Source: Selaginella moellendorffii (lineage: Eukaryota > Plantae > Lycopodiophyta). From it: DNA of 64,000 nucleotides. The stretch spans positions 62,001 to 126,000 of the forward strand of contig NW_003314395.1 of NCBI RefSeq assembly GCF_000143415.4. The letters are read 5' to 3'. The position numbers and the translations under genes are program-made. The notes below the pieces were generated by a model, which worked only from the letters and a program-made list of their open reading frames with translations, searched no databases and was not told the origin of the DNA. This document shows, in pieces, positions 1 through 64,000 of this stretch. The first letter of the stretch is position 1. Each line of letters begins with the position of its first letter.

Positions 1-128
1 CATTAGTGCTGAATTCATCCAGTCCTTCTTCGCTTGCATGTGAGTCTTGGGTGGAAGCTTCAACCTGGATCAAATTACTGAGCAAAGCACAATTGTTTCA
101 CGGACATAGTTAATGACAAACCAAACAA

Positions 129-1563
129 TCAAAAGAATGCTCCAAACCTCTGGCCTGGGCTTGCACCAGTGCTGCTGCTGTTGCTACCGCAACTGGTAAA
201 TTTTGTCACCAGCATGTTGCCCAAGAACCTCTCCATCACACCGCTGGGCATGCAGAGCGCCACCTTTCGCTCCCGCCCTCCTTTAGCAGTGGGCAGGACG
301 AAAGCAGTGCCGTCTCCAAACCATACCTCGGGGACAAGCGTGTAGTGAACCTGTTGCCCCCAACCAAAATCGGTTTTGAAGATGGGAAACGTGTGCATGG
401 TGGTGCAGTTCACATCCCTGCCGGCATAGTAGTCCACGTTAAACGCAAACTCAAGGCCTTTCCGGCGCTGGATTTCCATCCAGTCGACAGCTGATTGGAT
501 GTATTCGCCACTGATCTTGGCAATGTCGTTGTGGATGAGCTTTGCGGCGAACGAGATGTGGTGGGACTTGATATCGCCGGCCCTGGCCGGGAGGGTCGCC
601 AAGTGGATGGCATTTCCAAAGTAGCTCATCGGGACCGGAGGGTCCTTAAATCGCTTGTTGCCCCTGCAAGACACCGGGTACATGTACCGCGTGGTGGCAT
701 CGTTGGGCAGCTCGCGAGCCTCGGTGATGGACTTCCAGATAAGAGCCGAGAGAGCCACGAAGCTGCTGGCCCGGCCGAAGCCAAACGGGCCAGCCTCGAC
801 CTCGTGGACGAGCGCGTCCATGCCCGATGAGCTGACGGTGATGGTCTTCTTGCGATAAGTGGAAGCCGCGTCGACGATCTGGTAGCCGAGCTTCTCGGCG
901 GCGACATAGTCCCGCATTGGAATGGTCACCCTTGGTGGGTTGCGGGCTTGGAACAGCTCCGCATGGAACAGCGGTGGGGTGATTGCCAATCCCCGGTGGA
1001 TCCGCGACCAGGCATGGAAGAATTCGGACACGGAGTAGCCGTCTGCTACAGTCTCACACAACGCACCGCCTAGAGTAATGCCACCACAGCCAAAACGCGT
1101 AATCTACATATAAACATCGATCAGAGTAGTTCTTCCTATACTTCACACCTGGATTTGCAGCGTGGGCGAGTTGTCGCAAAACCTGTCCTGGGTGTTGAGT
1201 TGCTGCTCGATGGAGCAATCGTCCAAGCTCTGCCAGTCATCAAACCTGGCATCGGTGGAGGCCACCCGGAGCGGAATGCCCGCGTCGTTGCAGTTGACTT
1301 TGGGGGGAGCCATCGGTACCAGCTTGAACTCTCCCTGCAAACACAAAGTAGTGAGTGAGGGTGAGCGCTAGGGAGCGCTTGAGCTTGGCAACGGTGGCTT
1401 CAAATGGTTGTGGAGCTTGTGGTGGCAAGTAGTAGTGCACGAAACTGGAATAGAACGAGGAGCTTGCTAGGAGATCGACGTTCGAAAGGGATTTCCAGCA
1501 GGGCTGTGGAGTTGGAGATGCGGGTGTGACATTGTGAATGCGGATTAGGGAGACGGAGGCCAT
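129..1563 (-). pseudogene. BAHD acyltransferase (2 exons), with a +1 frameshift and a catalytic His->Glu substitution
   Basis: DFGWG motif, YFGNA, 'HYFVFAGR' and 'VNCNDAG'. A 45-nt GT-AG intron at 1104-1148 follows the conserved Q. HxxxD reads ETVAD. The frame changes at the G6 run 1302-1307 (could be a sequencing error). Confidence 0.75.
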
Positions 1564-1809
1564 TGCAGCTCATGGGAAAAACTTGGTCTCGCTTGGAGAT
1601 TAATAGCATTGAACTTCCCACGAGATGCATGCCGCTCCGTTGGTTACTGTGGTGTATTCACGTAATTCAGGTTTTTAGACTCTCTCAATTTCACGTTACC
1701 AACGTTACTGGTTTGTAATCCAGGTTGGAGAGTCAATCTGTGAATGGAAGCAAGGATCAGAAGGTGAATTGAAGCAACAAGTTGACTGGGGAATTTAACT
1801 GTTAAGGAT

Positions 1810-2094
1810 ACGGAGGAGATCTGCGCGCCATCGCTGGATCACACGAGTTCTAGCAGCAGTACTAGTACTTCCATGGCGGAATCTTCTTCGTGTAGCACTA
1901 GCACCACCGCGGCCAATTCTTCTTCTTCCTTGGAAGAGGAGCATCACGTCTAACGAGATCATTCCAGGGAGAAAGAAACAAAATTTTAAAGAGTGTTTGG
2001 AATTTGTTTCCCGAAAAAAAAGGTGGCCTTTTTTTTAATAGCTTTGATGTTTTGAGCCAAAGAATCTTGTTAGAGTCAATCGCAAAATCAAATC
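1810..2094 (+). repeat. Orphan direct duplicate of the 3' end and 3' flank of the C2-domain gene (about 3372-3684)
   Basis: Near-identical 'gatcacacgagttctagcagcagtactag...gagcatcacgtctaacg...gagccaaagaatcttgttagagtcaat' at both positions. Confidence 0.9.
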
Positions 2095-2727
2095 GCACTA
2101 TCTTTTGTCGAAAATTCTGTGAATATACCTTTTCGTATATGTTTGTCCTGCCCGTGTACACTTTTCCCTTCGTCGATTAGATTGTATTGTGAAATGGTTA
2201 AATTTTGAGATATAAGCATACATTACAGCATAACTTTTGTGAACATTCTAGCCATACAATTGAAAGGTTATTGCATAATTCACTCCTTTAGCCACTTATA
2301 GTCAATCAAAATAATTCTTTATATTTTATTTTGCAGCCACATGTCATTACGCGCTATTGAGTGGTTTCTAACAAACACTAATACTGGAGACAATTTTATT
2401 CCCGCCGCTAGATTATAGACTATCCAATGGCTACAGATACTCTTTAAAAACATCGCACATATTCCATTTCGTTCTCCAGTCCAGATCCTTTTCTCTTTTT
2501 TCTCTCGTTGCTTTTGCCTTTGGATGAATCGGTCGATGATCAATTCCGCTGGGATGGTTGTTGCGAGTGTCTGATCGCCGCCTGCAGAAGCTCTGATCTC
2601 GCAGTACCAAATTCGCTCCGGAGTCGTCGTTTCCTTTCCTCGTAGCATTCATTCTCCAACGTCCCAAAAAGGCGGCATTCCTTTGGACGTTTTGCAAGGG
2701 CTCTCTCCCTTTTCCACTCCGATCATC

Positions 2728-3516
2728 ATGAAGCTCATCGCAAAGAGCTCGTCGAGTCTCTCCATCTCCAGCTCCAAGGATCGCGTCTCCCCAGGCAAGG
2801 AAAAGCAGCAGAAGAGCAACAACAGGAAATCCAAGCAGCCCAGGACGAGGGCGCTCGAGTTCTGCATCATCTCCGCGCAGGATCTCAAGAGCGCCACGAA
2901 ATTCGGCCGGATGCGCAGCTACGCGGTGGCGTCCATCTATCCCGATCGCAAGGTGAGCACCCGGATCGACTGCGAGGGCGGCACCAATCCCACCTGGGAC
3001 GCCAAGCTCGTGCTCGAGGTGGACGAGCGCGTGTTGGTGGGCGACGAGGACGACACCCACACGCAGCTCACGATCGACATTTTCAGCCGTGGATCCCTCC
3101 GCGACAAGCTGGTGGGGACGGTCAGGATCCTGGTGTGCGACGCCGTGAGGGGGGAGAGGAATATGCGCAGCATCGTGAATAGATTCCCGGTGGCCTCCTA
3201 TCTCGTCTTCCGGCCCGGGGGGTGCCCGCAGGGGATTCTCAACGTGTGCATCCCCCCCGGCGGGAGATTCCCGGAGAGATTCGACTCCATATCCTTCAAG
3301 CGCGGCGAAGATCTTCGCGTCATGGCTTCTTCGCTCAAGCCGGAGGAGATCCTCTCGCCACCGCCGGATCACACGGAGGAGATCGTCGCGCCATCGCCGG
3401 ATCACACGAGTTCTAGCAGCAGTACTAGCACTTCCATGGCGGAATCTTCTTCGTGTAGCACTAGCACCACCGCGGCCAGTTCTTCTTCTTCCTTGGAAGA
3501 GGAGCATCACGTCTAA
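2728..3516 (+). CDS. C2-domain (SRC2-like) protein
   Basis: 'LEFCIISAQDLK...YAVA...TRIDCEGGTNPTW...LRDKLVGTVRI'; ATG at 2728; Ser-rich tail. Confidence 0.85.
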   Translation: MKLIAKSSSSLSISSSKDRVSPGKEKQQKSNNRKSKQPRTRALEFCIISAQDLKSATKFGRMRSYAVASIYPDRKVSTRIDCEGGTNPTWDAKLVLEVDERVLVGDEDDTHTQLTIDIFSRGSLRDKLVGTVRILVCDAVRGERNMRSIVNRFPVASYLVFRPGGCPQGILNVCIPPGGRFPERFDSISFKRGEDLRVMASSLKPEEILSPPPDHTEEIVAPSPDHTSSSSSTSTSMAESSSCSTSTTAASSSSSLEEEHHV

Positions 3517-3677
3517 CGGTTAGACGTGATCATTCCAGGATGAAAAAAACAAAAATCAAAGAGAAATAGTCTTGTTTGGAATTCGTTTCCCGAAAAAAAT
3601 GGCCTTTTTTTTATAGCTTTGCATTACTTATTGCTGTGAGCCAAAGAATCTTGTTAGAGTCAATAGCAAAATCCAAA

Positions 3678-4388
3678 TCAAATCACCCATCCATCCAGCC
3701 GCCACAAAGAATTTATTACTGATTTACCACTATCCGAGAGTCCTCCTGGAAGACTTGCTACTATCCCTCCTGGAAATGATACTCGTTCTCCCGATTCTTC
3801 TTCGGTTTCTTCGGCCTCGAACTTCTTGAAAGAAGGAACCGCCTCCAGCTGAGTGCCGTGAATGCTCTCCACTCTCTTGAAGCTCAAGAAATCCAGGCGT
3901 TTCGGAAACACACCGCCGGGAGCAACGCAGACGTTGAGCATGCCTTGCGAGTCGCCGTCCGGAGTGAAAACCAGGTAGGAGCTGATCGGATACGGCTGGT
4001 TGGAAGGCTTGACGGCGTCCACCAGCGAGATTCTCACAGTCCCCACGAGCTTGTCCCGCAGAAACCCCGGGCAGAAGATATCAAACGTGAGCTGCGAGTT
4101 GCTATCCTCCTTGAAAGCCGCCTCTTCCACCTCTAAGCTCAGCTTCTCCTGCCATGTCGGCTCCGTTATCCCCTCGAAATCGGTCTCTGTCTTCACTTTC
4201 TTGTCCGCGGAGACGTAGGCCACGACGAAGCAGTTCATGTCTTTGCGGACTCTTCTGAGCTCCTGAGCTGAGATCACATAGAACCCGAGCAGCCTAATCT
4301 GCGGCTGCTTGTTGCGTCGCCTGATCCTTGGAACTGGCTGAGACTCCCCCATCTTGGAGAAACACGCTGTGAGCTTCTTCGCTAGCAT
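3678..4388 (-). CDS. C2-domain (SRC2-like) protein, convergent paralog
   Basis: 'VISAQEL...TETDFEGITEPTW...LRDKLVGTVRI...SYLVF' is shared with the neighbouring gene. Confidence 0.85.
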   Translation of the reverse strand: MLAKKLTACFSKMGESQPVPRIRRRNKQPQIRLLGFYVISAQELRRVRKDMNCFVVAYVSADKKVKTETDFEGITEPTWQEKLSLEVEEAAFKEDSNSQLTFDIFCPGFLRDKLVGTVRISLVDAVKPSNQPYPISSYLVFTPDGDSQGMLNVCVAPGGVFPKRLDFLSFKRVESIHGTQLEAVPSFKKFEAEETEEESGERVSFPGGIVASLPGGLSDSGKSVINSLWRLDGWVI

Positions 4389-4758
4389 GAACTACTTGAG
4401 AAGCCGATTGCTTGCCCTCTACTCTCTACTCTTTTGAAGCCCTTCCTCTTGCTCGACACAGCCGCCGCTGCCAGTAGAACCGAATGAGACGAAGGTATCC
4501 TTATGTAGGCCAGTACAGAGACGGGGTCCAATAGGGATTCCACCTGCGTGTCGAGGATTGTAAGCTATTATAAAACGCAACCAAGTAGCGTTAGACACAA
4601 ACAATACCTCCACGCGACAGTTCATGGAACTTGCGGTGCAATAGTTTTTTTATGATCTGCCACTGTTCGTCCCTGCCGGTCAACAAACGAACGCTTCCCT
4701 TCTGGTCTGCGGAGGAAACGAGTCAAAGACAGAAGAAAAACGTGTTGCTTACCTGTTT

Positions 4759-6972
4759 TCACCGCTTGTTTTGCTGTAACGTTCGGATAATCTCGGGATC
4801 CACATCGGCTCCAGCCTCAAGTGCCTCCTCCCAAATCTCCATCGCCTGGTCCATCTTTTCTTCGGCGACAAGCTTTGTCAAGAGTAAGCTGTACATGAAT
4901 GGTGTCGGAGAGCATCCCCGTGACTTCATCGCCTGGAAAAGCCGGAAGGCTTTGTCATGCTCCGCTGACTTCCAAAATCCATCGAAAACTGAGTTGTAGG
5001 TGACCGTGTCTGGCAGGCATCCGTCACTTTCCATGACTTCTAGCAAATGTATTGCTTCGTCCAGCCTGCCAACCTTGCAGAGCTTGTCGACGAGCACATT
5101 ATACGTAACCACCGTAGGAGCGCAGCCTGTTTGCTTCATCAACTTGTAGAGCTCGTAAGCCTCGTCGTAGGAATCGGACTTGCATAGTCCATCGATCACG
5201 CTGGTGTAAACTATAGCGTCTGGCGTCACGCCCCTTTCCAGCATGGTCTTCAGCAGCATGCAGCCGTCCCTCACGCGAGCAGACTTGCAGAGCTTGTCTA
5301 TGACAATGCTGTACGTTATCACCGTGGGCACGCATCCCTTGTCAAGCATTTCCGAGAAGAACGCCAGTGACTTGTCCAGCTGGTCTGCCTTGCAAAAGCC
5401 GTGGATGAGGATGGTGTAAGCCACCACATCTGGAGCACTCCCATTTCTTTCCATCTCCCTGAGTAGCTTCTCGGCATCATCCAGTCTTCTCGACTTGCAA
5501 AGTCCGTCAATGAGGGTGCTGCACGTTACGACGTCCAAGAAGTAGCCCCCGTTTCTAAGAACCTCGTACACCTCGTATGCCTCGTCGACTTGGGAAGCTT
5601 TGCACAAGCCAGAGACGATCGAGTTGTAAGTCACCACGTCGGGAGGACAGCCTGCTTCGGTCATGCGCTCTAGAAGCTGCCGAGCATCGTCAATCCTGTT
5701 TGCCCTGCAGGCCCCGGAGATCATAATGTTGTACGTGTATATATCCGGGAGACAGCCACGATCGGTCATAAGCTGGAAGAGCTCGTAGGCGAGGTCGAGT
5801 TGGCCGACTTTGCAGAACATATCGATCATCAAATTGAAAGTGAAGTGGCTCGGTTTACAGTCCCTCCGAAGCATCATCTGTGCCAGATTGAAAGCGTCAA
5901 TATACTTCCCAGACTTGACGAGGCTGTCCATGAGTGTGTTGTAAGTAATGAAGTTTGGCTCGCAGCCATACTTGACCATCTCTTGCAAGAGCTTGGCACC
6001 GTCTTGCGGTCTCTCTTGCTTGCAATACCCGTCGATGAGAATGTTGTACGTAAAAACGTCCGGCGAGCACGAGTTCTCCAGCATCTGGTTGAAGAGCACG
6101 ACCGCCTCGTCCATGTTGCCGAGCTTGCAAAACCCGTTGATGAGCGTGTTGTAAGTTACGACGTTGGGAGCACAGCCAGCCTCGATCATATCCTCGAGAA
6201 TGAGCGAGGCATCGCTTATCCTGGCAGACTTACACAAGGCGTCGACGAGAATGGTGTAAGTGATGACGGAGGGAGCGCAGTGGCGTTGCATATCCCTGTA
6301 GTGGACGAGCGCACTGTCGACCCTTCCATTGTCACAGAGTCCCTTGATGATCGTGTTATAGACCGCATTGTGTGGAACGATCCCTCTCTTCTCCATCTCA
6401 TCCAAAAGCCTGTAAGCCTGCTGGAAATCCCGGGCCTTGCAAAACCCATTGATCAAGGTGCTATACGTGATGCTGTCCGGAGAACACAATCCACAAAGGT
6501 GATTCTTGAAGAGGTCGTAAGCCTCCTGTGCCTTCTTCTTCCTCACGAACGCGCTGAGGAGGCAATTGCAAGTGAATTTCGAGTGCTTGTATCCTGGCTG
6601 CCCCGTGCACCAATCGAAAAACTTGATCGCCTTGTCCAGATCGTCCAGCTGCTGGAGCACCCTTCCCACCACCGATGGCACCAGGTAGCCCCCGAATTCA
6701 CACAGCCGCCTCCTCGCGAGCTCGAAATCCTCGCTGCTGTCTAAAACCCTAAGGAATTCCTTGGCGGCCTGGGCGTAGAAGATGCCAGACTTGGAGCTGG
6801 CACTGGCAGCCGCGAATTTCGAGGTGTGGAGCTTGAGATCGGGCTCCACTTCCCTGGTAGAGTGCCGCGGACTTACCCCGAGAGAGGATGCAAGGCAGAA
6901 TTTGGGCGGTGGCCTTCCTTTGCTGGTGGATGGAGCGGTGACACCAGCCGGAGCGCCCAGCGCTGTCGCCAT
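4759..6972 (-). CDS. P-class pentatricopeptide repeat protein with a putative organellar transit peptide
   Basis: Intronless 737-aa ORF with many 35-aa repeats (PDVVTYNSIVSGLCK...) and an S/A-rich N-terminus. Confidence 0.95.
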   Translation of the reverse strand: MATALGAPAGVTAPSTSKGRPPPKFCLASSLGVSPRHSTREVEPDLKLHTSKFAAASASSKSGIFYAQAAKEFLRVLDSSEDFELARRRLCEFGGYLVPSVVGRVLQQLDDLDKAIKFFDWCTGQPGYKHSKFTCNCLLSAFVRKKKAQEAYDLFKNHLCGLCSPDSITYSTLINGFCKARDFQQAYRLLDEMEKRGIVPHNAVYNTIIKGLCDNGRVDSALVHYRDMQRHCAPSVITYTILVDALCKSARISDASLILEDMIEAGCAPNVVTYNTLINGFCKLGNMDEAVVLFNQMLENSCSPDVFTYNILIDGYCKQERPQDGAKLLQEMVKYGCEPNFITYNTLMDSLVKSGKYIDAFNLAQMMLRRDCKPSHFTFNLMIDMFCKVGQLDLAYELFQLMTDRGCLPDIYTYNIMISGACRANRIDDARQLLERMTEAGCPPDVVTYNSIVSGLCKASQVDEAYEVYEVLRNGGYFLDVVTCSTLIDGLCKSRRLDDAEKLLREMERNGSAPDVVAYTILIHGFCKADQLDKSLAFFSEMLDKGCVPTVITYSIVIDKLCKSARVRDGCMLLKTMLERGVTPDAIVYTSVIDGLCKSDSYDEAYELYKLMKQTGCAPTVVTYNVLVDKLCKVGRLDEAIHLLEVMESDGCLPDTVTYNSVFDGFWKSAEHDKAFRLFQAMKSRGCSPTPFMYSLLLTKLVAEEKMDQAMEIWEEALEAGADVDPEIIRTLQQNKR

Positions 6973-7089
6973 AGCGCAGCAGCTCCACCAAGAACCCTAG
7001 CTTTTGAGTGGTAAGAATAAATTTGAATTTCTGGATATGCTTTTTTTCGCTCGCTTGGCTCCTCTATTTTCTTTTCTCGGAGAAGAAAA

Positions 7090-8510
7090 CTACGTGTCTC
7101 CGGAGCCAAGATAAACTCCCAAGTAGATGAAATGGTCCTCGATACTATTGCCAGACACGGACCTGTGAAGATAGAACAATGAATTGGATCGAGCGTTACA
7201 AAATCAAAGAGAAGTTTTTGCCTGCTACAAGTTGGATCTTCGCCAGAGCTGTCACAAACTCGCTCATACTCGAAGGTGAGAATTCCTATCGACAGAGATG
7301 TGATCCACACCTGAGAAAACGAGCACCCAGCAGAAGATCCACGAAGCTTTTGGGAAGAACTTGGGAAGTACCTCTCTTGCGAAGTGATGGTAGCTTCGAG
7401 CTCCGAGGAAGGAGAGATATGGAGGGAGGTGCGGAACCATATCGTGACCGTGAGTCATTCGTATCGCTCTTGGCAAGTGCTTGCTGAAAAACTTTGCGAA
7501 GACAGTGTTGCCGAGGCGTGGCTGTCCAAACGTGACTATCTCTACATCGTCTGTGGAAACTTTGTAATTTACCTGCGTTCTTGGTGAGATCTCTCTAGAA
7601 AAAAATGATAGAGACGAGGGACTCACAATGAGATCGAGTGCGCAAAACGAGGCAAGAGCTCCTCCCATGGAGTGGCCCGTCACCATGTACTTCAGCCCCT
7701 GCCGCGTTTGCTCTATGTAACTTATAGCTGCCATTATGCTTGCTCGCATACTGGTGTTGTGATAAGCCGAGTAGAAACCATGGTGGACCTTCACAAAGGA
7801 TTTTCCAGGAGTCAGAGATTCAAACATCCAAGTATATCAAACCCTGGCATCCTTAGTTCCGGGATAGTTTAAATCGAGCTCCTTGAAATACAAATCCTCC
7901 ATCCAGTTTGCCATGCTACACAACTAGACATTTATTATACGAAAAAGACAGAGAAGATTTTACCTGTTTTCTTGAGTTCCTCGGAAGGCAATCACAATAG
8001 CATGTAGACTCTCGGATACACCAACAAATGCCTGAGGAAAAAAGAAAAGAAAAATCTAGAGATGTTTTTAAAACTCTATCTTACTTGCCTGTAGACAATG
8101 TCGAACATCCACGACAAGAGCTGTGACATGAAAATCCTGGAGATCCGATCAATCGACTGGAAACACTGTAGAAGCGATAGACTTACCTTTATCACACCGT
8201 TGCAACGCGAGCAATTCCACTTCAGCAAGGAGGCTGAATCATCTAGATACACCTTAGAGGAAAGAAGACGAGAAAAAAAAAGTTAAAAAAAGCACTCGAG
8301 AAGGATTTCAATCCAAGTGCCTACCGCTGATGCATAGCGGACCATGATCTTTGCGAGCGTCCGATTGTAGTACCGAAAACTCAAGTTATCTCCAACGACA
8401 AACTCTGCGAGAAGTAGTTTTTACGAAAGTCACAAAAAAAACTAAAGGTTCTTACCTCGTCCAACAGCAGCGGTGAGGCACGAAAGCAATAGAACCACAG
8501 CTAGTTTCAT
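7090..8510 (-). CDS. Secreted class-3 lipase (multi-exon)
   Basis: Signal peptide MKLAVVLLLSCLTAAVG, 'IVIAFRGT', GHSMG nucleophile, 'TFGQPRLGN', 'DMVPHLPP', and last exon 'SVSGNSIEDHFIYLG'. Needs two GC-AG introns. Confidence 0.9.
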
Positions 8511-8874
8511 CACACCTTTCTCTCAATCCATCTTCACCCAATGCAATCCGGAACTAAAGAAGAAACCAAAGAAGAATGCAACGAAACTCATCCATTTCTT
8601 CTTACTTGGCAAGGAGCAAGCATTTGTCTCAAGACAAATGCTGCCAGTTTGGCACGCGAGCGCCACGCCAAAGCGATGATCCCCCTGCGCAAGACGTGAT
8701 CCCGGGCATTGCGCAGAATACCTAGAACTCACTGCGATCACTGCGAGCTCTCACGGACCTCGCCGCCGCGGGATCAGAGCCACCCAATCCGCTACCAAAC
8801 AGCCAACAAAATCCCTAGTTCTTTATAGGAAAAAAGTTAAAAGTAGATTTGCTTAGTAAGAATCTACGACTAAT

Positions 8875-8946
8875 GGGCATTTGGTCTAGTGGTATGATTC
8901 TCGCTTCGGGTGCGAGAGGTCGCGAGTTCGATTCTCGCAATGCCCC
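8875..8946 (+). tRNA. tRNA-Pro(CGG)
   Basis: GGGCATT acceptor stem pairs with AATGCCC; anticodon arm CTCGC-TT-CGG-GT-GCGAG; TTCGA T-loop. Confidence 0.95.
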
Positions 8947-9104
8947 CCCTGCTTGTCAGCTCGACAAGTAGCATCCACGCGGAAGCACAAGCTCTCTGTA
9001 ATCAATTCTTTGAGAACATCTGGATCGAATCTTTGTTTGCTTGCTGCAATTGTGGTTTTGTTTCCTTCCCTGCTCCGAATCTCTGTTTGATCGTGCTCGC
9101 TGAG

Positions 9105-9752
9105 ATGAGTCTCCGGCTCCTACTGCTCGATTCACCAGCGCCGCGACTGTCCAGCTCAAAGCCTCCGCCTCAAAAACCGCGGTCAAGGTCAGTAGTTCTT
9201 CGATCGATTCGTCCCCGGGCCTCTTCGTCCGCGTCATCGGCCGCAGGGGACTTCGATTCCAACGATGCGAGTCCCAAAGAAGCTAAAGACGCAGGCTACA
9301 AGTCTCTGCTGGTGGCAATGGGCGTCCCTCTAGCCGCGGGATCACTGGTGGCAGCATTCAACAGGCCGGATGAGTGGTACTTCCAGCTCAAGAAACCGTC
9401 GTGGACGCCTCCGGCCCCAGTGATTGGATTTGCGTGGAGCCTCCTCTATCCTCTCATGGGCGCCGCGGCCTGGCTAGTGTGGAGGAACGGGGGATTCGAA
9501 GAACAGCGATCGGCGCTCACGATCTTTGGCGTTCAGCTGGGGTTCAATCTCCTGTGGCAAGTCGCATTCTTTGGGCTGCGCAATCCGGCGCTTGCGTTCC
9601 TGGACATATCCATCTTGGTTCTGCTCGTGGGCATTTGCGTTTGGGCATTTGGGAAATCCAGTGCCGCAGCTGCAAACGCGATGAAGGTGTATCTCCTGTG
9701 GGTGGTCTTTGCTGCTGCTCTCAACTACAAAATCTGTGCACTCAATCCATAA
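9105..9752 (+). CDS. TSPO: TspO/MBR family translocator protein with a transit-peptide-like N-terminus
   Basis: 'WYFQLKKPSWTPP...WSLLY..MG.AAWLVW...QL.FNLLW...FFG...YLLWV.FA.ALN'. Confidence 0.9.
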   Translation: MSLRLLLLDSPAPRLSSSKPPPQKPRSRSVVLRSIRPRASSSASSAAGDFDSNDASPKEAKDAGYKSLLVAMGVPLAAGSLVAAFNRPDEWYFQLKKPSWTPPAPVIGFAWSLLYPLMGAAAWLVWRNGGFEEQRSALTIFGVQLGFNLLWQVAFFGLRNPALAFLDISILVLLVGICVWAFGKSSAAAANAMKVYLLWVVFAAALNYKICALNP

Positions 9753-9761
9753 AAGATCACA

Positions 9762-9783
9762 TCTCTCTCTCTCTCTCTCTCTC
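9762..9783. repeat. (CT)n microsatellite
   Basis: tctctctct run in the TSPO 3' region. Confidence 0.9.
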
Positions 9784-9805
9784 ATCATATTTTCCTCGAG
9801 TAAAC

Positions 9806-10202
9806 TTGGTGATCTTGAAAGAACTTAAAACAGATGGATCACATCCCCTTCTCTCATCCAAAACTAGAAAAATTAATCAAGATCACATTTGCCAACACTG
9901 GTGATATTGAAAGTACTCAAAACAGATCCCCCTCTCTCATCCAAAACTAGAAAAATCAATCCTGGGTGATCTTGAAAGAACTTGAAAGAGAATCCAAAAC
10001 CAAACAAGATCACATTTGCCTCAGTATTGGAACACTGGAGTAACTTGGGTGCTCTCTTGGCCAAAACTAACACTGGAGTAACTTGGGTGCTCTCTTGGCC
10101 AAAACTAGAAAGAACAAAGATCACAGTTCCAATGAGTCTTGGCCAAAACTAGAAAGAACAAAGATCACAGTTGCCTCATTGGAACTCTGGAGATCTTGAA
10201 AG
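9806..10202. repeat. Modular degenerate minisatellite
   Basis: Recurring modules GGTGATCTTGAAAG, CCAAAACTAGAAA and AAGATCACA(T/G)TT, plus a 38-nt direct repeat at about 10032 and 10071. Confidence 0.8.
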
Positions 10203-10205
10203 ACA

Positions 10206-10277
10206 AGGAGGCAACCAGATTTGAACTAGTGACCCATTGAACTGCAGCCAATTGCTCTACCAGTGAGCTATACCTCC
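10206..10277 (-). tRNA. tRNA-Cys(GCA), divergent
   Basis: Minus strand reads GGAGGTA-TA-GCTC-ACTGGTA-GAGC-A-ATTGG-CT-GCA-GT-TCAAT-GGGTC-ACTAG-TTCAAAT-CTGGT-TGCCTCC-T; all stems pair, with some G-U. Confidence 0.8.
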
Positions 10278-10543
10278 ATCTCAAACAAACAAACAACTAA
10301 CATAGATCTTGCAGGAACTTTTCTGCGTTAAAACAAAAGTGGACTAGGCACGTATTTCTCTTTGGATTCAATGACCCACATTGTCTCTTTTCGTCAAACA
10401 AGATCATGAGCGCCTGTGGAAAACAAACAAACCAGCATTCATTCATGAGCACATGCCTAGTGTGAGCGAGCTAGTAGCAGTCAACCAAAGCGCGTCCATA
10501 CTTCTCATATAGGGTTTATGGATCCTCTGGCTTGACGAAGAAG

Positions 10544-13500
10544 ATGATCATGGAGAACACAAGCACGGTGAGAGGCTTACTGCTAGTGCTCTTAGTATGG
10601 AAATGCTCGACAGTGGCACAGAGCCAAGCGACTCAGCCATGGCCTTCGTACAGATCGAGCTATAGCCGAATCCACGAAGCCCAGAAGCAATGTCCATTCT
10701 CTTCGTCCTTGGTCTCCTCGCAGCAGCAGGGCGGGGACGATGATCAGGGCCCGGATCCCAAATGGGTCATCCAGAACGAGCTCAGCTTCCAGAATGGCGA
10801 CTGGTTCCAGGAACCCAAGGCCAGATCCTCGCCGGTGCCTCGCTTCACTGTCAATGGGACTCGCCCGCAGCTGCTTTCTTCGTTCTGGATCACGGATGTC
10901 AATCTCCGGAGCAAGGCGGGCGCGGTCAAGATCAGCGCCGTTTTGCAGCTCGCCATCTCGGCCTTCCGCAGCATCGGCTACTTCACGACCGCGTCCGAGA
11001 GCTCCGAGTCGTCACCGGAGTTTGCATCGCTCACAGTGCTCCTCGAGGGTGTTTACTTTGAGACCCAGCGCAACGATCGCGGTGTTTGCATGGTGGGATG
11101 CACGGTTTTCAACGGGACAAGGATCTGCGATCTCTTCCTGGAGCTCCACTTTCCCCGGAGGCTTTCGCTCGAATCCAGGGAAGTCCGCGGCTCCTTGACA
11201 AGCAAATCTGGGATCTTTGACGACGTAGCCATCGCATCGCAGCTCGGAGCGTACTCCAAGTACGAGTTCGACGACGGGAGACTCATCAAGCCCGCGTGTA
11301 ATCCATCCATGCAGCAGATGCCGCCGGAGGGCATTACAGTCTACACTGGAAATCGAGGCTGCTCGATACTGATGGAAATCCTTTCTGGTCAGTGGATCCA
11401 TCTCTCAAGCTCGGGGCCGTTTGCTCTCAACGCTACGAGGATGCAAGTGTTGGACATCCGCTGCATCGATATCCCGTCTGGAGCGAATGTGAGCGCCATC
11501 TTTCGAGCAACTCCCAGCGTTGACGACGAGAGCCTCTCGCTGGAACGCAAAGGACTGAGTGATGGGCTGGCCTTTGCTGCCGAGGGAGTCTACAGTGCTT
11601 TCACTGGCGAGATCTGCATGCTCGGCTGCCGGAACAAAGATCGAAGCTCGCCATCGCCAAGCTGCGACGTCCGCGTGTCGATGTTCGTGCCACTCTCGCT
11701 CTCCATCGCGCAGAGGGACGTCTTGTTTGGGAAGATGACGAGCTTGGGTGGCGAAAGTGCGTATCGTCCTACGAACTTTGGTCTCTTCGTACCCTTGAGA
11801 GGCCTGCCATCGGAAGTGTCAAAGAAGTTGAGCTACAGCTACTCGAGAGCTCGGGAAGGAGAGAAGCTTGCAAGAAGTGAGGAGATGGAGACGAGCCTGG
11901 CCGATCGAGTGAAGCAATCGATGCTCAAGTTCCCAAGGCCGAGCAAGGAGCACTCGATGCAGGAGCTGGGGCAGGATTTGGCGGTGTTTTCTCAGCTCAT
12001 CAACGAGAATCCAGCCAATCCAAGCGGCAGCATCCAGTTTTCAACAAGAACTATGGACATCCAAGCTTCATCAAAAACTATAGATATCCAAGTTCTCTCG
12101 ATCGAAGACATCATTCTCATGGACTGGAACAGCCATCAGAGCGATGACTCCTCGAAAGAACTTGGCGATGACGAGAAAGATCTATCCAAAGGTGACGAGG
12201 AAACGATCCGAGTTGCGGTGGAGGTGATAGTGACGAACGTCGCTCAGGTATCCGCCGAGGGTGTCTACGTTCCTCGCACGGGACGGATCCATCTTGTTGG
12301 CTGCCTCAATAACATCTCTGGAAGTGATGTTCTTATGGACTCCCAGCCCGATTGCAACACGACCATCGTGATCCAGTACCCTCCTCGCAACACGCAGTGG
12401 CTCGTCAATCCCACGCTGCGCATCAAGATTGCCAGTTCTCGCGCGAGTTCCGACCCGAGCTTTTTCCCTCCGATGCATCTCGAGTCGTTTCCAATCCTCT
12501 ACAGGGACCAGCTCCGCGAGATTCTCTCCAGGAAGACGCTGGAGGCCGTGCTAAGCGCGATCACCTTGAGCGTCATGCTCATTTGCATCGTCCTCCAGCT
12601 GATTCACGTCAAGAAATCCGCCGACTCGGTGCCTTTCATCTCGCTACTGATGCTCGGCGTCCAGGCATTCGGCTACTCGATCCCGCTCATCACAGGAGCC
12701 GAGGCACTGTTCGCCAGGCTCACCTCCCGTGACGATCCGGCCGCCGAGGCCGGACAATCCTCCGCGATCAAAGACACTGGGATCAACCAGATGGTGCTCT
12801 ACTTGGTCAAGCTCCTCTCTCTCGCCGCCTTCCTTCTCATGCTCCGGCTGTGCCAAAAGGTGGTGCGCTACCGCATCCGGCTCGCCACCAAGTTCCCGCT
12901 CGAGCCACGCCGTGTTCCCAGCGACGTGAAACCGGCCAAGATCTTCCTGCTCGTCCACACTCTCGGCTTCCTCACGGTGCTCGCCTTCCACTACGCTCTC
13001 CAGGGCTCCTCGAGGAGCAGTGAGATGATGCGCAAGGATTCCCAGGTAGGATGGGACGGCAAGATCCAGAAGCCAGAGCAGGATTGGATGCGGGAGCTCA
13101 AGGAGTACGGGGGGCTTGTGGAGGATTTGTTCTTGCTCCCGCAAGTGATTGCAACCTCGGTGTGGGAGATCAGAGGGAAGCCACTGGCACGAGCTTACTA
13201 CATGGGCATGACGGCGTTGCGATTGCTCCCCCACGTCTACAACGCTCTGACGAGGCCGCTCTTCAATCCATACTTTGCGGACGAGTCGCTGGTTTACGCA
13301 AACCCGAGGATGGATTTCTACTCGCGGGTCGGGGATGTGGTCATCCCCGTCATGGCGGTGCTGCTCGCGGCGATGGTGTACGCTCAGCAGAGATGGAATG
13401 AGCTCAAGTGGGGCAGAGTTTTGAGGCAAGGATCAAGCAAGCTCTTGCGATATGGATCCAAGTTGTATGAGAGGCTACCGTCGTCAAAGCTGCCCAGCAC

Positions 13501-13603
13501 TGGGGCGAATTTTGAGGCCGAGATGATGCCAGGCAATGGCAACGTGGACGGGGACGAAGATCGACGAACCCTAATGGATGCTGAGAAAGGTGGCAACCAT
13601 TAA
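10544..13603 (+). CDS. DUF2921-family membrane protein (signal peptide, large luminal domain, multi-TM C-terminus)
   Basis: 'AEGVY...G.ICMLGC', 'VPFISLLMLGVQAFGYSIPLITGAEALF', 'YGGLVEDLFLLPQVI', 'YYMGMTALRLLPHVY'. Confidence 0.85.
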   Translation: MIMENTSTVRGLLLVLLVWKCSTVAQSQATQPWPSYRSSYSRIHEAQKQCPFSSSLVSSQQQGGDDDQGPDPKWVIQNELSFQNGDWFQEPKARSSPVPRFTVNGTRPQLLSSFWITDVNLRSKAGAVKISAVLQLAISAFRSIGYFTTASESSESSPEFASLTVLLEGVYFETQRNDRGVCMVGCTVFNGTRICDLFLELHFPRRLSLESREVRGSLTSKSGIFDDVAIASQLGAYSKYEFDDGRLIKPACNPSMQQMPPEGITVYTGNRGCSILMEILSGQWIHLSSSGPFALNATRMQVLDIRCIDIPSGANVSAIFRATPSVDDESLSLERKGLSDGLAFAAEGVYSAFTGEICMLGCRNKDRSSPSPSCDVRVSMFVPLSLSIAQRDVLFGKMTSLGGESAYRPTNFGLFVPLRGLPSEVSKKLSYSYSRAREGEKLARSEEMETSLADRVKQSMLKFPRPSKEHSMQELGQDLAVFSQLINENPANPSGSIQFSTRTMDIQASSKTIDIQVLSIEDIILMDWNSHQSDDSSKELGDDEKDLSKGDEETIRVAVEVIVTNVAQVSAEGVYVPRTGRIHLVGCLNNISGSDVLMDSQPDCNTTIVIQYPPRNTQWLVNPTLRIKIASSRASSDPSFFPPMHLESFPILYRDQLREILSRKTLEAVLSAITLSVMLICIVLQLIHVKKSADSVPFISLLMLGVQAFGYSIPLITGAEALFARLTSRDDPAAEAGQSSAIKDTGINQMVLYLVKLLSLAAFLLMLRLCQKVVRYRIRLATKFPLEPRRVPSDVKPAKIFLLVHTLGFLTVLAFHYALQGSSRSSEMMRKDSQVGWDGKIQKPEQDWMRELKEYGGLVEDLFLLPQVIATSVWEIRGKPLARAYYMGMTALRLLPHVYNALTRPLFNPYFADESLVYANPRMDFYSRVGDVVIPVMAVLLAAMVYAQQRWNELKWGRVLRQGSSKLLRYGSKLYERLPSSKLPSTGANFEAEMMPGNGNVDGDEDRRTLMDAEKGGNH

Positions 13604-13708
13604 AGGTTGACCAAGGTTATACCTTTAATATTTTGGCAGATTCGTCTGAAAGCTAAAATCTTAGTCTGTGCTTAGGATTGATACTCCAGGCTGGTAAGGT
13701 GCTGTTTA

Positions 13709-16325
13709 GTGCTAATGCTCGTCTTGTGGATTTGCTCAATGGGAAACAGCCAAGAAGAGCGCTATAAATCGAGCTACGATGAAGCCCAAATGAGGTGCCC
13801 ATTCTCCTCGCCATTCTCACAGCAACAGGGCGGAGATGAAGATGGATCAGATCTCAAGAAGGTTATCCAGGACGAGCTCAGCGTCCAAATGGGCGACTGG
13901 TTCCAGGAGCCCAATGCGAAATCCTCGCTGCTTCCTGGTTTGACTGCGAATGCGCCTCCTTCTGGATCACGCGCGTCAGTCTCCGGAGCAAGACAGACAT
14001 TGTCAAGATCAGCGCGGTTTTGCAGCTCGCGATCTCTGTCGAAAGGATCATCAGCTACTTCACGAGTGCATCCGAGAGCTTCGAATCGTCCCCGGATTTC
14101 TCATCACTGATGGTGCTCCTGGAAGGGATCTACTTTGAGACACAGCAGAACGACCGCGGTGTTTACATGGTCGGATGTACGGTTCTCATCAACGGGGCAA
14201 GGATCTGCGATCTCTACCTGGAGCTCCATTTCCCTCGGAGGTTTTCGCTCAAATCTAGGGAAGTCAACGGCTTTCTGACCAGCAAATCTGGGGCGTTTGA
14301 CACTGTAGTGCTTGCGTTTCAGCTCGGTGGGGACACCAAGTACGAGTTTGACAATGGAAATCTCGTCAAGCCGGCATGCGATGCATCCATGGCCATGCAG
14401 CAGATGCCCCCACAGGGCATCCGGGTTTACAGAAAATCAGGTTGCGTGGAACTGGTGGGCATCTTCCAATATGAGTGGAGCCAGCTCTCAAGCTCAGGCC
14501 CGTTTTTCCTCGATGCCACTGCCATTCAAATCATGGGCATGCGCTGCATAGACACCCCGTCGGGAGCAAATGTGAGCGCCACCTTTCGAGCAGTTTCGAT
14601 GAAACTTGACAACCCTGATCTCTCCCGAGCTCGGACGGGACTGGGGAATGCATTCGTCTTTGATGCTGAAGGAGTGTACAAATCTTCTACTGGCGAGATT
14701 TGCATGCTTGGCTGCCGGAACAGAGACCCTAGCTCTCCATCACTCAGCTGCGATGTCCGAGTGTCGATTTTCGTGGCACTCTCTCTCTCCATCAGCCAGA
14801 GATACATCTTCTTTGGAAAACTGATGAGCTTTGGTGGGGGTAATTTGTTTCGCCCCACAAAGTTTGTTCGCGTCGCACAGTTGGGCAGGCTGCCATCAAA
14901 GATTCCCAAGTTGATGAGCTATACGTACTCGAGAGCTCGAGAAGGAGAAGAGATGGCGAGATTGGAGATAAGTCTGTTGGATCAGGTGAAAAGCCGAGCA
15001 GAACGTACTCAATCCAACAGCTGGGACAGGACTTGTCCTTCTCTTCACTGATCATCCAGAAGAACAGCAGCAGAAGCAGTATCCAAGCTTCTCCAAAGTT
15101 TTTGGACATCCAGGTTCTTGCCATTGAAGACGATCTCACCTATTATTCTGGCGAAGTCTCCAGCAAAGAGTTTGATCTTCGAGACGCGAGAACTCTGCGA
15201 GTTGCTGTGGAGCTCACACTGACCGATGTTGCTCAGGCATCAGCCGAAGGAGTTTACGTTCCTGGTTGGCTGCCTCAAGAGAAAAAACTCTCGCAAACGG
15301 TGTGATCGATATCGATTCCCAGCCTGATTGTAGCGTGAGCGTCGTGATCCAGTACCCTCCTTACAACACGCAGTGGCTCGTCAGTCCGACTGTCCGCGCC
15401 AAGATCACCAGCACTAGCCCGAGTTCCGACCCGAGCTTCTTTACTCCAATCCATGCTGAGACGTTTCCAATGCCCTACGTATACCAATACCGGCAACTGG
15501 AGCTCCCATCGGTTCTGTCCAAGAAGACGCTTGAAGCCGTCTTGAGCGCCATCACCCTCAGCCTGTTGCTGCTTTGCATCATCTTGCAGCTGATCCACGT
15601 CAGGAAATCCGGATCCGCCGAGGCCGTGCCTTTCATCTCGCTGGTGATGCTCGGCTTCAGGCGTTTGGATACTCGATCCCGCTCATCACCGGAGGTGAGG
15701 CCTTGTTTGTAAGACACACTAGCCGTAAACCGCGATTCTCGACGATCAACGAGCAAGCCACGGAGGTTACCCAGAAGGTACTCTACCTCGTCAAGTTCCT
15801 CTCGCTCGCGGCGTTCCTTCTCGTGCTCTGGCTGTTCTTCAAGGTGGTGCGCTACCGCACCCGACTCGCCAAGTTCCCACGCGATCGCAATCGACGCCGC
15901 GTTCCCAGCGACGTGAGAACCGCCAAGATCTTTGTGCTCGTCCATTCTTTCGGCCTTCTCACGGTCCTCGCCTTCCAGAGCTTGTCGACGAGCAGCAGTG
16001 AGATGCTAGTGGCATTGGACGGGACACTCTACAAACCCAAGATGAACTCAAAGAGTATCCTGGGTTCGTGGGGGATTTGTTCCTGCTGCCACAAGTGATC
16101 GCAGTTTCCGGGTGGGATCAGATCAAGGCAAACCCACTGGCACTAGTTTACTACATGGGAATGACGGCGTTGCGCTTGCTTCCTCACGTCTACAACGCGA
16201 TCACTATTCCACTGCCCGATGCATATGAGTTTCTGGTGTTTACAAAGCCGAGGACTGGGGACTGGCTAATTTCTGCGATGGCTTTGCTCCTGGCGGCGAC
16301 GGTCTATGCACAGCAGCAGTGGTAG
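13709..16325 (+). pseudogene. Frameshifted tandem paralog of the DUF2921 gene
   Basis: Colinear homology to 10544-13603 spread over six overlapping ORFs (about 5 frameshifts); C-terminus truncated. Confidence 0.85.
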
Positions 16326-16483
16326 GGGAATGGATCTTACGAGACGCTGCTATCGACAGAGAGAGGCTGAAATGCCCAGCTTACAGTCAAAAAGCGTCAA
16401 CAGTAACCAAATTTTCATTAAAGATGAGTCAAAACTAGTCAAATAGTCAACACAATTTAATTAAGATAACAAAATTTAACATA

Positions 16484-16557
16484 TGGCTTCGTCCAGGTTT
16501 GAACTGGAGACCTTCAGTGTGTTAGACTGACGTGATGACCAACTACACCACGAAACC
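16484..16557 (-). tRNA. tRNA-Val(AAC)
   Basis: Minus strand GGTTTCGTGGTGTAGTTGGTCATCACGTCAGTCTAACACACTGAAGGTCTCCAGTTCAAACCTGGACGAAGCCA, matching the typical plant tRNA-Val. Confidence 0.95.
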
Positions 16558-16683
16558 ACTTGTGGAATAAACCCGCTAATTGTTTCTACATATTGGATAG
16601 AGAAGAACTGTGGATAAAGATCTTCGAGGTGGAACACGCGCCACGATCCTCTGTTCTAGGGTTTAGGGCGAAAGAGGAATGCC

Positions 16684-19528
16684 ATGGCGCTGACAGCTCT
16701 TTCCTCGGCGCATCTCCTGTCGGTAAGCGAGAAATGCGAGAGGAAATGCGCGTGAGAGCTTGTGGTGTCCATCCAGATTGGCTCGACTTCGCGCTCGGGA
16801 CTGCTCCGGAGGGACGGCATTGACGATTCTTTCGATGGACATTGCGCGCTTTCCCAGACGGCGATCAGAAGAGCGAGGTTCTTTTCAGAATGTGTTCGTA
16901 TTTCGATGCTCTCATAGCCGATTGCATTGGATTCCAGGCAGAGCTTTGGAGAGGCCGATAGAAAGCCAAGGGATGTGAGAATTCGAGCTCAAGCATTGTC
17001 GGATGCAGCACAAAAATCGGAATATGTGAGTAGTAGAAGATTTCCTCCTTGCTCGATCTTATATTTCTTCCTTCCAGCGTAATATCGCGCAAATCAATGA
17101 AGCTATTAGGAAGGCTGAGTCAGTGCCAGGAGCGCTTAAGATCCTGGAAGAAACCAAGGCCGCCGGAGTGCACACTCCAAATGAAGGTACACACTTTTAT
17201 TGTCCGAGCTGAAGATTAATTTTTTTTTTCCGGGTGGCAGCAACATATGCATCGCTCATGCTAGCTTGTAGAAAGCTTGGCCAAGGAGAACGCGCACTTA
17301 CCATCTACGAGGTACTTACTGTTCCTTGTGACTCACAAATATGAAGAAAATTATTTCAGGCCATGAAGCAGACCAAGGAACCAATAAGTATTCGAACTTA
17401 CAACACTCTGATCTCTTGCTGCCAACAAGCTCTTCGTATGGATGATGCGTTCCGGGTGAAGGTAGATATCCGTTGGTTGCAGTTCATGCGTAAAGTATTG
17501 ATCTGATATTTCAGAAAGAGCTCGAAGAAGCGGGAGTGAAACCGGATGTGGTGACGTACACTAGCCTTATTGACACTGTCATAAGGTCCACCCGCATTCC
17601 CCCAGCTCAAAGGTAGTCTTCTATGCTTCTGGCGCTGGCAGATTTTGTGACAAAAGCATTGTAGAAACTTGCAGGCTCGAGAAAGCTTTACAGCTATACA
17701 AGGAAATGCAAACTCTTTCCATAACGCCTGACAGCAAAACCTACAATACCCTTATACAAGCTGCTGGGGAGGCAAAGGCGACAGAAAAAGCACTTGTAAG
17801 ATATTTGCGGTTGATTTTTTGGTTTGAGCGCTTGCGTATTTCTTTGTGCAGGAATTGTATCAGTCGCTTACGAAGGTTGGTCTTTCGGCCAATTCGTTCA
17901 CATTCGATCTTCTGTTGAAGTGCCTCGGAAGTGGTGGAAGGCTCAAGGTAGCTTTACAAGTTTACAACGAAGCCCGAGCAGCAGGAATTACACTTTATAC
18001 GAGTACCTACAACTTTTTGATTGGAGCCTGCGCAACAGCTCCGCAGCCTAATGTAAGCCTTTTGCTGCGAGAGAACTTTAACGCTGGTTAACAAACTGCT
18101 TGCGCAGGCTGAGAGAGCATGGGCCTTCTACGAGGAAATGAAGAGCAAGAATCTGAAGGTCAATGCATTAACATTTATCAACCTTATCAGCGCTTCTAGC
18201 AAGGTAATTCCTATGGGAGCTTTGTTTTTCTGTTGTATGATTATACGATTTTGTGCAGGCTGCGGACAATGCAGGCGTCATGAAAGCTTTTCAGTTGATG
18301 AAAGAGCTTGATTATACAAAATCTATCACAACTACAACATACAATCAAATTCTCGAGTCTGCAAGTATAGCAAACACCTTAGAAGATGCTCTAAAGATCT
18401 ACTACGAGATGAAGAAAGCTGGGTACAAGCCAAATGTTTCTACCTACAGCAGTTTAATTTCGGCTTGCATTCGCAACAAAGACTTCAAGCAAGCTCAAAC
18501 GTTGGAAGAAGAGGAGTTTAAGAACGTCGACGTGTCGCTAAATCAGTCCGTCTTACACAGCCTGATCAGAGCCTACGGCGATGCTGACAAATGGGAAGAT
18601 TCAGTGAGAATTTTTCGAGATATGATAAAAAAGGTAATGACGTTATCCTTTTGCTTCTTTTTTTTTGTATTTGACAGTAATTTTAATTTTTTTTCAGGGA
18701 ATGCCACTGACTGAGGAATCGTTTGCAAGTGTATTTGAGGCTTGCTTTGGGCGCGAACAAATCACTGCGATGGTAGCATCAGAAAACAAAAAGTTCGGCA
18801 TTACGCCACGTACGTTCTTTCTGTCTTCTCGTGAAAATTTCGCTTCTCTACTCTTTGGCTGCAGGAATCGAAGCTGGAATACAGTTGTACGAAGAGTTTG
18901 CTTTGAAGAAGCAGTTCACGAACTTTAGCAGCACAAATCTATCCAGGTAGAGACGATATCTTGTTTCACTACATCCCCTGACTTGCTGTTTAGGTGTGAC
19001 GTGAAAACAATGAGCCTCCCAGGAACCATCTTTGCGGTACTCGCCTGGTTGAAAGCCGTCCGAGCGAATCCACCCGCCGCAGATTTAATTGTTGTGACGG
19101 GAACCATCAACGAGGTAAAACATCACCAGCTCTTTGTCATGAGAAACATACTTTTTCTGCAGCTCGATAACACCCCTGGGAAGCCGAAGTATCCAAAGCG
19201 CCACACGCTTGCCATGAGAACTATGCGTGCGCTACGATTGCCAGTGATGCGTCTCAACACGCTTGCTATGCTGACACTCACAACAAACAACGACGCCGTG
19301 CAAAGATGGGTGAGAAATGCCGATCCATTCTCAGCGACAGAAGGGGCAGCAGCGGTGGAAGAAGATGATCCAGCAAATGGTTCGGAAGAAGCCGAGGAGG
19401 AAGGAAAGATTACTCAAGAAACTGTGGGAGAAGGAGAAGCGAATGAAGAAACTACGCCAACAACAACAAATGGTGAAGCTGAGAGTGATGTCGCTGATGA
19501 TGGAGCAGTGATCATAGTCGAGGCATAG
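16684..19528 (+). CDS. Intron-rich P-class PPR protein with a C-terminal SMR-like domain and acidic tail
   Basis: PPR exons (TYNTLISCC, GVKPDVVTYTSLI, GYKPNVSTYSSLI); 'CDVKTMSLPGTIFAVLAWL...LIVVTG' resembles SMR; many ~55-nt introns. Confidence 0.75.
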
Positions 19529-19645
19529 GTTCTTTCGTTTCTCTTTTTTTTTTGTTCACACAGGGTGCTCGCAGCGCCCGAATCAAAATTGAAGTGGTGT
19601 TCTCGTGATTTTGCGGCCTAATCGCCAACGGCCTTTCAGCTGAAG

Positions 19646-22031
19646 TTATTGGAGCTCGTAGAAGAGTAGCGTCGCTCTCGCCTCTAGCACTTCTTCCTCC
19701 GAGACTTTGACGACATCAGCATCGGATATCGCAAACCACATGGTCTCTTCTCGCGCGATTTTCACATCGCCCTGTTTCATCTCCTCCCCCGCTTCACATT
19801 TTTCCGGAGTGGTGTCTGTGAAGTTCGATCGTTGCCCGTCCAGCATCTCGATTTGATGGCGAGGAACCTTCACCTTGCGGTAGACGGTGTAGTGACCAGA
19901 CATTGGGCTGCCCTGGTGAACCACGACAGAGATGAGATCATATAGCCTCTTCACGCCTTTATGTCGTTCTGTAAGAATCTATCGCTTTTAGAACTCAAAA
20001 AAAAAAAAGAAAGAAAGTATAACTCGAACCTTCAGTTTTGGAGGCCACAACTGGATTTGGATCGTGGCTATCCACTTCGTTCTTTGCCTTTGTGCTGGCC
20101 ACCTCGTCATGCTTCTACGAAACAAGCGTGTCAGTAAAGAAAATCACCACCACAACCAAAATCACTCACGTCTTCCACAATCTGATTGCAGGGACTGGCT
20201 TGTCCCAGCTCCCCGGCTCCTCCGATACACCTGGCGTTGGCGTCGAAGTCGCCGTGAATGGACTTCAGACCTGTGGAACCCAGTGCTCTTAAAACGGGTA
20301 GCATTGCCGTTTTAAACACTCTTGGATCGATCTCAGCGCTATCTTTCCTCGTCGGAGTTTGTTTCGAAGCGATCGTAAAAGGCGACAAGTCCAGCGTCGT
20401 AGAAAACGAGATATGGTCCTACACACAGAGTCGAATAAGAGAGCTGCTGCGTGCACAGAGATAAGTTACCAAAAGCTTCTCAAGATGGCCAGAAGCATTT
20501 ACAATGACTCGTTGCAGATGCAAACACAAAACCTGCAACAAGGTCCTTTTTAGTTCAAACCTTCATACAAACATCTTTAGTACCTCGGGACAACGACCGA
20601 ATTGTAAGCTCTTGTATGCATCGCCTTGTATTTTAATCCACAGTCCGTCTCGTTCCTTGACAAGCGTCTCACAGACGCAGTCGTCATAATCGCAGCTATC
20701 AAGCGTCTTCAAAAGGTCCTGATGAAAGCAGAAAACATCACAGAAGAACCTGTTGGTTCCTATCCAACACCATACCAAGCATTAAAAATGTGAGCTGCAG
20801 GCACCTTGTTGTCTTCTGGCCTCCGAGATAAGAAGCAGGCAGCAGCAAGATGAGCACACCGACTGCATTTGAAATTCGAAACCCGCTCTAGCATGGTGAA
20901 CTGGTCAAGACAATCTTCTATGGTACATGCTTTCCTCTGTGGACGAAAACAAAAGCATGAGCTTGAAATCTAAATTGCGGGAATGACTCACAATATATCC
21001 GCCTACAGACTGCGGAAGAGCAAGAGAAACGTCTGTGAAAAAATGAAACTGCATAGAACCCTGAAAGGTCATGGACAAAGTATCAGTAAAAGTAAAACAC
21101 GTAGGAAAGCTCACGATCACCTGGAAACCGCATTGTGAACATATGATGGAGCTTCCGTATGTGCCTTCCATGGGCCATCGAAGTTGCTGGCGCCAGTAGT
21201 TCAAGGCAAGCTTGCTCTGAAAATCATCAGTATGGATAAGGCTTTCCATCTGCCTTGACAACGCAGAAACATCTGCCAGGGACTGCAAAGTCGGCCTATA
21301 CTCCTCAAAATCTTCCATTCGCTCGTGTTGAAGGGCTGCTGCAAGATATGACAATGCCTCCGCAGCGTCCTGAGAAAAACCTTTAAAGTCACAACCATTC
21401 GAAAAGAAAAGAGAAAAAGGAGATCAAATACCTGTTGCATGCCAAGATCAAAGCTCCGAGCGTAATGCCCGAGTACACGCATGACCTGACGAGGACTGAC
21501 TATGCGGTGTCCGGGTGCCACTTCCCCAAGTTCTAGAACAAACATGTTCTCTTTTCTATAAACATCCAAAACTCTTTCTGCGTACCTTCTAGCAATTCGC
21601 AAAGAGCAGATGAGAGAGGCATGGAAGGCTCCCGCTCATCACCCTCCAGGTTTTCATACGCTCTCAAATACGCAGCAAACTTCTGGGAGCTAGCAAGGGC
21701 CTGTAAGAAAAACGTGAACAATCCATCCATTTCTGGACAAAAGAAAGAAAATTCTCATCACCTGGAGGATCGCGTTCAAGAAGCAATTGTTCCCGGAATT
21801 TTGCAGCCCTGGGACCGTGAGCTCCCGCTGGTGAGCGCCATGGCTGCCCCGGATCCATTGCGGCAAAGCCCTCACCAACATCAGTGCGCCCATCAATCCG
21901 CCCCCTACAAGCGTGGCCAGTGCCGCGATTCCCCTGCGACCTTCCAGGGAGCTCAGGCAGCGCCATGGGATCGACTGGAGCGCCCGCAGCCGCGCTAAAA
22001 CATCCAAAATCTCCGCTTCGGACCGTCCCAT
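19646..22031 (-). CDS. UBP27: Ubiquitin-specific protease, UBP27/USP30-like, with an N-terminal TM segment
   Basis: Cys box 'GLQNSGNNCFLNAILQ', 'QQDAAE', His box 'VVHQGSPMSGHYTVYR', 'WFAISDADV'. Confidence 0.85.
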
Positions 22032-23397
22032 CACCAATAAACCCTAATTTCGATCTCCTTAAATATTACCTAGTAATTATTTTGATATTGTACCTTTTTG
22101 GTTTGACTTGTAAGAAATATACCAAGAATATCTCTAAATATTCTGGGATATGACAAATTCCCTCAATCATTAAGTGCTCAACTCCAGTGGTTGATACAAA
22201 TGGTTTTAATCCATCCACTCTCCTAGTGGATCATTGGCTTTTAGAAACCAGAGAAATACAGATTGAAACACAGGTTCTTTCCTTGCTCTTTGATTTTTAT
22301 GTGCCTTGTGTTTTAACTCTTTTTTTAGATATAAACATTTAGAGATCCCTTCTAGAATACCATTGGTTCACCTCATCAGAGTGCAGAGCTTCATTGTGGT
22401 GCCAGTAGTGTTTGTGAATGTGGATATGTGCATGGGATTGCAAGCAATCACATTTAAAGTTCTTTCCAAGCAACCACAGGTACATATCTTTTTTCCTTTG
22501 TTGTTATTAGCACCTCCATAGAATTTGTCAAGCAATATATCAACACTCTTGTAAATGGGATTTTTAATAGCATTGTCTACACTCACTAGAATTTGAGTTC
22601 TTTCCCATTGTCATCAATGATTATCTGTTGATTTAAAGTTGGCCTTGGATGCACATTTCACATTGACAAACAGCTAGAATATACAGGCTAGTAGATCTTT
22701 TAGTCCTTTCTTTCTAGTTCCTTTTCTTAAAGCTGAGAAACTTAATTGAATTACAGTAAACCAAGCTCATCCAAGAGTTTTTTTCCTGAGTTGCAATGCT
22801 AAAGCCAAAGTTTTGCAAGTTTAGCTTCAAATGACACACTTAAATCAATGTTGTAACTTCAATTAGCTCATGACATATTCATTGATTTCATAAGTGTAAC
22901 TATAATTTGAGGAAATCCAAAGGTAACTAATGTTTGGTGTTTAGGATTTCTTTTTTTGCATTGGATGGAAAATAAGCTCACTTTGTAGACAAACTACATA
23001 TAAACTTGGGAGTATCAATTATTTGTAGGCACTAGCAAGTATTTAAAAATATAAAATCCATAAAAAATAAATAACAATTTTACAAAGTGATTTGCAAGAT
23101 ATAAAATACAGATTCGAAGGATTTTTGGCTGATATAATGTAAGCTCCAACAGACAGATGTTTAAAAGCTTTAGCAAGATTTATATGTGGGACAGAGTGGA
23201 AGAGCATATTGTGCAAGGAAAGGATGTGATAGCGGAATGCTCAAAGAAAGATTGGCATAACAAGCTTGTGAAATTGAGGAAAAACCGACAGTGGCATGTG
23301 TGGAGGTCTACTAGAATCACCACACTGATAAAAGCTGTGATCTAAATCTCTGTGACATGGAGAAAGTTAACTGTAATTATCTAGATGAAGGCATTAG

Positions 23398-24811
23398 TTA
23401 ACCAAAAATTCGTTTCACAACGTCCACTGGCAGAGCATAGACCGCATCTATCCGCTTCAATCCGGGGTAGTCCAAGAGCGATAACCCTGGACAAAACGGG
23501 TAAGAATCAATCGCAAAGCGAGAGAATTGTCAGCTTACCAGCAACTCCAAAGAAGGTGTGAAAAACATCCACTGCGTCGTTTGGCCTGTCCGAAATGCCG
23601 CCTTCTTCAGTGTCCTACACAAGGCTCACAAATATGTTAAGAGATGAAACGCCTCTACAGTGAGTGTACCTGGCAGTCGAGAATGAAAGTTTTGAGCTTT
23701 TCCTTGTCGATCCAGTCCACACGGTCGAGCGTCACTAGACTTGAAAGCACCCACCACGAGTAGCAGACCTTTGACACGATTCGCCATTTTAGAGAGGACC
23801 AAAGAGATACGACTTACGTCGGGTTGTTTCTCGGGCCTGCCATTGAGACCACCGGATTTAACTTGGCGCTCGCAAAGCCACCAGCCGAGTAAATCCTTGT
23901 CAATGTGATGAAGCGCACCGGCAATAGCGAGCGCGCTAACGCAGCAAAAAACTGTATAGTCGCGGAAAACATTAGCTAAGCCAAGAGCTTTCGAAAAAAG
24001 TTTTCAGGCTTACTCTGTCCGGCGTGAGATTCCCCTCCGGGAATGCTACCAAAACCACCGTCGAAGTTCTTACAGCTCGCAATGTAGTCGACTGCTTTCT
24101 CGACGTTGATCACGTCCAAGCGCTTGAGAAGAGAAAGGCAGCACAACGCGATATACGAGAATCTGGCACAAACAAAAAATAGAGAAGAAAAACACGGTGA
24201 TATGAGAAAACCAAAAGCTTTTCTACTCAACCTCGTATCGATTTCCCCCCACTGGTCTCCAGCAAAAGATCCATCCTCCTGCTGAAGGCTCGCAATATCT
24301 TTCCTGGACGTTAAGAACATTGTTCAAGGAGAAAACAAGTCTGAAGAAAGAAAACTTTGGACAAAAAGGATACAGGAAGCTACTTTGTCCGAGTCCAAGA
24401 GCTCCATTCTATCGTAAATAGCTAGAATCTGGACGGCGCTTAGAGTATAGAGAATGTGAGGATCATGGCCTATGTTTCCACTGAAACCACCTGAAATCAA
24501 AGAAAGAAAGAAAATCCAGCTTAGATCCCAGAGCAGAGCAAGAGAAAGAGGATTTCTCACCGCAATCGTGCTTGCATTGTAAGAGCCAGCTTATGACTTT
24601 AGCATCGTCGACGTCTTCCCTACATTCCATCAAATCCAGGGCGGTCAATCCCCAATACGCTCCGTTCATCCGGAGGTGCTCCATCACCATTGAATCGAAA
24701 TCCTTCTTCTGCGCGATCGAGGAGAGATCTATTCTATCTTTTGCGAGATTTCTTTCATACCTTCTCCAACGACTTGATGAATTCCACATGCTTGTCCACT
24801 CGCAGCTCCAT
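23398..24811 (-). CDS. RGTB: Rab geranylgeranyltransferase type II beta subunit
   Basis: '[15 protein letters not shown]', '[16 protein letters not shown]', 'GEIDTR', '[16 protein letters not shown]'; multi-exon. Confidence 0.93.
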
Positions 24812-24942
24812 CGCCTGTAAACCCTAAGTAGAAAAACTTGCATTTGTTGTTTACTTTAAACGTAGGAAAGAATATTCAAGAAGTACAAATCAGCATATTC
24901 TACAAAGCTTGTGTGCTTTGGCTTTGCAAAGTTTTATAGCTG

Positions 24943-26811
24943 CTACTCTTCTTCTTCGGCTTCTTCGAGCCACTGCACGAAAGGCTCCAAGCTCTTGGCA
25001 AAGATTTGCCTGCAATAAAAATCAAAGCTGTGAATCATCCATCCAATTCAAACGAACGATATCTGACGAGAAAGAAGGAACAATGCAACTGAGAGAATGC
25101 AAAATGAGCTCGTATGAAACGCTAAAGCTGCAAAAAAGTGAAACATTGGCACGTACCGGCCCTTCGGATTCGCTCCCTTGCGGAACCATGTCAAAATGGT
25201 ATCCTCGGCCAGCACGTCCTGGTCGTAGAGAGCGCGCACCATCTCAGGAAAGAGCTTCATGAGCTTTGCGTCTTCGTAGCAGTGGACCTGTATTTTGTAC
25301 ATAAGCTCCATCTCCAGCTTTGCGGACGTGCAGACTTCGCCTAACAGCGAGCCCCATGTCTTCACCTGTGCATTAGAAATAAGAAGAGCGTTACTTCGCT
25401 TCTTACGACGTGAGAGAGCTTAAAAACTAACCTGTCGCAGAGCGAGATTGACATTCTGCTGTTGATTCTTGCCTGACCACTGTACAGCATCCATTAGAGC
25501 ATCCCACACCGTCCGCACAACGTCCACGTCGGGGAGGAGGGATTCCTTTCGACGACTCTTCACAGTCTCGATCACTTCACCCATGTCCGCATTCGCACTA
25601 ATCTGATCGGCCAGCGAGGTTCTCAGCTCTTTTAGCTTCACGTCGAAAACTTTCTTGTCATGGTACTCAACCAAAACACCCAGGCCTTCCTTCCTGCAAT
25701 AAAGATAAACTTGAAGATGCACAAGAGATAAAAATCATGAAAAGCACCAACCTGAAGTGCTCGGCGAATGCTTCGGGGGTTCGCTTCTGCATTGGGAACA
25801 ACTCCACGAGACGATCCTCCATTTTCGCACGCTTCAGGAGCGATATGAGATCGTCAAGACTGTTCTCCAGAAGATACTCTTTGAATGTCTCCGTACAAAA
25901 CCCCAGTACAGTCCCCTTTGCCACGAGGCTGTCATTGAGAAGCGCCGCAAATACTGTTTCTGGTGGCAGGCCCGAGAGCTTCTGGGACAAAGCAAGGGTC
26001 GTGAAGATTGCCAGCTTCTTCCGGTCATCGGCATCAAAGAGTTCCTAACAAAAAGAAAAAAGAGTTAATACCGTCTCCCTGTAAACCAGAAAAACTAGCA
26101 TACCAAAGATTGGAGCAGCCTGCGCATGACATTTTCGAGATTCTTGATCAGGAACGGACGTCGCCTTATAATCTTCTGAATGTACAGAACGTAAGGCAGT
26201 ATGCTAGGTCGAGTAGCTTCACAATTTAAAACAGCATAAGGCTGCCTCTCTCCGTCCTCGGGCTTCGTCGTCCCTGGTTGATTACGGCCACCGGTGAACA
26301 CAACCTGGCAAACGAAAGGAAAAACAAGTTTGAGACTCCTAAACTCCACCGAGAAACTGCGAAGTTCTTAAGCTTATCCATACCTCGAAGAAGGTGTCAC
26401 CATAGCGTGAGAAATCAAGATCCGAGGCCTCGATACTCTTGGCAGTCAGCTCCTAGAAAAACCAGAGGAAAGAATAATTAAAAATCAAGATCACGTTCGC
26501 AAGGCATAATTCTCACCAGATCACCAGCATGATCCAAGTAGATCTGGACTATAGCATCCGCGAAAGAAGATGGGTCCAACGGAATTGCAATATTCCGTTT
26601 GCGGGTCTTAATCCGCGTGCCACTATACACGCCCAAATCATGAACAAACCAAACCAAACCAAAACCAATGCAAGAATCTCAAAGCCCTTACCCGAGAGTG
26701 GGTCTCTCCTTGGTGCTGCAAAAGCACACAACACGAATTAGAACCAGATTCTGAGACCTAGACACTGGATCCGACAAGCAATTTGGCCCATAGGGTCGCA
26801 TCTCACCTCAT
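24943..26811 (-). CDS. BZW: BZW / eIF5-mimic protein (5MP), W2 domain
   Basis: Spliced N-terminus MSTKERPTLGGTRIKTRKRN; 'IRRRPFLIKNLENV'; 'LYDQDVLAEDTIL.W'; ends FVQWLEEAEEEE*. Confidence 0.93.
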
Positions 26812-27215
26812 AAAACGAGGAGCGCCGATCCGCAGCTACCTAGTGGCGCCGGTGCCGATCCCGCCAACGATTCGATGGATCGATCAAACCCCCGCGCGCT
26901 CTCGCCGGCCGCGCACAAACGAGACGAGGAGAGAAATGGGGGTTGAGAATGGGCAAAAAAAAAAAGAGATAGCGTGGGCTCGTTTGGAACAATTAACCGG
27001 AATAAAGTAAAGCGTTTGGATTCCGTCAATTTAATGAGTCGGATGGTTAGGGCATGACGTGTGCGTGGCTTGATCAAAATCGTACACGTGTCTTTTATAT
27101 TTAACCGTAAGAAAATGCGACTCCAAGATACAATTTGTATCAGTTTGCCAATCATTAGGAAATAAACATTGGAAATAGTCAATTTCTTTGACTTCTGCTG
27201 ACCAAGTCAAACTAG

Positions 27216-28934
27216 TTACTTGGCACTTAGGGTTTTTGCGTCGGCGAGCATGACATAGAGACCGGCATTGTTGCTGGATCGCCCGCCCAGCCTGTGAATC
27301 GCCCCAGCGGCCCTCTCTGCGCCATTCTTCTCGCCGTGATTCCGCGATGCTGCCAAGAGCGTCTGCCAGGCGATTGGATTTGGCACGAAGGGCATGAAAC
27401 GGACGAGATCCTCGGCCCTCTCCAGCTGCCCCGCGCGCGCAAGCACGTCCACAAGGCAGCAGTAGTGGTCGTAGATCGGTTCCAGCGCATGATCGAAGGA
27501 AACGCTCCAAAATCTTCTGCGGCTCTCTTCGATCCGCCCCATTTTGCTGCAAGCCACGAGGATTCCGACGTAGGTGATGGCGCTGGCGAGGAATCCTTCA
27601 CACTCCATGGCGGCGGCAAGCTCCAGCGCTGTGGCGGCGCCCACGGCGGCGGTGCACGCCACCACCATTGCATTCCAGGCCACGGCATCGCAAGAACTCA
27701 TCTTCTGGAAGAGCTCCATCGCTCGATCCATCTGCCCGGTGCGAGCATAGGCATTGATGACGGCAGTGCGCGCTGCGAGGTCGCTGGATCGATTGGGCAT
27801 CAGATCCAACATGCTACGAGCAGTGGCGATCTGGCCATTCTCGATCAGCGCCTGGATGATAGCGAGCCAGGCCACCTCGTCCGTTTCAGGGATCTGCAGG
27901 AAGAGCTCCAATGCCTGCTCGATATGCCCGGCGCGGCCATAGGCTGTGATGAGCGTGGTGATCGCCACCACATCGAGCTCTGGCATTCGATCAAACAGGC
28001 ACTTAGCCTGCTCCAAGTTACCCCCTGCCGTGCTTGCGACAAGGATAGCGTTCCAGGAGATCCTGTTCCTCTCGGGCATCGAATCAAAAAGCCGCTGCGC
28101 TGTTTCTAGATCCCCAACACGGGCGTGACCGGAGATGATAGCAGTCCACGAGATCACATCCACAAATGGCATCGCAGAGATCACGCGATCTGCCTCAAGA
28201 ACCTCCCCGGCATCGCAGAGCGCTGCCACAATCGCGTTGCACGATGCAACGTTTCTCTCAGGCATCGCACAGAAGATCTCTTTTGCGCGTTTTAGATGCC
28301 CGTTTCGGGCATATGTAGCAATGAGCGCGTTATAAGTCACGATGTTGTGTTCCGGCATTGCAAGAAAGATGGCGGCCGCGGAGGTCATCTCGCCACGATC
28401 ACCGTATCCGGTCATAATCGCGGTCCAGGAATTTACGCTCTTGTGGGGCATTTGATCAAAGAGATTTCTTGCAATGGCCAGATGGCCGGACTGGAGATAG
28501 CTCTGGATCATGGTGCCCCAGGAGATTGTGTCGTGATCGCCCATGGCATCGAACACTTGCCGTGCCTCCTCTATCTGGCCGCGGCTTGCTAGCACACGAA
28601 TCATTGCAGTGGAGGAGACGGGATTCCAAACGGGCATCCTATGGAAGAAAAGGTTGGCGGCGTTCTTGAGGTCGCCGTGGAGGGCGCAGCCAGAGAGGAT
28701 GGCATTGAAGGAGACAATGCTGTGTTTGGGAGTGGAGTCAAAGATCTTCCAGGCAAGGTCCATTTGCCCGGCCTGGGCAAATGCGGTGATCACAGTGTTC
28801 CAGGTGACCACGTTTTTCTTGGAATCTGGGATTCGGTTGAACAGGTCTGTGGCTTGCTTGAGATTCCCATGTTTGAGATGAAAAGCTAGCTTTGTGTTCC
28901 AAGACAAGACTTCGTTGTGTAACCCACCCTCCAT
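27216..28934 (-). CDS. PLS-class PPR protein (mostly 31-aa S/SS-type repeats) with an E domain and no DYW
   Basis: Consecutive ~31-aa repeats; 'HYCCLVDVLARAGQL..A..L...MPFVP....W..LL'; ends at 'YVMLA'. Confidence 0.9.
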   Translation of the reverse strand: MEGGLHNEVLSWNTKLAFHLKHGNLKQATDLFNRIPDSKKNVVTWNTVITAFAQAGQMDLAWKIFDSTPKHSIVSFNAILSGCALHGDLKNAANLFFHRMPVWNPVSSTAMIRVLASRGQIEEARQVFDAMGDHDTISWGTMIQSYLQSGHLAIARNLFDQMPHKSVNSWTAIMTGYGDRGEMTSAAAIFLAMPEHNIVTYNALIATYARNGHLKRAKEIFCAMPERNVASCNAIVAALCDAGEVLEADRVISAMPFVDVISWTAIISGHARVGDLETAQRLFDSMPERNRISWNAILVASTAGGNLEQAKCLFDRMPELDVVAITTLITAYGRAGHIEQALELFLQIPETDEVAWLAIIQALIENGQIATARSMLDLMPNRSSDLAARTAVINAYARTGQMDRAMELFQKMSSCDAVAWNAMVVACTAAVGAATALELAAAMECEGFLASAITYVGILVACSKMGRIEESRRRFWSVSFDHALEPIYDHYCCLVDVLARAGQLERAEDLVRFMPFVPNPIAWQTLLAASRNHGEKNGAERAAGAIHRLGGRSSNNAGLYVMLADAKTLSAK

Positions 28935-30002
28935 AGTTGAAAACACCACATTCTCATATTTTAGGTATATTGACTGGTTTAATACTATAAATGGATAAAG
29001 TCTTGAACATTATATTAACTATATTCTTGTATATAATAAAACATTCTGTTTATTTTATATTTTCAATAACAAAACTGATTTTTAAGATATTACTAAAGTA
29101 AATTACTCAAAATTACCTAAATTGTTTTAATATAAATAAATATATTAAAATGTTATATATAGATTATCAAATTGATTAAATACTTATAATATTCTAATTT
29201 TCTATATATAGTTCAATATCCTAAAAACTAAAACTCAATTTCTAATTGCTTAGGATATGAGAATAAAAGTATATATGAATTTGTGTTTAAACCCCGGCAA
29301 AGTTATGTATTTAAACACTTTACATGTTAAATAAATTAAACAAATAAAAGTAAAGATTATACCTAAATGCATTACATAGTTTTTTATTTTTTAAATTTTA
29401 AATTTTTATTAATTTATATTGATTTTATGAGGTACATCTATTGTCAAAATGAAGTTATAATCTTGAAACTTTGATTTTTACGAAAAAAAGTAATTTTCTT
29501 ATGAATAAAATTTTAATTTTTTTTCATTTTACCCCCTTTTGTTAGCATGCTTTTTCCCTAATTTTAAAAAGAATTTTTTTTAAAAGAATGATTCATTCCT
29601 CTTTTTATTCATTTAAAATTCAAAATATCAACTACATTATTTCATTAATAATTAAAACTGCATGATCTAAATACAATGGTTTGAATTCAAATTTTACATT
29701 TCTATGTCTTTTGAAATTCTAATGTGTGCTTCTTTATGTATTCACTGAGGCTTGACATGAAATTGGAATGTAATTGATTTATATAGAAAGCAGACTTTAG
29801 TGTTATCACACCTGACAATTGGTAAAGAAGATATTAGAAAAGTTATTTCATAAACGTATCCAGAAACCTGTCACTCAAAACACCAACTTTACAATTCTTC
29901 TGTGATTGCAGCAAGAGCCCAGGGACAAACAGCCGAGAGCAAGAAACGTTTCTTTTTACTGACAAGAAGCGTTCTTTTTACGCACTAAAGGAAGTCTACA
30001 AT

Positions 30003-30305
30003 TCAATCCTTCTTTCCGAAAAGTCCTCCCAAGAAGCCACCCTTGGAGGGCGCTGCTGCTGTCCCTGCTCCTTTCTTCTGCTTGCTCGATGGCACCGCTG
30101 ACGACGCAGCTCCATTGGATCGATCATTTCCATCGCCCTGGTTCAAAACCGGATCCTTCTCCGAGAAAGTTTCCTTGTCCAATCCCTTGAGCAACCAGTC
30201 CAAGAACCCTCCACCATCCTGCTGCTGCTGCTTCTTCTCGGCGCTCAAGAAGAGTGGCCTTTGAGGGGCTTGCAACGCGATCCCTCCCACACCAAACTGG
30301 GCCAT
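30003..30305 (-). CDS. TSP9: Thylakoid soluble phosphoprotein TSP9-like
   Basis: 'GFLDWLLKGLDKE...E.DPVL' and C-terminal 'GGFLGGLFGKK'. Confidence 0.8.
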   Translation of the reverse strand: MAQFGVGGIALQAPQRPLFLSAEKKQQQQDGGGFLDWLLKGLDKETFSEKDPVLNQGDGNDRSNGAASSAVPSSKQKKGAGTAAAPSKGGFLGGLFGKKD

Positions 30306-30396
30306 TTCTCCTTCCAAATCCTCCTCGAGAGCGATCAAAACCCTAGCTACGTATGCCAAGCTCCAGAGACGCTTGTGGAGTGCACACGCTCCCCCC

Positions 30397-30475
30397 GGAT
30401 AAGAAACGAAAGAGCCTGCTACCGCCACGTGGTAGCTTATCCCAACCCACGTCATGGCCACGTTGGCTGCTGACG
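30397..30475. promoter_or_regulatory. Light-responsive I-box/G-box cluster upstream of TSP9
   Basis: GGATAAG 30397, CACGTG 30426, CTTATCC 30436, CACGTC 30448, CACGTT 30459, TGACG 30471. Confidence 0.6.
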
Positions 30476-30793
30476 CGGCTGAATACAAGGTTCATATGTA
30501 TTTTACAGATTTTACTGGGATGAAAACAAGCTTTTTAGATTTTCCTGCGAAGTAGTTTCTGAAAGTCTCAAAATCAAATCGATGGAAGCTCAAGCACTTA
30601 CAAATAAGAAAAACATTAAAAAGTTAGCATGAAACTGAACGGGAAACTATAGAAGAGAAATCATACCTCCCATGCGCTGTGACTCTACCGCGAGCCCAAT
30701 TTCTGTAAGATCAGTGCTAAAAACACCAGAAATCTGTCTAAGAGCCCTCGCGAATTTCATGGCCAAGCCGTCGCACTATCCTAACAACTGTAG

Positions 30794-31675
30794 CTACCGC
30801 TGCGAGTGCATATCCCTCCAAACCCAAGCGCTGGATTTAAAATCTGCTGATATTTGCACCCGCAAAACCTCATGAACAGTCCCTCGTTCCATCACCTTGA
30901 AGAGAAATCGCTGGCGAGGCTCAGTGAGCTCGTACAAGGACGCTATCTTCATGTGCATCTCGTCTCGCCGGCGGAAGCCATTGGACCAAACACCCATGCT
31001 CCACCACCGAAAGCATATGTGTCGATCGGAAATCTTCCTCCCAACGAGGGCGTCTCATCCTGGTGTCAAGGCAAAGATTTCTAAGAGGAAAACCAGAGGG
31101 AAAGCATTGAGTTACCTGGATCTTGAGATGGACGAGCGAGTAGTGCAAGCCGATTAGATTCACCAGGACGCTCAAAGTTGGCGAGAACAGATTGATGAGA
31201 ACGTCCTGGAAGCCAATGTCTCGCACGCACAGGAGGTCGAGAGCGTTGAGATAGTTAGCGACTTCCAGCGATTCTTCGCAGGCGTACATTCTCACAAACT
31301 CGATCACGGCTCTGGCCAAGCTTGCCATCTCAAGGTGGCGATGAGCGTACGATGTTCTCCAGTCCTTGAAGAAGCTTAAACGAAATCTATCACAAGAAAG
31401 AAAATTAGCTACCTCGTGAGGCTGCTTGTGAGGGGTGGCCGCGGGCCAGCGTCTCTTGAAAACGCTGGCCCAGATTCCATCGCGACAACCGATTTTCCAG
31501 AGAGATTTTGAGCAGCTTGCCAGTGCACAAAGATCTCGCGACTGTGTCAAAATCTCCCACGAACTTTAGGAAATCTCTGCAACATTCCCTATCACCATCA
31601 TACCTCGAGCAAGATCAGGATGCGCTCCAATAGATCGTCTTCCAGATCCTCAAGCCTTCCTGGCTGTGAATCCAT
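30794..31675 (-). CDS. F-box protein (multi-exon; possible frame break near 31055)
   Basis: 'LEDLEDDLLERILILLE|SRDLCALASCSK.L...DGIW'; C-terminal 'RGTVHEVLRVQIS'. Confidence 0.7.
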
Positions 31676-31858
31676 GGTACCGTGCTGCACAGTCTCGCGA
31701 GATCAAACACCGGCGCGTTGAGATCGGCGCCTTGGAGAAGCCATTGCTGGAAGAAACTCTCCAAATTTCTTCCTGGAGGAAGAATTTCTCTCCTTCCAGG
31801 TGGCAGTACAAGGAATATACGAGCCCTGCTTTCTAGGGTTCTTGAGTGAAGAGGACAA

Positions 31859-32602
31859 ATGCGCTGGCGCGGAATCGCTGTTCTAGTCGTGGCTTGCGTC
31901 GGTGAGTAATTCTTGTCTCCAGAATCTTTACCGAGCACTGGATCTCTCAGTATCTCAGTGCGGCGGGGATGTGGAATCGACGCTCGCGATGGTGAAGCCC
32001 GACTGCGTCGAGACGAATCAGGTGGAATCCATCAAGGCCCTTGTCAATGCGTCGGGTTTTCTGATCATCACCGAGAGAATGCTACGTCTGGAAGAATCGC
32101 TGGCCAGGAACTTTTATGCCGAGCATTCCAAGCGCGAGTTTTTTGACGATCTCGTCGATTTCATGACAAGGTTTGATGGATTATTTGCTTGTTTTTGCCG
32201 CGTTCTTTACAGCCATTCCCTCGTTCTTCGCAGTGGTTCTGTCGCTGCCATGGTGCTCCAGAAACACAACGCCATTGCTGAGTGGCGTGAGTTGATCGGT
32301 CCGACTGATCCATCCAAGGCGAGAGTTTCTCATCCACAAACGTAAGAACAAGTTTGTTTGCAAGCTTTCACTTTTCTCTGTGATCGGGATGGTGTAGCCT
32401 TCGAGCCAAATGGGGTATCGATACGCAAAGGAACTGCGTTCACGGATCAGATTCCTCACTATCTGCTGGAAGAGAAATTTCTCTCTTGTTTGGTGGTTCA
32501 CGCTCCACAGGCAAGCGTTTCATGCGCGGTGTATCTCATGCTTATATGTGGTGTACTTTGATCTTGGCAGGAGCCGGTAGAATCTCTCACGAAGAACTAT
32601 GA
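31859..32602 (+). CDS. Nucleoside diphosphate kinase, ER-type (type IV / NDPK5-like)
   Basis: Signal peptide MRWRGIAVLVVACV, 'TLAMVKPD', 'FYAEH', 'WRELIGPTDP', catalytic 'NCVHGSDS'; spliced end ...ISHEEL*. Confidence 0.88.
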
Positions 32603-32799
32603 GCTGCGTCTCAAGGATCGTGGCTTTCGGCTCGTACTGTCAGTCACATACTCCACATTGGCCGGCAGGGTACTAAGTATAATTCGCGCTTGGGAAAGGT
32701 TTCGGAACATGCGGTGGAGCCATAGATAGCATCCAACACAATCTCAGGCTGATCTCTATGTTGGCCCCTCGCAATCAGGGTTGCAGCTTGGGTACATCC

Positions 32800-33510
32800 A
32801 GCAAGGAGCACAGCTACAGGCAGGTCCAGTTCAACAATGGATGCCGCGGCTCTAGAGCCAAGCCCATGGATGCAAACTGTTGAGTGGCCCTGTGTCACGT
32901 GGCTACTTTCCAGTGGTTTGCCACGAAGCTTCTGGTTTCCGGCTGTCTTGACGGCAAACTATCTCCAGAACCGGCTCCCCACCTCTGCTGGCATCGCTCC
33001 TGAAGAAGCATGGAGTAGCAAGAAACCTACAGTTACGCATCTGAGAATATTCAGGTGTGAAGCGTGGGCACACATCCCTGACGGAATGCACAAGAAATTG
33101 GAGCAGGCTGTGTTTGTCGATCACAAAGCCTATCGTCTCTGAAATCCAATCACGAAGCAGGAGATCCTGAGCAGAGATGTGGTTTTCAACGTCCAGTCAA
33201 GGTTCTACATCCAAGCCTACCTTGACCGAAGAAAATGACGTTGAAGCGGAACAAGACCAGTTGACTGTCAGCATGATCACTGTGCCGCTTCAAACAGTCC
33301 CTACGCATCAACCCATGCCCGCTTCTACTCCAACACCACCAATGCCGCCGCCTCCTTCAGATCCTCCACGCAGATCGATCCGCACAAGGCGGCCTACTGA
33401 GCGTCTCATCGAGACAATGGTCTCATCTCGTGCAGCTGGGACTCCTACTGTTCCGAGGACCCATGAAGCCATGGCCTCACAGGAAGCGTCTTACTGGCGT
33501 GTAGCAATGT
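32800..33510 (+). mobile_element. Ty1/Copia pol fragment (integrase C-terminus to start of RT)
   Basis: 'SGLPRSFW..AV.TANYLQNRLPT...PEEAWS.KKP.V.HLRIF.C.AWAHIP...KAYRL*...SRDVVF' followed by 'PRT..EAM...W..AM'. Confidence 0.85.
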
Positions 33511-34845
33511 GAATCATGCTTAGCTAGTCTGAGATGATGAGCATGAAGAGCTGATGAGAAAGGCATATGAAAAACTCATCAATCAACTACCCAAAACTTA
33601 GTTTTTGGTCATGGACTTACTTGCACACTCTTTGCTCCTTGTTATGGCTTCAATCTTGCCACTAGCATGTGATCTTGGCTGTGAACTGCAAGGTTCTCAT
33701 TTCTACTACTACTAAGCACTTAAACCTCCAAAAGTATCCTTCCCAATTGCTGGAAGTTCCTACAAAGAATTGTTATCCTATGTTCTTGAATCTTGCTTGA
33801 TCTAATTTTTTATATAGGTTGCTGAAATCTCTCAATCTCCCACTGGCTTTATACTCTACTTGTTGCTCAGCACCTCTGCACAGCCTAGTGCCTTTAAGCA
33901 TCTAGCACATCTACCAAAAGCTTCAAGCAGTGCAAAAAGGGATTGCAATCAAGAGGCTCATCCTCCTCCTTGTCACTAGCCTCTTGGCTAGCAAGTTCCA
34001 TGCCCAAGATCAAGGAGCCAATTGCTTCAATACCATATTAGTAGTGGAGAGAGGAAGAACTTTTTGTGTATGCAACTGTATATGGATGGTACATATATAT
34101 GAAACTACTACCACATAGGCATAACTACATGCCACATCATCTCTACCACTCATGATCGATCCAAGCCTAAATCTAAGCCTGAATCATGCTTAGCTAGTAT
34201 GAGATGATAAGCATGGAGAGCTGATAAGAAAGGCATATAAAAAACTCATCAATCAACTACTTAAAACTTGGTTCTTGGTCTTGGACTTGCTTGCACACTC
34301 TTTGCTTTTTGCTATGGCTTCAATCTTGCCATTAGTATGTGGTCTTGGCTGTGAACTGCCAGGCTCCCACTTCTATAGCTACAAGCACTTAAATCTCCAT
34401 AAGCATCCTTCCTAATTGCTGGAAGTTCCTGCAAAGAATTATTATGCTACGTTTTTGAATCTTCTTTGATCCAATTTTTGATATGGGTTGCTAAAATCTC
34501 TCAATCTCCCACTAGCTTTATGCTCTGCTTGCTACTACTTGCTGCTCAGCACTTCTACATGGCCTGGTGCCTTCAAGCATCTAGCAGATCTACCAAAAGC
34601 TTCAAGCATTGCAAAAAGGGATTGCAATCAGAAGGCTCATCCTCCTCCTCGTCATTGGCCTCCTAACTAGCAAGCACCATGCCCAGGATCAAGGAGCCAA
34701 TTGCTCTAATACCATGTTAGTAGTAGAGAGATTTGCACAAGGAGGAAGAACTTCCTATATATTCAACTGTATATGGATGGTATATATGTATGAAACTACT
34801 ACCATGTAGGCATAACTACATGCCACATCATCTCTACCTCTAACA
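33510..34845 (-). mobile_element. Two tandem truncated copies of a short-LTR retroelement 5' end (LTR + PBS + gag-like start)
   Basis: Direct repeats at about 33510-34150 and 34180-34840. LTR 34715-34845 (TGTTAG...CTAACA); adjacent GCTCTAATACCA is the reverse complement of an iMet-type PBS. Confidence 0.75.
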
Positions 34846-35899
34846 ATCGCAAAGGGCTGGGACTTTCTCCACTGATGAGCATCACTTGTGATGGCCACAG
34901 TGCCAATGGGAGTGTTGAGAGCAGCCCTATGCCATGTGACTAGTCCACGTGGAGAGACACAAGTCTTCACTAGTTCACTGTGTATGAGTCCTCACCAGTT
35001 CATCGTGTCATACATATGTACATTTCCATTCCATATATGCTATGATAGATCTTGAGCACCATCACATGGTTTCACCTTTCATTAGAGCACTATCCTTTGG
35101 AGCAGTGGTATAGTTTTGTCATGCCTCACTAGCAGAATACCCATGCCCCAAGCCCCAGCAGCTCAATGGTTTCCAACCTTTCATGCTAGAATGCTTATCA
35201 AAATCTGATTGTGCCTTAGCAGCACACAATTTACATTTCACAACCTATGAGCTGGAAATCCATCTTGACAAGGGACCTCTGCCAAGATCCAGAGATAGAC
35301 AAGGTTGCATAATTGGTCCAGCTCATCAAATGGGCCATTTTGTTTTCATTCACCCGCAACAATTTTACATAACACATCTAGATAATAAGTTGGCTGAAGA
35401 GCATCCTCTAGATGAATGGCTTCCAAATTTGAATAAGGAGGTGTTGGTATTGTTTTTATTGATGATGCTATGAGAGGTTTTTAAGAGTGCAAAACACAAA
35501 TTGTCAATCATTAATAATCTCTTGTATCCATCGTGGGACTGCGGTACAGGTGGATGACTAGTTGCCTCACATAAAATAGCTGGTCTACACAATAGAATAA
35601 TTGGTAGATTCAGTGTGGAAATGAAAGTGTTGGTTCCCCTTGGCTCAATAGGGGTTGTTAAACAATAGTCAATGAACAGTTGTTGTAACTACCTTCATTT
35701 CTGGTTTTTTGAAGCTTGAGGGCAAGGAAAGAAAGGTAGTAGAAAGAAGGGTTGGACTTTCTATTTTTCAGTTTCTTATGAAGGTAAGGTAATGAAGCTA
35801 TATAGTGATCAATCTATATAAATCTATGGAGGAACTAGAACTTACTAAACTATCCACTGAGAACCAATCTAATGAGCTAATGAATGGCTGAATTTGAGA

Positions 35900-37700
35900 A
35901 CTACAGATCCATTTTATAGACCTGGCAAAGGGAACATACCTCAGTTTCGGTTTGTGCCAATGCCCCAAGGTGCCAAAGCTCTCAATATTAGACACAAGAT
36001 GGGCCTTATCAAGAATTGACTATGGCAGCATGCACAACTAACATTCCCTCCATTGAGTTTGGATTTTATGCTTTCTAAAACAAGTAATATATGGTTGAGT
36101 AATTCTTGTAGCTTGCATACTAAGAGCAAATCCTTTATAGACTTTAATTAAAGAGACAAACTTCTGAATTGATTGGAATTACAAACAAGTGATCACCCTT
36201 TTAATCAGTTAACTTAAGGTGTAAGGGATAGGATCTTAATAGATTCCATTCCCTACATCTTGACCAAAAAATCTGTCAGCACTCTCCTACTCCACCTCAT
36301 GAAGTAGTGGTAGTCAAGAAAAAGTTCCATTAGCTAACATGTAGAGCTCTTTACATTTCATCAAGTTCAGCTTCTACACATGAAACTATAGACTCAATTG
36401 GCTATATAACCATAGCAATAACAACATAAGGAAATAAGATATATACCACCAACTTATGGAGGAGATTACTCCATTGACAATCTCTAAACACTTGGCATGC
36501 AAAAGGTGCTATTATTGTTGTCATGATTATTGCAAAGAATTAATGACTGATTAATGCAATTGGTAATAGGTGTACTTTTACATCCTTTACCAATTGAAAA
36601 TGTTACCTTCACTTGTTTATTCTGATCTTCATAAAACTTACTAGTATCAACAACTATTACACACCATTTTATAGTGCTCCTCTATAAGGTGAATGTCTTG
36701 AATGAAATAATGGATAGAGAGGTCATAAAGGTCATCAACTAGATTCTAGGCTACCAGATTCAAGTCAATAACAACATCCACTGAATGGAGCAATTCTAGC
36801 TAAGTTAGAGCCAAGTTAATGTTGTAGGACATCCTTCTATAGCAAAACTTCTCTCCTAGCCTTTTGTTTGTCATCATCTCTCTCTCTGCTCCACAATAGC
36901 ATGAACTATCTCAAGTAAAATTACCTTATTACAACTTTATGACTACATAACAAAGCATAAGCTAAAGACTTCATATACCTAGCATCAACAGAAAATGCAT
37001 CCACAACTTGAGAGGATTTGGTCCAACACCCACGATGACAAAATAATAGGCAGAGGTCACCATCTCTCTCTTCCACATGATTTAAAAGTATCGATTCGGG
37101 AGTATAGTGCAAATGAACATTACTCAATAGCTATCCTAGGACCACCAAGTTTTCATTTGCTTTAGTTTAATAAACTTGGTTTTTCACAGAGGACAATAGC
37201 ACTAAAACTAAGGTACATTTTAAAATTCTACATTAGAAGGCTGAGAATGGACTTTATACCCACTCCTCAAGAACCTGGTACTTTAGCATTTGCTATAGTT
37301 ATTTACACCATAGAAAACAGTGACAAAAAGTCACCATCTTCACCACTCATTCCACACCAATGTAAATAAATGGCTTGCAATCACCATATAGTATTAGAAT
37401 GCTAACAGTATAGACTCCACCAAGTAAGTTCTCGCCCATAGAATCCCAACCAATTCACATCACAAAAGACAATGAATAGAATTTTATATGAGGGAATTAA
37501 AAGACATGAGCTCACATTTTAGAATTTGGTAATTTAAAAAATTAGCCTAAATATGTTAAACTCCTTTTAATAGTAGCACCTTCACATAAATGAATAAGCA
37601 AAGGGATGGAGAAATCAAAGTGCCTACATCCCCCCACTTCCTTAATTATTTGTCCACAGACACCATCCACCACTAGGGATCTAACATTGACAAACACATA
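35900..37700 (+). mobile_element. Highly decayed Gypsy-like gag/protease remnant
   Basis: Scattered gag- and protease-like peptide fragments ('VRDRIL', 'LILGLP'); many stops. Confidence 0.35.
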
Positions 37701-39334
37701 GCTTGGGATGGGATTTTAACTCTTTCAATACTCTTTGATCATCATCTACAACTAGCTGGTATCACACACCCTACACTTAAATAATTATTCACCATATTTT
37801 CCTTGCTATTTCCAATCACTCACTACTTTACTCTCCACCCATGCTACCATCACCTACTCTAATAAAAATAGTTAGCACACCCAAAACTCAAGTCTTCCAA
37901 TTGCAAGACTTGGCCCTCCTTTAGGTGGTAATGATTGTTGTCATAGTTGAATAAGCTAAACACCAGCATTCAAAGAGATCACCCACTAAGATCCCTAACA
38001 TGACACCCACCACCATCGTAATGAACACTACCTAGGTGGAAGCAACTCCAAGACTTGGTTAATAAACACTTCACTACTATACTAGTGTTGGTGATTGAGG
38101 ACACCACTAATTCATGTTAGCATTACCTCCTTCTATCATCAGAACCACTTGGATCATCATCCCAAGGCATGAACTAATCTTCACTCATCATGATTGACAA
38201 CCTAGCCTTCAAGCAAAACACCTAGTTTGGAAAGAAGTTAAGAAATAAATTCAGTATCATGATGTACCATTTGACATCAATAGATTTGTGTATGACTTCC
38301 ACAATGAGGAAGATTTTAGATAGGTTCTAGGAATTACTATCTAGTTCATAAAATGAAGACATCACATAGTGGACTTCAAAGGCCATAAAAAACCTACTTT
38401 GCAAGGTAGAAATTGTTGCTCATATTGACAAAGTTGTTAACACAATTATTTGTAAAGTACTAATGACATATTACATCCCATTAATGGTTTACTTCACATA
38501 TAACAAAATATCCCATCCTCTCTATCTCAACATACCGCTTGGTTTCTTTCAACTATCTTGCAAAATTATAAGAGAGTGAAGACTTTAGGATAATTTAGAT
38601 AAACATGCTTCACTTCTTCTTGCAATTCCAAGTGCATAACAAATGAACTAAATAATGGCACATACTAAACTTGACAGGTTTGCTACAGTAAAAATTCCCA
38701 ACACAACACAACCCTAGTGCTACAACACATGTTAGGACTACATGAGATCAAGGAACAATAAACTCAATTACAAAAGAACTACACTCAATTTCAAGAATAG
38801 AGTAAATATATGAAACTTAGAAATGAAGAACTTGACAACTTAAAGTGCAAGCAAAAATATCAGTCATGGATAGATATCCTTACCTCATCCACACTTACCA
38901 CATCATCTTCAAGTTGTCTAGTTTAACTTCATGACCACTTCACTCCAAAAGGCAAGTTATTATAAAAACTAGGTCATATAAGAGTGAAAGTATAACTTTA
39001 GAAGAAACTTTACCTCAAACTTCCAAGTAACAAAGGACCAATATGTTTGTTTATGGAGAGTGGGAGAGAGATAAGAGAGAGAATAGATAATTAGTGAGAG
39101 AATATAAATTCTATAGACCCTAATACAACTAGCCCTCAACTACTTCACTCTTTAATATATGGCAACATAACTAGGGTAGCTAGTCTTCAAGCTTTCCACT
39201 TACTCCTGAGTATTTTAATTTGCTTACAACCTAATAAAGAATTGGCAATTTTCTCAAGCTAATGAAATAATAACCCATAAACTTATAAGAGTTTCTTTAC
39301 TACAACAATATATCCACTTGAACAATTGTATATG

Positions 39335-39875
39335 TGTAGTGTGTGTGGTTTTTGACCTTTATCCTATGGTGATTTACCATAGGATAACACCACAAAGTGG
39401 AACCTAAACCTTCTTTATGCCACATAACACATGCCATGTATTATATGCCACGTGTCCAAAGAACAATAGTGTGGAACCCAAGGTTCAGGGCCTTGGGCCA
39501 CTAAATGAAGGAACGGTGCCAAACTCCCAAGCATGGAGCTAAATAACAATGAAACCGGACCACAGAGCAACTCCCAAGTATATAACTTAAGGAGCAAAGG
39601 GACAGGAGCCCAGAGTGACTTGGAACAGTCCTAGAGCAACTAACATCCCTTTATTAGGACTAACACGCAAAATGAAGCCAAATGGAGTCTGGCATTATTT
39701 CGGCATACCAGTGGCCTAACGCAATGATATGGGTACTCCACCAGCTAGTATGGAATGGAACTTGGGCTTAGACCCAAGTTGGACACAGAACAAGGATAGG
39801 CACGCAAGTGGGAGGTAGACTATGCCTCAGGTTAGTCAGCCATACCCGACCTACCCACTATCCCTACTATACATT
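39335..39875 (-). mobile_element. LTR (putative 3' LTR), related to 54126-54490
   Basis: Starts TGTAG and shares 'gtggtttt(t)gacc..ttatcctatggtgatttaccataggataa...ggaacctaaac'. The C-run at about 39890-39901 may be a PPT (reverse complement). Right end uncertain. Confidence 0.6.
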
Positions 39876-41896
39876 TGGAACCTCCTAAAGCCCCCCCCCC
39901 CTCTGAGGAACATATGCTTTAGGCTTTCACCCCAAGCCTCCCTTAGTATCAAGAGTTAGTCTCCAGGACAAACTCGAAACTTAGTAATTATGAAATGGCA
40001 CTAGATTGTGAATTTGGACATAGGACAAACACCATTGTGTTCAAGACAATCTCTACATTCCATAGATATGCTAAATGAGCAAATCTAGACACTTTCCATA
40101 AATAGCATATGGGATAGAAATAAGACTAACACAAAGGGCATGATAGTGAGGGTGTTTGGCAAACATGGTAAGTTATCATGTAGCGATATTGAGGGACTAG
40201 TCTCAATACGCAAGAGTTCTTGTCAAGCCAGTGCAAGACAAAGCAAAAGAGAACTAACAAGCTGGGCCAAGTATGCTTGGTTAAATAGACACTCAGGAAT
40301 TCCTTCCTTATGCTCGTCCAGTTAAGTACAAATGCAAAGTCCAGTTTACTAACACTTGAACAAGAGGGGCTAATAAATGGAACTAGCAATACCGACCTCC
40401 TGCCATCGTGGTAGTAAGGAAAGAGTGTCCATAAGGACTGGTCAATAAATAACTTTCGATACCCAAAGTCACATTTGCGACAATATGGTCTTATCCAAGA
40501 TGCTCCACTTAAATAGTTTAGTTGTATTCTTCAAGCTTTCTTAGGCATCAAAAAAGTCTCACAAACTCTCACACTTGGCCACAAATAAGCTAAAATGCCA
40601 AGAGCAAATCTCAAATATTGATAATAAAGTATATTTGTGATGGTGGCATAAATATCTACACTATAGTAGTATCTATCAAGCTTTGAACTCTTATAACAAA
40701 GGCTAAAAGTCAAAAGACCTAAAAAACAAATTGCTAGAATCTTGCTAGAACTGGCTAAATGCTATTACTTATGCAAATGCCCACAATGTCATATTACAAA
40801 AAAATACCCCATCTAAAAAAAAGCCTCTAAGTAGAGTAGTAGCATGCCAAGGTCTAGATGAGTTGTTCCATGAAAATCCAAAGTCCTAGAGTAAGCACAA
40901 TTCTCAATAAATACCCTAGATAAGTAATTGCTAAAATAGAGGGAAAAATTTCTTTATCTCTCATCTTCCAAGCTTTTAATAGTCTCCAGATGGAAAAGTG
41001 GCTTATGAGAGATAGGATGAGCAAGTTGAAGTCACATAATTATATGGAAGAGCAAATCTTCTAGACATGCTACTATTTTGGCAAATATTAGCAATGATTC
41101 CCTACATCTAGTAGAGATGATTCCAAATCACTTATAAAGCACAACTTGCCAAGAGATAAGGAGCATCAAGAGCCAAGTCTCTCATCTTCCTCTCAATCAA
41201 GAGTTAATAATTATGAAAGAGAAAATGAAAGATGTCTCCTAACTGTCTTGATAGTAGCAACAAACTCCTAGCACCTAAGGGAAGAAGGGGGCCTCAAAAG
41301 TCAAAGCCCTTAACAATTGTTGCATCAAAGCATCTATTATCACCACACAAATCATGGAGATTTGCCCCCATCCTTGTATGATAAGTACTTTGCCTCTACA
41401 AAAGTGTTAGGAGTGACATTAAGATGGCATCCTAGTGAATGAGGAACATTATGGGCTGGTAAATTGATGTTTGATTTACTTTTTGTAATAAATGCTCAAG
41501 TGGAGCATGTGCCAATGTAGCTCAAAGCATCTTCTTTCCCCCTTTGATGCTTCTTGAAGACTTGATCATTCTCCAGCAAAGAGTTATCCTATGTCAAGGT
41601 GTTAATAACAATTGCCTCACTAGGCATTTACTGTGAGAACCAAATTTCCATTCAGCAAGCACTCTTTTGATTCCTGAATGAGGCTTTTTAGTAATGAACC
41701 CTATCTTTATCTTTGGTGTTGATGAATGAGAAAACAACATGAATATACATATCTTTCATGAATGGGAAGTATCTCTAAATTGTTGTTATCCATGTTATGA
41801 ATTGATTGTTTCTATCCCACATCAAAAATATAAGCCCTGAGAAATGGCTTCACTCAAAATCCTCAACCAACTATTTCTTGAACTTTGAATCCTACG

Positions 41897-44800
41897 CAAC
41901 GGTGCCGCCACTACTACCGTTGGTCCTGGCGGAGGTTTGCCAGCTTGTTAAGGAGGCCATGGGCTGTTGGGGTGGATCTAGCAAAGCGGTGAGAGATCAT
42001 GAATCTTTTTATTCTCCTCCTGCTACTATTTCCTCCTTTATTTCAGTGTGAGGATTTCATATCCCACCATGAGGCGCTCATTAAGCAGCGGTTGGCAATG
42101 GTAGAACAACGATTGCAAGAGTTGTTGAAGCAGTTGCCACCGCTGATACCACCCCTGTAGCAGCAGCAACCACCGCCGCCGCTGCCTCCTCCGTCCCTGC
42201 CCTGCGGCACTCAACGGTGCCGCCACTGCTACCGTTGGTCCTGGCGGAGGTTCACCAGCTTGTTAAGGAGGTCATGGGCTTTTGGGATGGATCTAGCAAA
42301 GCGGTGAAAGATCATGAATCTTTTTATTCTCCTCTTGCTATTGTTTCCTCGTCTATTTCAAAGTCAGGATTTCATATTCCACCGTCAGGCGCTCACTAAG
42401 CAGCGATTGGCAATGGTAGAACAGCGATTGCAAGAGTCCACCCCTGCAGCAGCAGCAGCCACCGCCGCCGCTGCTTCCTCCGTCTCGGCCCTGCAGCACT
42501 CAACGGTGCTGCCATTGCTACCGTTGGTCCTGGCGGAGGTTCACCAGCTTGTTAACGAGGTCATGGGCTTTTGGGGTGGATCTAGCAAAGCGGTGAGAGA
42601 TCATGAATCTTTTTATTCTCCTCCTGCTATTGTTTTGTCCTCTATTTCAGAGTGAGGATTTCATATCCCACCGTCAGGCGCTCACTAAGCAACGATTGGC
42701 AATGGTAGAACAGCGATTGCAAGAGCTGTGAAGCAGTGCCGCCGCTGAAACCACCCTGCAATTGNNNNNNNNNNNNNNNNNNNNNNNNNNNNNNNNNNNN
42801 NNNNNNNNNNNNNNNNNNNNNNNNNNNNNNNNNNNNNNNNNNNNNNNNNNNNNNNNNNNNNNNNAAAACAATAGCAGCAGGACAATAAAAAGATTCATGA
42901 TCTCTCACCGCTTTGCTAGATCCACCCCAAAAGCCCATGACCTCCTTAACAAGCCGGTGAACCTCCGCCAGGACCAACGGTAGCAGTGGCGGCACCGTTG
43001 AGTGTCGCAGGGTCGGGATGGAGGAGGCACCGGCGGCGGTGGCTGCTGCTGCTGCAGGGGTGGTATCAGCGGCGGCAACTGCTTCAACAGCTCTTGCAAT
43101 CGCTTTTCTACCATTGCCATTCATTGGTTAGTGAGCGCTTGATGTTGGGATATGAAATCCTGACTCTGAAATAGAGGACGGAACAGTAGTAGGAAGAGAA
43201 TAAAAAGATTCATGATCTCTCACCGCTTTGCTAGATCCACCCGAACAGCCCATGGCCTCTTTAACAAGCCGGCGAACCTCTGCCAGGACCAGCGGTAGCA
43301 GTGGCGGCACCGTTGAGTGCCGCAGGGCCGGGGACGGAGGAAGCAGCGGTGGCGGTGGCTACTGCTGTTGCAAGGGTGGTATTAGCAGTGGCAACTGCTT
43401 CAACAGCTCTTGCAATCGTTGTTCTACCATTGCCAATCGCTGCTTAGTGAGTGCCTGACGGTGGGATATGAAATCCTCACTCTGAAATAGAGGAGGAAAC
43501 AGTAGCAGGAGCAGAATAAAAGATCATGATCTCTCACCGCTTTGCTAGATCCATCCCAAAAGCGCATGACCTCCTTAACAAGCCGGCGAACCTACGCCAG
43601 GACCAGCGGTAGCAGTGGCGGCACCGTTGAGTGCCGCAGGGCCGGGGACGGAGGAAGCAGCGGCGGCGGTGGCTGCTGCTATTGCAGGGGTGGTATCAGC
43701 GGCGGCAACTGCTTCAACAACTCTTGCAATCGTTGTCCTACCATTGCAAATCGCTGCTTAGTGAGCGCCTGACGGTGGGATATGAAATCCTCACTTTGAA
43801 ATAGAGGAGGAAACAATAGCAGGAGGAGAATAACAAGATCCATGATCTCTCACCGCTTTACTAGATCCACCCCAAAAGCCCATGGCCTCCTTAACAAGCT
43901 GGCGAACCTCCGCCAGGACCAACGGTAGTAGTGGCGGCACCGTTGAGTGCCGCAGGGCCGGGACGGAGGAGGCACCGGTGGCGGTGGCTGCTGCTGCTGC
44001 AGGGGTGGTATCAACGGCGGCAACTGCTTGAACAGCTCGTACAATTGCTGTTCTACCATTGCAATTCGCTGCTTAGTGAGTGCCTGACGGTGGGATATGA
44101 AATCCTCACTCTGAAATAGAGGAGGAAACAGTAGCAGGAGGAGAATAAAAAGATTCATGATCTCTCACCGCTTTGCTAGATCCATCCCAAAAGCGCATGA
44201 CCTCCTTAACAAGCCGGCGAACCTACGCCAGGACCAGCGGTAGCAGTGGCGGCACCGTTGAGTGCCGCAGGGCCGGGGACGGAGGAAGCAGCGGCGGCGG
44301 TGGCTGCTGCTATTGCAGGGGTGGTATCAGCGGCGGCAACTGCTTCAACAACTCTTGCAATCGTTGTCCTACCATTGCAAATCGCTGCTTAGTGAGCGCC
44401 TGACGGTGGGATATGAAATCCTCACTTTGAAATAGAGGAGGAAACAATAGCAGGAGGAGAATAACAAGATCCATGATCTCTCACCGCTTTACTAGATCCA
44501 CCCCAAAAGCCCATGGCCTCCTTAACAAGCTGGCGAACCTCCGCCAGGACCAACGGTAGTAGTGGCGGCACCGTTGAGTGCTGTAGGGCCGCGGACGGAG
44601 GAGGTGGCAGCAGCGGCGACTGCTGCTATTGGAAGGGTGGTTTCAGCAACGGCAACTGCTTGAACAGCTCGTACAATTGCTGTTCTACCATTGCCAATCG
44701 TTGCTTAGTGAGCGCCTAAGGGTGGGATATGAAATCCTCACTCTGAAATAGAGGAGGAAACAATAGCAGAAGGAGAATAAAAAGATTCATGATCTCTCAC

Positions 44801-46800
44801 CGCTTTGCTAGATCCACCCCAAAAGCCCATGGCCTCCTTAACAAGCTGGCGAACCTCCGCCATGACCAACGGTAGCAGTAGCGGCACCGTTGAGTGCCGC
44901 AGGGCTAGGGACGGAGGAGGCAGCGGCAGCGGTGGCTGCTGCTGCTGCAAGGGTGGTATCAGCGGTGGCAACTGCTTCAACAGGTCCTGCAATCGCTGTT
45001 CTACCATTGCAATTCGCTGCTTAGTGAGCGCCTGACGGTGGGATATGAAATCCTCACTCTGAAATAGATGACGAAACAATAGCAGCAGGACAATAAAAAG
45101 ATTCATGATCTCTCACCGCTTTGCTAGATCCACCCCAAAAGCCCATGACCTCCTTAACAAGCCGGTGAACCTCCGCCAGGACCAACGGTAGCAGTGGCGG
45201 CACCGTTGAGTGTCGCAGGGTCGGGATGGAGGAGGCACCGGCGGCGGTGGCTGCTGCTGCTGCAGGGGTGGTATCAGCGGCGGCAACTGCTTCAACAATT
45301 CTTGCAATCGCTGTTCTACCATTGCCAATCATTGCTTAGTGAGTGCCTGACGGTGGGATATGAAATCCTGACTCTGAAATAGAGGACGGAACAGTAGTAG
45401 GAAGAGAATAAAAAGATTCATGATCTCTCACCGCTTTGCTAGATCCACCCGAACAGCCCATGGCCTCCTTAACAAGCCGGCGAACCTCTGCCAGGACCAA
45501 CGGTAGCAGTGGCGGCACCGTTGAGTGCCGCAGGGCCGGGGACGGAGGAAGCAGCGGTGGCGGTGGCTACTGCTGTTGCAAGGGTGGTATTAGCAGTGGC
45601 AACTGCTTCAACAGCTCTTGCAATCGTTGTTCTACCATTGCCAATCGCTGCTTAGTGAGCGCCTGACGGTGGGATATGAAATCCTCTCTTTGAAATAGAG
45701 GAGGAAACAGTAGAAGGAGGAGAATAACAAGATCCATGATCTCTCACCGCTTTGCTAGATCCACCCCAAAAGCCCATGACCTCCTTAACAAGCCGGCGAA
45801 CCTCTGCCAGGACCAGCGGTAGCAGTGGCGGCAGCGGTGGCTACTGCTGTTGCAAGGGTGGTTTCAATGGCGGCAATTGCTTCAACAGCTCTTGCAATCG
45901 CTGTTCTACCATTGCCAATCGTTGCTTAGTGAGCGCCTGACGGTGGGATATGAAATCTTCACTCTGAAATAGAGGAGGAAACAGTAGGAGTAACAGAATA
46001 AAAAGATTCATGATATCTCACCGCTTTGCTAGATCCATCCCAACAGCCCATGGCCTCCTTAACAAGCTGGCGAACCTCTGCCAGGACCAGCGGTAGCAGT
46101 GGCGGCACCATTGAGTGCCACAGGGCTAGGGACGGAGGAGGCAGCGGCGGCGGTGGCTGCTGCTGCTGCAGGGGTGGTATCAGCGGTGGCAACTGCTTCA
46201 ATAGCTCTTGCAATCGCTGTTCTACCATTGCAATTCGCTGCTTAGTGAGTGCCTGATGGTGGGATATGAAATCCTCACTCTGAAATAGAGGAGGAAACAG
46301 TAGCAGGAGGAGAATAAAAAGATTCATGATCTCTCACCGCTTTGCTAGATCCACCCCAACAGCCTAAGCCCTCCTTAACAAGCCGGCGAACCTCCGCCAA
46401 GACCAGGAGTAGCAGTGGCGGCACCGTTGAGTGCCGCAGGGCCGGGGACGGAGGAGGCAACGGCGGCGGTGGCTGCTGCTGCTACAGGGGTGGTATCAGC
46501 GGTGGCAACCTATTTTAGAGTGAGGATTTCATATCCCACCGTCAGGCGTTCACTAAGCAGCAAATTGCAATGGTAGAATAGCGATTGCAGGAGTTGTTGA
46601 AGCAAGGAGGAAACAGTAGTAGGAGGAGAATAAAAAGATTCATGATCTCTCACCGCTTTGCTACATCCACCCCAAAAGCCCATGGCCTCCTTAACAAGCC
46701 GGCGAACCTCCGCCAGGACCAGCAGTAGCAGTGGCGGCACCGTTGAGTGCCACAGGGCCAGGACAGAGGAGGCAGCGGCGGCGGTGGATGCTGCTGCTAC
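41897..46800. repeat. Tandem array of about 15 x 316-bp units (58-nt intron + 258-nt exon); + arm 41897-42764, - arm 42865-46800
   Basis: Marker 'ctctgaaatag' (with variants) recurs at 43164, 43480, 43794, 44109, 44425, 44741, 45057, 45372, 45688, 45962 and 46278. Confidence 0.97.
42765..42864. other. Assembly gap (100 N)
   Basis: Run of N. Confidence 1.
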
Positions 46801-48199
46801 ACGGGACTTAATCTATCATTCATCCCAATCTTTGTGAGTTTCATCAGTCACTAATATAAGCCTTTGAAGATTATCCATAATGAACTAGATGATTTTGCTC
46901 TTCTCCTTCAAGTAAAAGAGATCCACCATATGCTTGATAAAGCATATCAAGGTGGGAAAGAGGATAAATCCTCCAAACATTTCTTTTTGTTATAAAATGA
47001 AGTTGTAAGGAAGGATTTTACAAACATTCTAGTATGCAAGATGCCAAATATCAAAGGATCATTATTATTTGATAAAGCCTATATGTCAAAACAAACAATT
47101 AAGGAGTTTTTTTTATGAATCTCTTGATCTACACCTAAATGCATATTGCTAGGTGTAGGTAAGCCACCATAAAGAAAATTATAATATGGAGGGACATTTT
47201 CTTCCAGATCCATGAAAAAAAGATATCTTCATTAGGCATCTTTTTATTCTTTTTTGTCTTAAAATTTTTGTGTCTTTTGCGATGAGTTTGTAGAATCAAT
47301 AAATCTCTAAATTGGGAAAAAGAACAAGTAAAATAAAAAGCCTTGACACTTATATATTGTCACTTATAAAAAAGCAAACCCTACCCCAATTTGTGCCCTA
47401 ACTAGAGCCCTAATGCATTATAGTAATGAAGAGAAAAATAAAGTGCCAAATGTATTATTACACAAATTTACAAGGTAGGAACTCCCAAATTGCTGCATAA
47501 AAACACTAAATAAAAAATAAAAAATATCCAAAATAAAAAAATTAAGTACATCGAACTTACTTATTGATACAATTTCAATAAGTTTATCCATATCCATATA
47601 TTTGGTGTTGATAAACAAAACAATAAAACAAATATGCTTTTCTTTTACCAAAAGAAAATACTTTTTGATCATTATGGTTTATACCTATTCCATCCACCCC
47701 AAAAATAAAAGCCCCAAATGTTGGCTCCACTTAAGATCCTTAGTTAACTCCTTCTCAAACTCTACATCCTACTCAATTAAACACTAATCCTAGTCCATCT
47801 TAGTATGTGGTATATTTAAAGAAAAAAATGAAGTTTATTTCTCTAACAATGTTTATTTACTCAAGAATAATACAATTTTAGAATAAGAATAAGAATTACA
47901 AAGAAAATTTAGAGAACTAAAGATTAGAATTGAGACATTATAACTACAATAATAGAGTCAATCGATTCCTCAAGTAAAATGCAAAATTTTAAATTTAACC
48001 CAAAAAATAGTGTTTATATGAATGTTTTAATTTAAGAAAAAAAATTATCTTGGAAAAGTTAATATATAATTACCCACACGGATTCATAATTCCAATTATC
48101 AAATCAATTTCAAGAAGATGTAGAATGAAGGAGTGTTACAATTTTGTCATAAGTATTATATGGATAAGCTTCCATTAAAGTATAATAAATATGCTACTT

Positions 48200-49400
48200 T
48201 TAAGTTGTCTCTAATACAACCACCATATAATATAATACAAGGAATGGATCAATTATTGGATAGTCATTGTTGGTCATAACCAAGGTAAACATTCATGATT
48301 TCTAGGATTAATCATTTCAACAAAGTGTATTTGTCATGTAGAGTGTGACAAATTCTTTTGTAATTCCTACTAGGAAATAAATGTTGCCAACAAAAAAAAC
48401 TAAAAAGGAATTACAAAGAAGCAGATTGAGCTACCATGCAAAAAGGCAAATAAAGAACTTTTGTGCTTGTATTATAATTAACATCTTGTTTATGAAAAAC
48501 TTTACAATTGCAAAATTTTGTACCATCAGCCTCATGACATCAAGCTCACTTGATTAGCTTTGCATGTGGGAAATCACAAGTACAAGGTTCAAATGGGAAA
48601 ATAGTGAGTAGAAAAGATTATATAAAAAATTTATAGAGAAGAAGTCGAAGATGAGATGAATTAAAATGCATTAATAAACTTATTTTTTTTATAAATAAAA
48701 AAATTGCTTATGATTGCAATTTAAAAGTTCAAGCAAGAAGATTGCCTCTTTCAAACCATATTCTGAACTTCATTAAATGAAATTTACAAAAGGGAGCAAG
48801 GAAGAAAGCCAAAAGTTTATGGTTTTATGGCAGATGAAGTCAATGCAAATTGGAATGTAATGAGGGAAGTTTACTTTGGAGGGGAGCTATACCTAAAAAA
48901 GGAGAGATCTTATATTCCATTTTAAACAGAATTTGCAACTTAAAAAAAAATGATATGTAGCAAATGAAGAACACTAGAAGCTCTGCAAAACATAGCATTT
49001 AGCACAAAAGTAGAGACTAAACAATGTTCTAGGCTTATTTAAAACTGATGAAAAGTTAGAGTCCATACGAAGGATAAAAAATACTTTAACTCATAAATAT
49101 CATAGTGGCACTTAAGAATGTTGTGACAAGAAAAAATTATTTATAAGGTTTGGCTCTAAAAGGAGTTTCACTATGTTTAAAATCTTGAAATTTCACAAAG
49201 AAAAACACTAGAAGTTGTTTTAATTCTGAATATAAATCATGTTGAGATGAAGCATGTAAAGTGGCTAGTTAGACAGGGGTTCAAGCAAAAATAAACCTCT
49301 ATAATACATGTTGTGATGACTTGTGTGAGGCTCTATTGCAAAACATCATGTACTTGAGGGGAAGTCATTGAACAAGGACTATCAATAAAGGAATTGCTAG
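48200..49400 (+). mobile_element. Decayed Mutator/MULE-type transposase remnant
   Basis: 'FMADEVNANWNVMREVY' at about 48825 followed by 'FHFKQ' resembles the MULE DDE region (D..A.N...VF...C.FH). Confidence 0.5.
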
Positions 49401-49519
49401 TTAGGAAGTTGTCAATGATATTTTAGAAAGGAGTGGAAATCAAAAAACAATTTACCAAAATAAGCAGTAACTGCAACTTATATTCTTAGTGACAAGGATA
49501 CACACATGCTAATGTAAAT

Positions 49520-50350
49520 GTTCATGTTTGACCAGTTAGAGACTTCTCCTCATGAAAAACTATCAATTTCAACTCTACAGATAAAGTTACACTTTTAGCT
49601 TTTGCCAAATTGCTCTATTTATACTTCATTTGATATGGATTGCAAGACATAGACCCCTAGTGTGCATAAGCAACATATCTATCCCAAAAATGTCAATGGT
49701 CAAAATCAGTCAAAGTATCATTGACAGCCAAACTGCTGTGTAGCATCCACTAAGGAGAACACACATTTGATATTGTACTAAGAGGAAGCTCTTCCAAAGA
49801 CTTTAGAAATTAAATGCATCTATACATATGCATACTAGTAGAGTATCCAAAAGGCTAATTGATATATTGCACTGTCTGGGTCAAACAAGGTTATCCCTTA
49901 TTCCCCACTCTTTTTGGTTTATATATCAATGCTTTATAGACACTTCTCTTAGAATAAGATTTAGCAGAAACTTATAAGGCTAAACTCTATCTATATCTCC
50001 TCCTCTATGTGTATGATTTCTCAATGACACATAAAGGCTTATATCACCATTTGGCAGCCTTCTATCACTCTACTCACTTGTTTGTAAATCTCACAAAAGC
50101 ACAAATCATGATCCTTGGTTGAGTTGATTGCAACAACAAGAATGATGGTGGTTTTCACTATAAAAACCAAGTATTTGCCCATGTTTAGAAATACAAGTAC
50201 CTTGATTACATGGTGGACACCAAGGATCCCTAGCAAATAGGATCAATAGAACAAATTCAAGCTACCACCAATACCTATTACACACTTCAATATGATCTCA
50301 AACAAGTTGCCATCTTTCAATGGGATATTTGTAAACAATACTATCACATA
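49520..50350 (+). mobile_element. Decayed LINE (non-LTR) reverse transcriptase remnant
   Basis: 'GVKQGYPLFPTLFGLYINAL' (GVKQGCPLSP motif) and 'LLLYVYD' (YADD-like). Confidence 0.7.
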
Positions 50351-50359
50351 AAGTCATCA

Positions 50360-53300
50360 TGGCATTGATATATGGAGGTGAGTAGTCTCGTTGCATACGC
50401 AGAGATGAAAATGATGATCCGAGTGAGTATACTTTTGGGTGCACAAGCTTCGCAATTGTTCCTTAGGTATGGATTTTAGTTACCTTTTGTACCATATTAT
50501 GTGAGCTTGCTCTTGGGCTCATAAAAGGGATTGAGTTGGCAAGATGGATTTGAGGTGTACTACAATCCCACGGTGGATACCTTCATCTGTGGATACTCTA
50601 CACAAAAGAAGGGATGTATGCATGAATGCCCAATACATACGATTTAAAATTTAAGGGTAGGAATATACCTTGCTCAAGGGTATATTATATTTTTAAGTAG
50701 CCATTAATTAATGGGAATCAAACCCGTGCCATTTTCTTTATAACGTTATGCTTGGTGGCAAATTGCACCTTGCATTTCATTAAGACTCTATGAGAGTAGT
50801 GAGCTCTCACTGATCTTGACTTGGTTTGAGTGGCCTTGCGCTTTGGCTGAGGATGGTGATGTCCAACTTAGTTGTTTGAGGTTGAGATGTTGGTACCCAT
50901 ACTATAGCTCAGTCTATCAGGAGGTTGTGTACCAATATAAATCCATTTCATGATCTTCATTTTAGTTTCAATTAAGTGTTGGTCATGTATAGATAGCCTC
51001 TTCAAGGTATGCTCAGAACTAGTGGCTAAATGCATTAGTGAACTTATTGCGGTTGAGTTGGATTCGAGTGGTCATTTAGTTTATGCTAGTCCATGAACCT
51101 TTATCTTGTATCTGGGGTATTACATTCATGCTAAACAAGTATATGACTCGATGGCATGAGTTTAGTGTTGGGTCTTGTGAAGGCAAGTTGAAATAGTGAT
51201 TATTAGTTGCTTGCGACTAGTGATTGCTTGTAAACTTCATCAAGGACTGTGGACACTTGCTTCGCTCGATGATGATTTATCAGTGATGGGCTTGCTTTAC
51301 TGGATGGTGTTGCAGAGGATCGTATGGTTAAATTTACATGGTTTTTCCATGTTGGCATATTGACTCTACCTTTGTTGATATCATTTGGTTACATTTAATT
51401 TGTAGTGTTGGATTTCATTGAGTCTTGGACATGGTGAATCACTCCTTCATGATGTGTTATATGTAACTGAGTATTGTTGGAGGATTGGTTTCGAATACTG
51501 AGTAAAGTATTTTCGACTTTGGTTAACTTGGTTGCTGGAGAGCTTTAAGTGGTGATTCACTCTTGCTTCCTTCTAGCTTTGTTATGGTGTTGATGGCATT
51601 GAAGGGATGCTTTGTCGTTAACATAGTTGATATTAAAATTTGAGTGAAATGAAATGTCTCTCTATAAGATTGATATTGAGTTTCATTAGTCTCGATAAAT
51701 ATAGTGTTGCTGATTTGGCTATGGCTTTGTGTTATTAGCATTTTTGCATTTGCTAATTAGCAACTATATTGATGTTCAAATGAACTGAGTTGCAAGTTGA
51801 GTTAGTTATGTTCTAGGCGAGATTGTTTAGTAGGGGTTGAGTTTTGAGCTTTTTCTTGAAAAGTGATTTAGTCATGGACTATACTAACTCTACAAGAGGA
51901 AGAGTTAGTGATCGATATTGGAATGTTTGAATCTTTATTAGATTTGAGTTGGAATATATTGATCATTAATAACTCTTCTTGTGTTTGTTATAAAGTGAGT
52001 TACATCTTGCTATAGATGGATTCATGGAAGATCGTTTAATGATCATTTGTTGAGCATAACTTCAATATACTTAACTTTTAGATTTATGTAGACATGCTTT
52101 TCATTAGCTTTGTATTATAAAGTTTAGCTTATGGATGTGTTGATGAGGATATTATGGATTGTGCTATAATTTCTTCTTTGACATTAAAATAAGTTCATGC
52201 AAGATTTGTGATCATTTTAGGTAAGATTTTGTTATAAACTTCTTCGAGCTTTTGGTTCCTTGAGTTTTATGCTCATTGTTCCATTTGTTAAAAGTTGTTG
52301 GGGAAGGCATTCTAACTTATATCTTCACTATTGAAGTTAGTATTTACATCTGGCAATCATTAGTGATGATTGACTATCATCTAAGCTAATTGATTATCCT
52401 CATCAAAAGGTTTTTCTTGATTGTTGTTAATACAGAATGATTTGCTATTCTTCGAGATGGTGTAGTCGTTCTTTGATGATAATTTTGCATATCTCTTTTT
52501 GATGGGATGATCGATGATTTTTCATAATGGTTGGTTATGCTATTTGATAGCTTATGGCTTTTTGCAATACCACATGTTCTTTGTGGTTTGTTCTAGATTG
52601 GTCTTTTGGGTTTGAGATATCCGTAGGATGTTGCTAACACTTGCTAAAGCAACTTGAGTTCTTTTGTATTATTAACCGAGATCTATTTAGATTGGCTTCT
52701 ATGATAGTTAGCATGAATGAGTGTTTGTTGGTTTTACCACATTTATTTTGTTTTGCTGATTATTGTTTGAGTTAGTTTTAATAAATTATTATGTTATTTC
52801 CTTCGAGTGATATATTCGCGAGCATTTTGTTTGCCAGTTGATGATACTTTGTATTCTTTGAGTTGCCTTTCGTAAGTTCTTTGGCATTCTGTCTATAATT
52901 TTTGACCCTTATGTTTTGTCATTTAGTGTCCTTAATGATACACTAGCTATTGAATTTTGTTGGATAGTGAATCTTATGTTTTCCGAACATACTGATCTTG
53001 GTGGTTCCTATACTCTAATACTGGTTTATCGGATGATAACTTACTTAGAATACTTTTGTGTTCTAATATAAGATTTAATCATTGATACTTAAGACTCTCA
53101 GATATCATTATCTATGACTTTGATATTGTCCAATTATTGATCTTTGAGTTTGGGTCAATATATATAGATTGGCTTCAGCACTTCGTGTGCATGGTGAAAT
53201 CTCTAGTTTTGGGGTAGCTACTGTCGATTGGTCATATCACCTGCCTCTCTATCAATATTCCTTATTCCATTAAAAGGACATGACCGTGTAAACAATTCTA

Positions 53301-53430
53301 ATTGCTTGTTTACAGTCGTCTATCTAAACCTTACTGACGGGTTTGGTTTCTTTGCTTAGGAGGGTTGAGGCCTCTGGCTTCTCTCTCTATGTCCCTGTAG
53401 GTAGGGGCATATCACACTTTTGTAAGCTGA
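50360..53430 (+). mobile_element. Decayed LTR-retroelement internal region
   Basis: 50398-50555 is an inverted copy of the post-PBS region 53899-54055; downstream sequence is T-rich, CpG-poor and stop-riddled. Confidence 0.45.
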
Positions 53431-53530
53431 NNNNNNNNNNNNNNNNNNNNNNNNNNNNNNNNNNNNNNNNNNNNNNNNNNNNNNNNNNNNNNNNNNNNNN
53501 NNNNNNNNNNNNNNNNNNNNNNNNNNNNNN
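53431..53530. other. Assembly gap (100 N)
   Basis: Run of N. Confidence 1.
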
Positions 53531-54111
53531 GTACTACTACTTTGGACCAAACCTCAAACTTGCTTTCACACTGCCTTCAATCCAATCCAAAAAAAGTTTA
53601 TGAGAGAGCACGACAATGAGTACTTGAATTAATAGACTCATCCTTACAATCTTTGATTGATCCACTTTTAATCATGCCTAGGAAGGATCCACTAGTGCTA
53701 TGCTAAACAGCTATGGACCAGCCTATTTGCCACTCATAGCAAACCTAAGGGAGGTTTACTTTCACCCAAGGTACATGGAACAACTTATGGAACCACCAAT
53801 AGACTAACATTAATTCTGCCAACTCAAAGTGTAACCTTGAGTTGTTAATGTGCCTCATTCACGAGCCCAAGCATAAGCTCATGCAAAATGGTACACCTTA
53901 AATCCATCTTGCCAACTCAATCCCTTTTATAAGCCGAAGAGCAAGCTCACATTATTATGGTACAAAAAGGTAACAAAGTCCATACCCAAGGAACAATTGC
54001 AAAGCCTTTGCACCCAAATGTGTACCCATTCAGATTATCGTTTTCATCTCTGCATATATAATGAGATTAGTTGCCCAATCTCATTGGATAGTACTTGCTG
54101 AGACTCATGCC

Positions 54112-54490
54112 CTCTAATACCAAATGTAGCGCATGTGGTTTTGACCCTTTATCCTATGGTGATTTACCATAGGATAACCACAGAAGCGGAACCTAAACTT
54201 TCCATGTGCCACATATCATATACCACATCTCTAAAGAACAGTGGTGTGGAACTCAAGTTTCAATGCCTTGGGCCATTGAATGAAGGAATGGTGCTAAACT
54301 CCCAATCATGGAGCCAAGAAGCAATGGCACTAGAGCACAGGATGACTCCCGAGCATATAACCCAAAGAGCGAAAGGATAGAAGTATGGAGCGACTTAGAA
54401 CAATCTTGGAGTATCCAGCATCCCAATGCTAGGACCAGCACGCAAAATGGAGCTTCCACCACTTAGCATGGTCTAGAACTGGAACATTTC
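54112..54490 (-). mobile_element. PBS plus 5' LTR of a minus-strand LTR element
   Basis: CTCTAATACCA (reverse complement TGGTATTAGAG) lies 2 nt from TGTAGC at 54126; homologous to 39335 onward. Confidence 0.7.
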
Positions 54491-54519
54491 AAACCCCCCA
54501 TAGCCCCCCCCTGACAACT

Positions 54520-57500
54520 TTGTTTCGGCAAAGTTTGTTGTAGATCATGGCTTGGTCACACGCGGAGTTCCTCCATATATGGTGGAAGGTGCAACTACCT
54601 CTACTTAGCATTTTGATGCTTGTGTAGAGGGGCTGGAAGTGTTAATTGGCAAAACCATACTTGTGGAGACTTTTTATCTCATAGATATCTATTGTGTGGA
54701 TTTCATTCTTAGGATGACATGGCCGGTGAAAGTGAATCCGAAGATAAAGTGGAGTATTAAGTGTGTCTCACTGGAGTACAGTGGCATTAAAAATGTGTGG
54801 TTTGGAGAGGGAATTCAACCTCCAATTATTATGCTCTCTGCTACATCTTTGAAGTGAGCTTGTCGTAATGGAAAAACACTTTCAAGTTACTTATTGTTTG
54901 TTCGTGACTTGGGGGACCAAGGCACTTGTGGCAGAGAAGCAGTAGTACGGGATGTACTCGATGAGTTTTCCGATGTTTTTCTATCTGAACTTCCTCATGG
55001 GTTGCCTCCATTACAAGGTGTCGAGCATAGGATTATGTTGGAGCCAAGGACACGGCCAATTTACCAGCGTCCATTTCGGTTAAGTTATGCAAAGGAGCAA
55101 GAAGTTCAACGACAACTCAAGGAGTTACTTGAGTTTGAATTTATTTAGCCAAGTAAGTCTTTGTTTGGTGCTCCAGTCTTGCTTGTGAAGAAGAAGGATG
55201 GTTCAATGCAAATGTGTATTGACTATTATGCCTTGAATAAAAAGAAGGTGAAAGATAAGATGCCAATGCCACATATGGATGATATCTTAGACAAACTTGG
55301 TGAAACATGAGTGTTTACCAAGATTGATCTAAGGAGTGGATATCATTAAATTGCAATCTATCTTCAATACAACATTCAATACAAGCTTTAAGCATTTTGA
55401 GTTTACAGTTATGCCGTTTGGTTTGCCAAATACACTAGCCACATTTACTCGATTGATGATGGAGGTATTTGGGTGTTATCTTCATGAGTTTGTGAAGATT
55501 TTCTTGGACGATATTTTTGTTTTCAGCAAGAATATGGAAGAGCATAAGGTGCATTTGTGCAAAGTTCTTTTGTTACTCTTTGACAACAAACTTTATGCGA
55601 AGAAGAACAAATGTGAGTTTGCAAAGTCAGAGATGGAATATCTAAGCCATATTGTGATATCTAAAGGTCCAAGGAAGGTAGCTATGGTGGAGAATTAGCC
55701 TACACCAACTACAGTGGCAAAGTTATGTAGTTTCCTTGGAATGGGTAGTTAATACTGATGTTTCCAACATAAGTTTGCGGAAGTGGCTATTCCTTTGACA
55801 CGGTTGTTACGCAAAAATGTGCCTTTCTAGTGGAAGAAGCCACAAGAGGAGAGTTTTGTGGCGCTGAAATGGTTGTTGAGCGAGGTTCTAGTGTTTCGTA
55901 TTGTTATGTGGTGGCAGATGCCTTATTTCATATTTGTCATGTGATGGCGTTATAAACACGATTTGATCATCATTTGAGTAAGATGGTCAACGAATTTGGG
56001 CAGTTGGTTGAGCATGCTCAGGCTCAAGATGCTAAGGTGGCCTCTTTGCAAGATCAGATGGAAGCCCCTTTCTCATTGGTGGATGGGATTCTACTACAAT
56101 GGTCGTGTCTATTTGCCACGAGTAGATGCATTAATTACTCAAGTTTTATTCTACTATCATGATCGTTTAGAGGTCGGTCATTTTGGGGGGAAAAAGACAT
56201 ATGAGTTGATTAAACACAATTTTTATTAGAGGAATATGAAGGCTGATATCCTTGAGTATTGTAAATCATGCGAGCTCTGTCAATGAGTTAAGGAGAAGCT
56301 AAGGGGACTTTTGCAACCTTTACTTATTCCTTACAACTGTTGGTGTAGTATCTCTATGGACTTCATCACTTATTTACCACGAACACAGAGGCAAAAAGAA
56401 CAAGTATGGGTCATAGTGGATCGATTGACGAAGTATGTTCGGTTGTTGGATCTTTGAAAGACTGTCACTGCCTCAAACTTGGCTGCGGTCTACTTGGAGA
56501 AGGTTTTTCCTGATTTTGGTTTGCCGAAAGATATCATTAGTAATCGAGATTCAAAGTTCACAAGTGAATTTTGGAAGAGCTTTGTGAAGGCTATGCAAGT
56601 GACTTTGAAACTCTTGAGTGGCAATCATCTTTAGACGGATAGGCAAACCAAGCATGTGAATCAGGTGGTGGAGGATATGCTACGTTGTAGCATTGGTCAA
56701 AGGCAAGGATAGTGGGATTTATATCTTCTATTGGTGCAATTTGTTTACAACAATAGCCAGCATAGTGGAACCAAACTAAGTCTTTACATTGCCATGTTTG
56801 AAAGGCACCCCCAAACAGCAGTGGAGTTGGGATTGCATTTGAGTAAGAACATTCAAAATAAATTTGATTTAGAGGTAATTGATCTAGCCATAGAACTTGA
56901 TGAGATTCTGGTGGTGTGCAAACAAAATTTGCATGCATCTCAGGATAGAGCGGAGAAGTTTGCTAATGAGTATTACTAATTCTGGGAATATAAGGTGGGT
57001 GATCTCGTCTTTGTGTGAGTGATCTTTACGTCAAATGAGTGGCGAAACACCTTGGTGCCTTTACGGACAGGGAAGAGTGATAAACTTTCCCATCGATATG
57101 CTGGTTCATATGAAGTGCTAGAGCACATTGGTAAAGTGGCTTATCAGGTGTGGCTACTAACTAGGGTGAAAATTCATCTAATATTTTATGTCAGCCAGTT
57201 GAAAGGTGTACTATCTTGAAGTGATGGGCTCAATGCCTCCTTGATATATACGGCTATGGAAGATGGACTAAGAGCTTGAGCAGGGTTCCCCAGAAAGGGT
57301 AATCACTGGTACAACTTTTTTTTCAATCAAAATCTTAATTAGACCCGGGGGGGGGGGGGGGGGAGAATTGTTGGATGCCAGCTTTGACCACATGGTCAAT
57401 GTTAGTCAAAGGGAGGCTCAAGGGTATATTAAGGCATATTAGGATAAGGGACTTAACCTACCCTAAGGCTCACAGTGGAGTGGCGGCATAGAGGAGCTTT

Positions 57501-57655
57501 TGAGGTAGCTTAGGGGTGGTTAGGTGGCAAGGAACCTCAAGAGGAGGTGTAATGTAGTCACGCTAGATCATAACAACTAAGGTGGAGAGTCATGCCCTCT
57601 CAAGATGCTACTCCTCAAGGAAAACCCACTCCTGGGACCTTCTGATGCCAATATC
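54520..57655 (+). mobile_element. Ty3/Gypsy pol pseudogene (RT, partial RNase H, integrase) with PPT and 3' LTR
   Basis: 'LPPLQGVEHRI.L', 'GAPVLLVKKKDGS', 'FTVMPFGL.N', 'FLDDIF', 'GHFG..KT', 'SISMDFIT'; G-run PPT 57346-57367; LTR starts TGTTGG at 57369. Confidence 0.92.
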
Positions 57656-58057
57656 AAGTGGTGATATACTTAACCATCAATAAAAGTTAAACTAAAGAAT
57701 AGCTCTAATACCAAATTATGGAGCCATTCACACCTGCGCTTTATATAAAAATATTTTAAAAAGTGTATTTTAACTTTTGTGACTGTTGCATTCGCACTTC
57801 AGTAGTTTTTAGGTTGTTTTAAGCTTTAAGTATGCATTTTAAAACATTTTCATTCCCACTTGCATAAGTTTTTGTGGTAAAAATTTAATGTAAAACACTA
57901 GTGACTTCGCACTTGACTTCTTTAAAATGTCTTCAAAATAGCATTCGAACATGTTTTAAAATATTTTAAAATTTCAAATTCAAATCAAATTCGAAATGCT
58001 AACCCTAAATTTCAATTTCAAATTTCAAATTTCAAATATTAAATTTGAACATAGCAA

Positions 58058-59560
58058 TCACGCAGTTCTACGACGCCGCAAACATAAGAAGTCAATTAGG
58101 TTCTCTCGGACCTCCTGTGCATCCTCTAGCCAATGCAAGTTTTCTTGTGGTTCTCCCTCAGCCACAATAGGATCCCCGTAATCTTCAAAAATCTCTGCTT
58201 CCTTCAAGGCTTGAATGTGTTTCTCCCATGCTTTGATCTTGGCATTGATGTTTGTTTCACCAACATTAATCAAGAAGTTGTGCAAGATGCAACAACTTTT
58301 GATGATGTTCGGTTGGTACTTCGGCTTGATCCTTTGTTTTTGATCCAAGCATTTGAATTTCATTTTCAAGAGTCCAAATGCTTGTTCAATAACAATCCGA
58401 GCTAGATGGTGTTGCTGGTTGTACTCCGCCTTAGTCACTGTCAACCAGGAACCTGTTTCAAATGAATAATTGAAAAAAAAAAAAAAAACAATCAACTTAC
58501 CCAAGTGAGGGATCATCAAGTGCTGTTGCAACTGGTAACCTTTGTCTCCCACCAAGTATGGCTCAATCCACTCGTCAAAAGCAAACTCCCGAGGAACTGT
58601 GAGTAATTCCCTTGCTTGGATCTTGTGGCATAGCCTAGAGTTCTGAAAAACCCTCATGTCATGAACACCCCCTGGAAAAAAAAAAACCAATTAAATGTAT
58701 AGAAGAAAAAATTAAAAGTAATTACTTGGCCAGCCTGCATAAATACTCAAGAACCTTTTCTAAGCATGACAAACCCCCTGCAAGATCACTGAGTACCATT
58801 GCTTTCAATCAAAGTAGCCCTCACCATCCGGGCAAACTGGTTGAATAATCTCAAAATGTGTACAATCGATCGCCCCAGCCACATTAGGGAGACGAGTCTT
58901 GGTGATTTGCTGAAAATCTACCGCCACAACTCTAACCTCCACTGTTGTCTCTGGGAATCGAATCTTGTACCTGAGGCACTTGACGATTGCAGCAGTTGTC
59001 TGCACCACAATGTCATGTGCAGTGGCTTCCCCAATCCCAAACTTGTCAAACAGGTCGGAGTAGTTGGTGTTCTTGAACAACTTGTACAAAGTGACCCCCA
59101 AATGAACATCCACTGGCACTGCTCTCCTAAACTTTGTATCCTGCTTGCAAATTTCAGCCTCTAGAATGCCATAAAGCCCAAAGAACGTCTTCTTCTGCTT
59201 CCATCGACCTGGGTCATACAACTCCATGAAGAACTTGCTCCATATTGTCATACACCGTGGCTTCACCCACTAGAGACCGGTGTCAAGTCGCTTGGACAAG
59301 ACTGCTCGACAAAGCTTGTCTTCGTCCTCCTCCTCCTCTGGAAAAGTTTGTGCCACCGGGGTCTTGTCATTGATAATGGATTGAAAAGCCTCCACAGCGA
59401 GAAACAAAACTTGCAAAATAAGCAAGATTACCTTGTTCCTCAATAAGGCATTGATGACTGCTGCTTGATTGTTGAAAGAACCACGTTCCTCCTGAGCATC
59501 TCTTTGGTTTTCCTCAAAACCATCTTCTGTTTCCTCGGGTTGAATTGTTGCAAGATCCTG
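58058..59560 (-). pseudogene. Harbinger DDE transposase (HARBI1-like) with nonsense mutations
   Basis: 'GAIDCTHF', 'GGVHDMRVF', 'LVGDKGY', 'RIVIEQAFGLLK', 'CCILHNF'; stops at 59270, 58805 and 58760. Confidence 0.9.
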
Positions 59561-59660
59561 AAAAAAAAATGGTTAGAAAAATCTAAAATATCATAGCCTA
59601 AACACAGTTTAGTTTAATATTAATAATTAATGTCCCCCTAAAATCCCGAAAACAAGACGG

Positions 59661-61097
59661 CTAACTCCTGGATGCAACCCCGTTCAAGAAGTTGGAGATG
59701 GAGCTTGCAAGGTTGGAGATGACTCCAGCTAAAACTGTTGCAACTGCAGCCTTTTCCTTCTCAGCCAGGCTATTCTCCTTCATGCAAACAATGCTCTCCT
59801 TTTGCCATGCTAGATTCTGCTCATTTCGAGCAGCAGCGAGAGCATTCCCCTCAGCAAGCAAAGTTGTCATGCTTTTCTCGGCCTTCTTCGGGTTCTTCTG
59901 CTTCCTTGAACTCCCTGGCACCTGTGTAGCATCTCCAGGAGGATTAACACCATCCGCGGGATCCTCCTCGTAAGCTTCCTCTTCCGGAGCATCTGAATCA
60001 ACAAGAAATGTTGGAGATGTCGATGCCTGCTTCGCTAGGAATTCATCCATGACGTTGAAGTACTCAACTGGGAACACCTTCAAGTTCAGCTTCACCGGCA
60101 TAAGTCACTTCGCATCCTCGTGGCTCAAGCTAAAGTAGTCAGAGTTTCCAGTTTTCCTCTGGAAATCACAAACACACTTGTAGTCATTGCAAAGGTTGTT
60201 CCAGCAAGTCCGGCAAGCTTTCTAGTCCCGCTGCATGCCAGCAGCTTGCATCTTCTTCGCAATCCTCTTCCAGCGATTGGTTGCTGTCAACGTCATCTCC
60301 TCGCTGCCCCGCATTGCCCCGATCTTTCCAAGGTGATCTTCCCATTTGAAGTCAATGAGGGAAGCCGTCTCATCATCCCCCCAGTTTTTCCCGCGTTTCT
60401 TCCTCATTTTCTTCGCAACATGAACACCTGCCTCCCCTTCCTCATCGTCATCGCCCTCCTCTTCATCACCCCGATCATCTTCTTCCACCTCCTGTTCAAT
60501 GGCAATGTCGTCCTGCTCCTCCAAGTTATGAAACCAGAACTGCATGTACTACTGTCCTGGTGACTACTCCTGCTCCAAGTCACCTACTTCGCCACCCTAA
60601 ACCCGAAACCACTCTCCTAGAATCTGAGCTAAACTCGGTTTGAAGCTTACCTTGTTAGTTGTCGTAGAAGAGAATTCAGAGAACAATTGAGTTCTAGAAG
60701 CCGTGGGGGGAGAGGCTCCAGCTCCCTGTGCTACAGCTCCCTGTGCTCCAGCTCCCCGTGCTACAGCTCCCCGTGCTCCAGCTCCAAGTCCGCCCTGATT
60801 GAGGCCAAGATTCAAGAGATCGGCATCTTCATGGCCTCGGCCTCGAGGCGGCCTGCCTCCTCGAGCAACAGCTGGGCCTGGTACTCGTCCTCCAGCCCCG
60901 GATGCTCCTCCACCACGGTTGCTCCTCACTCCATGAGCAGCACCTCCTCGCTGGATGCCACTGCCCCGAACCCGCACCATCTCCTCATCAAACCCTACAG
61001 CTCCTCCTTCCCCAAAATCAGCTGCTCCTCCTTCCTCCACCAAATCCCCAACAGGATCTAACCCTAGGGCGATGACTGCTGTCGGCTCCCTTGCCAT
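59661..61097 (-). pseudogene. Harbinger Myb/SANT-like DNA-binding ORF, disrupted
   Basis: 'KNWGDDETASLIDFK...RWKRIAKKM...RD' then 'YFNVMDEFL'; acidic and Gly/Ala-rich N-terminus. Confidence 0.8.
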
Positions 61098-62424
61098 AAA
61101 ATGCCTGAGCTCACGGCAGCTTGCAGCAAAAAACTGAAGCGCCCTAATCAAGGCACTGGAATCTTTGGAGAATCTCAGAGATTCCTTTTAAAAATATTTT
61201 AAGTTTAAAAGAAACCCCCCCCCCCCCCCCCTCATTTTTTAAAAACGGGCTGAAAGGTTTAAAAAGTGAAAACATTGTGTTAAAGTTAACACTATGTGTG
61301 AATCAAAATGTTTTAAGAAAATATCCTAAATTTTAATGTAAAGTAATTTACTTTATTTTAGAACATAGTGCGACTGTATTCATCACTTAAATTTAACACA
61401 TTTCAAAAATAAAGAGTAGGTGTGAATGGCTTCTATAAGTGACTAATTTTTCCATTCTACTTTAGCCATTTAACCACACTTTTGACCACTTAGAGGAATC
61501 TCACTTATGAATTCCATAAATTTTATTTCTAACTTGGGGACATGTTAACCCCATGAATGGCATTTATGCCACTTAACCTTTGCACTTAGTCCAAGTGCTC
61601 TACGAGTTTAATCCCATGACTAACACGCAAAAGTACCACTGACATATCAACCTATTACTCTAAAGTTATGCCTATTCACCTTTGTTACATCCATAGTTCA
61701 AGACCACCTATATCACAATTTCATCTCTCAAAGCCTAGGCCATCTGTTCATAAGTGGTCATCCCTTGACCACACCTTAGCACCTTTAAAATGCCCAAAGA
61801 CATGAAAAACACTCTTCCTTAATGTCCCTTCTTTCATTCCCATTAAGTCCTTTTTTATTCATGGCCATACTCGCATATTGCCAATGGGTCAAGGCTTAGA
61901 AGCCCGACCTCTAAGTCCTACTAACCTCTGGGACTTCCTCACCATATGACTGTATCCTTAGTCACTACACCAAAGGATTACTCTTCTTCCTTTATATAAT
62001 CTGAGACTTTGAAATGACATTTCCAAACACCATGGTCATACATGAGCCTTATAGGTACTTTCCCCACCTTTCGCCCTAAAGTGCCCTAGCCATGTGGCTA
62101 GAGCAAGGTTCTAATGAGCTATACCAAGTATTCAAGTAGGTAGTGCCATCTACATTTGGATTGGGAGTATTGACCATTCGATCTCTTGGGGGAGATAGAG
62201 TCAACTCTTAAACACTTCACTTAATTACTTTGCTTGTTTGTCTGTATTCATTGTAGCCTTGGACTCTTTAATGGATATATCATCACCTAACATGTGAATA
62301 TAACCTTCTTTGTTCACATTAACCCTTCTTAGTCAAATTGGCTCCACTAGAGTCCTCCCTTTATTATACTTTTGGAGCTCACCAAGCCCCCTAGGATTTG
62401 GAAGATGATCGCTTTGGGATTTTA

Positions 62425-62810
62425 CCTTCAGATTCGGACTCGGGCTTAAACTCGGACTCGGTTTCGGTCTCGGACTTAGACTCAATCTCGGTCTCAGTCT
62501 TGGTCTCGATCTTGATCTTGGTCTTGGTCTCTTTCTTGGCCTTGACCTCGGACTCCATCTTAGGTCTATCTCAAATTCCATCTTATGTCCATCTTGGACT
62601 CAATCTCGAGTATATCTCAGACTCCATCTTAAGTCTATTTCGGACTCAACCTCAAACTCCATCTTGAGTCTATTTTAAGTCCATCTCAAACTCCATCTCA
62701 AATTCCTTCTTGAGTCCATCTTGAGTCCATATCGGACTCTATCTTGGACTCCAACTTGTATTCCTTCTCAAACTCAATCTTGAACTTTTTCTCGAACTCC
62801 TTTTTAGACT
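62425..62810. repeat. Degenerate hexamer repeat (GACTCG/GTCTCG-like)
   Basis: 'tcggactcggtttcggtctcggacttagactcaatctcggtctcagtc...'. Confidence 0.75.
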
Positions 62811-63029
62811 TGTTCCTGACACTTCCATGTGTCTCCTTCTTGTGTCCCTTTTTAAAGACTCATTCACCAGTTGTTTCATGCTCATTCATCGAGCACTTTG
62901 TTTGGAGCTCCACTCCCACTCTTGACTTTCCAAGTTGGAGCATTTGGTCTAAATATGTTATGTTTGTTGGAATTCTACTTTAACCATTACCATGTGGCAT
63001 CCTTTTTGCTCCACTTTAGGGTTTAGGGA

Positions 63030-63620
63030 TTTATGTCTCATAACCCGCTCACAGTCTATAGACCAAATGAAAGATAGCGTTGATGACTTTAGTAAAGTTT
63101 GCAACGGTGCAGTGCAATTAAAAAGATAATCAACAAAATGATTGAGATGCTGCACCTTGCCCAAGAAGCATTATATATCATTCACACACTTTAGAGTAAG
63201 GAACTTTAGAATAACCACAAGTTTATCATAATCAACTTGCAAACCCTCATAAGAAATACAGTACCCAAGATAAGTCGTGTTTTTGGACCTAAACACACAC
63301 TTCAACCACTTCAACTTTAAACCAACTTTTTATAATCGATCTAACACATTACAAACATCATAGACGTATTCTTTCCGCATCCCCTTTGAGTGGATCACTA
63401 AATGCCATATTGCATTACGAACTCAAACAACCCTTGACAAAAATGATGCAATTGTTGAAAAGCATCATCACAATCGTCTGCATATCCATATGCACATTTA
63501 AAGACGTCCAGGAGAATACTCTAATCTTCATAAGTGGCTGTGCTCAAATTATTGTACTATTGCAACATCATCCTTTAGAGACACATAAAAAATTCATATA
63601 AATGCTGAGTATCATCTTAA
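63030..63620 (-). mobile_element. Decayed Gypsy RT / RNase H linker remnant
   Basis: 'VLDRL*KVGLKLKWLKCVF...YLGYCIS.EGL...CFLGKVQHL.HF'. Confidence 0.75.
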
Positions 63621-64000
63621 GAATGATATGTGGCAATCACTATGAAGTGATCGAACTAATGCTACATATCATCCCCATTATTCCCACAAAAGAACTCTAG
63701 CTGGACTTGAGGATTGGTAGCAAGAGTAGGAAGAGCTATACCACACACCATAAATGCCACCATCAACTAAGTTTGATTGTTTAACTGCAACCACATAACA
63801 TTGAGCAATTGCACCAATTGTTGCTCTTGAATCAAAGCAAGAGGAGGCTGCTACTTTGCCATAAAAATAAATGAGAAGGAAAAAAAAAAACAAAAAAGAA
63901 GAAATTGAAAAATCTATAAAGAAAAGTAGATCTAGACAATGCAAAAACTAGATCTACAGTAGAATCCCAAATCTAACACTTTTCAAGAACAATCAAAATT

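Follow-up and report, generated by a model that had tools for sequence, protein, structure and literature searches.

A 316-bp satellite of Selaginella moellendorffii, probably born by tandem duplication of a fragment of a longer gene-like sequence

A tandem array of 316-bp units in Selaginella moellendorffii is best explained as a non-coding, neutral gene-fragment satellite that was born from a longer, lineage-specific gene-like sequence by head-to-tail duplication at a GGGC microhomology. We assign this reading a probability of about 0.8. The array is located on scaffold GL377699.1 at positions 103,897-108,805, or about 103.9-108.8 kb, within the 64,000-nt stretch of DNA that was analysed (the window). 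An earlier note on this DNA had read the unit as an intron joined to a symmetric exon with phase 0 at both ends, and the array as either a gene-derived satellite caught early in its life or a cassette-exon bank for a repetitive protein. The satellite itself is real. The proposed 258-nt exon, by contrast, proved to be a chimera created at the junction of the copies.

Tandem Repeats Finder reports a 316-bp period over positions 42866-45833 (9.4 copies, 89% matches, score 4760) and again over 45828-46805. In addition, head-to-tail copies of a 316-bp unit are delimited by 16 conserved boundary motifs that recur every 274-316 bp. The roughly 16 units form two inverted blocks that meet tail to tail at an assembly gap of 100 N (42765-42864). 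The left block (41897-42764, sense on the + strand) comprises a partial unit (41897-41988), units 41989-42303 and 42304-42592, the second with a 27-nt deletion, and a partial unit that runs up to the gap (42593-42764). The right block (42865-46805, - strand) contains 12 full units, including one designated M1, and a partial unit at each end. Both array ends fall mid-exon, as had been noted before: they lie at unit positions 222 (left) and 164 (right), and the flanks are unrelated AT-rich DNA. No first or last flanking exon and no related sequence was found elsewhere in the window, where neither the unit (blastn) nor its 86-aa peptide (tblastn) matched anything outside the array. Public gene calls place no gene within 10 kb of the array and do not include its two intact ATG-to-stop ORFs of 122 aa each.

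Repeat orientation flips across the gap. On its left side, the + strand carries the unit in sense orientation as far as about unit position 167; on its right side, the reverse complement begins at unit position 43. Since the two sides are oppositely oriented, the array is neither continuous nor in frame across the gap, no matter how long the gap is. Either the gap conceals an inversion point or the contigs have been wrongly joined in the scaffold. It is a real, though not the favoured, possibility that the inverted layout is an artefact of a mis-oriented contig and that one or two simple head-to-tail arrays exist instead. The flip coincides exactly with the 100 N, the last ~40 nt of the left block carry small indels and resemble a low-quality contig end, and the right contig (42865-53430) is bounded by two gaps. 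However, the outer flanks of both blocks are unique, and a small true inversion inside the array demonstrates that inversions do happen here. The question of an artefact touches the layout only and leaves the nature of the repeat unchanged.

This small inversion is a precise 95-bp event (46510-46604, + strand, unit positions 50-144) inside unit M1 (46338-46653). The right block also holds higher-order duplications of two units (631 bp) and seven units (2208 bp): units 44169-44484 and 43538-43853, two units apart, are identical, and unit pairs at a seven-unit offset share 96.5-100% identity. The family is not confined to this locus. In one DNA run, 186 contigs match a single unit, many unit variants appear in independent DNA runs, and related arrays as well as longer forms reside on scaffolds GL377648.1 and GL377595.1. 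Head-to-tail copies, higher-order structure, members at other loci and the lack of coding constraint described below together make the array a satellite.

For the analysis of single units, these were cut at the conserved motif AAAGCG/GTGAGA; unit M1 was excluded from the 12 full units parsed because of its internal inversion. Each unit is composed of a GT..AG pyrimidine tract of 58 nt and a remainder of 258 nt, in agreement with the earlier description. The 58-nt piece, with a GTGAGA donor, a pyrimidine tract and a TTTCAG acceptor, is found in 11 of the 12; unit 43224-43537 has 56 nt, which corresponds to the 2-nt loss noticed before. Four units have lost 1 nt from the 258-nt part (257 nt), one lacks 27 nt and another the 42 nt whose deletion had also been reported. 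All 16 array copies retain an intact GT donor, and the acceptor has changed from AG to AA in four units. Only two full units are intact, i.e. open over 86 codons with both splice-like sites kept, and their exons are the two previously named as clean. Both lie on the - strand: unit 44801-45116 (258 nt at 44801-45058, 58-nt piece at 45059-45116) and unit 46022-46337 (258 nt at 46022-46279). The other ten are disabled by stops, a frameshifting 1-nt deletion or the acceptor change.

Selection on the exon frame, for which dN/dS and exon-versus-intron divergence among the copies had been suggested as measures, is not apparent. Diversity amounts to 0.097 in the "intron" versus 0.092 in the "exon". 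Among the unique changes, 34 are synonymous, 44 missense and 7 nonsense; the expected fractions are 0.37, 0.57 and 0.06, and in an event-based test against the observed mutation spectrum the changes fit the neutral expectation. In-frame stops are not depleted (12 observed versus 9.9 +/- 3.0 expected). G>A or C>T accounts for 68% of the changes, and CpG transitions make up a quarter of all changes. Third codon positions are somewhat more variable (0.114 versus 0.081), and pairwise dN/dS in the proposed frame is 0.43. This value was rejected as a sign of constraint, since stop codons were excluded from it and the reverse-strand frame that shares third positions yields 0.42 (other control frames, 0.56-1.19); the event-based test reveals no constraint either. 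The copies are decaying neutrally. With ten of 12 units broken and no frame that stays open through successive units after splicing, a cassette-exon bank for a repetitive protein finds no support.

The origin of the unit can be traced in long forms on other scaffolds that align through the whole unit. They were found in two regions: L002 on GL377648.1 (6560-7330, 6020-6620 and, on the - strand, 2000-1270) and L001 on GL377595.1 (8240-9200; long forms near 1,213,800). Upstream of the unit, they run ...TTAATTAGGGC/TCTTGGGGTGGATCTAGCAAAGCG, and downstream ...ATGGGC/GAGAAGATGTGTCCA (EKMCPMVEEPSM...), where the slash marks the boundary. Parts of the long forms are absent from the flanks of the array in the window. 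Long forms of both regions carry unit positions 293-316 followed by 1-292 without interruption, and their continuations on both sides place the unit junction at GGGC (44825-44828, - strand, unit positions 289-292). Contigs from public DNA exit the unit into long-form sequence at GGGC, on both sides, and in the contigs of the DNA run tandem joins and long-form loose ends fall exactly at 44825/44828. The head-to-tail join at this site means that the last 24 nt of the proposed exon are upstream leader. In the progenitor, the first 234 nt of the 258-nt exon lie downstream of the 58-nt piece and the last 24 nt upstream of it. This final stretch, TTTTGGGGTGGATCTAGCAAAGCG (44801-44824, - strand), can be read as FWGGSSKA and is an untranslated leader in the progenitor. 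Thus, unit boundary and ancestral exon/intron boundary do not coincide, the junction being situated 24 nt before the proposed donor. The divisibility of 258 by three is a one-in-three accident of junction position, and the look of an intron plus a symmetric exon results from where copies were joined, not from a working cassette.

The long form is ancestral, because in an old paralog (L001 5320-4715, - strand) with an intact ORF of 202 codons the downstream part is contiguous with the body. Between this paralog and a long form, dN/dS is 0.47. When proteins were searched exhaustively with the 86-aa peptide, only three matched, namely two S. moellendorffii gene models on related repeats and a low-complexity match, and a word-indexed search returned one S. 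moellendorffii model only. Protein searches disclosed no relatives of the progenitor beyond this species, neither the 86-aa peptide nor the 137-aa ORF of the long form nor the 202-aa paralog matches a Pfam family, and a search of atlas features gave no usable match. Judging from these alignments, the progenitor is a longer, lineage-specific, gene-like and ORF-bearing sequence in the same genome, and the unit derives from a part of it. The proposal of a gene-derived satellite therefore holds as far as an ORF-bearing progenitor exists, and fails in that the unit is not an ancestral exon/intron pair.

What, then, is the 58-nt piece? It might be a genuine spliceosomal intron, e.g. a 5'-UTR intron of the progenitor. 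Any transcript of the array would then be spliced, and an in-frame repetitive message would result wherever intact units follow one another. Donor, pyrimidine tract and acceptor, a length and appearance like those of short plant introns, the retention of the donor GT in every array copy and in three of four L002 long forms, and a remainder divisible by three agree with this assumption, which we nevertheless regard as unlikely. Reading frame 0 meets a stop 8-9 codons ahead of the proposed donor in each of the five long forms, which leaves a UTR intron at most. In addition, all units and long forms contain an in-frame ATG and the hydrophobic stretch MNLFILLLLLFPPLFQ inside the tract. In the sample tract 44743-44800 (- strand), translation from the ATG at 44788-44790, in frame with the following 258 nt, reads MNLFILLLLLFPPLFQ/SEDF.... 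The piece is thus described equally well or better as a 10-nt leader followed by a start codon and, in frame, 16 hydrophobic codons. Among older copies, a 21-nt deletion has removed the GT donor from copy D in L001, which keeps an in-frame ATG; paralog A lacks the tract and begins with an ATG at that place. The AA acceptors in four units and the predominance of broken units also argue against an intron. Neither public gene model on the relatives uses the 58-nt intron, and one reads straight through the tract; contigs from four runs included no form that lacks the 58 nt. Taken together, these comparisons suggest that the tract is the start of an old reading frame rather than an intron.

According to the preferred reading, a 316-bp piece of the progenitor would have been duplicated head to tail at the 4-nt GGGC microhomology. 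This piece would have consisted of 24 nt of leader, the 58-nt tract with its in-frame ATG and hydrophobic N-terminal stretch, and 78 codons (234 nt, SEDF...KEAMG). Unequal crossing-over, together with small inversions, then probably multiplied and rearranged the unit. The array is probably methylated, and we infer that it is silent, heterochromatin-like DNA without a protein product. A more active role is quite improbable. Here, a progenitor of ~1 kb, an orphan ORF arranged head to head with a fragment resembling part of a PWP2-type gene, would be a satellite nursery that independently gave rise to three or more tandem families: the 316-bp family (GGGC microhomology), a 533-bp duplication (GAAGA microhomology) and a 419-bp family (telomere-type repeats). 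As each 316-bp unit retains leader, ATG and signal-like peptide, small peptides could still be made from the few intact units, or else hairpin RNA arising from the convergent inverted blocks could silence the family.

It is still less probable that the array consists of tandem repeats internal to a transposable element or reached its site through one. Its AT-rich surroundings do contain copia-like and gypsy-like fragments and a Harbinger-type DDE transposase, the L002 relatives adjoin a retrotransposon gag ORF, and the L002 long form and a PWP2-type-looking fragment recur together several times, in both orientations. However, a search for inverted or direct repeats bracketing the array, terminal inverted and long terminal repeats among them, found none, and the sole flank-to-flank match is a dispersed repeat of 345 bp and 75% identity, 2-7 kb from the array. 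The missing Pfam family for unit and long-form ORFs and array ends that fall mid-unit in unrelated flanks speak against an element, too. The 88-aa ORF that immediately precedes the long forms was considered as PWP2, and yielded no significant PDB or Pfam match. Only a neighbouring 244-aa ORF in L001 is clearly PWP2-like, so the label "PWP2 fragment" for the immediate upstream part is to be taken as provisional.

Satellite DNA evolves by unequal crossing-over and develops higher-order repeats. The 316-bp array conforms to this: it has a fixed monomer length, head-to-tail copies of about 90% identity, re-duplicated blocks of two and seven units, small inversions, a neutral, transition-biased decay and many variants elsewhere in the genome. 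Unlike satellite DNA in general, its monomer is traceable to an ORF-bearing progenitor and the birth junction GGGC is still readable. Genes for repetitive proteins, e.g. those with nebulin-type or mucin-type repeats, grow by tandem duplication of exon-plus-intron cassettes. The unit resembles such a cassette in that, without the GT..AG piece, its length is divisible by three, and splicing would therefore preserve the frame. In contrast to cassette-built genes, the array lacks a first and a last exon, most of its units are broken, the 3' end of the chimeric exon is non-coding in the progenitor, and the frame is not under selection. This removes the attractive "exon satellite" or exon-bank reading and leaves an ordinary neutral satellite, which provides a clean case of satellite birth: progenitor, exact microhomology junction and first higher-order duplications are all readable. 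A full-text literature search brought up no comparable satellite described from Selaginella. For annotation, caution is advisable with the two public gene models on the repeat relatives, at least one of which mixes reading frames.

A sister satellite with a 419-bp unit is present on scaffold GL377648.1 (L002 6900-16740). It has unit positions 35-292 in common with the 316-bp unit at 80-85% identity, which indicates that both satellites stem from the same progenitor. Like the 316-bp array, it displays mixed orientation features and decayed frames. Its unit extends further downstream (EKMCPMVEEPSM..., a Pro-rich part) and, unlike the 316-bp unit, is devoid of leader, GT "donor" and ATG. Moreover, each of its junctions carries a closing run of three to four telomere-type CCCTAAA repeats, a feature absent from the 316-bp unit that makes the sister satellite useful for the study of satellite origins.

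The 316-bp tandem repeat at 41897-46805 is a real, neutral satellite derived from a gene fragment. It belongs to an already known type of satellite; its chief value lies in a birth junction that is still readable and in a sister satellite with telomere-repeat junctions. Units were delimited by cutting the array wherever the conserved AAAGCG|GTGAGAGATCATG motif appears (three + strand and 13 - strand occurrences) and were then aligned. A left block in + strand sense (41897-42764) and a right block in - strand sense (42865-46805) converge at an assembly gap of 100 N (42765-42864). Left of the gap, the unit breaks off at about position 167, after about 40 nt whose small indels are what one expects near the end of a contig. 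Right of it, the reverse complement begins at unit position 43. The two sides have opposite orientations, which rules out both continuity and a shared frame. The explanation is an inversion point hidden in the gap or a wrong scaffold join; the identity of the repeat is unaffected by this question.

Motif cutting and alignment bear out the division of the repeat, made in the earlier note, into a 58-nt GT..AG piece and 258 nt. The piece runs from GTGAGA to TTTCAG in 11 of 12 full units parsed (M1, a right-block unit with an internal inversion, excluded), and the remainder is 258 nt where undeleted. The described 2-nt loss is found as a 56-nt piece in unit 43224-43537, and the 42-nt deletion is indeed in frame, as is one of 27 nt in a second unit. 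The reported damage is likewise present: Stops occur in seven of 13 aligned units (one each, two in one unit; the identical units M8 and M10 counted once), a 1-nt deletion within a C run in four, and an AG>AA change of the "acceptor" in four. Only the two exons already named as clean, 44801-45058 and 46022-46279, retain the two splice-like sites together with 86 open codons.

Mean identity among units is about 90%. Units 44169-44484 and 43538-43853 do not differ at all, and three successive units by the gap share 96.5%, 97.1% and 100% identity with units seven positions off. One unit contains a precise 95-bp inversion (46510-46604). Near-identical blocks and an inversion of this sort are what unequal exchange usually leaves behind in a satellite.

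The progenitor was found with the 86-aa peptide. When 1.8 billion representative proteins were searched exhaustively with HMMER, three matches emerged, two S. moellendorffii gene models and one low-complexity match. Longer, gene-like forms lie at loci of matching gene models: on scaffold GL377648.1 (L002) at 6560-7330, 6020-6620 and 2000-1270 (- strand), and on scaffold GL377595.1 (L001) at 8240-9200. Aligned against a dimer of the window consensus, they contain the unit contiguously and extend past both its ends. On the upstream side, the 58-nt piece is preceded by ...TTAATTAGGGC|TCTTGGGGTGGATCTAGCAAAGCG; downstream, ...AAGGAGGCTATGGGC|GAGAAGATGTGTCCAATGGTTGAGGAG... encodes EKMCPMVEEPSMAEESML and then a Pro-rich part. 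Therefore, the satellite unit is a GGGC-to-GGGC stretch joined head to tail, with the junction at unit positions 289-292 (e.g. 44825-44828). In an older paralog (L001 5320-4715, - strand; about 70% identity) with an intact 202-codon ORF and a hydrophobic C-terminus, body and downstream part are contiguous, and hence the long form is ancestral and the 316-bp unit derived. Contigs of independent public DNA runs confirm this derivation: Some exit the unit exactly at 44825/44828 into long-form downstream/upstream sequence, others carry the tandem 316-bp join. Of the two origins envisaged in the earlier note, a gene-derived satellite is broadly the right one, the unit being a stretch of a longer ORF-bearing sequence.

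The 202-codon orphan ORF (L001 4715-5320, - strand) comprises coiled-coil-like, Pro-rich and acidic parts besides its hydrophobic C-terminal part and no gene is called for it. Its neighbour is a truncated PWP2-like WD40 frame (L001 6150-8440, - strand; E 4e-29 to PWP2 chains). The long form in L001 stands head to head with this type of reading frame, to which the adjoining part presumably belongs.

Two further tandem structures from the same progenitor are present in L002. A ~533-bp tandem duplication (6315-6866) consists of unit positions 1-262 and ~270 nt of a PWP2-looking upstream fragment, with a junction apparently at a GAAGA microhomology; it brings the independent tandem structures from this progenitor to three. 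The other is a 10-kb satellite (6900-16740) whose 419-bp unit combines unit positions 35-292 with the downstream part; three to four CCCTAAA telomere-type repeats fill each junction. Some of these repeats are inverted (GGTTTAG). Directly next to a retrotransposon gag ORF (5474-5923), (TAAACCC)10 stretches over 5914-5982. The public model P0001 (297 aa, 8001-9807), which draws on two reading frames of the 419-bp satellite, is probably an annotation artefact.

The proposal that each unit is one intron plus one symmetric phase-0 exon fails. The final 24 nt of the supposed exon (FWGGSSKA) stem from sequence upstream of the 58-nt piece, where all five long forms have a stop in the required frame 8-9 codons ahead of the "donor" and more stops beyond. 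The 86 codons never formed an exon but are a chimera created by the junction, and the divisibility of 258 by three is a one-in-three accident. With a chimeric exon and neutral copies, an exon satellite or exon bank is unsupported.

The 58-nt piece has an ATG at nucleotides 11-13, in frame with the body, and translates as MNLFILLLLLFPPLFQ|SEDFISHRQ..., so that its pyrimidine tract reads as Leu/Phe/Pro codons. Copy D, a relative in L001 (81% identity), has a 21-nt deletion removing the GT donor and this ATG, and another in-frame ATG follows four codons downstream of the lost one. In paralog A, an older relative, the tract is absent altogether and the ATG start lies at the same place. P0003, a public model on a relative of the repeat, translates through the tract without a break, and the 58-nt "intron" figures in neither of the two public gene models. 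Judged from sequence, the piece is probably the leader and start of an old ORF (probability roughly 0.8), an open frame across the pyrimidine tract being by itself no strong evidence. That its GT and AG bound a real intron is unlikely, and it could then be an intron of the 5'-UTR only. Among sequencing runs matching the array, none is recorded as RNA. Contigs skipping 44743-44800 were not found in four runs (Logan contigs), which means no intron-less DNA copy there and is silent on splicing.

The array is without coding constraint. Nucleotide diversity, proposed as a check in the earlier note, looks equal in "intron" (0.097) and "exon" (0.092). With each distinct change from the consensus counted once, 34 are synonymous, 44 missense and seven nonsense (0.40/0.52/0.08), in agreement with the neutral expectation from the observed mutation spectrum (0.37/0.57/0.06). 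In-frame stops number 12, versus 9.9 +/- 3.0 under random placement. Pairwise dN/dS, stops left out, is 0.43 in the proposed frame, but the reverse-strand frame with the same third positions gives 0.42 (other frames 0.56-1.19). Composition accounts for the mild excess at third positions; CpG transitions make up a quarter of all changes. Altogether, 68% of changes are G>A or C>T, a bias expected of methylated, silent repeats, and the array may be of this kind.

The array is set in AT-rich DNA littered with transposons. The window corresponds to bases 62,001-126,000 of S. moellendorffii scaffold GL377699.1, on which the two PPR proteins that it encodes have exact matches; no genes are called between about 32.6 and 38.9 kb. 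Copia-like integrase remnants (32837-33512) adjoin a ~670-bp unit present twice in tandem (33510-34849, 87-88% identity). Gypsy-like reverse-transcriptase remnants occur as ORF fragments at 54894-55698, and a Harbinger/PIF-type DDE transposase ORF lies at 58058-58690 (Pfam DDE_Tnp_4, E 9e-22). A possible DNA transposon is bounded by inverted repeat arms of ~180 nt (50383-50560 and 53891-54069, 80-94% complementary); the 3.3 kb between them includes the second assembly gap (53431-53530). Repeats bracketing the array were looked for in the window and not found. A 345-bp dispersed repeat lies on each side in direct orientation (39335-39678 and 54125-54453, 75% identity) and forms no close bracket. 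Another dispersed repeat of ~0.9 kb (63044-63971) is shared, reversed and with 75-79% identity, with L001 11143-13696, and (CCCTAAA)2 is found at 63015-63028.
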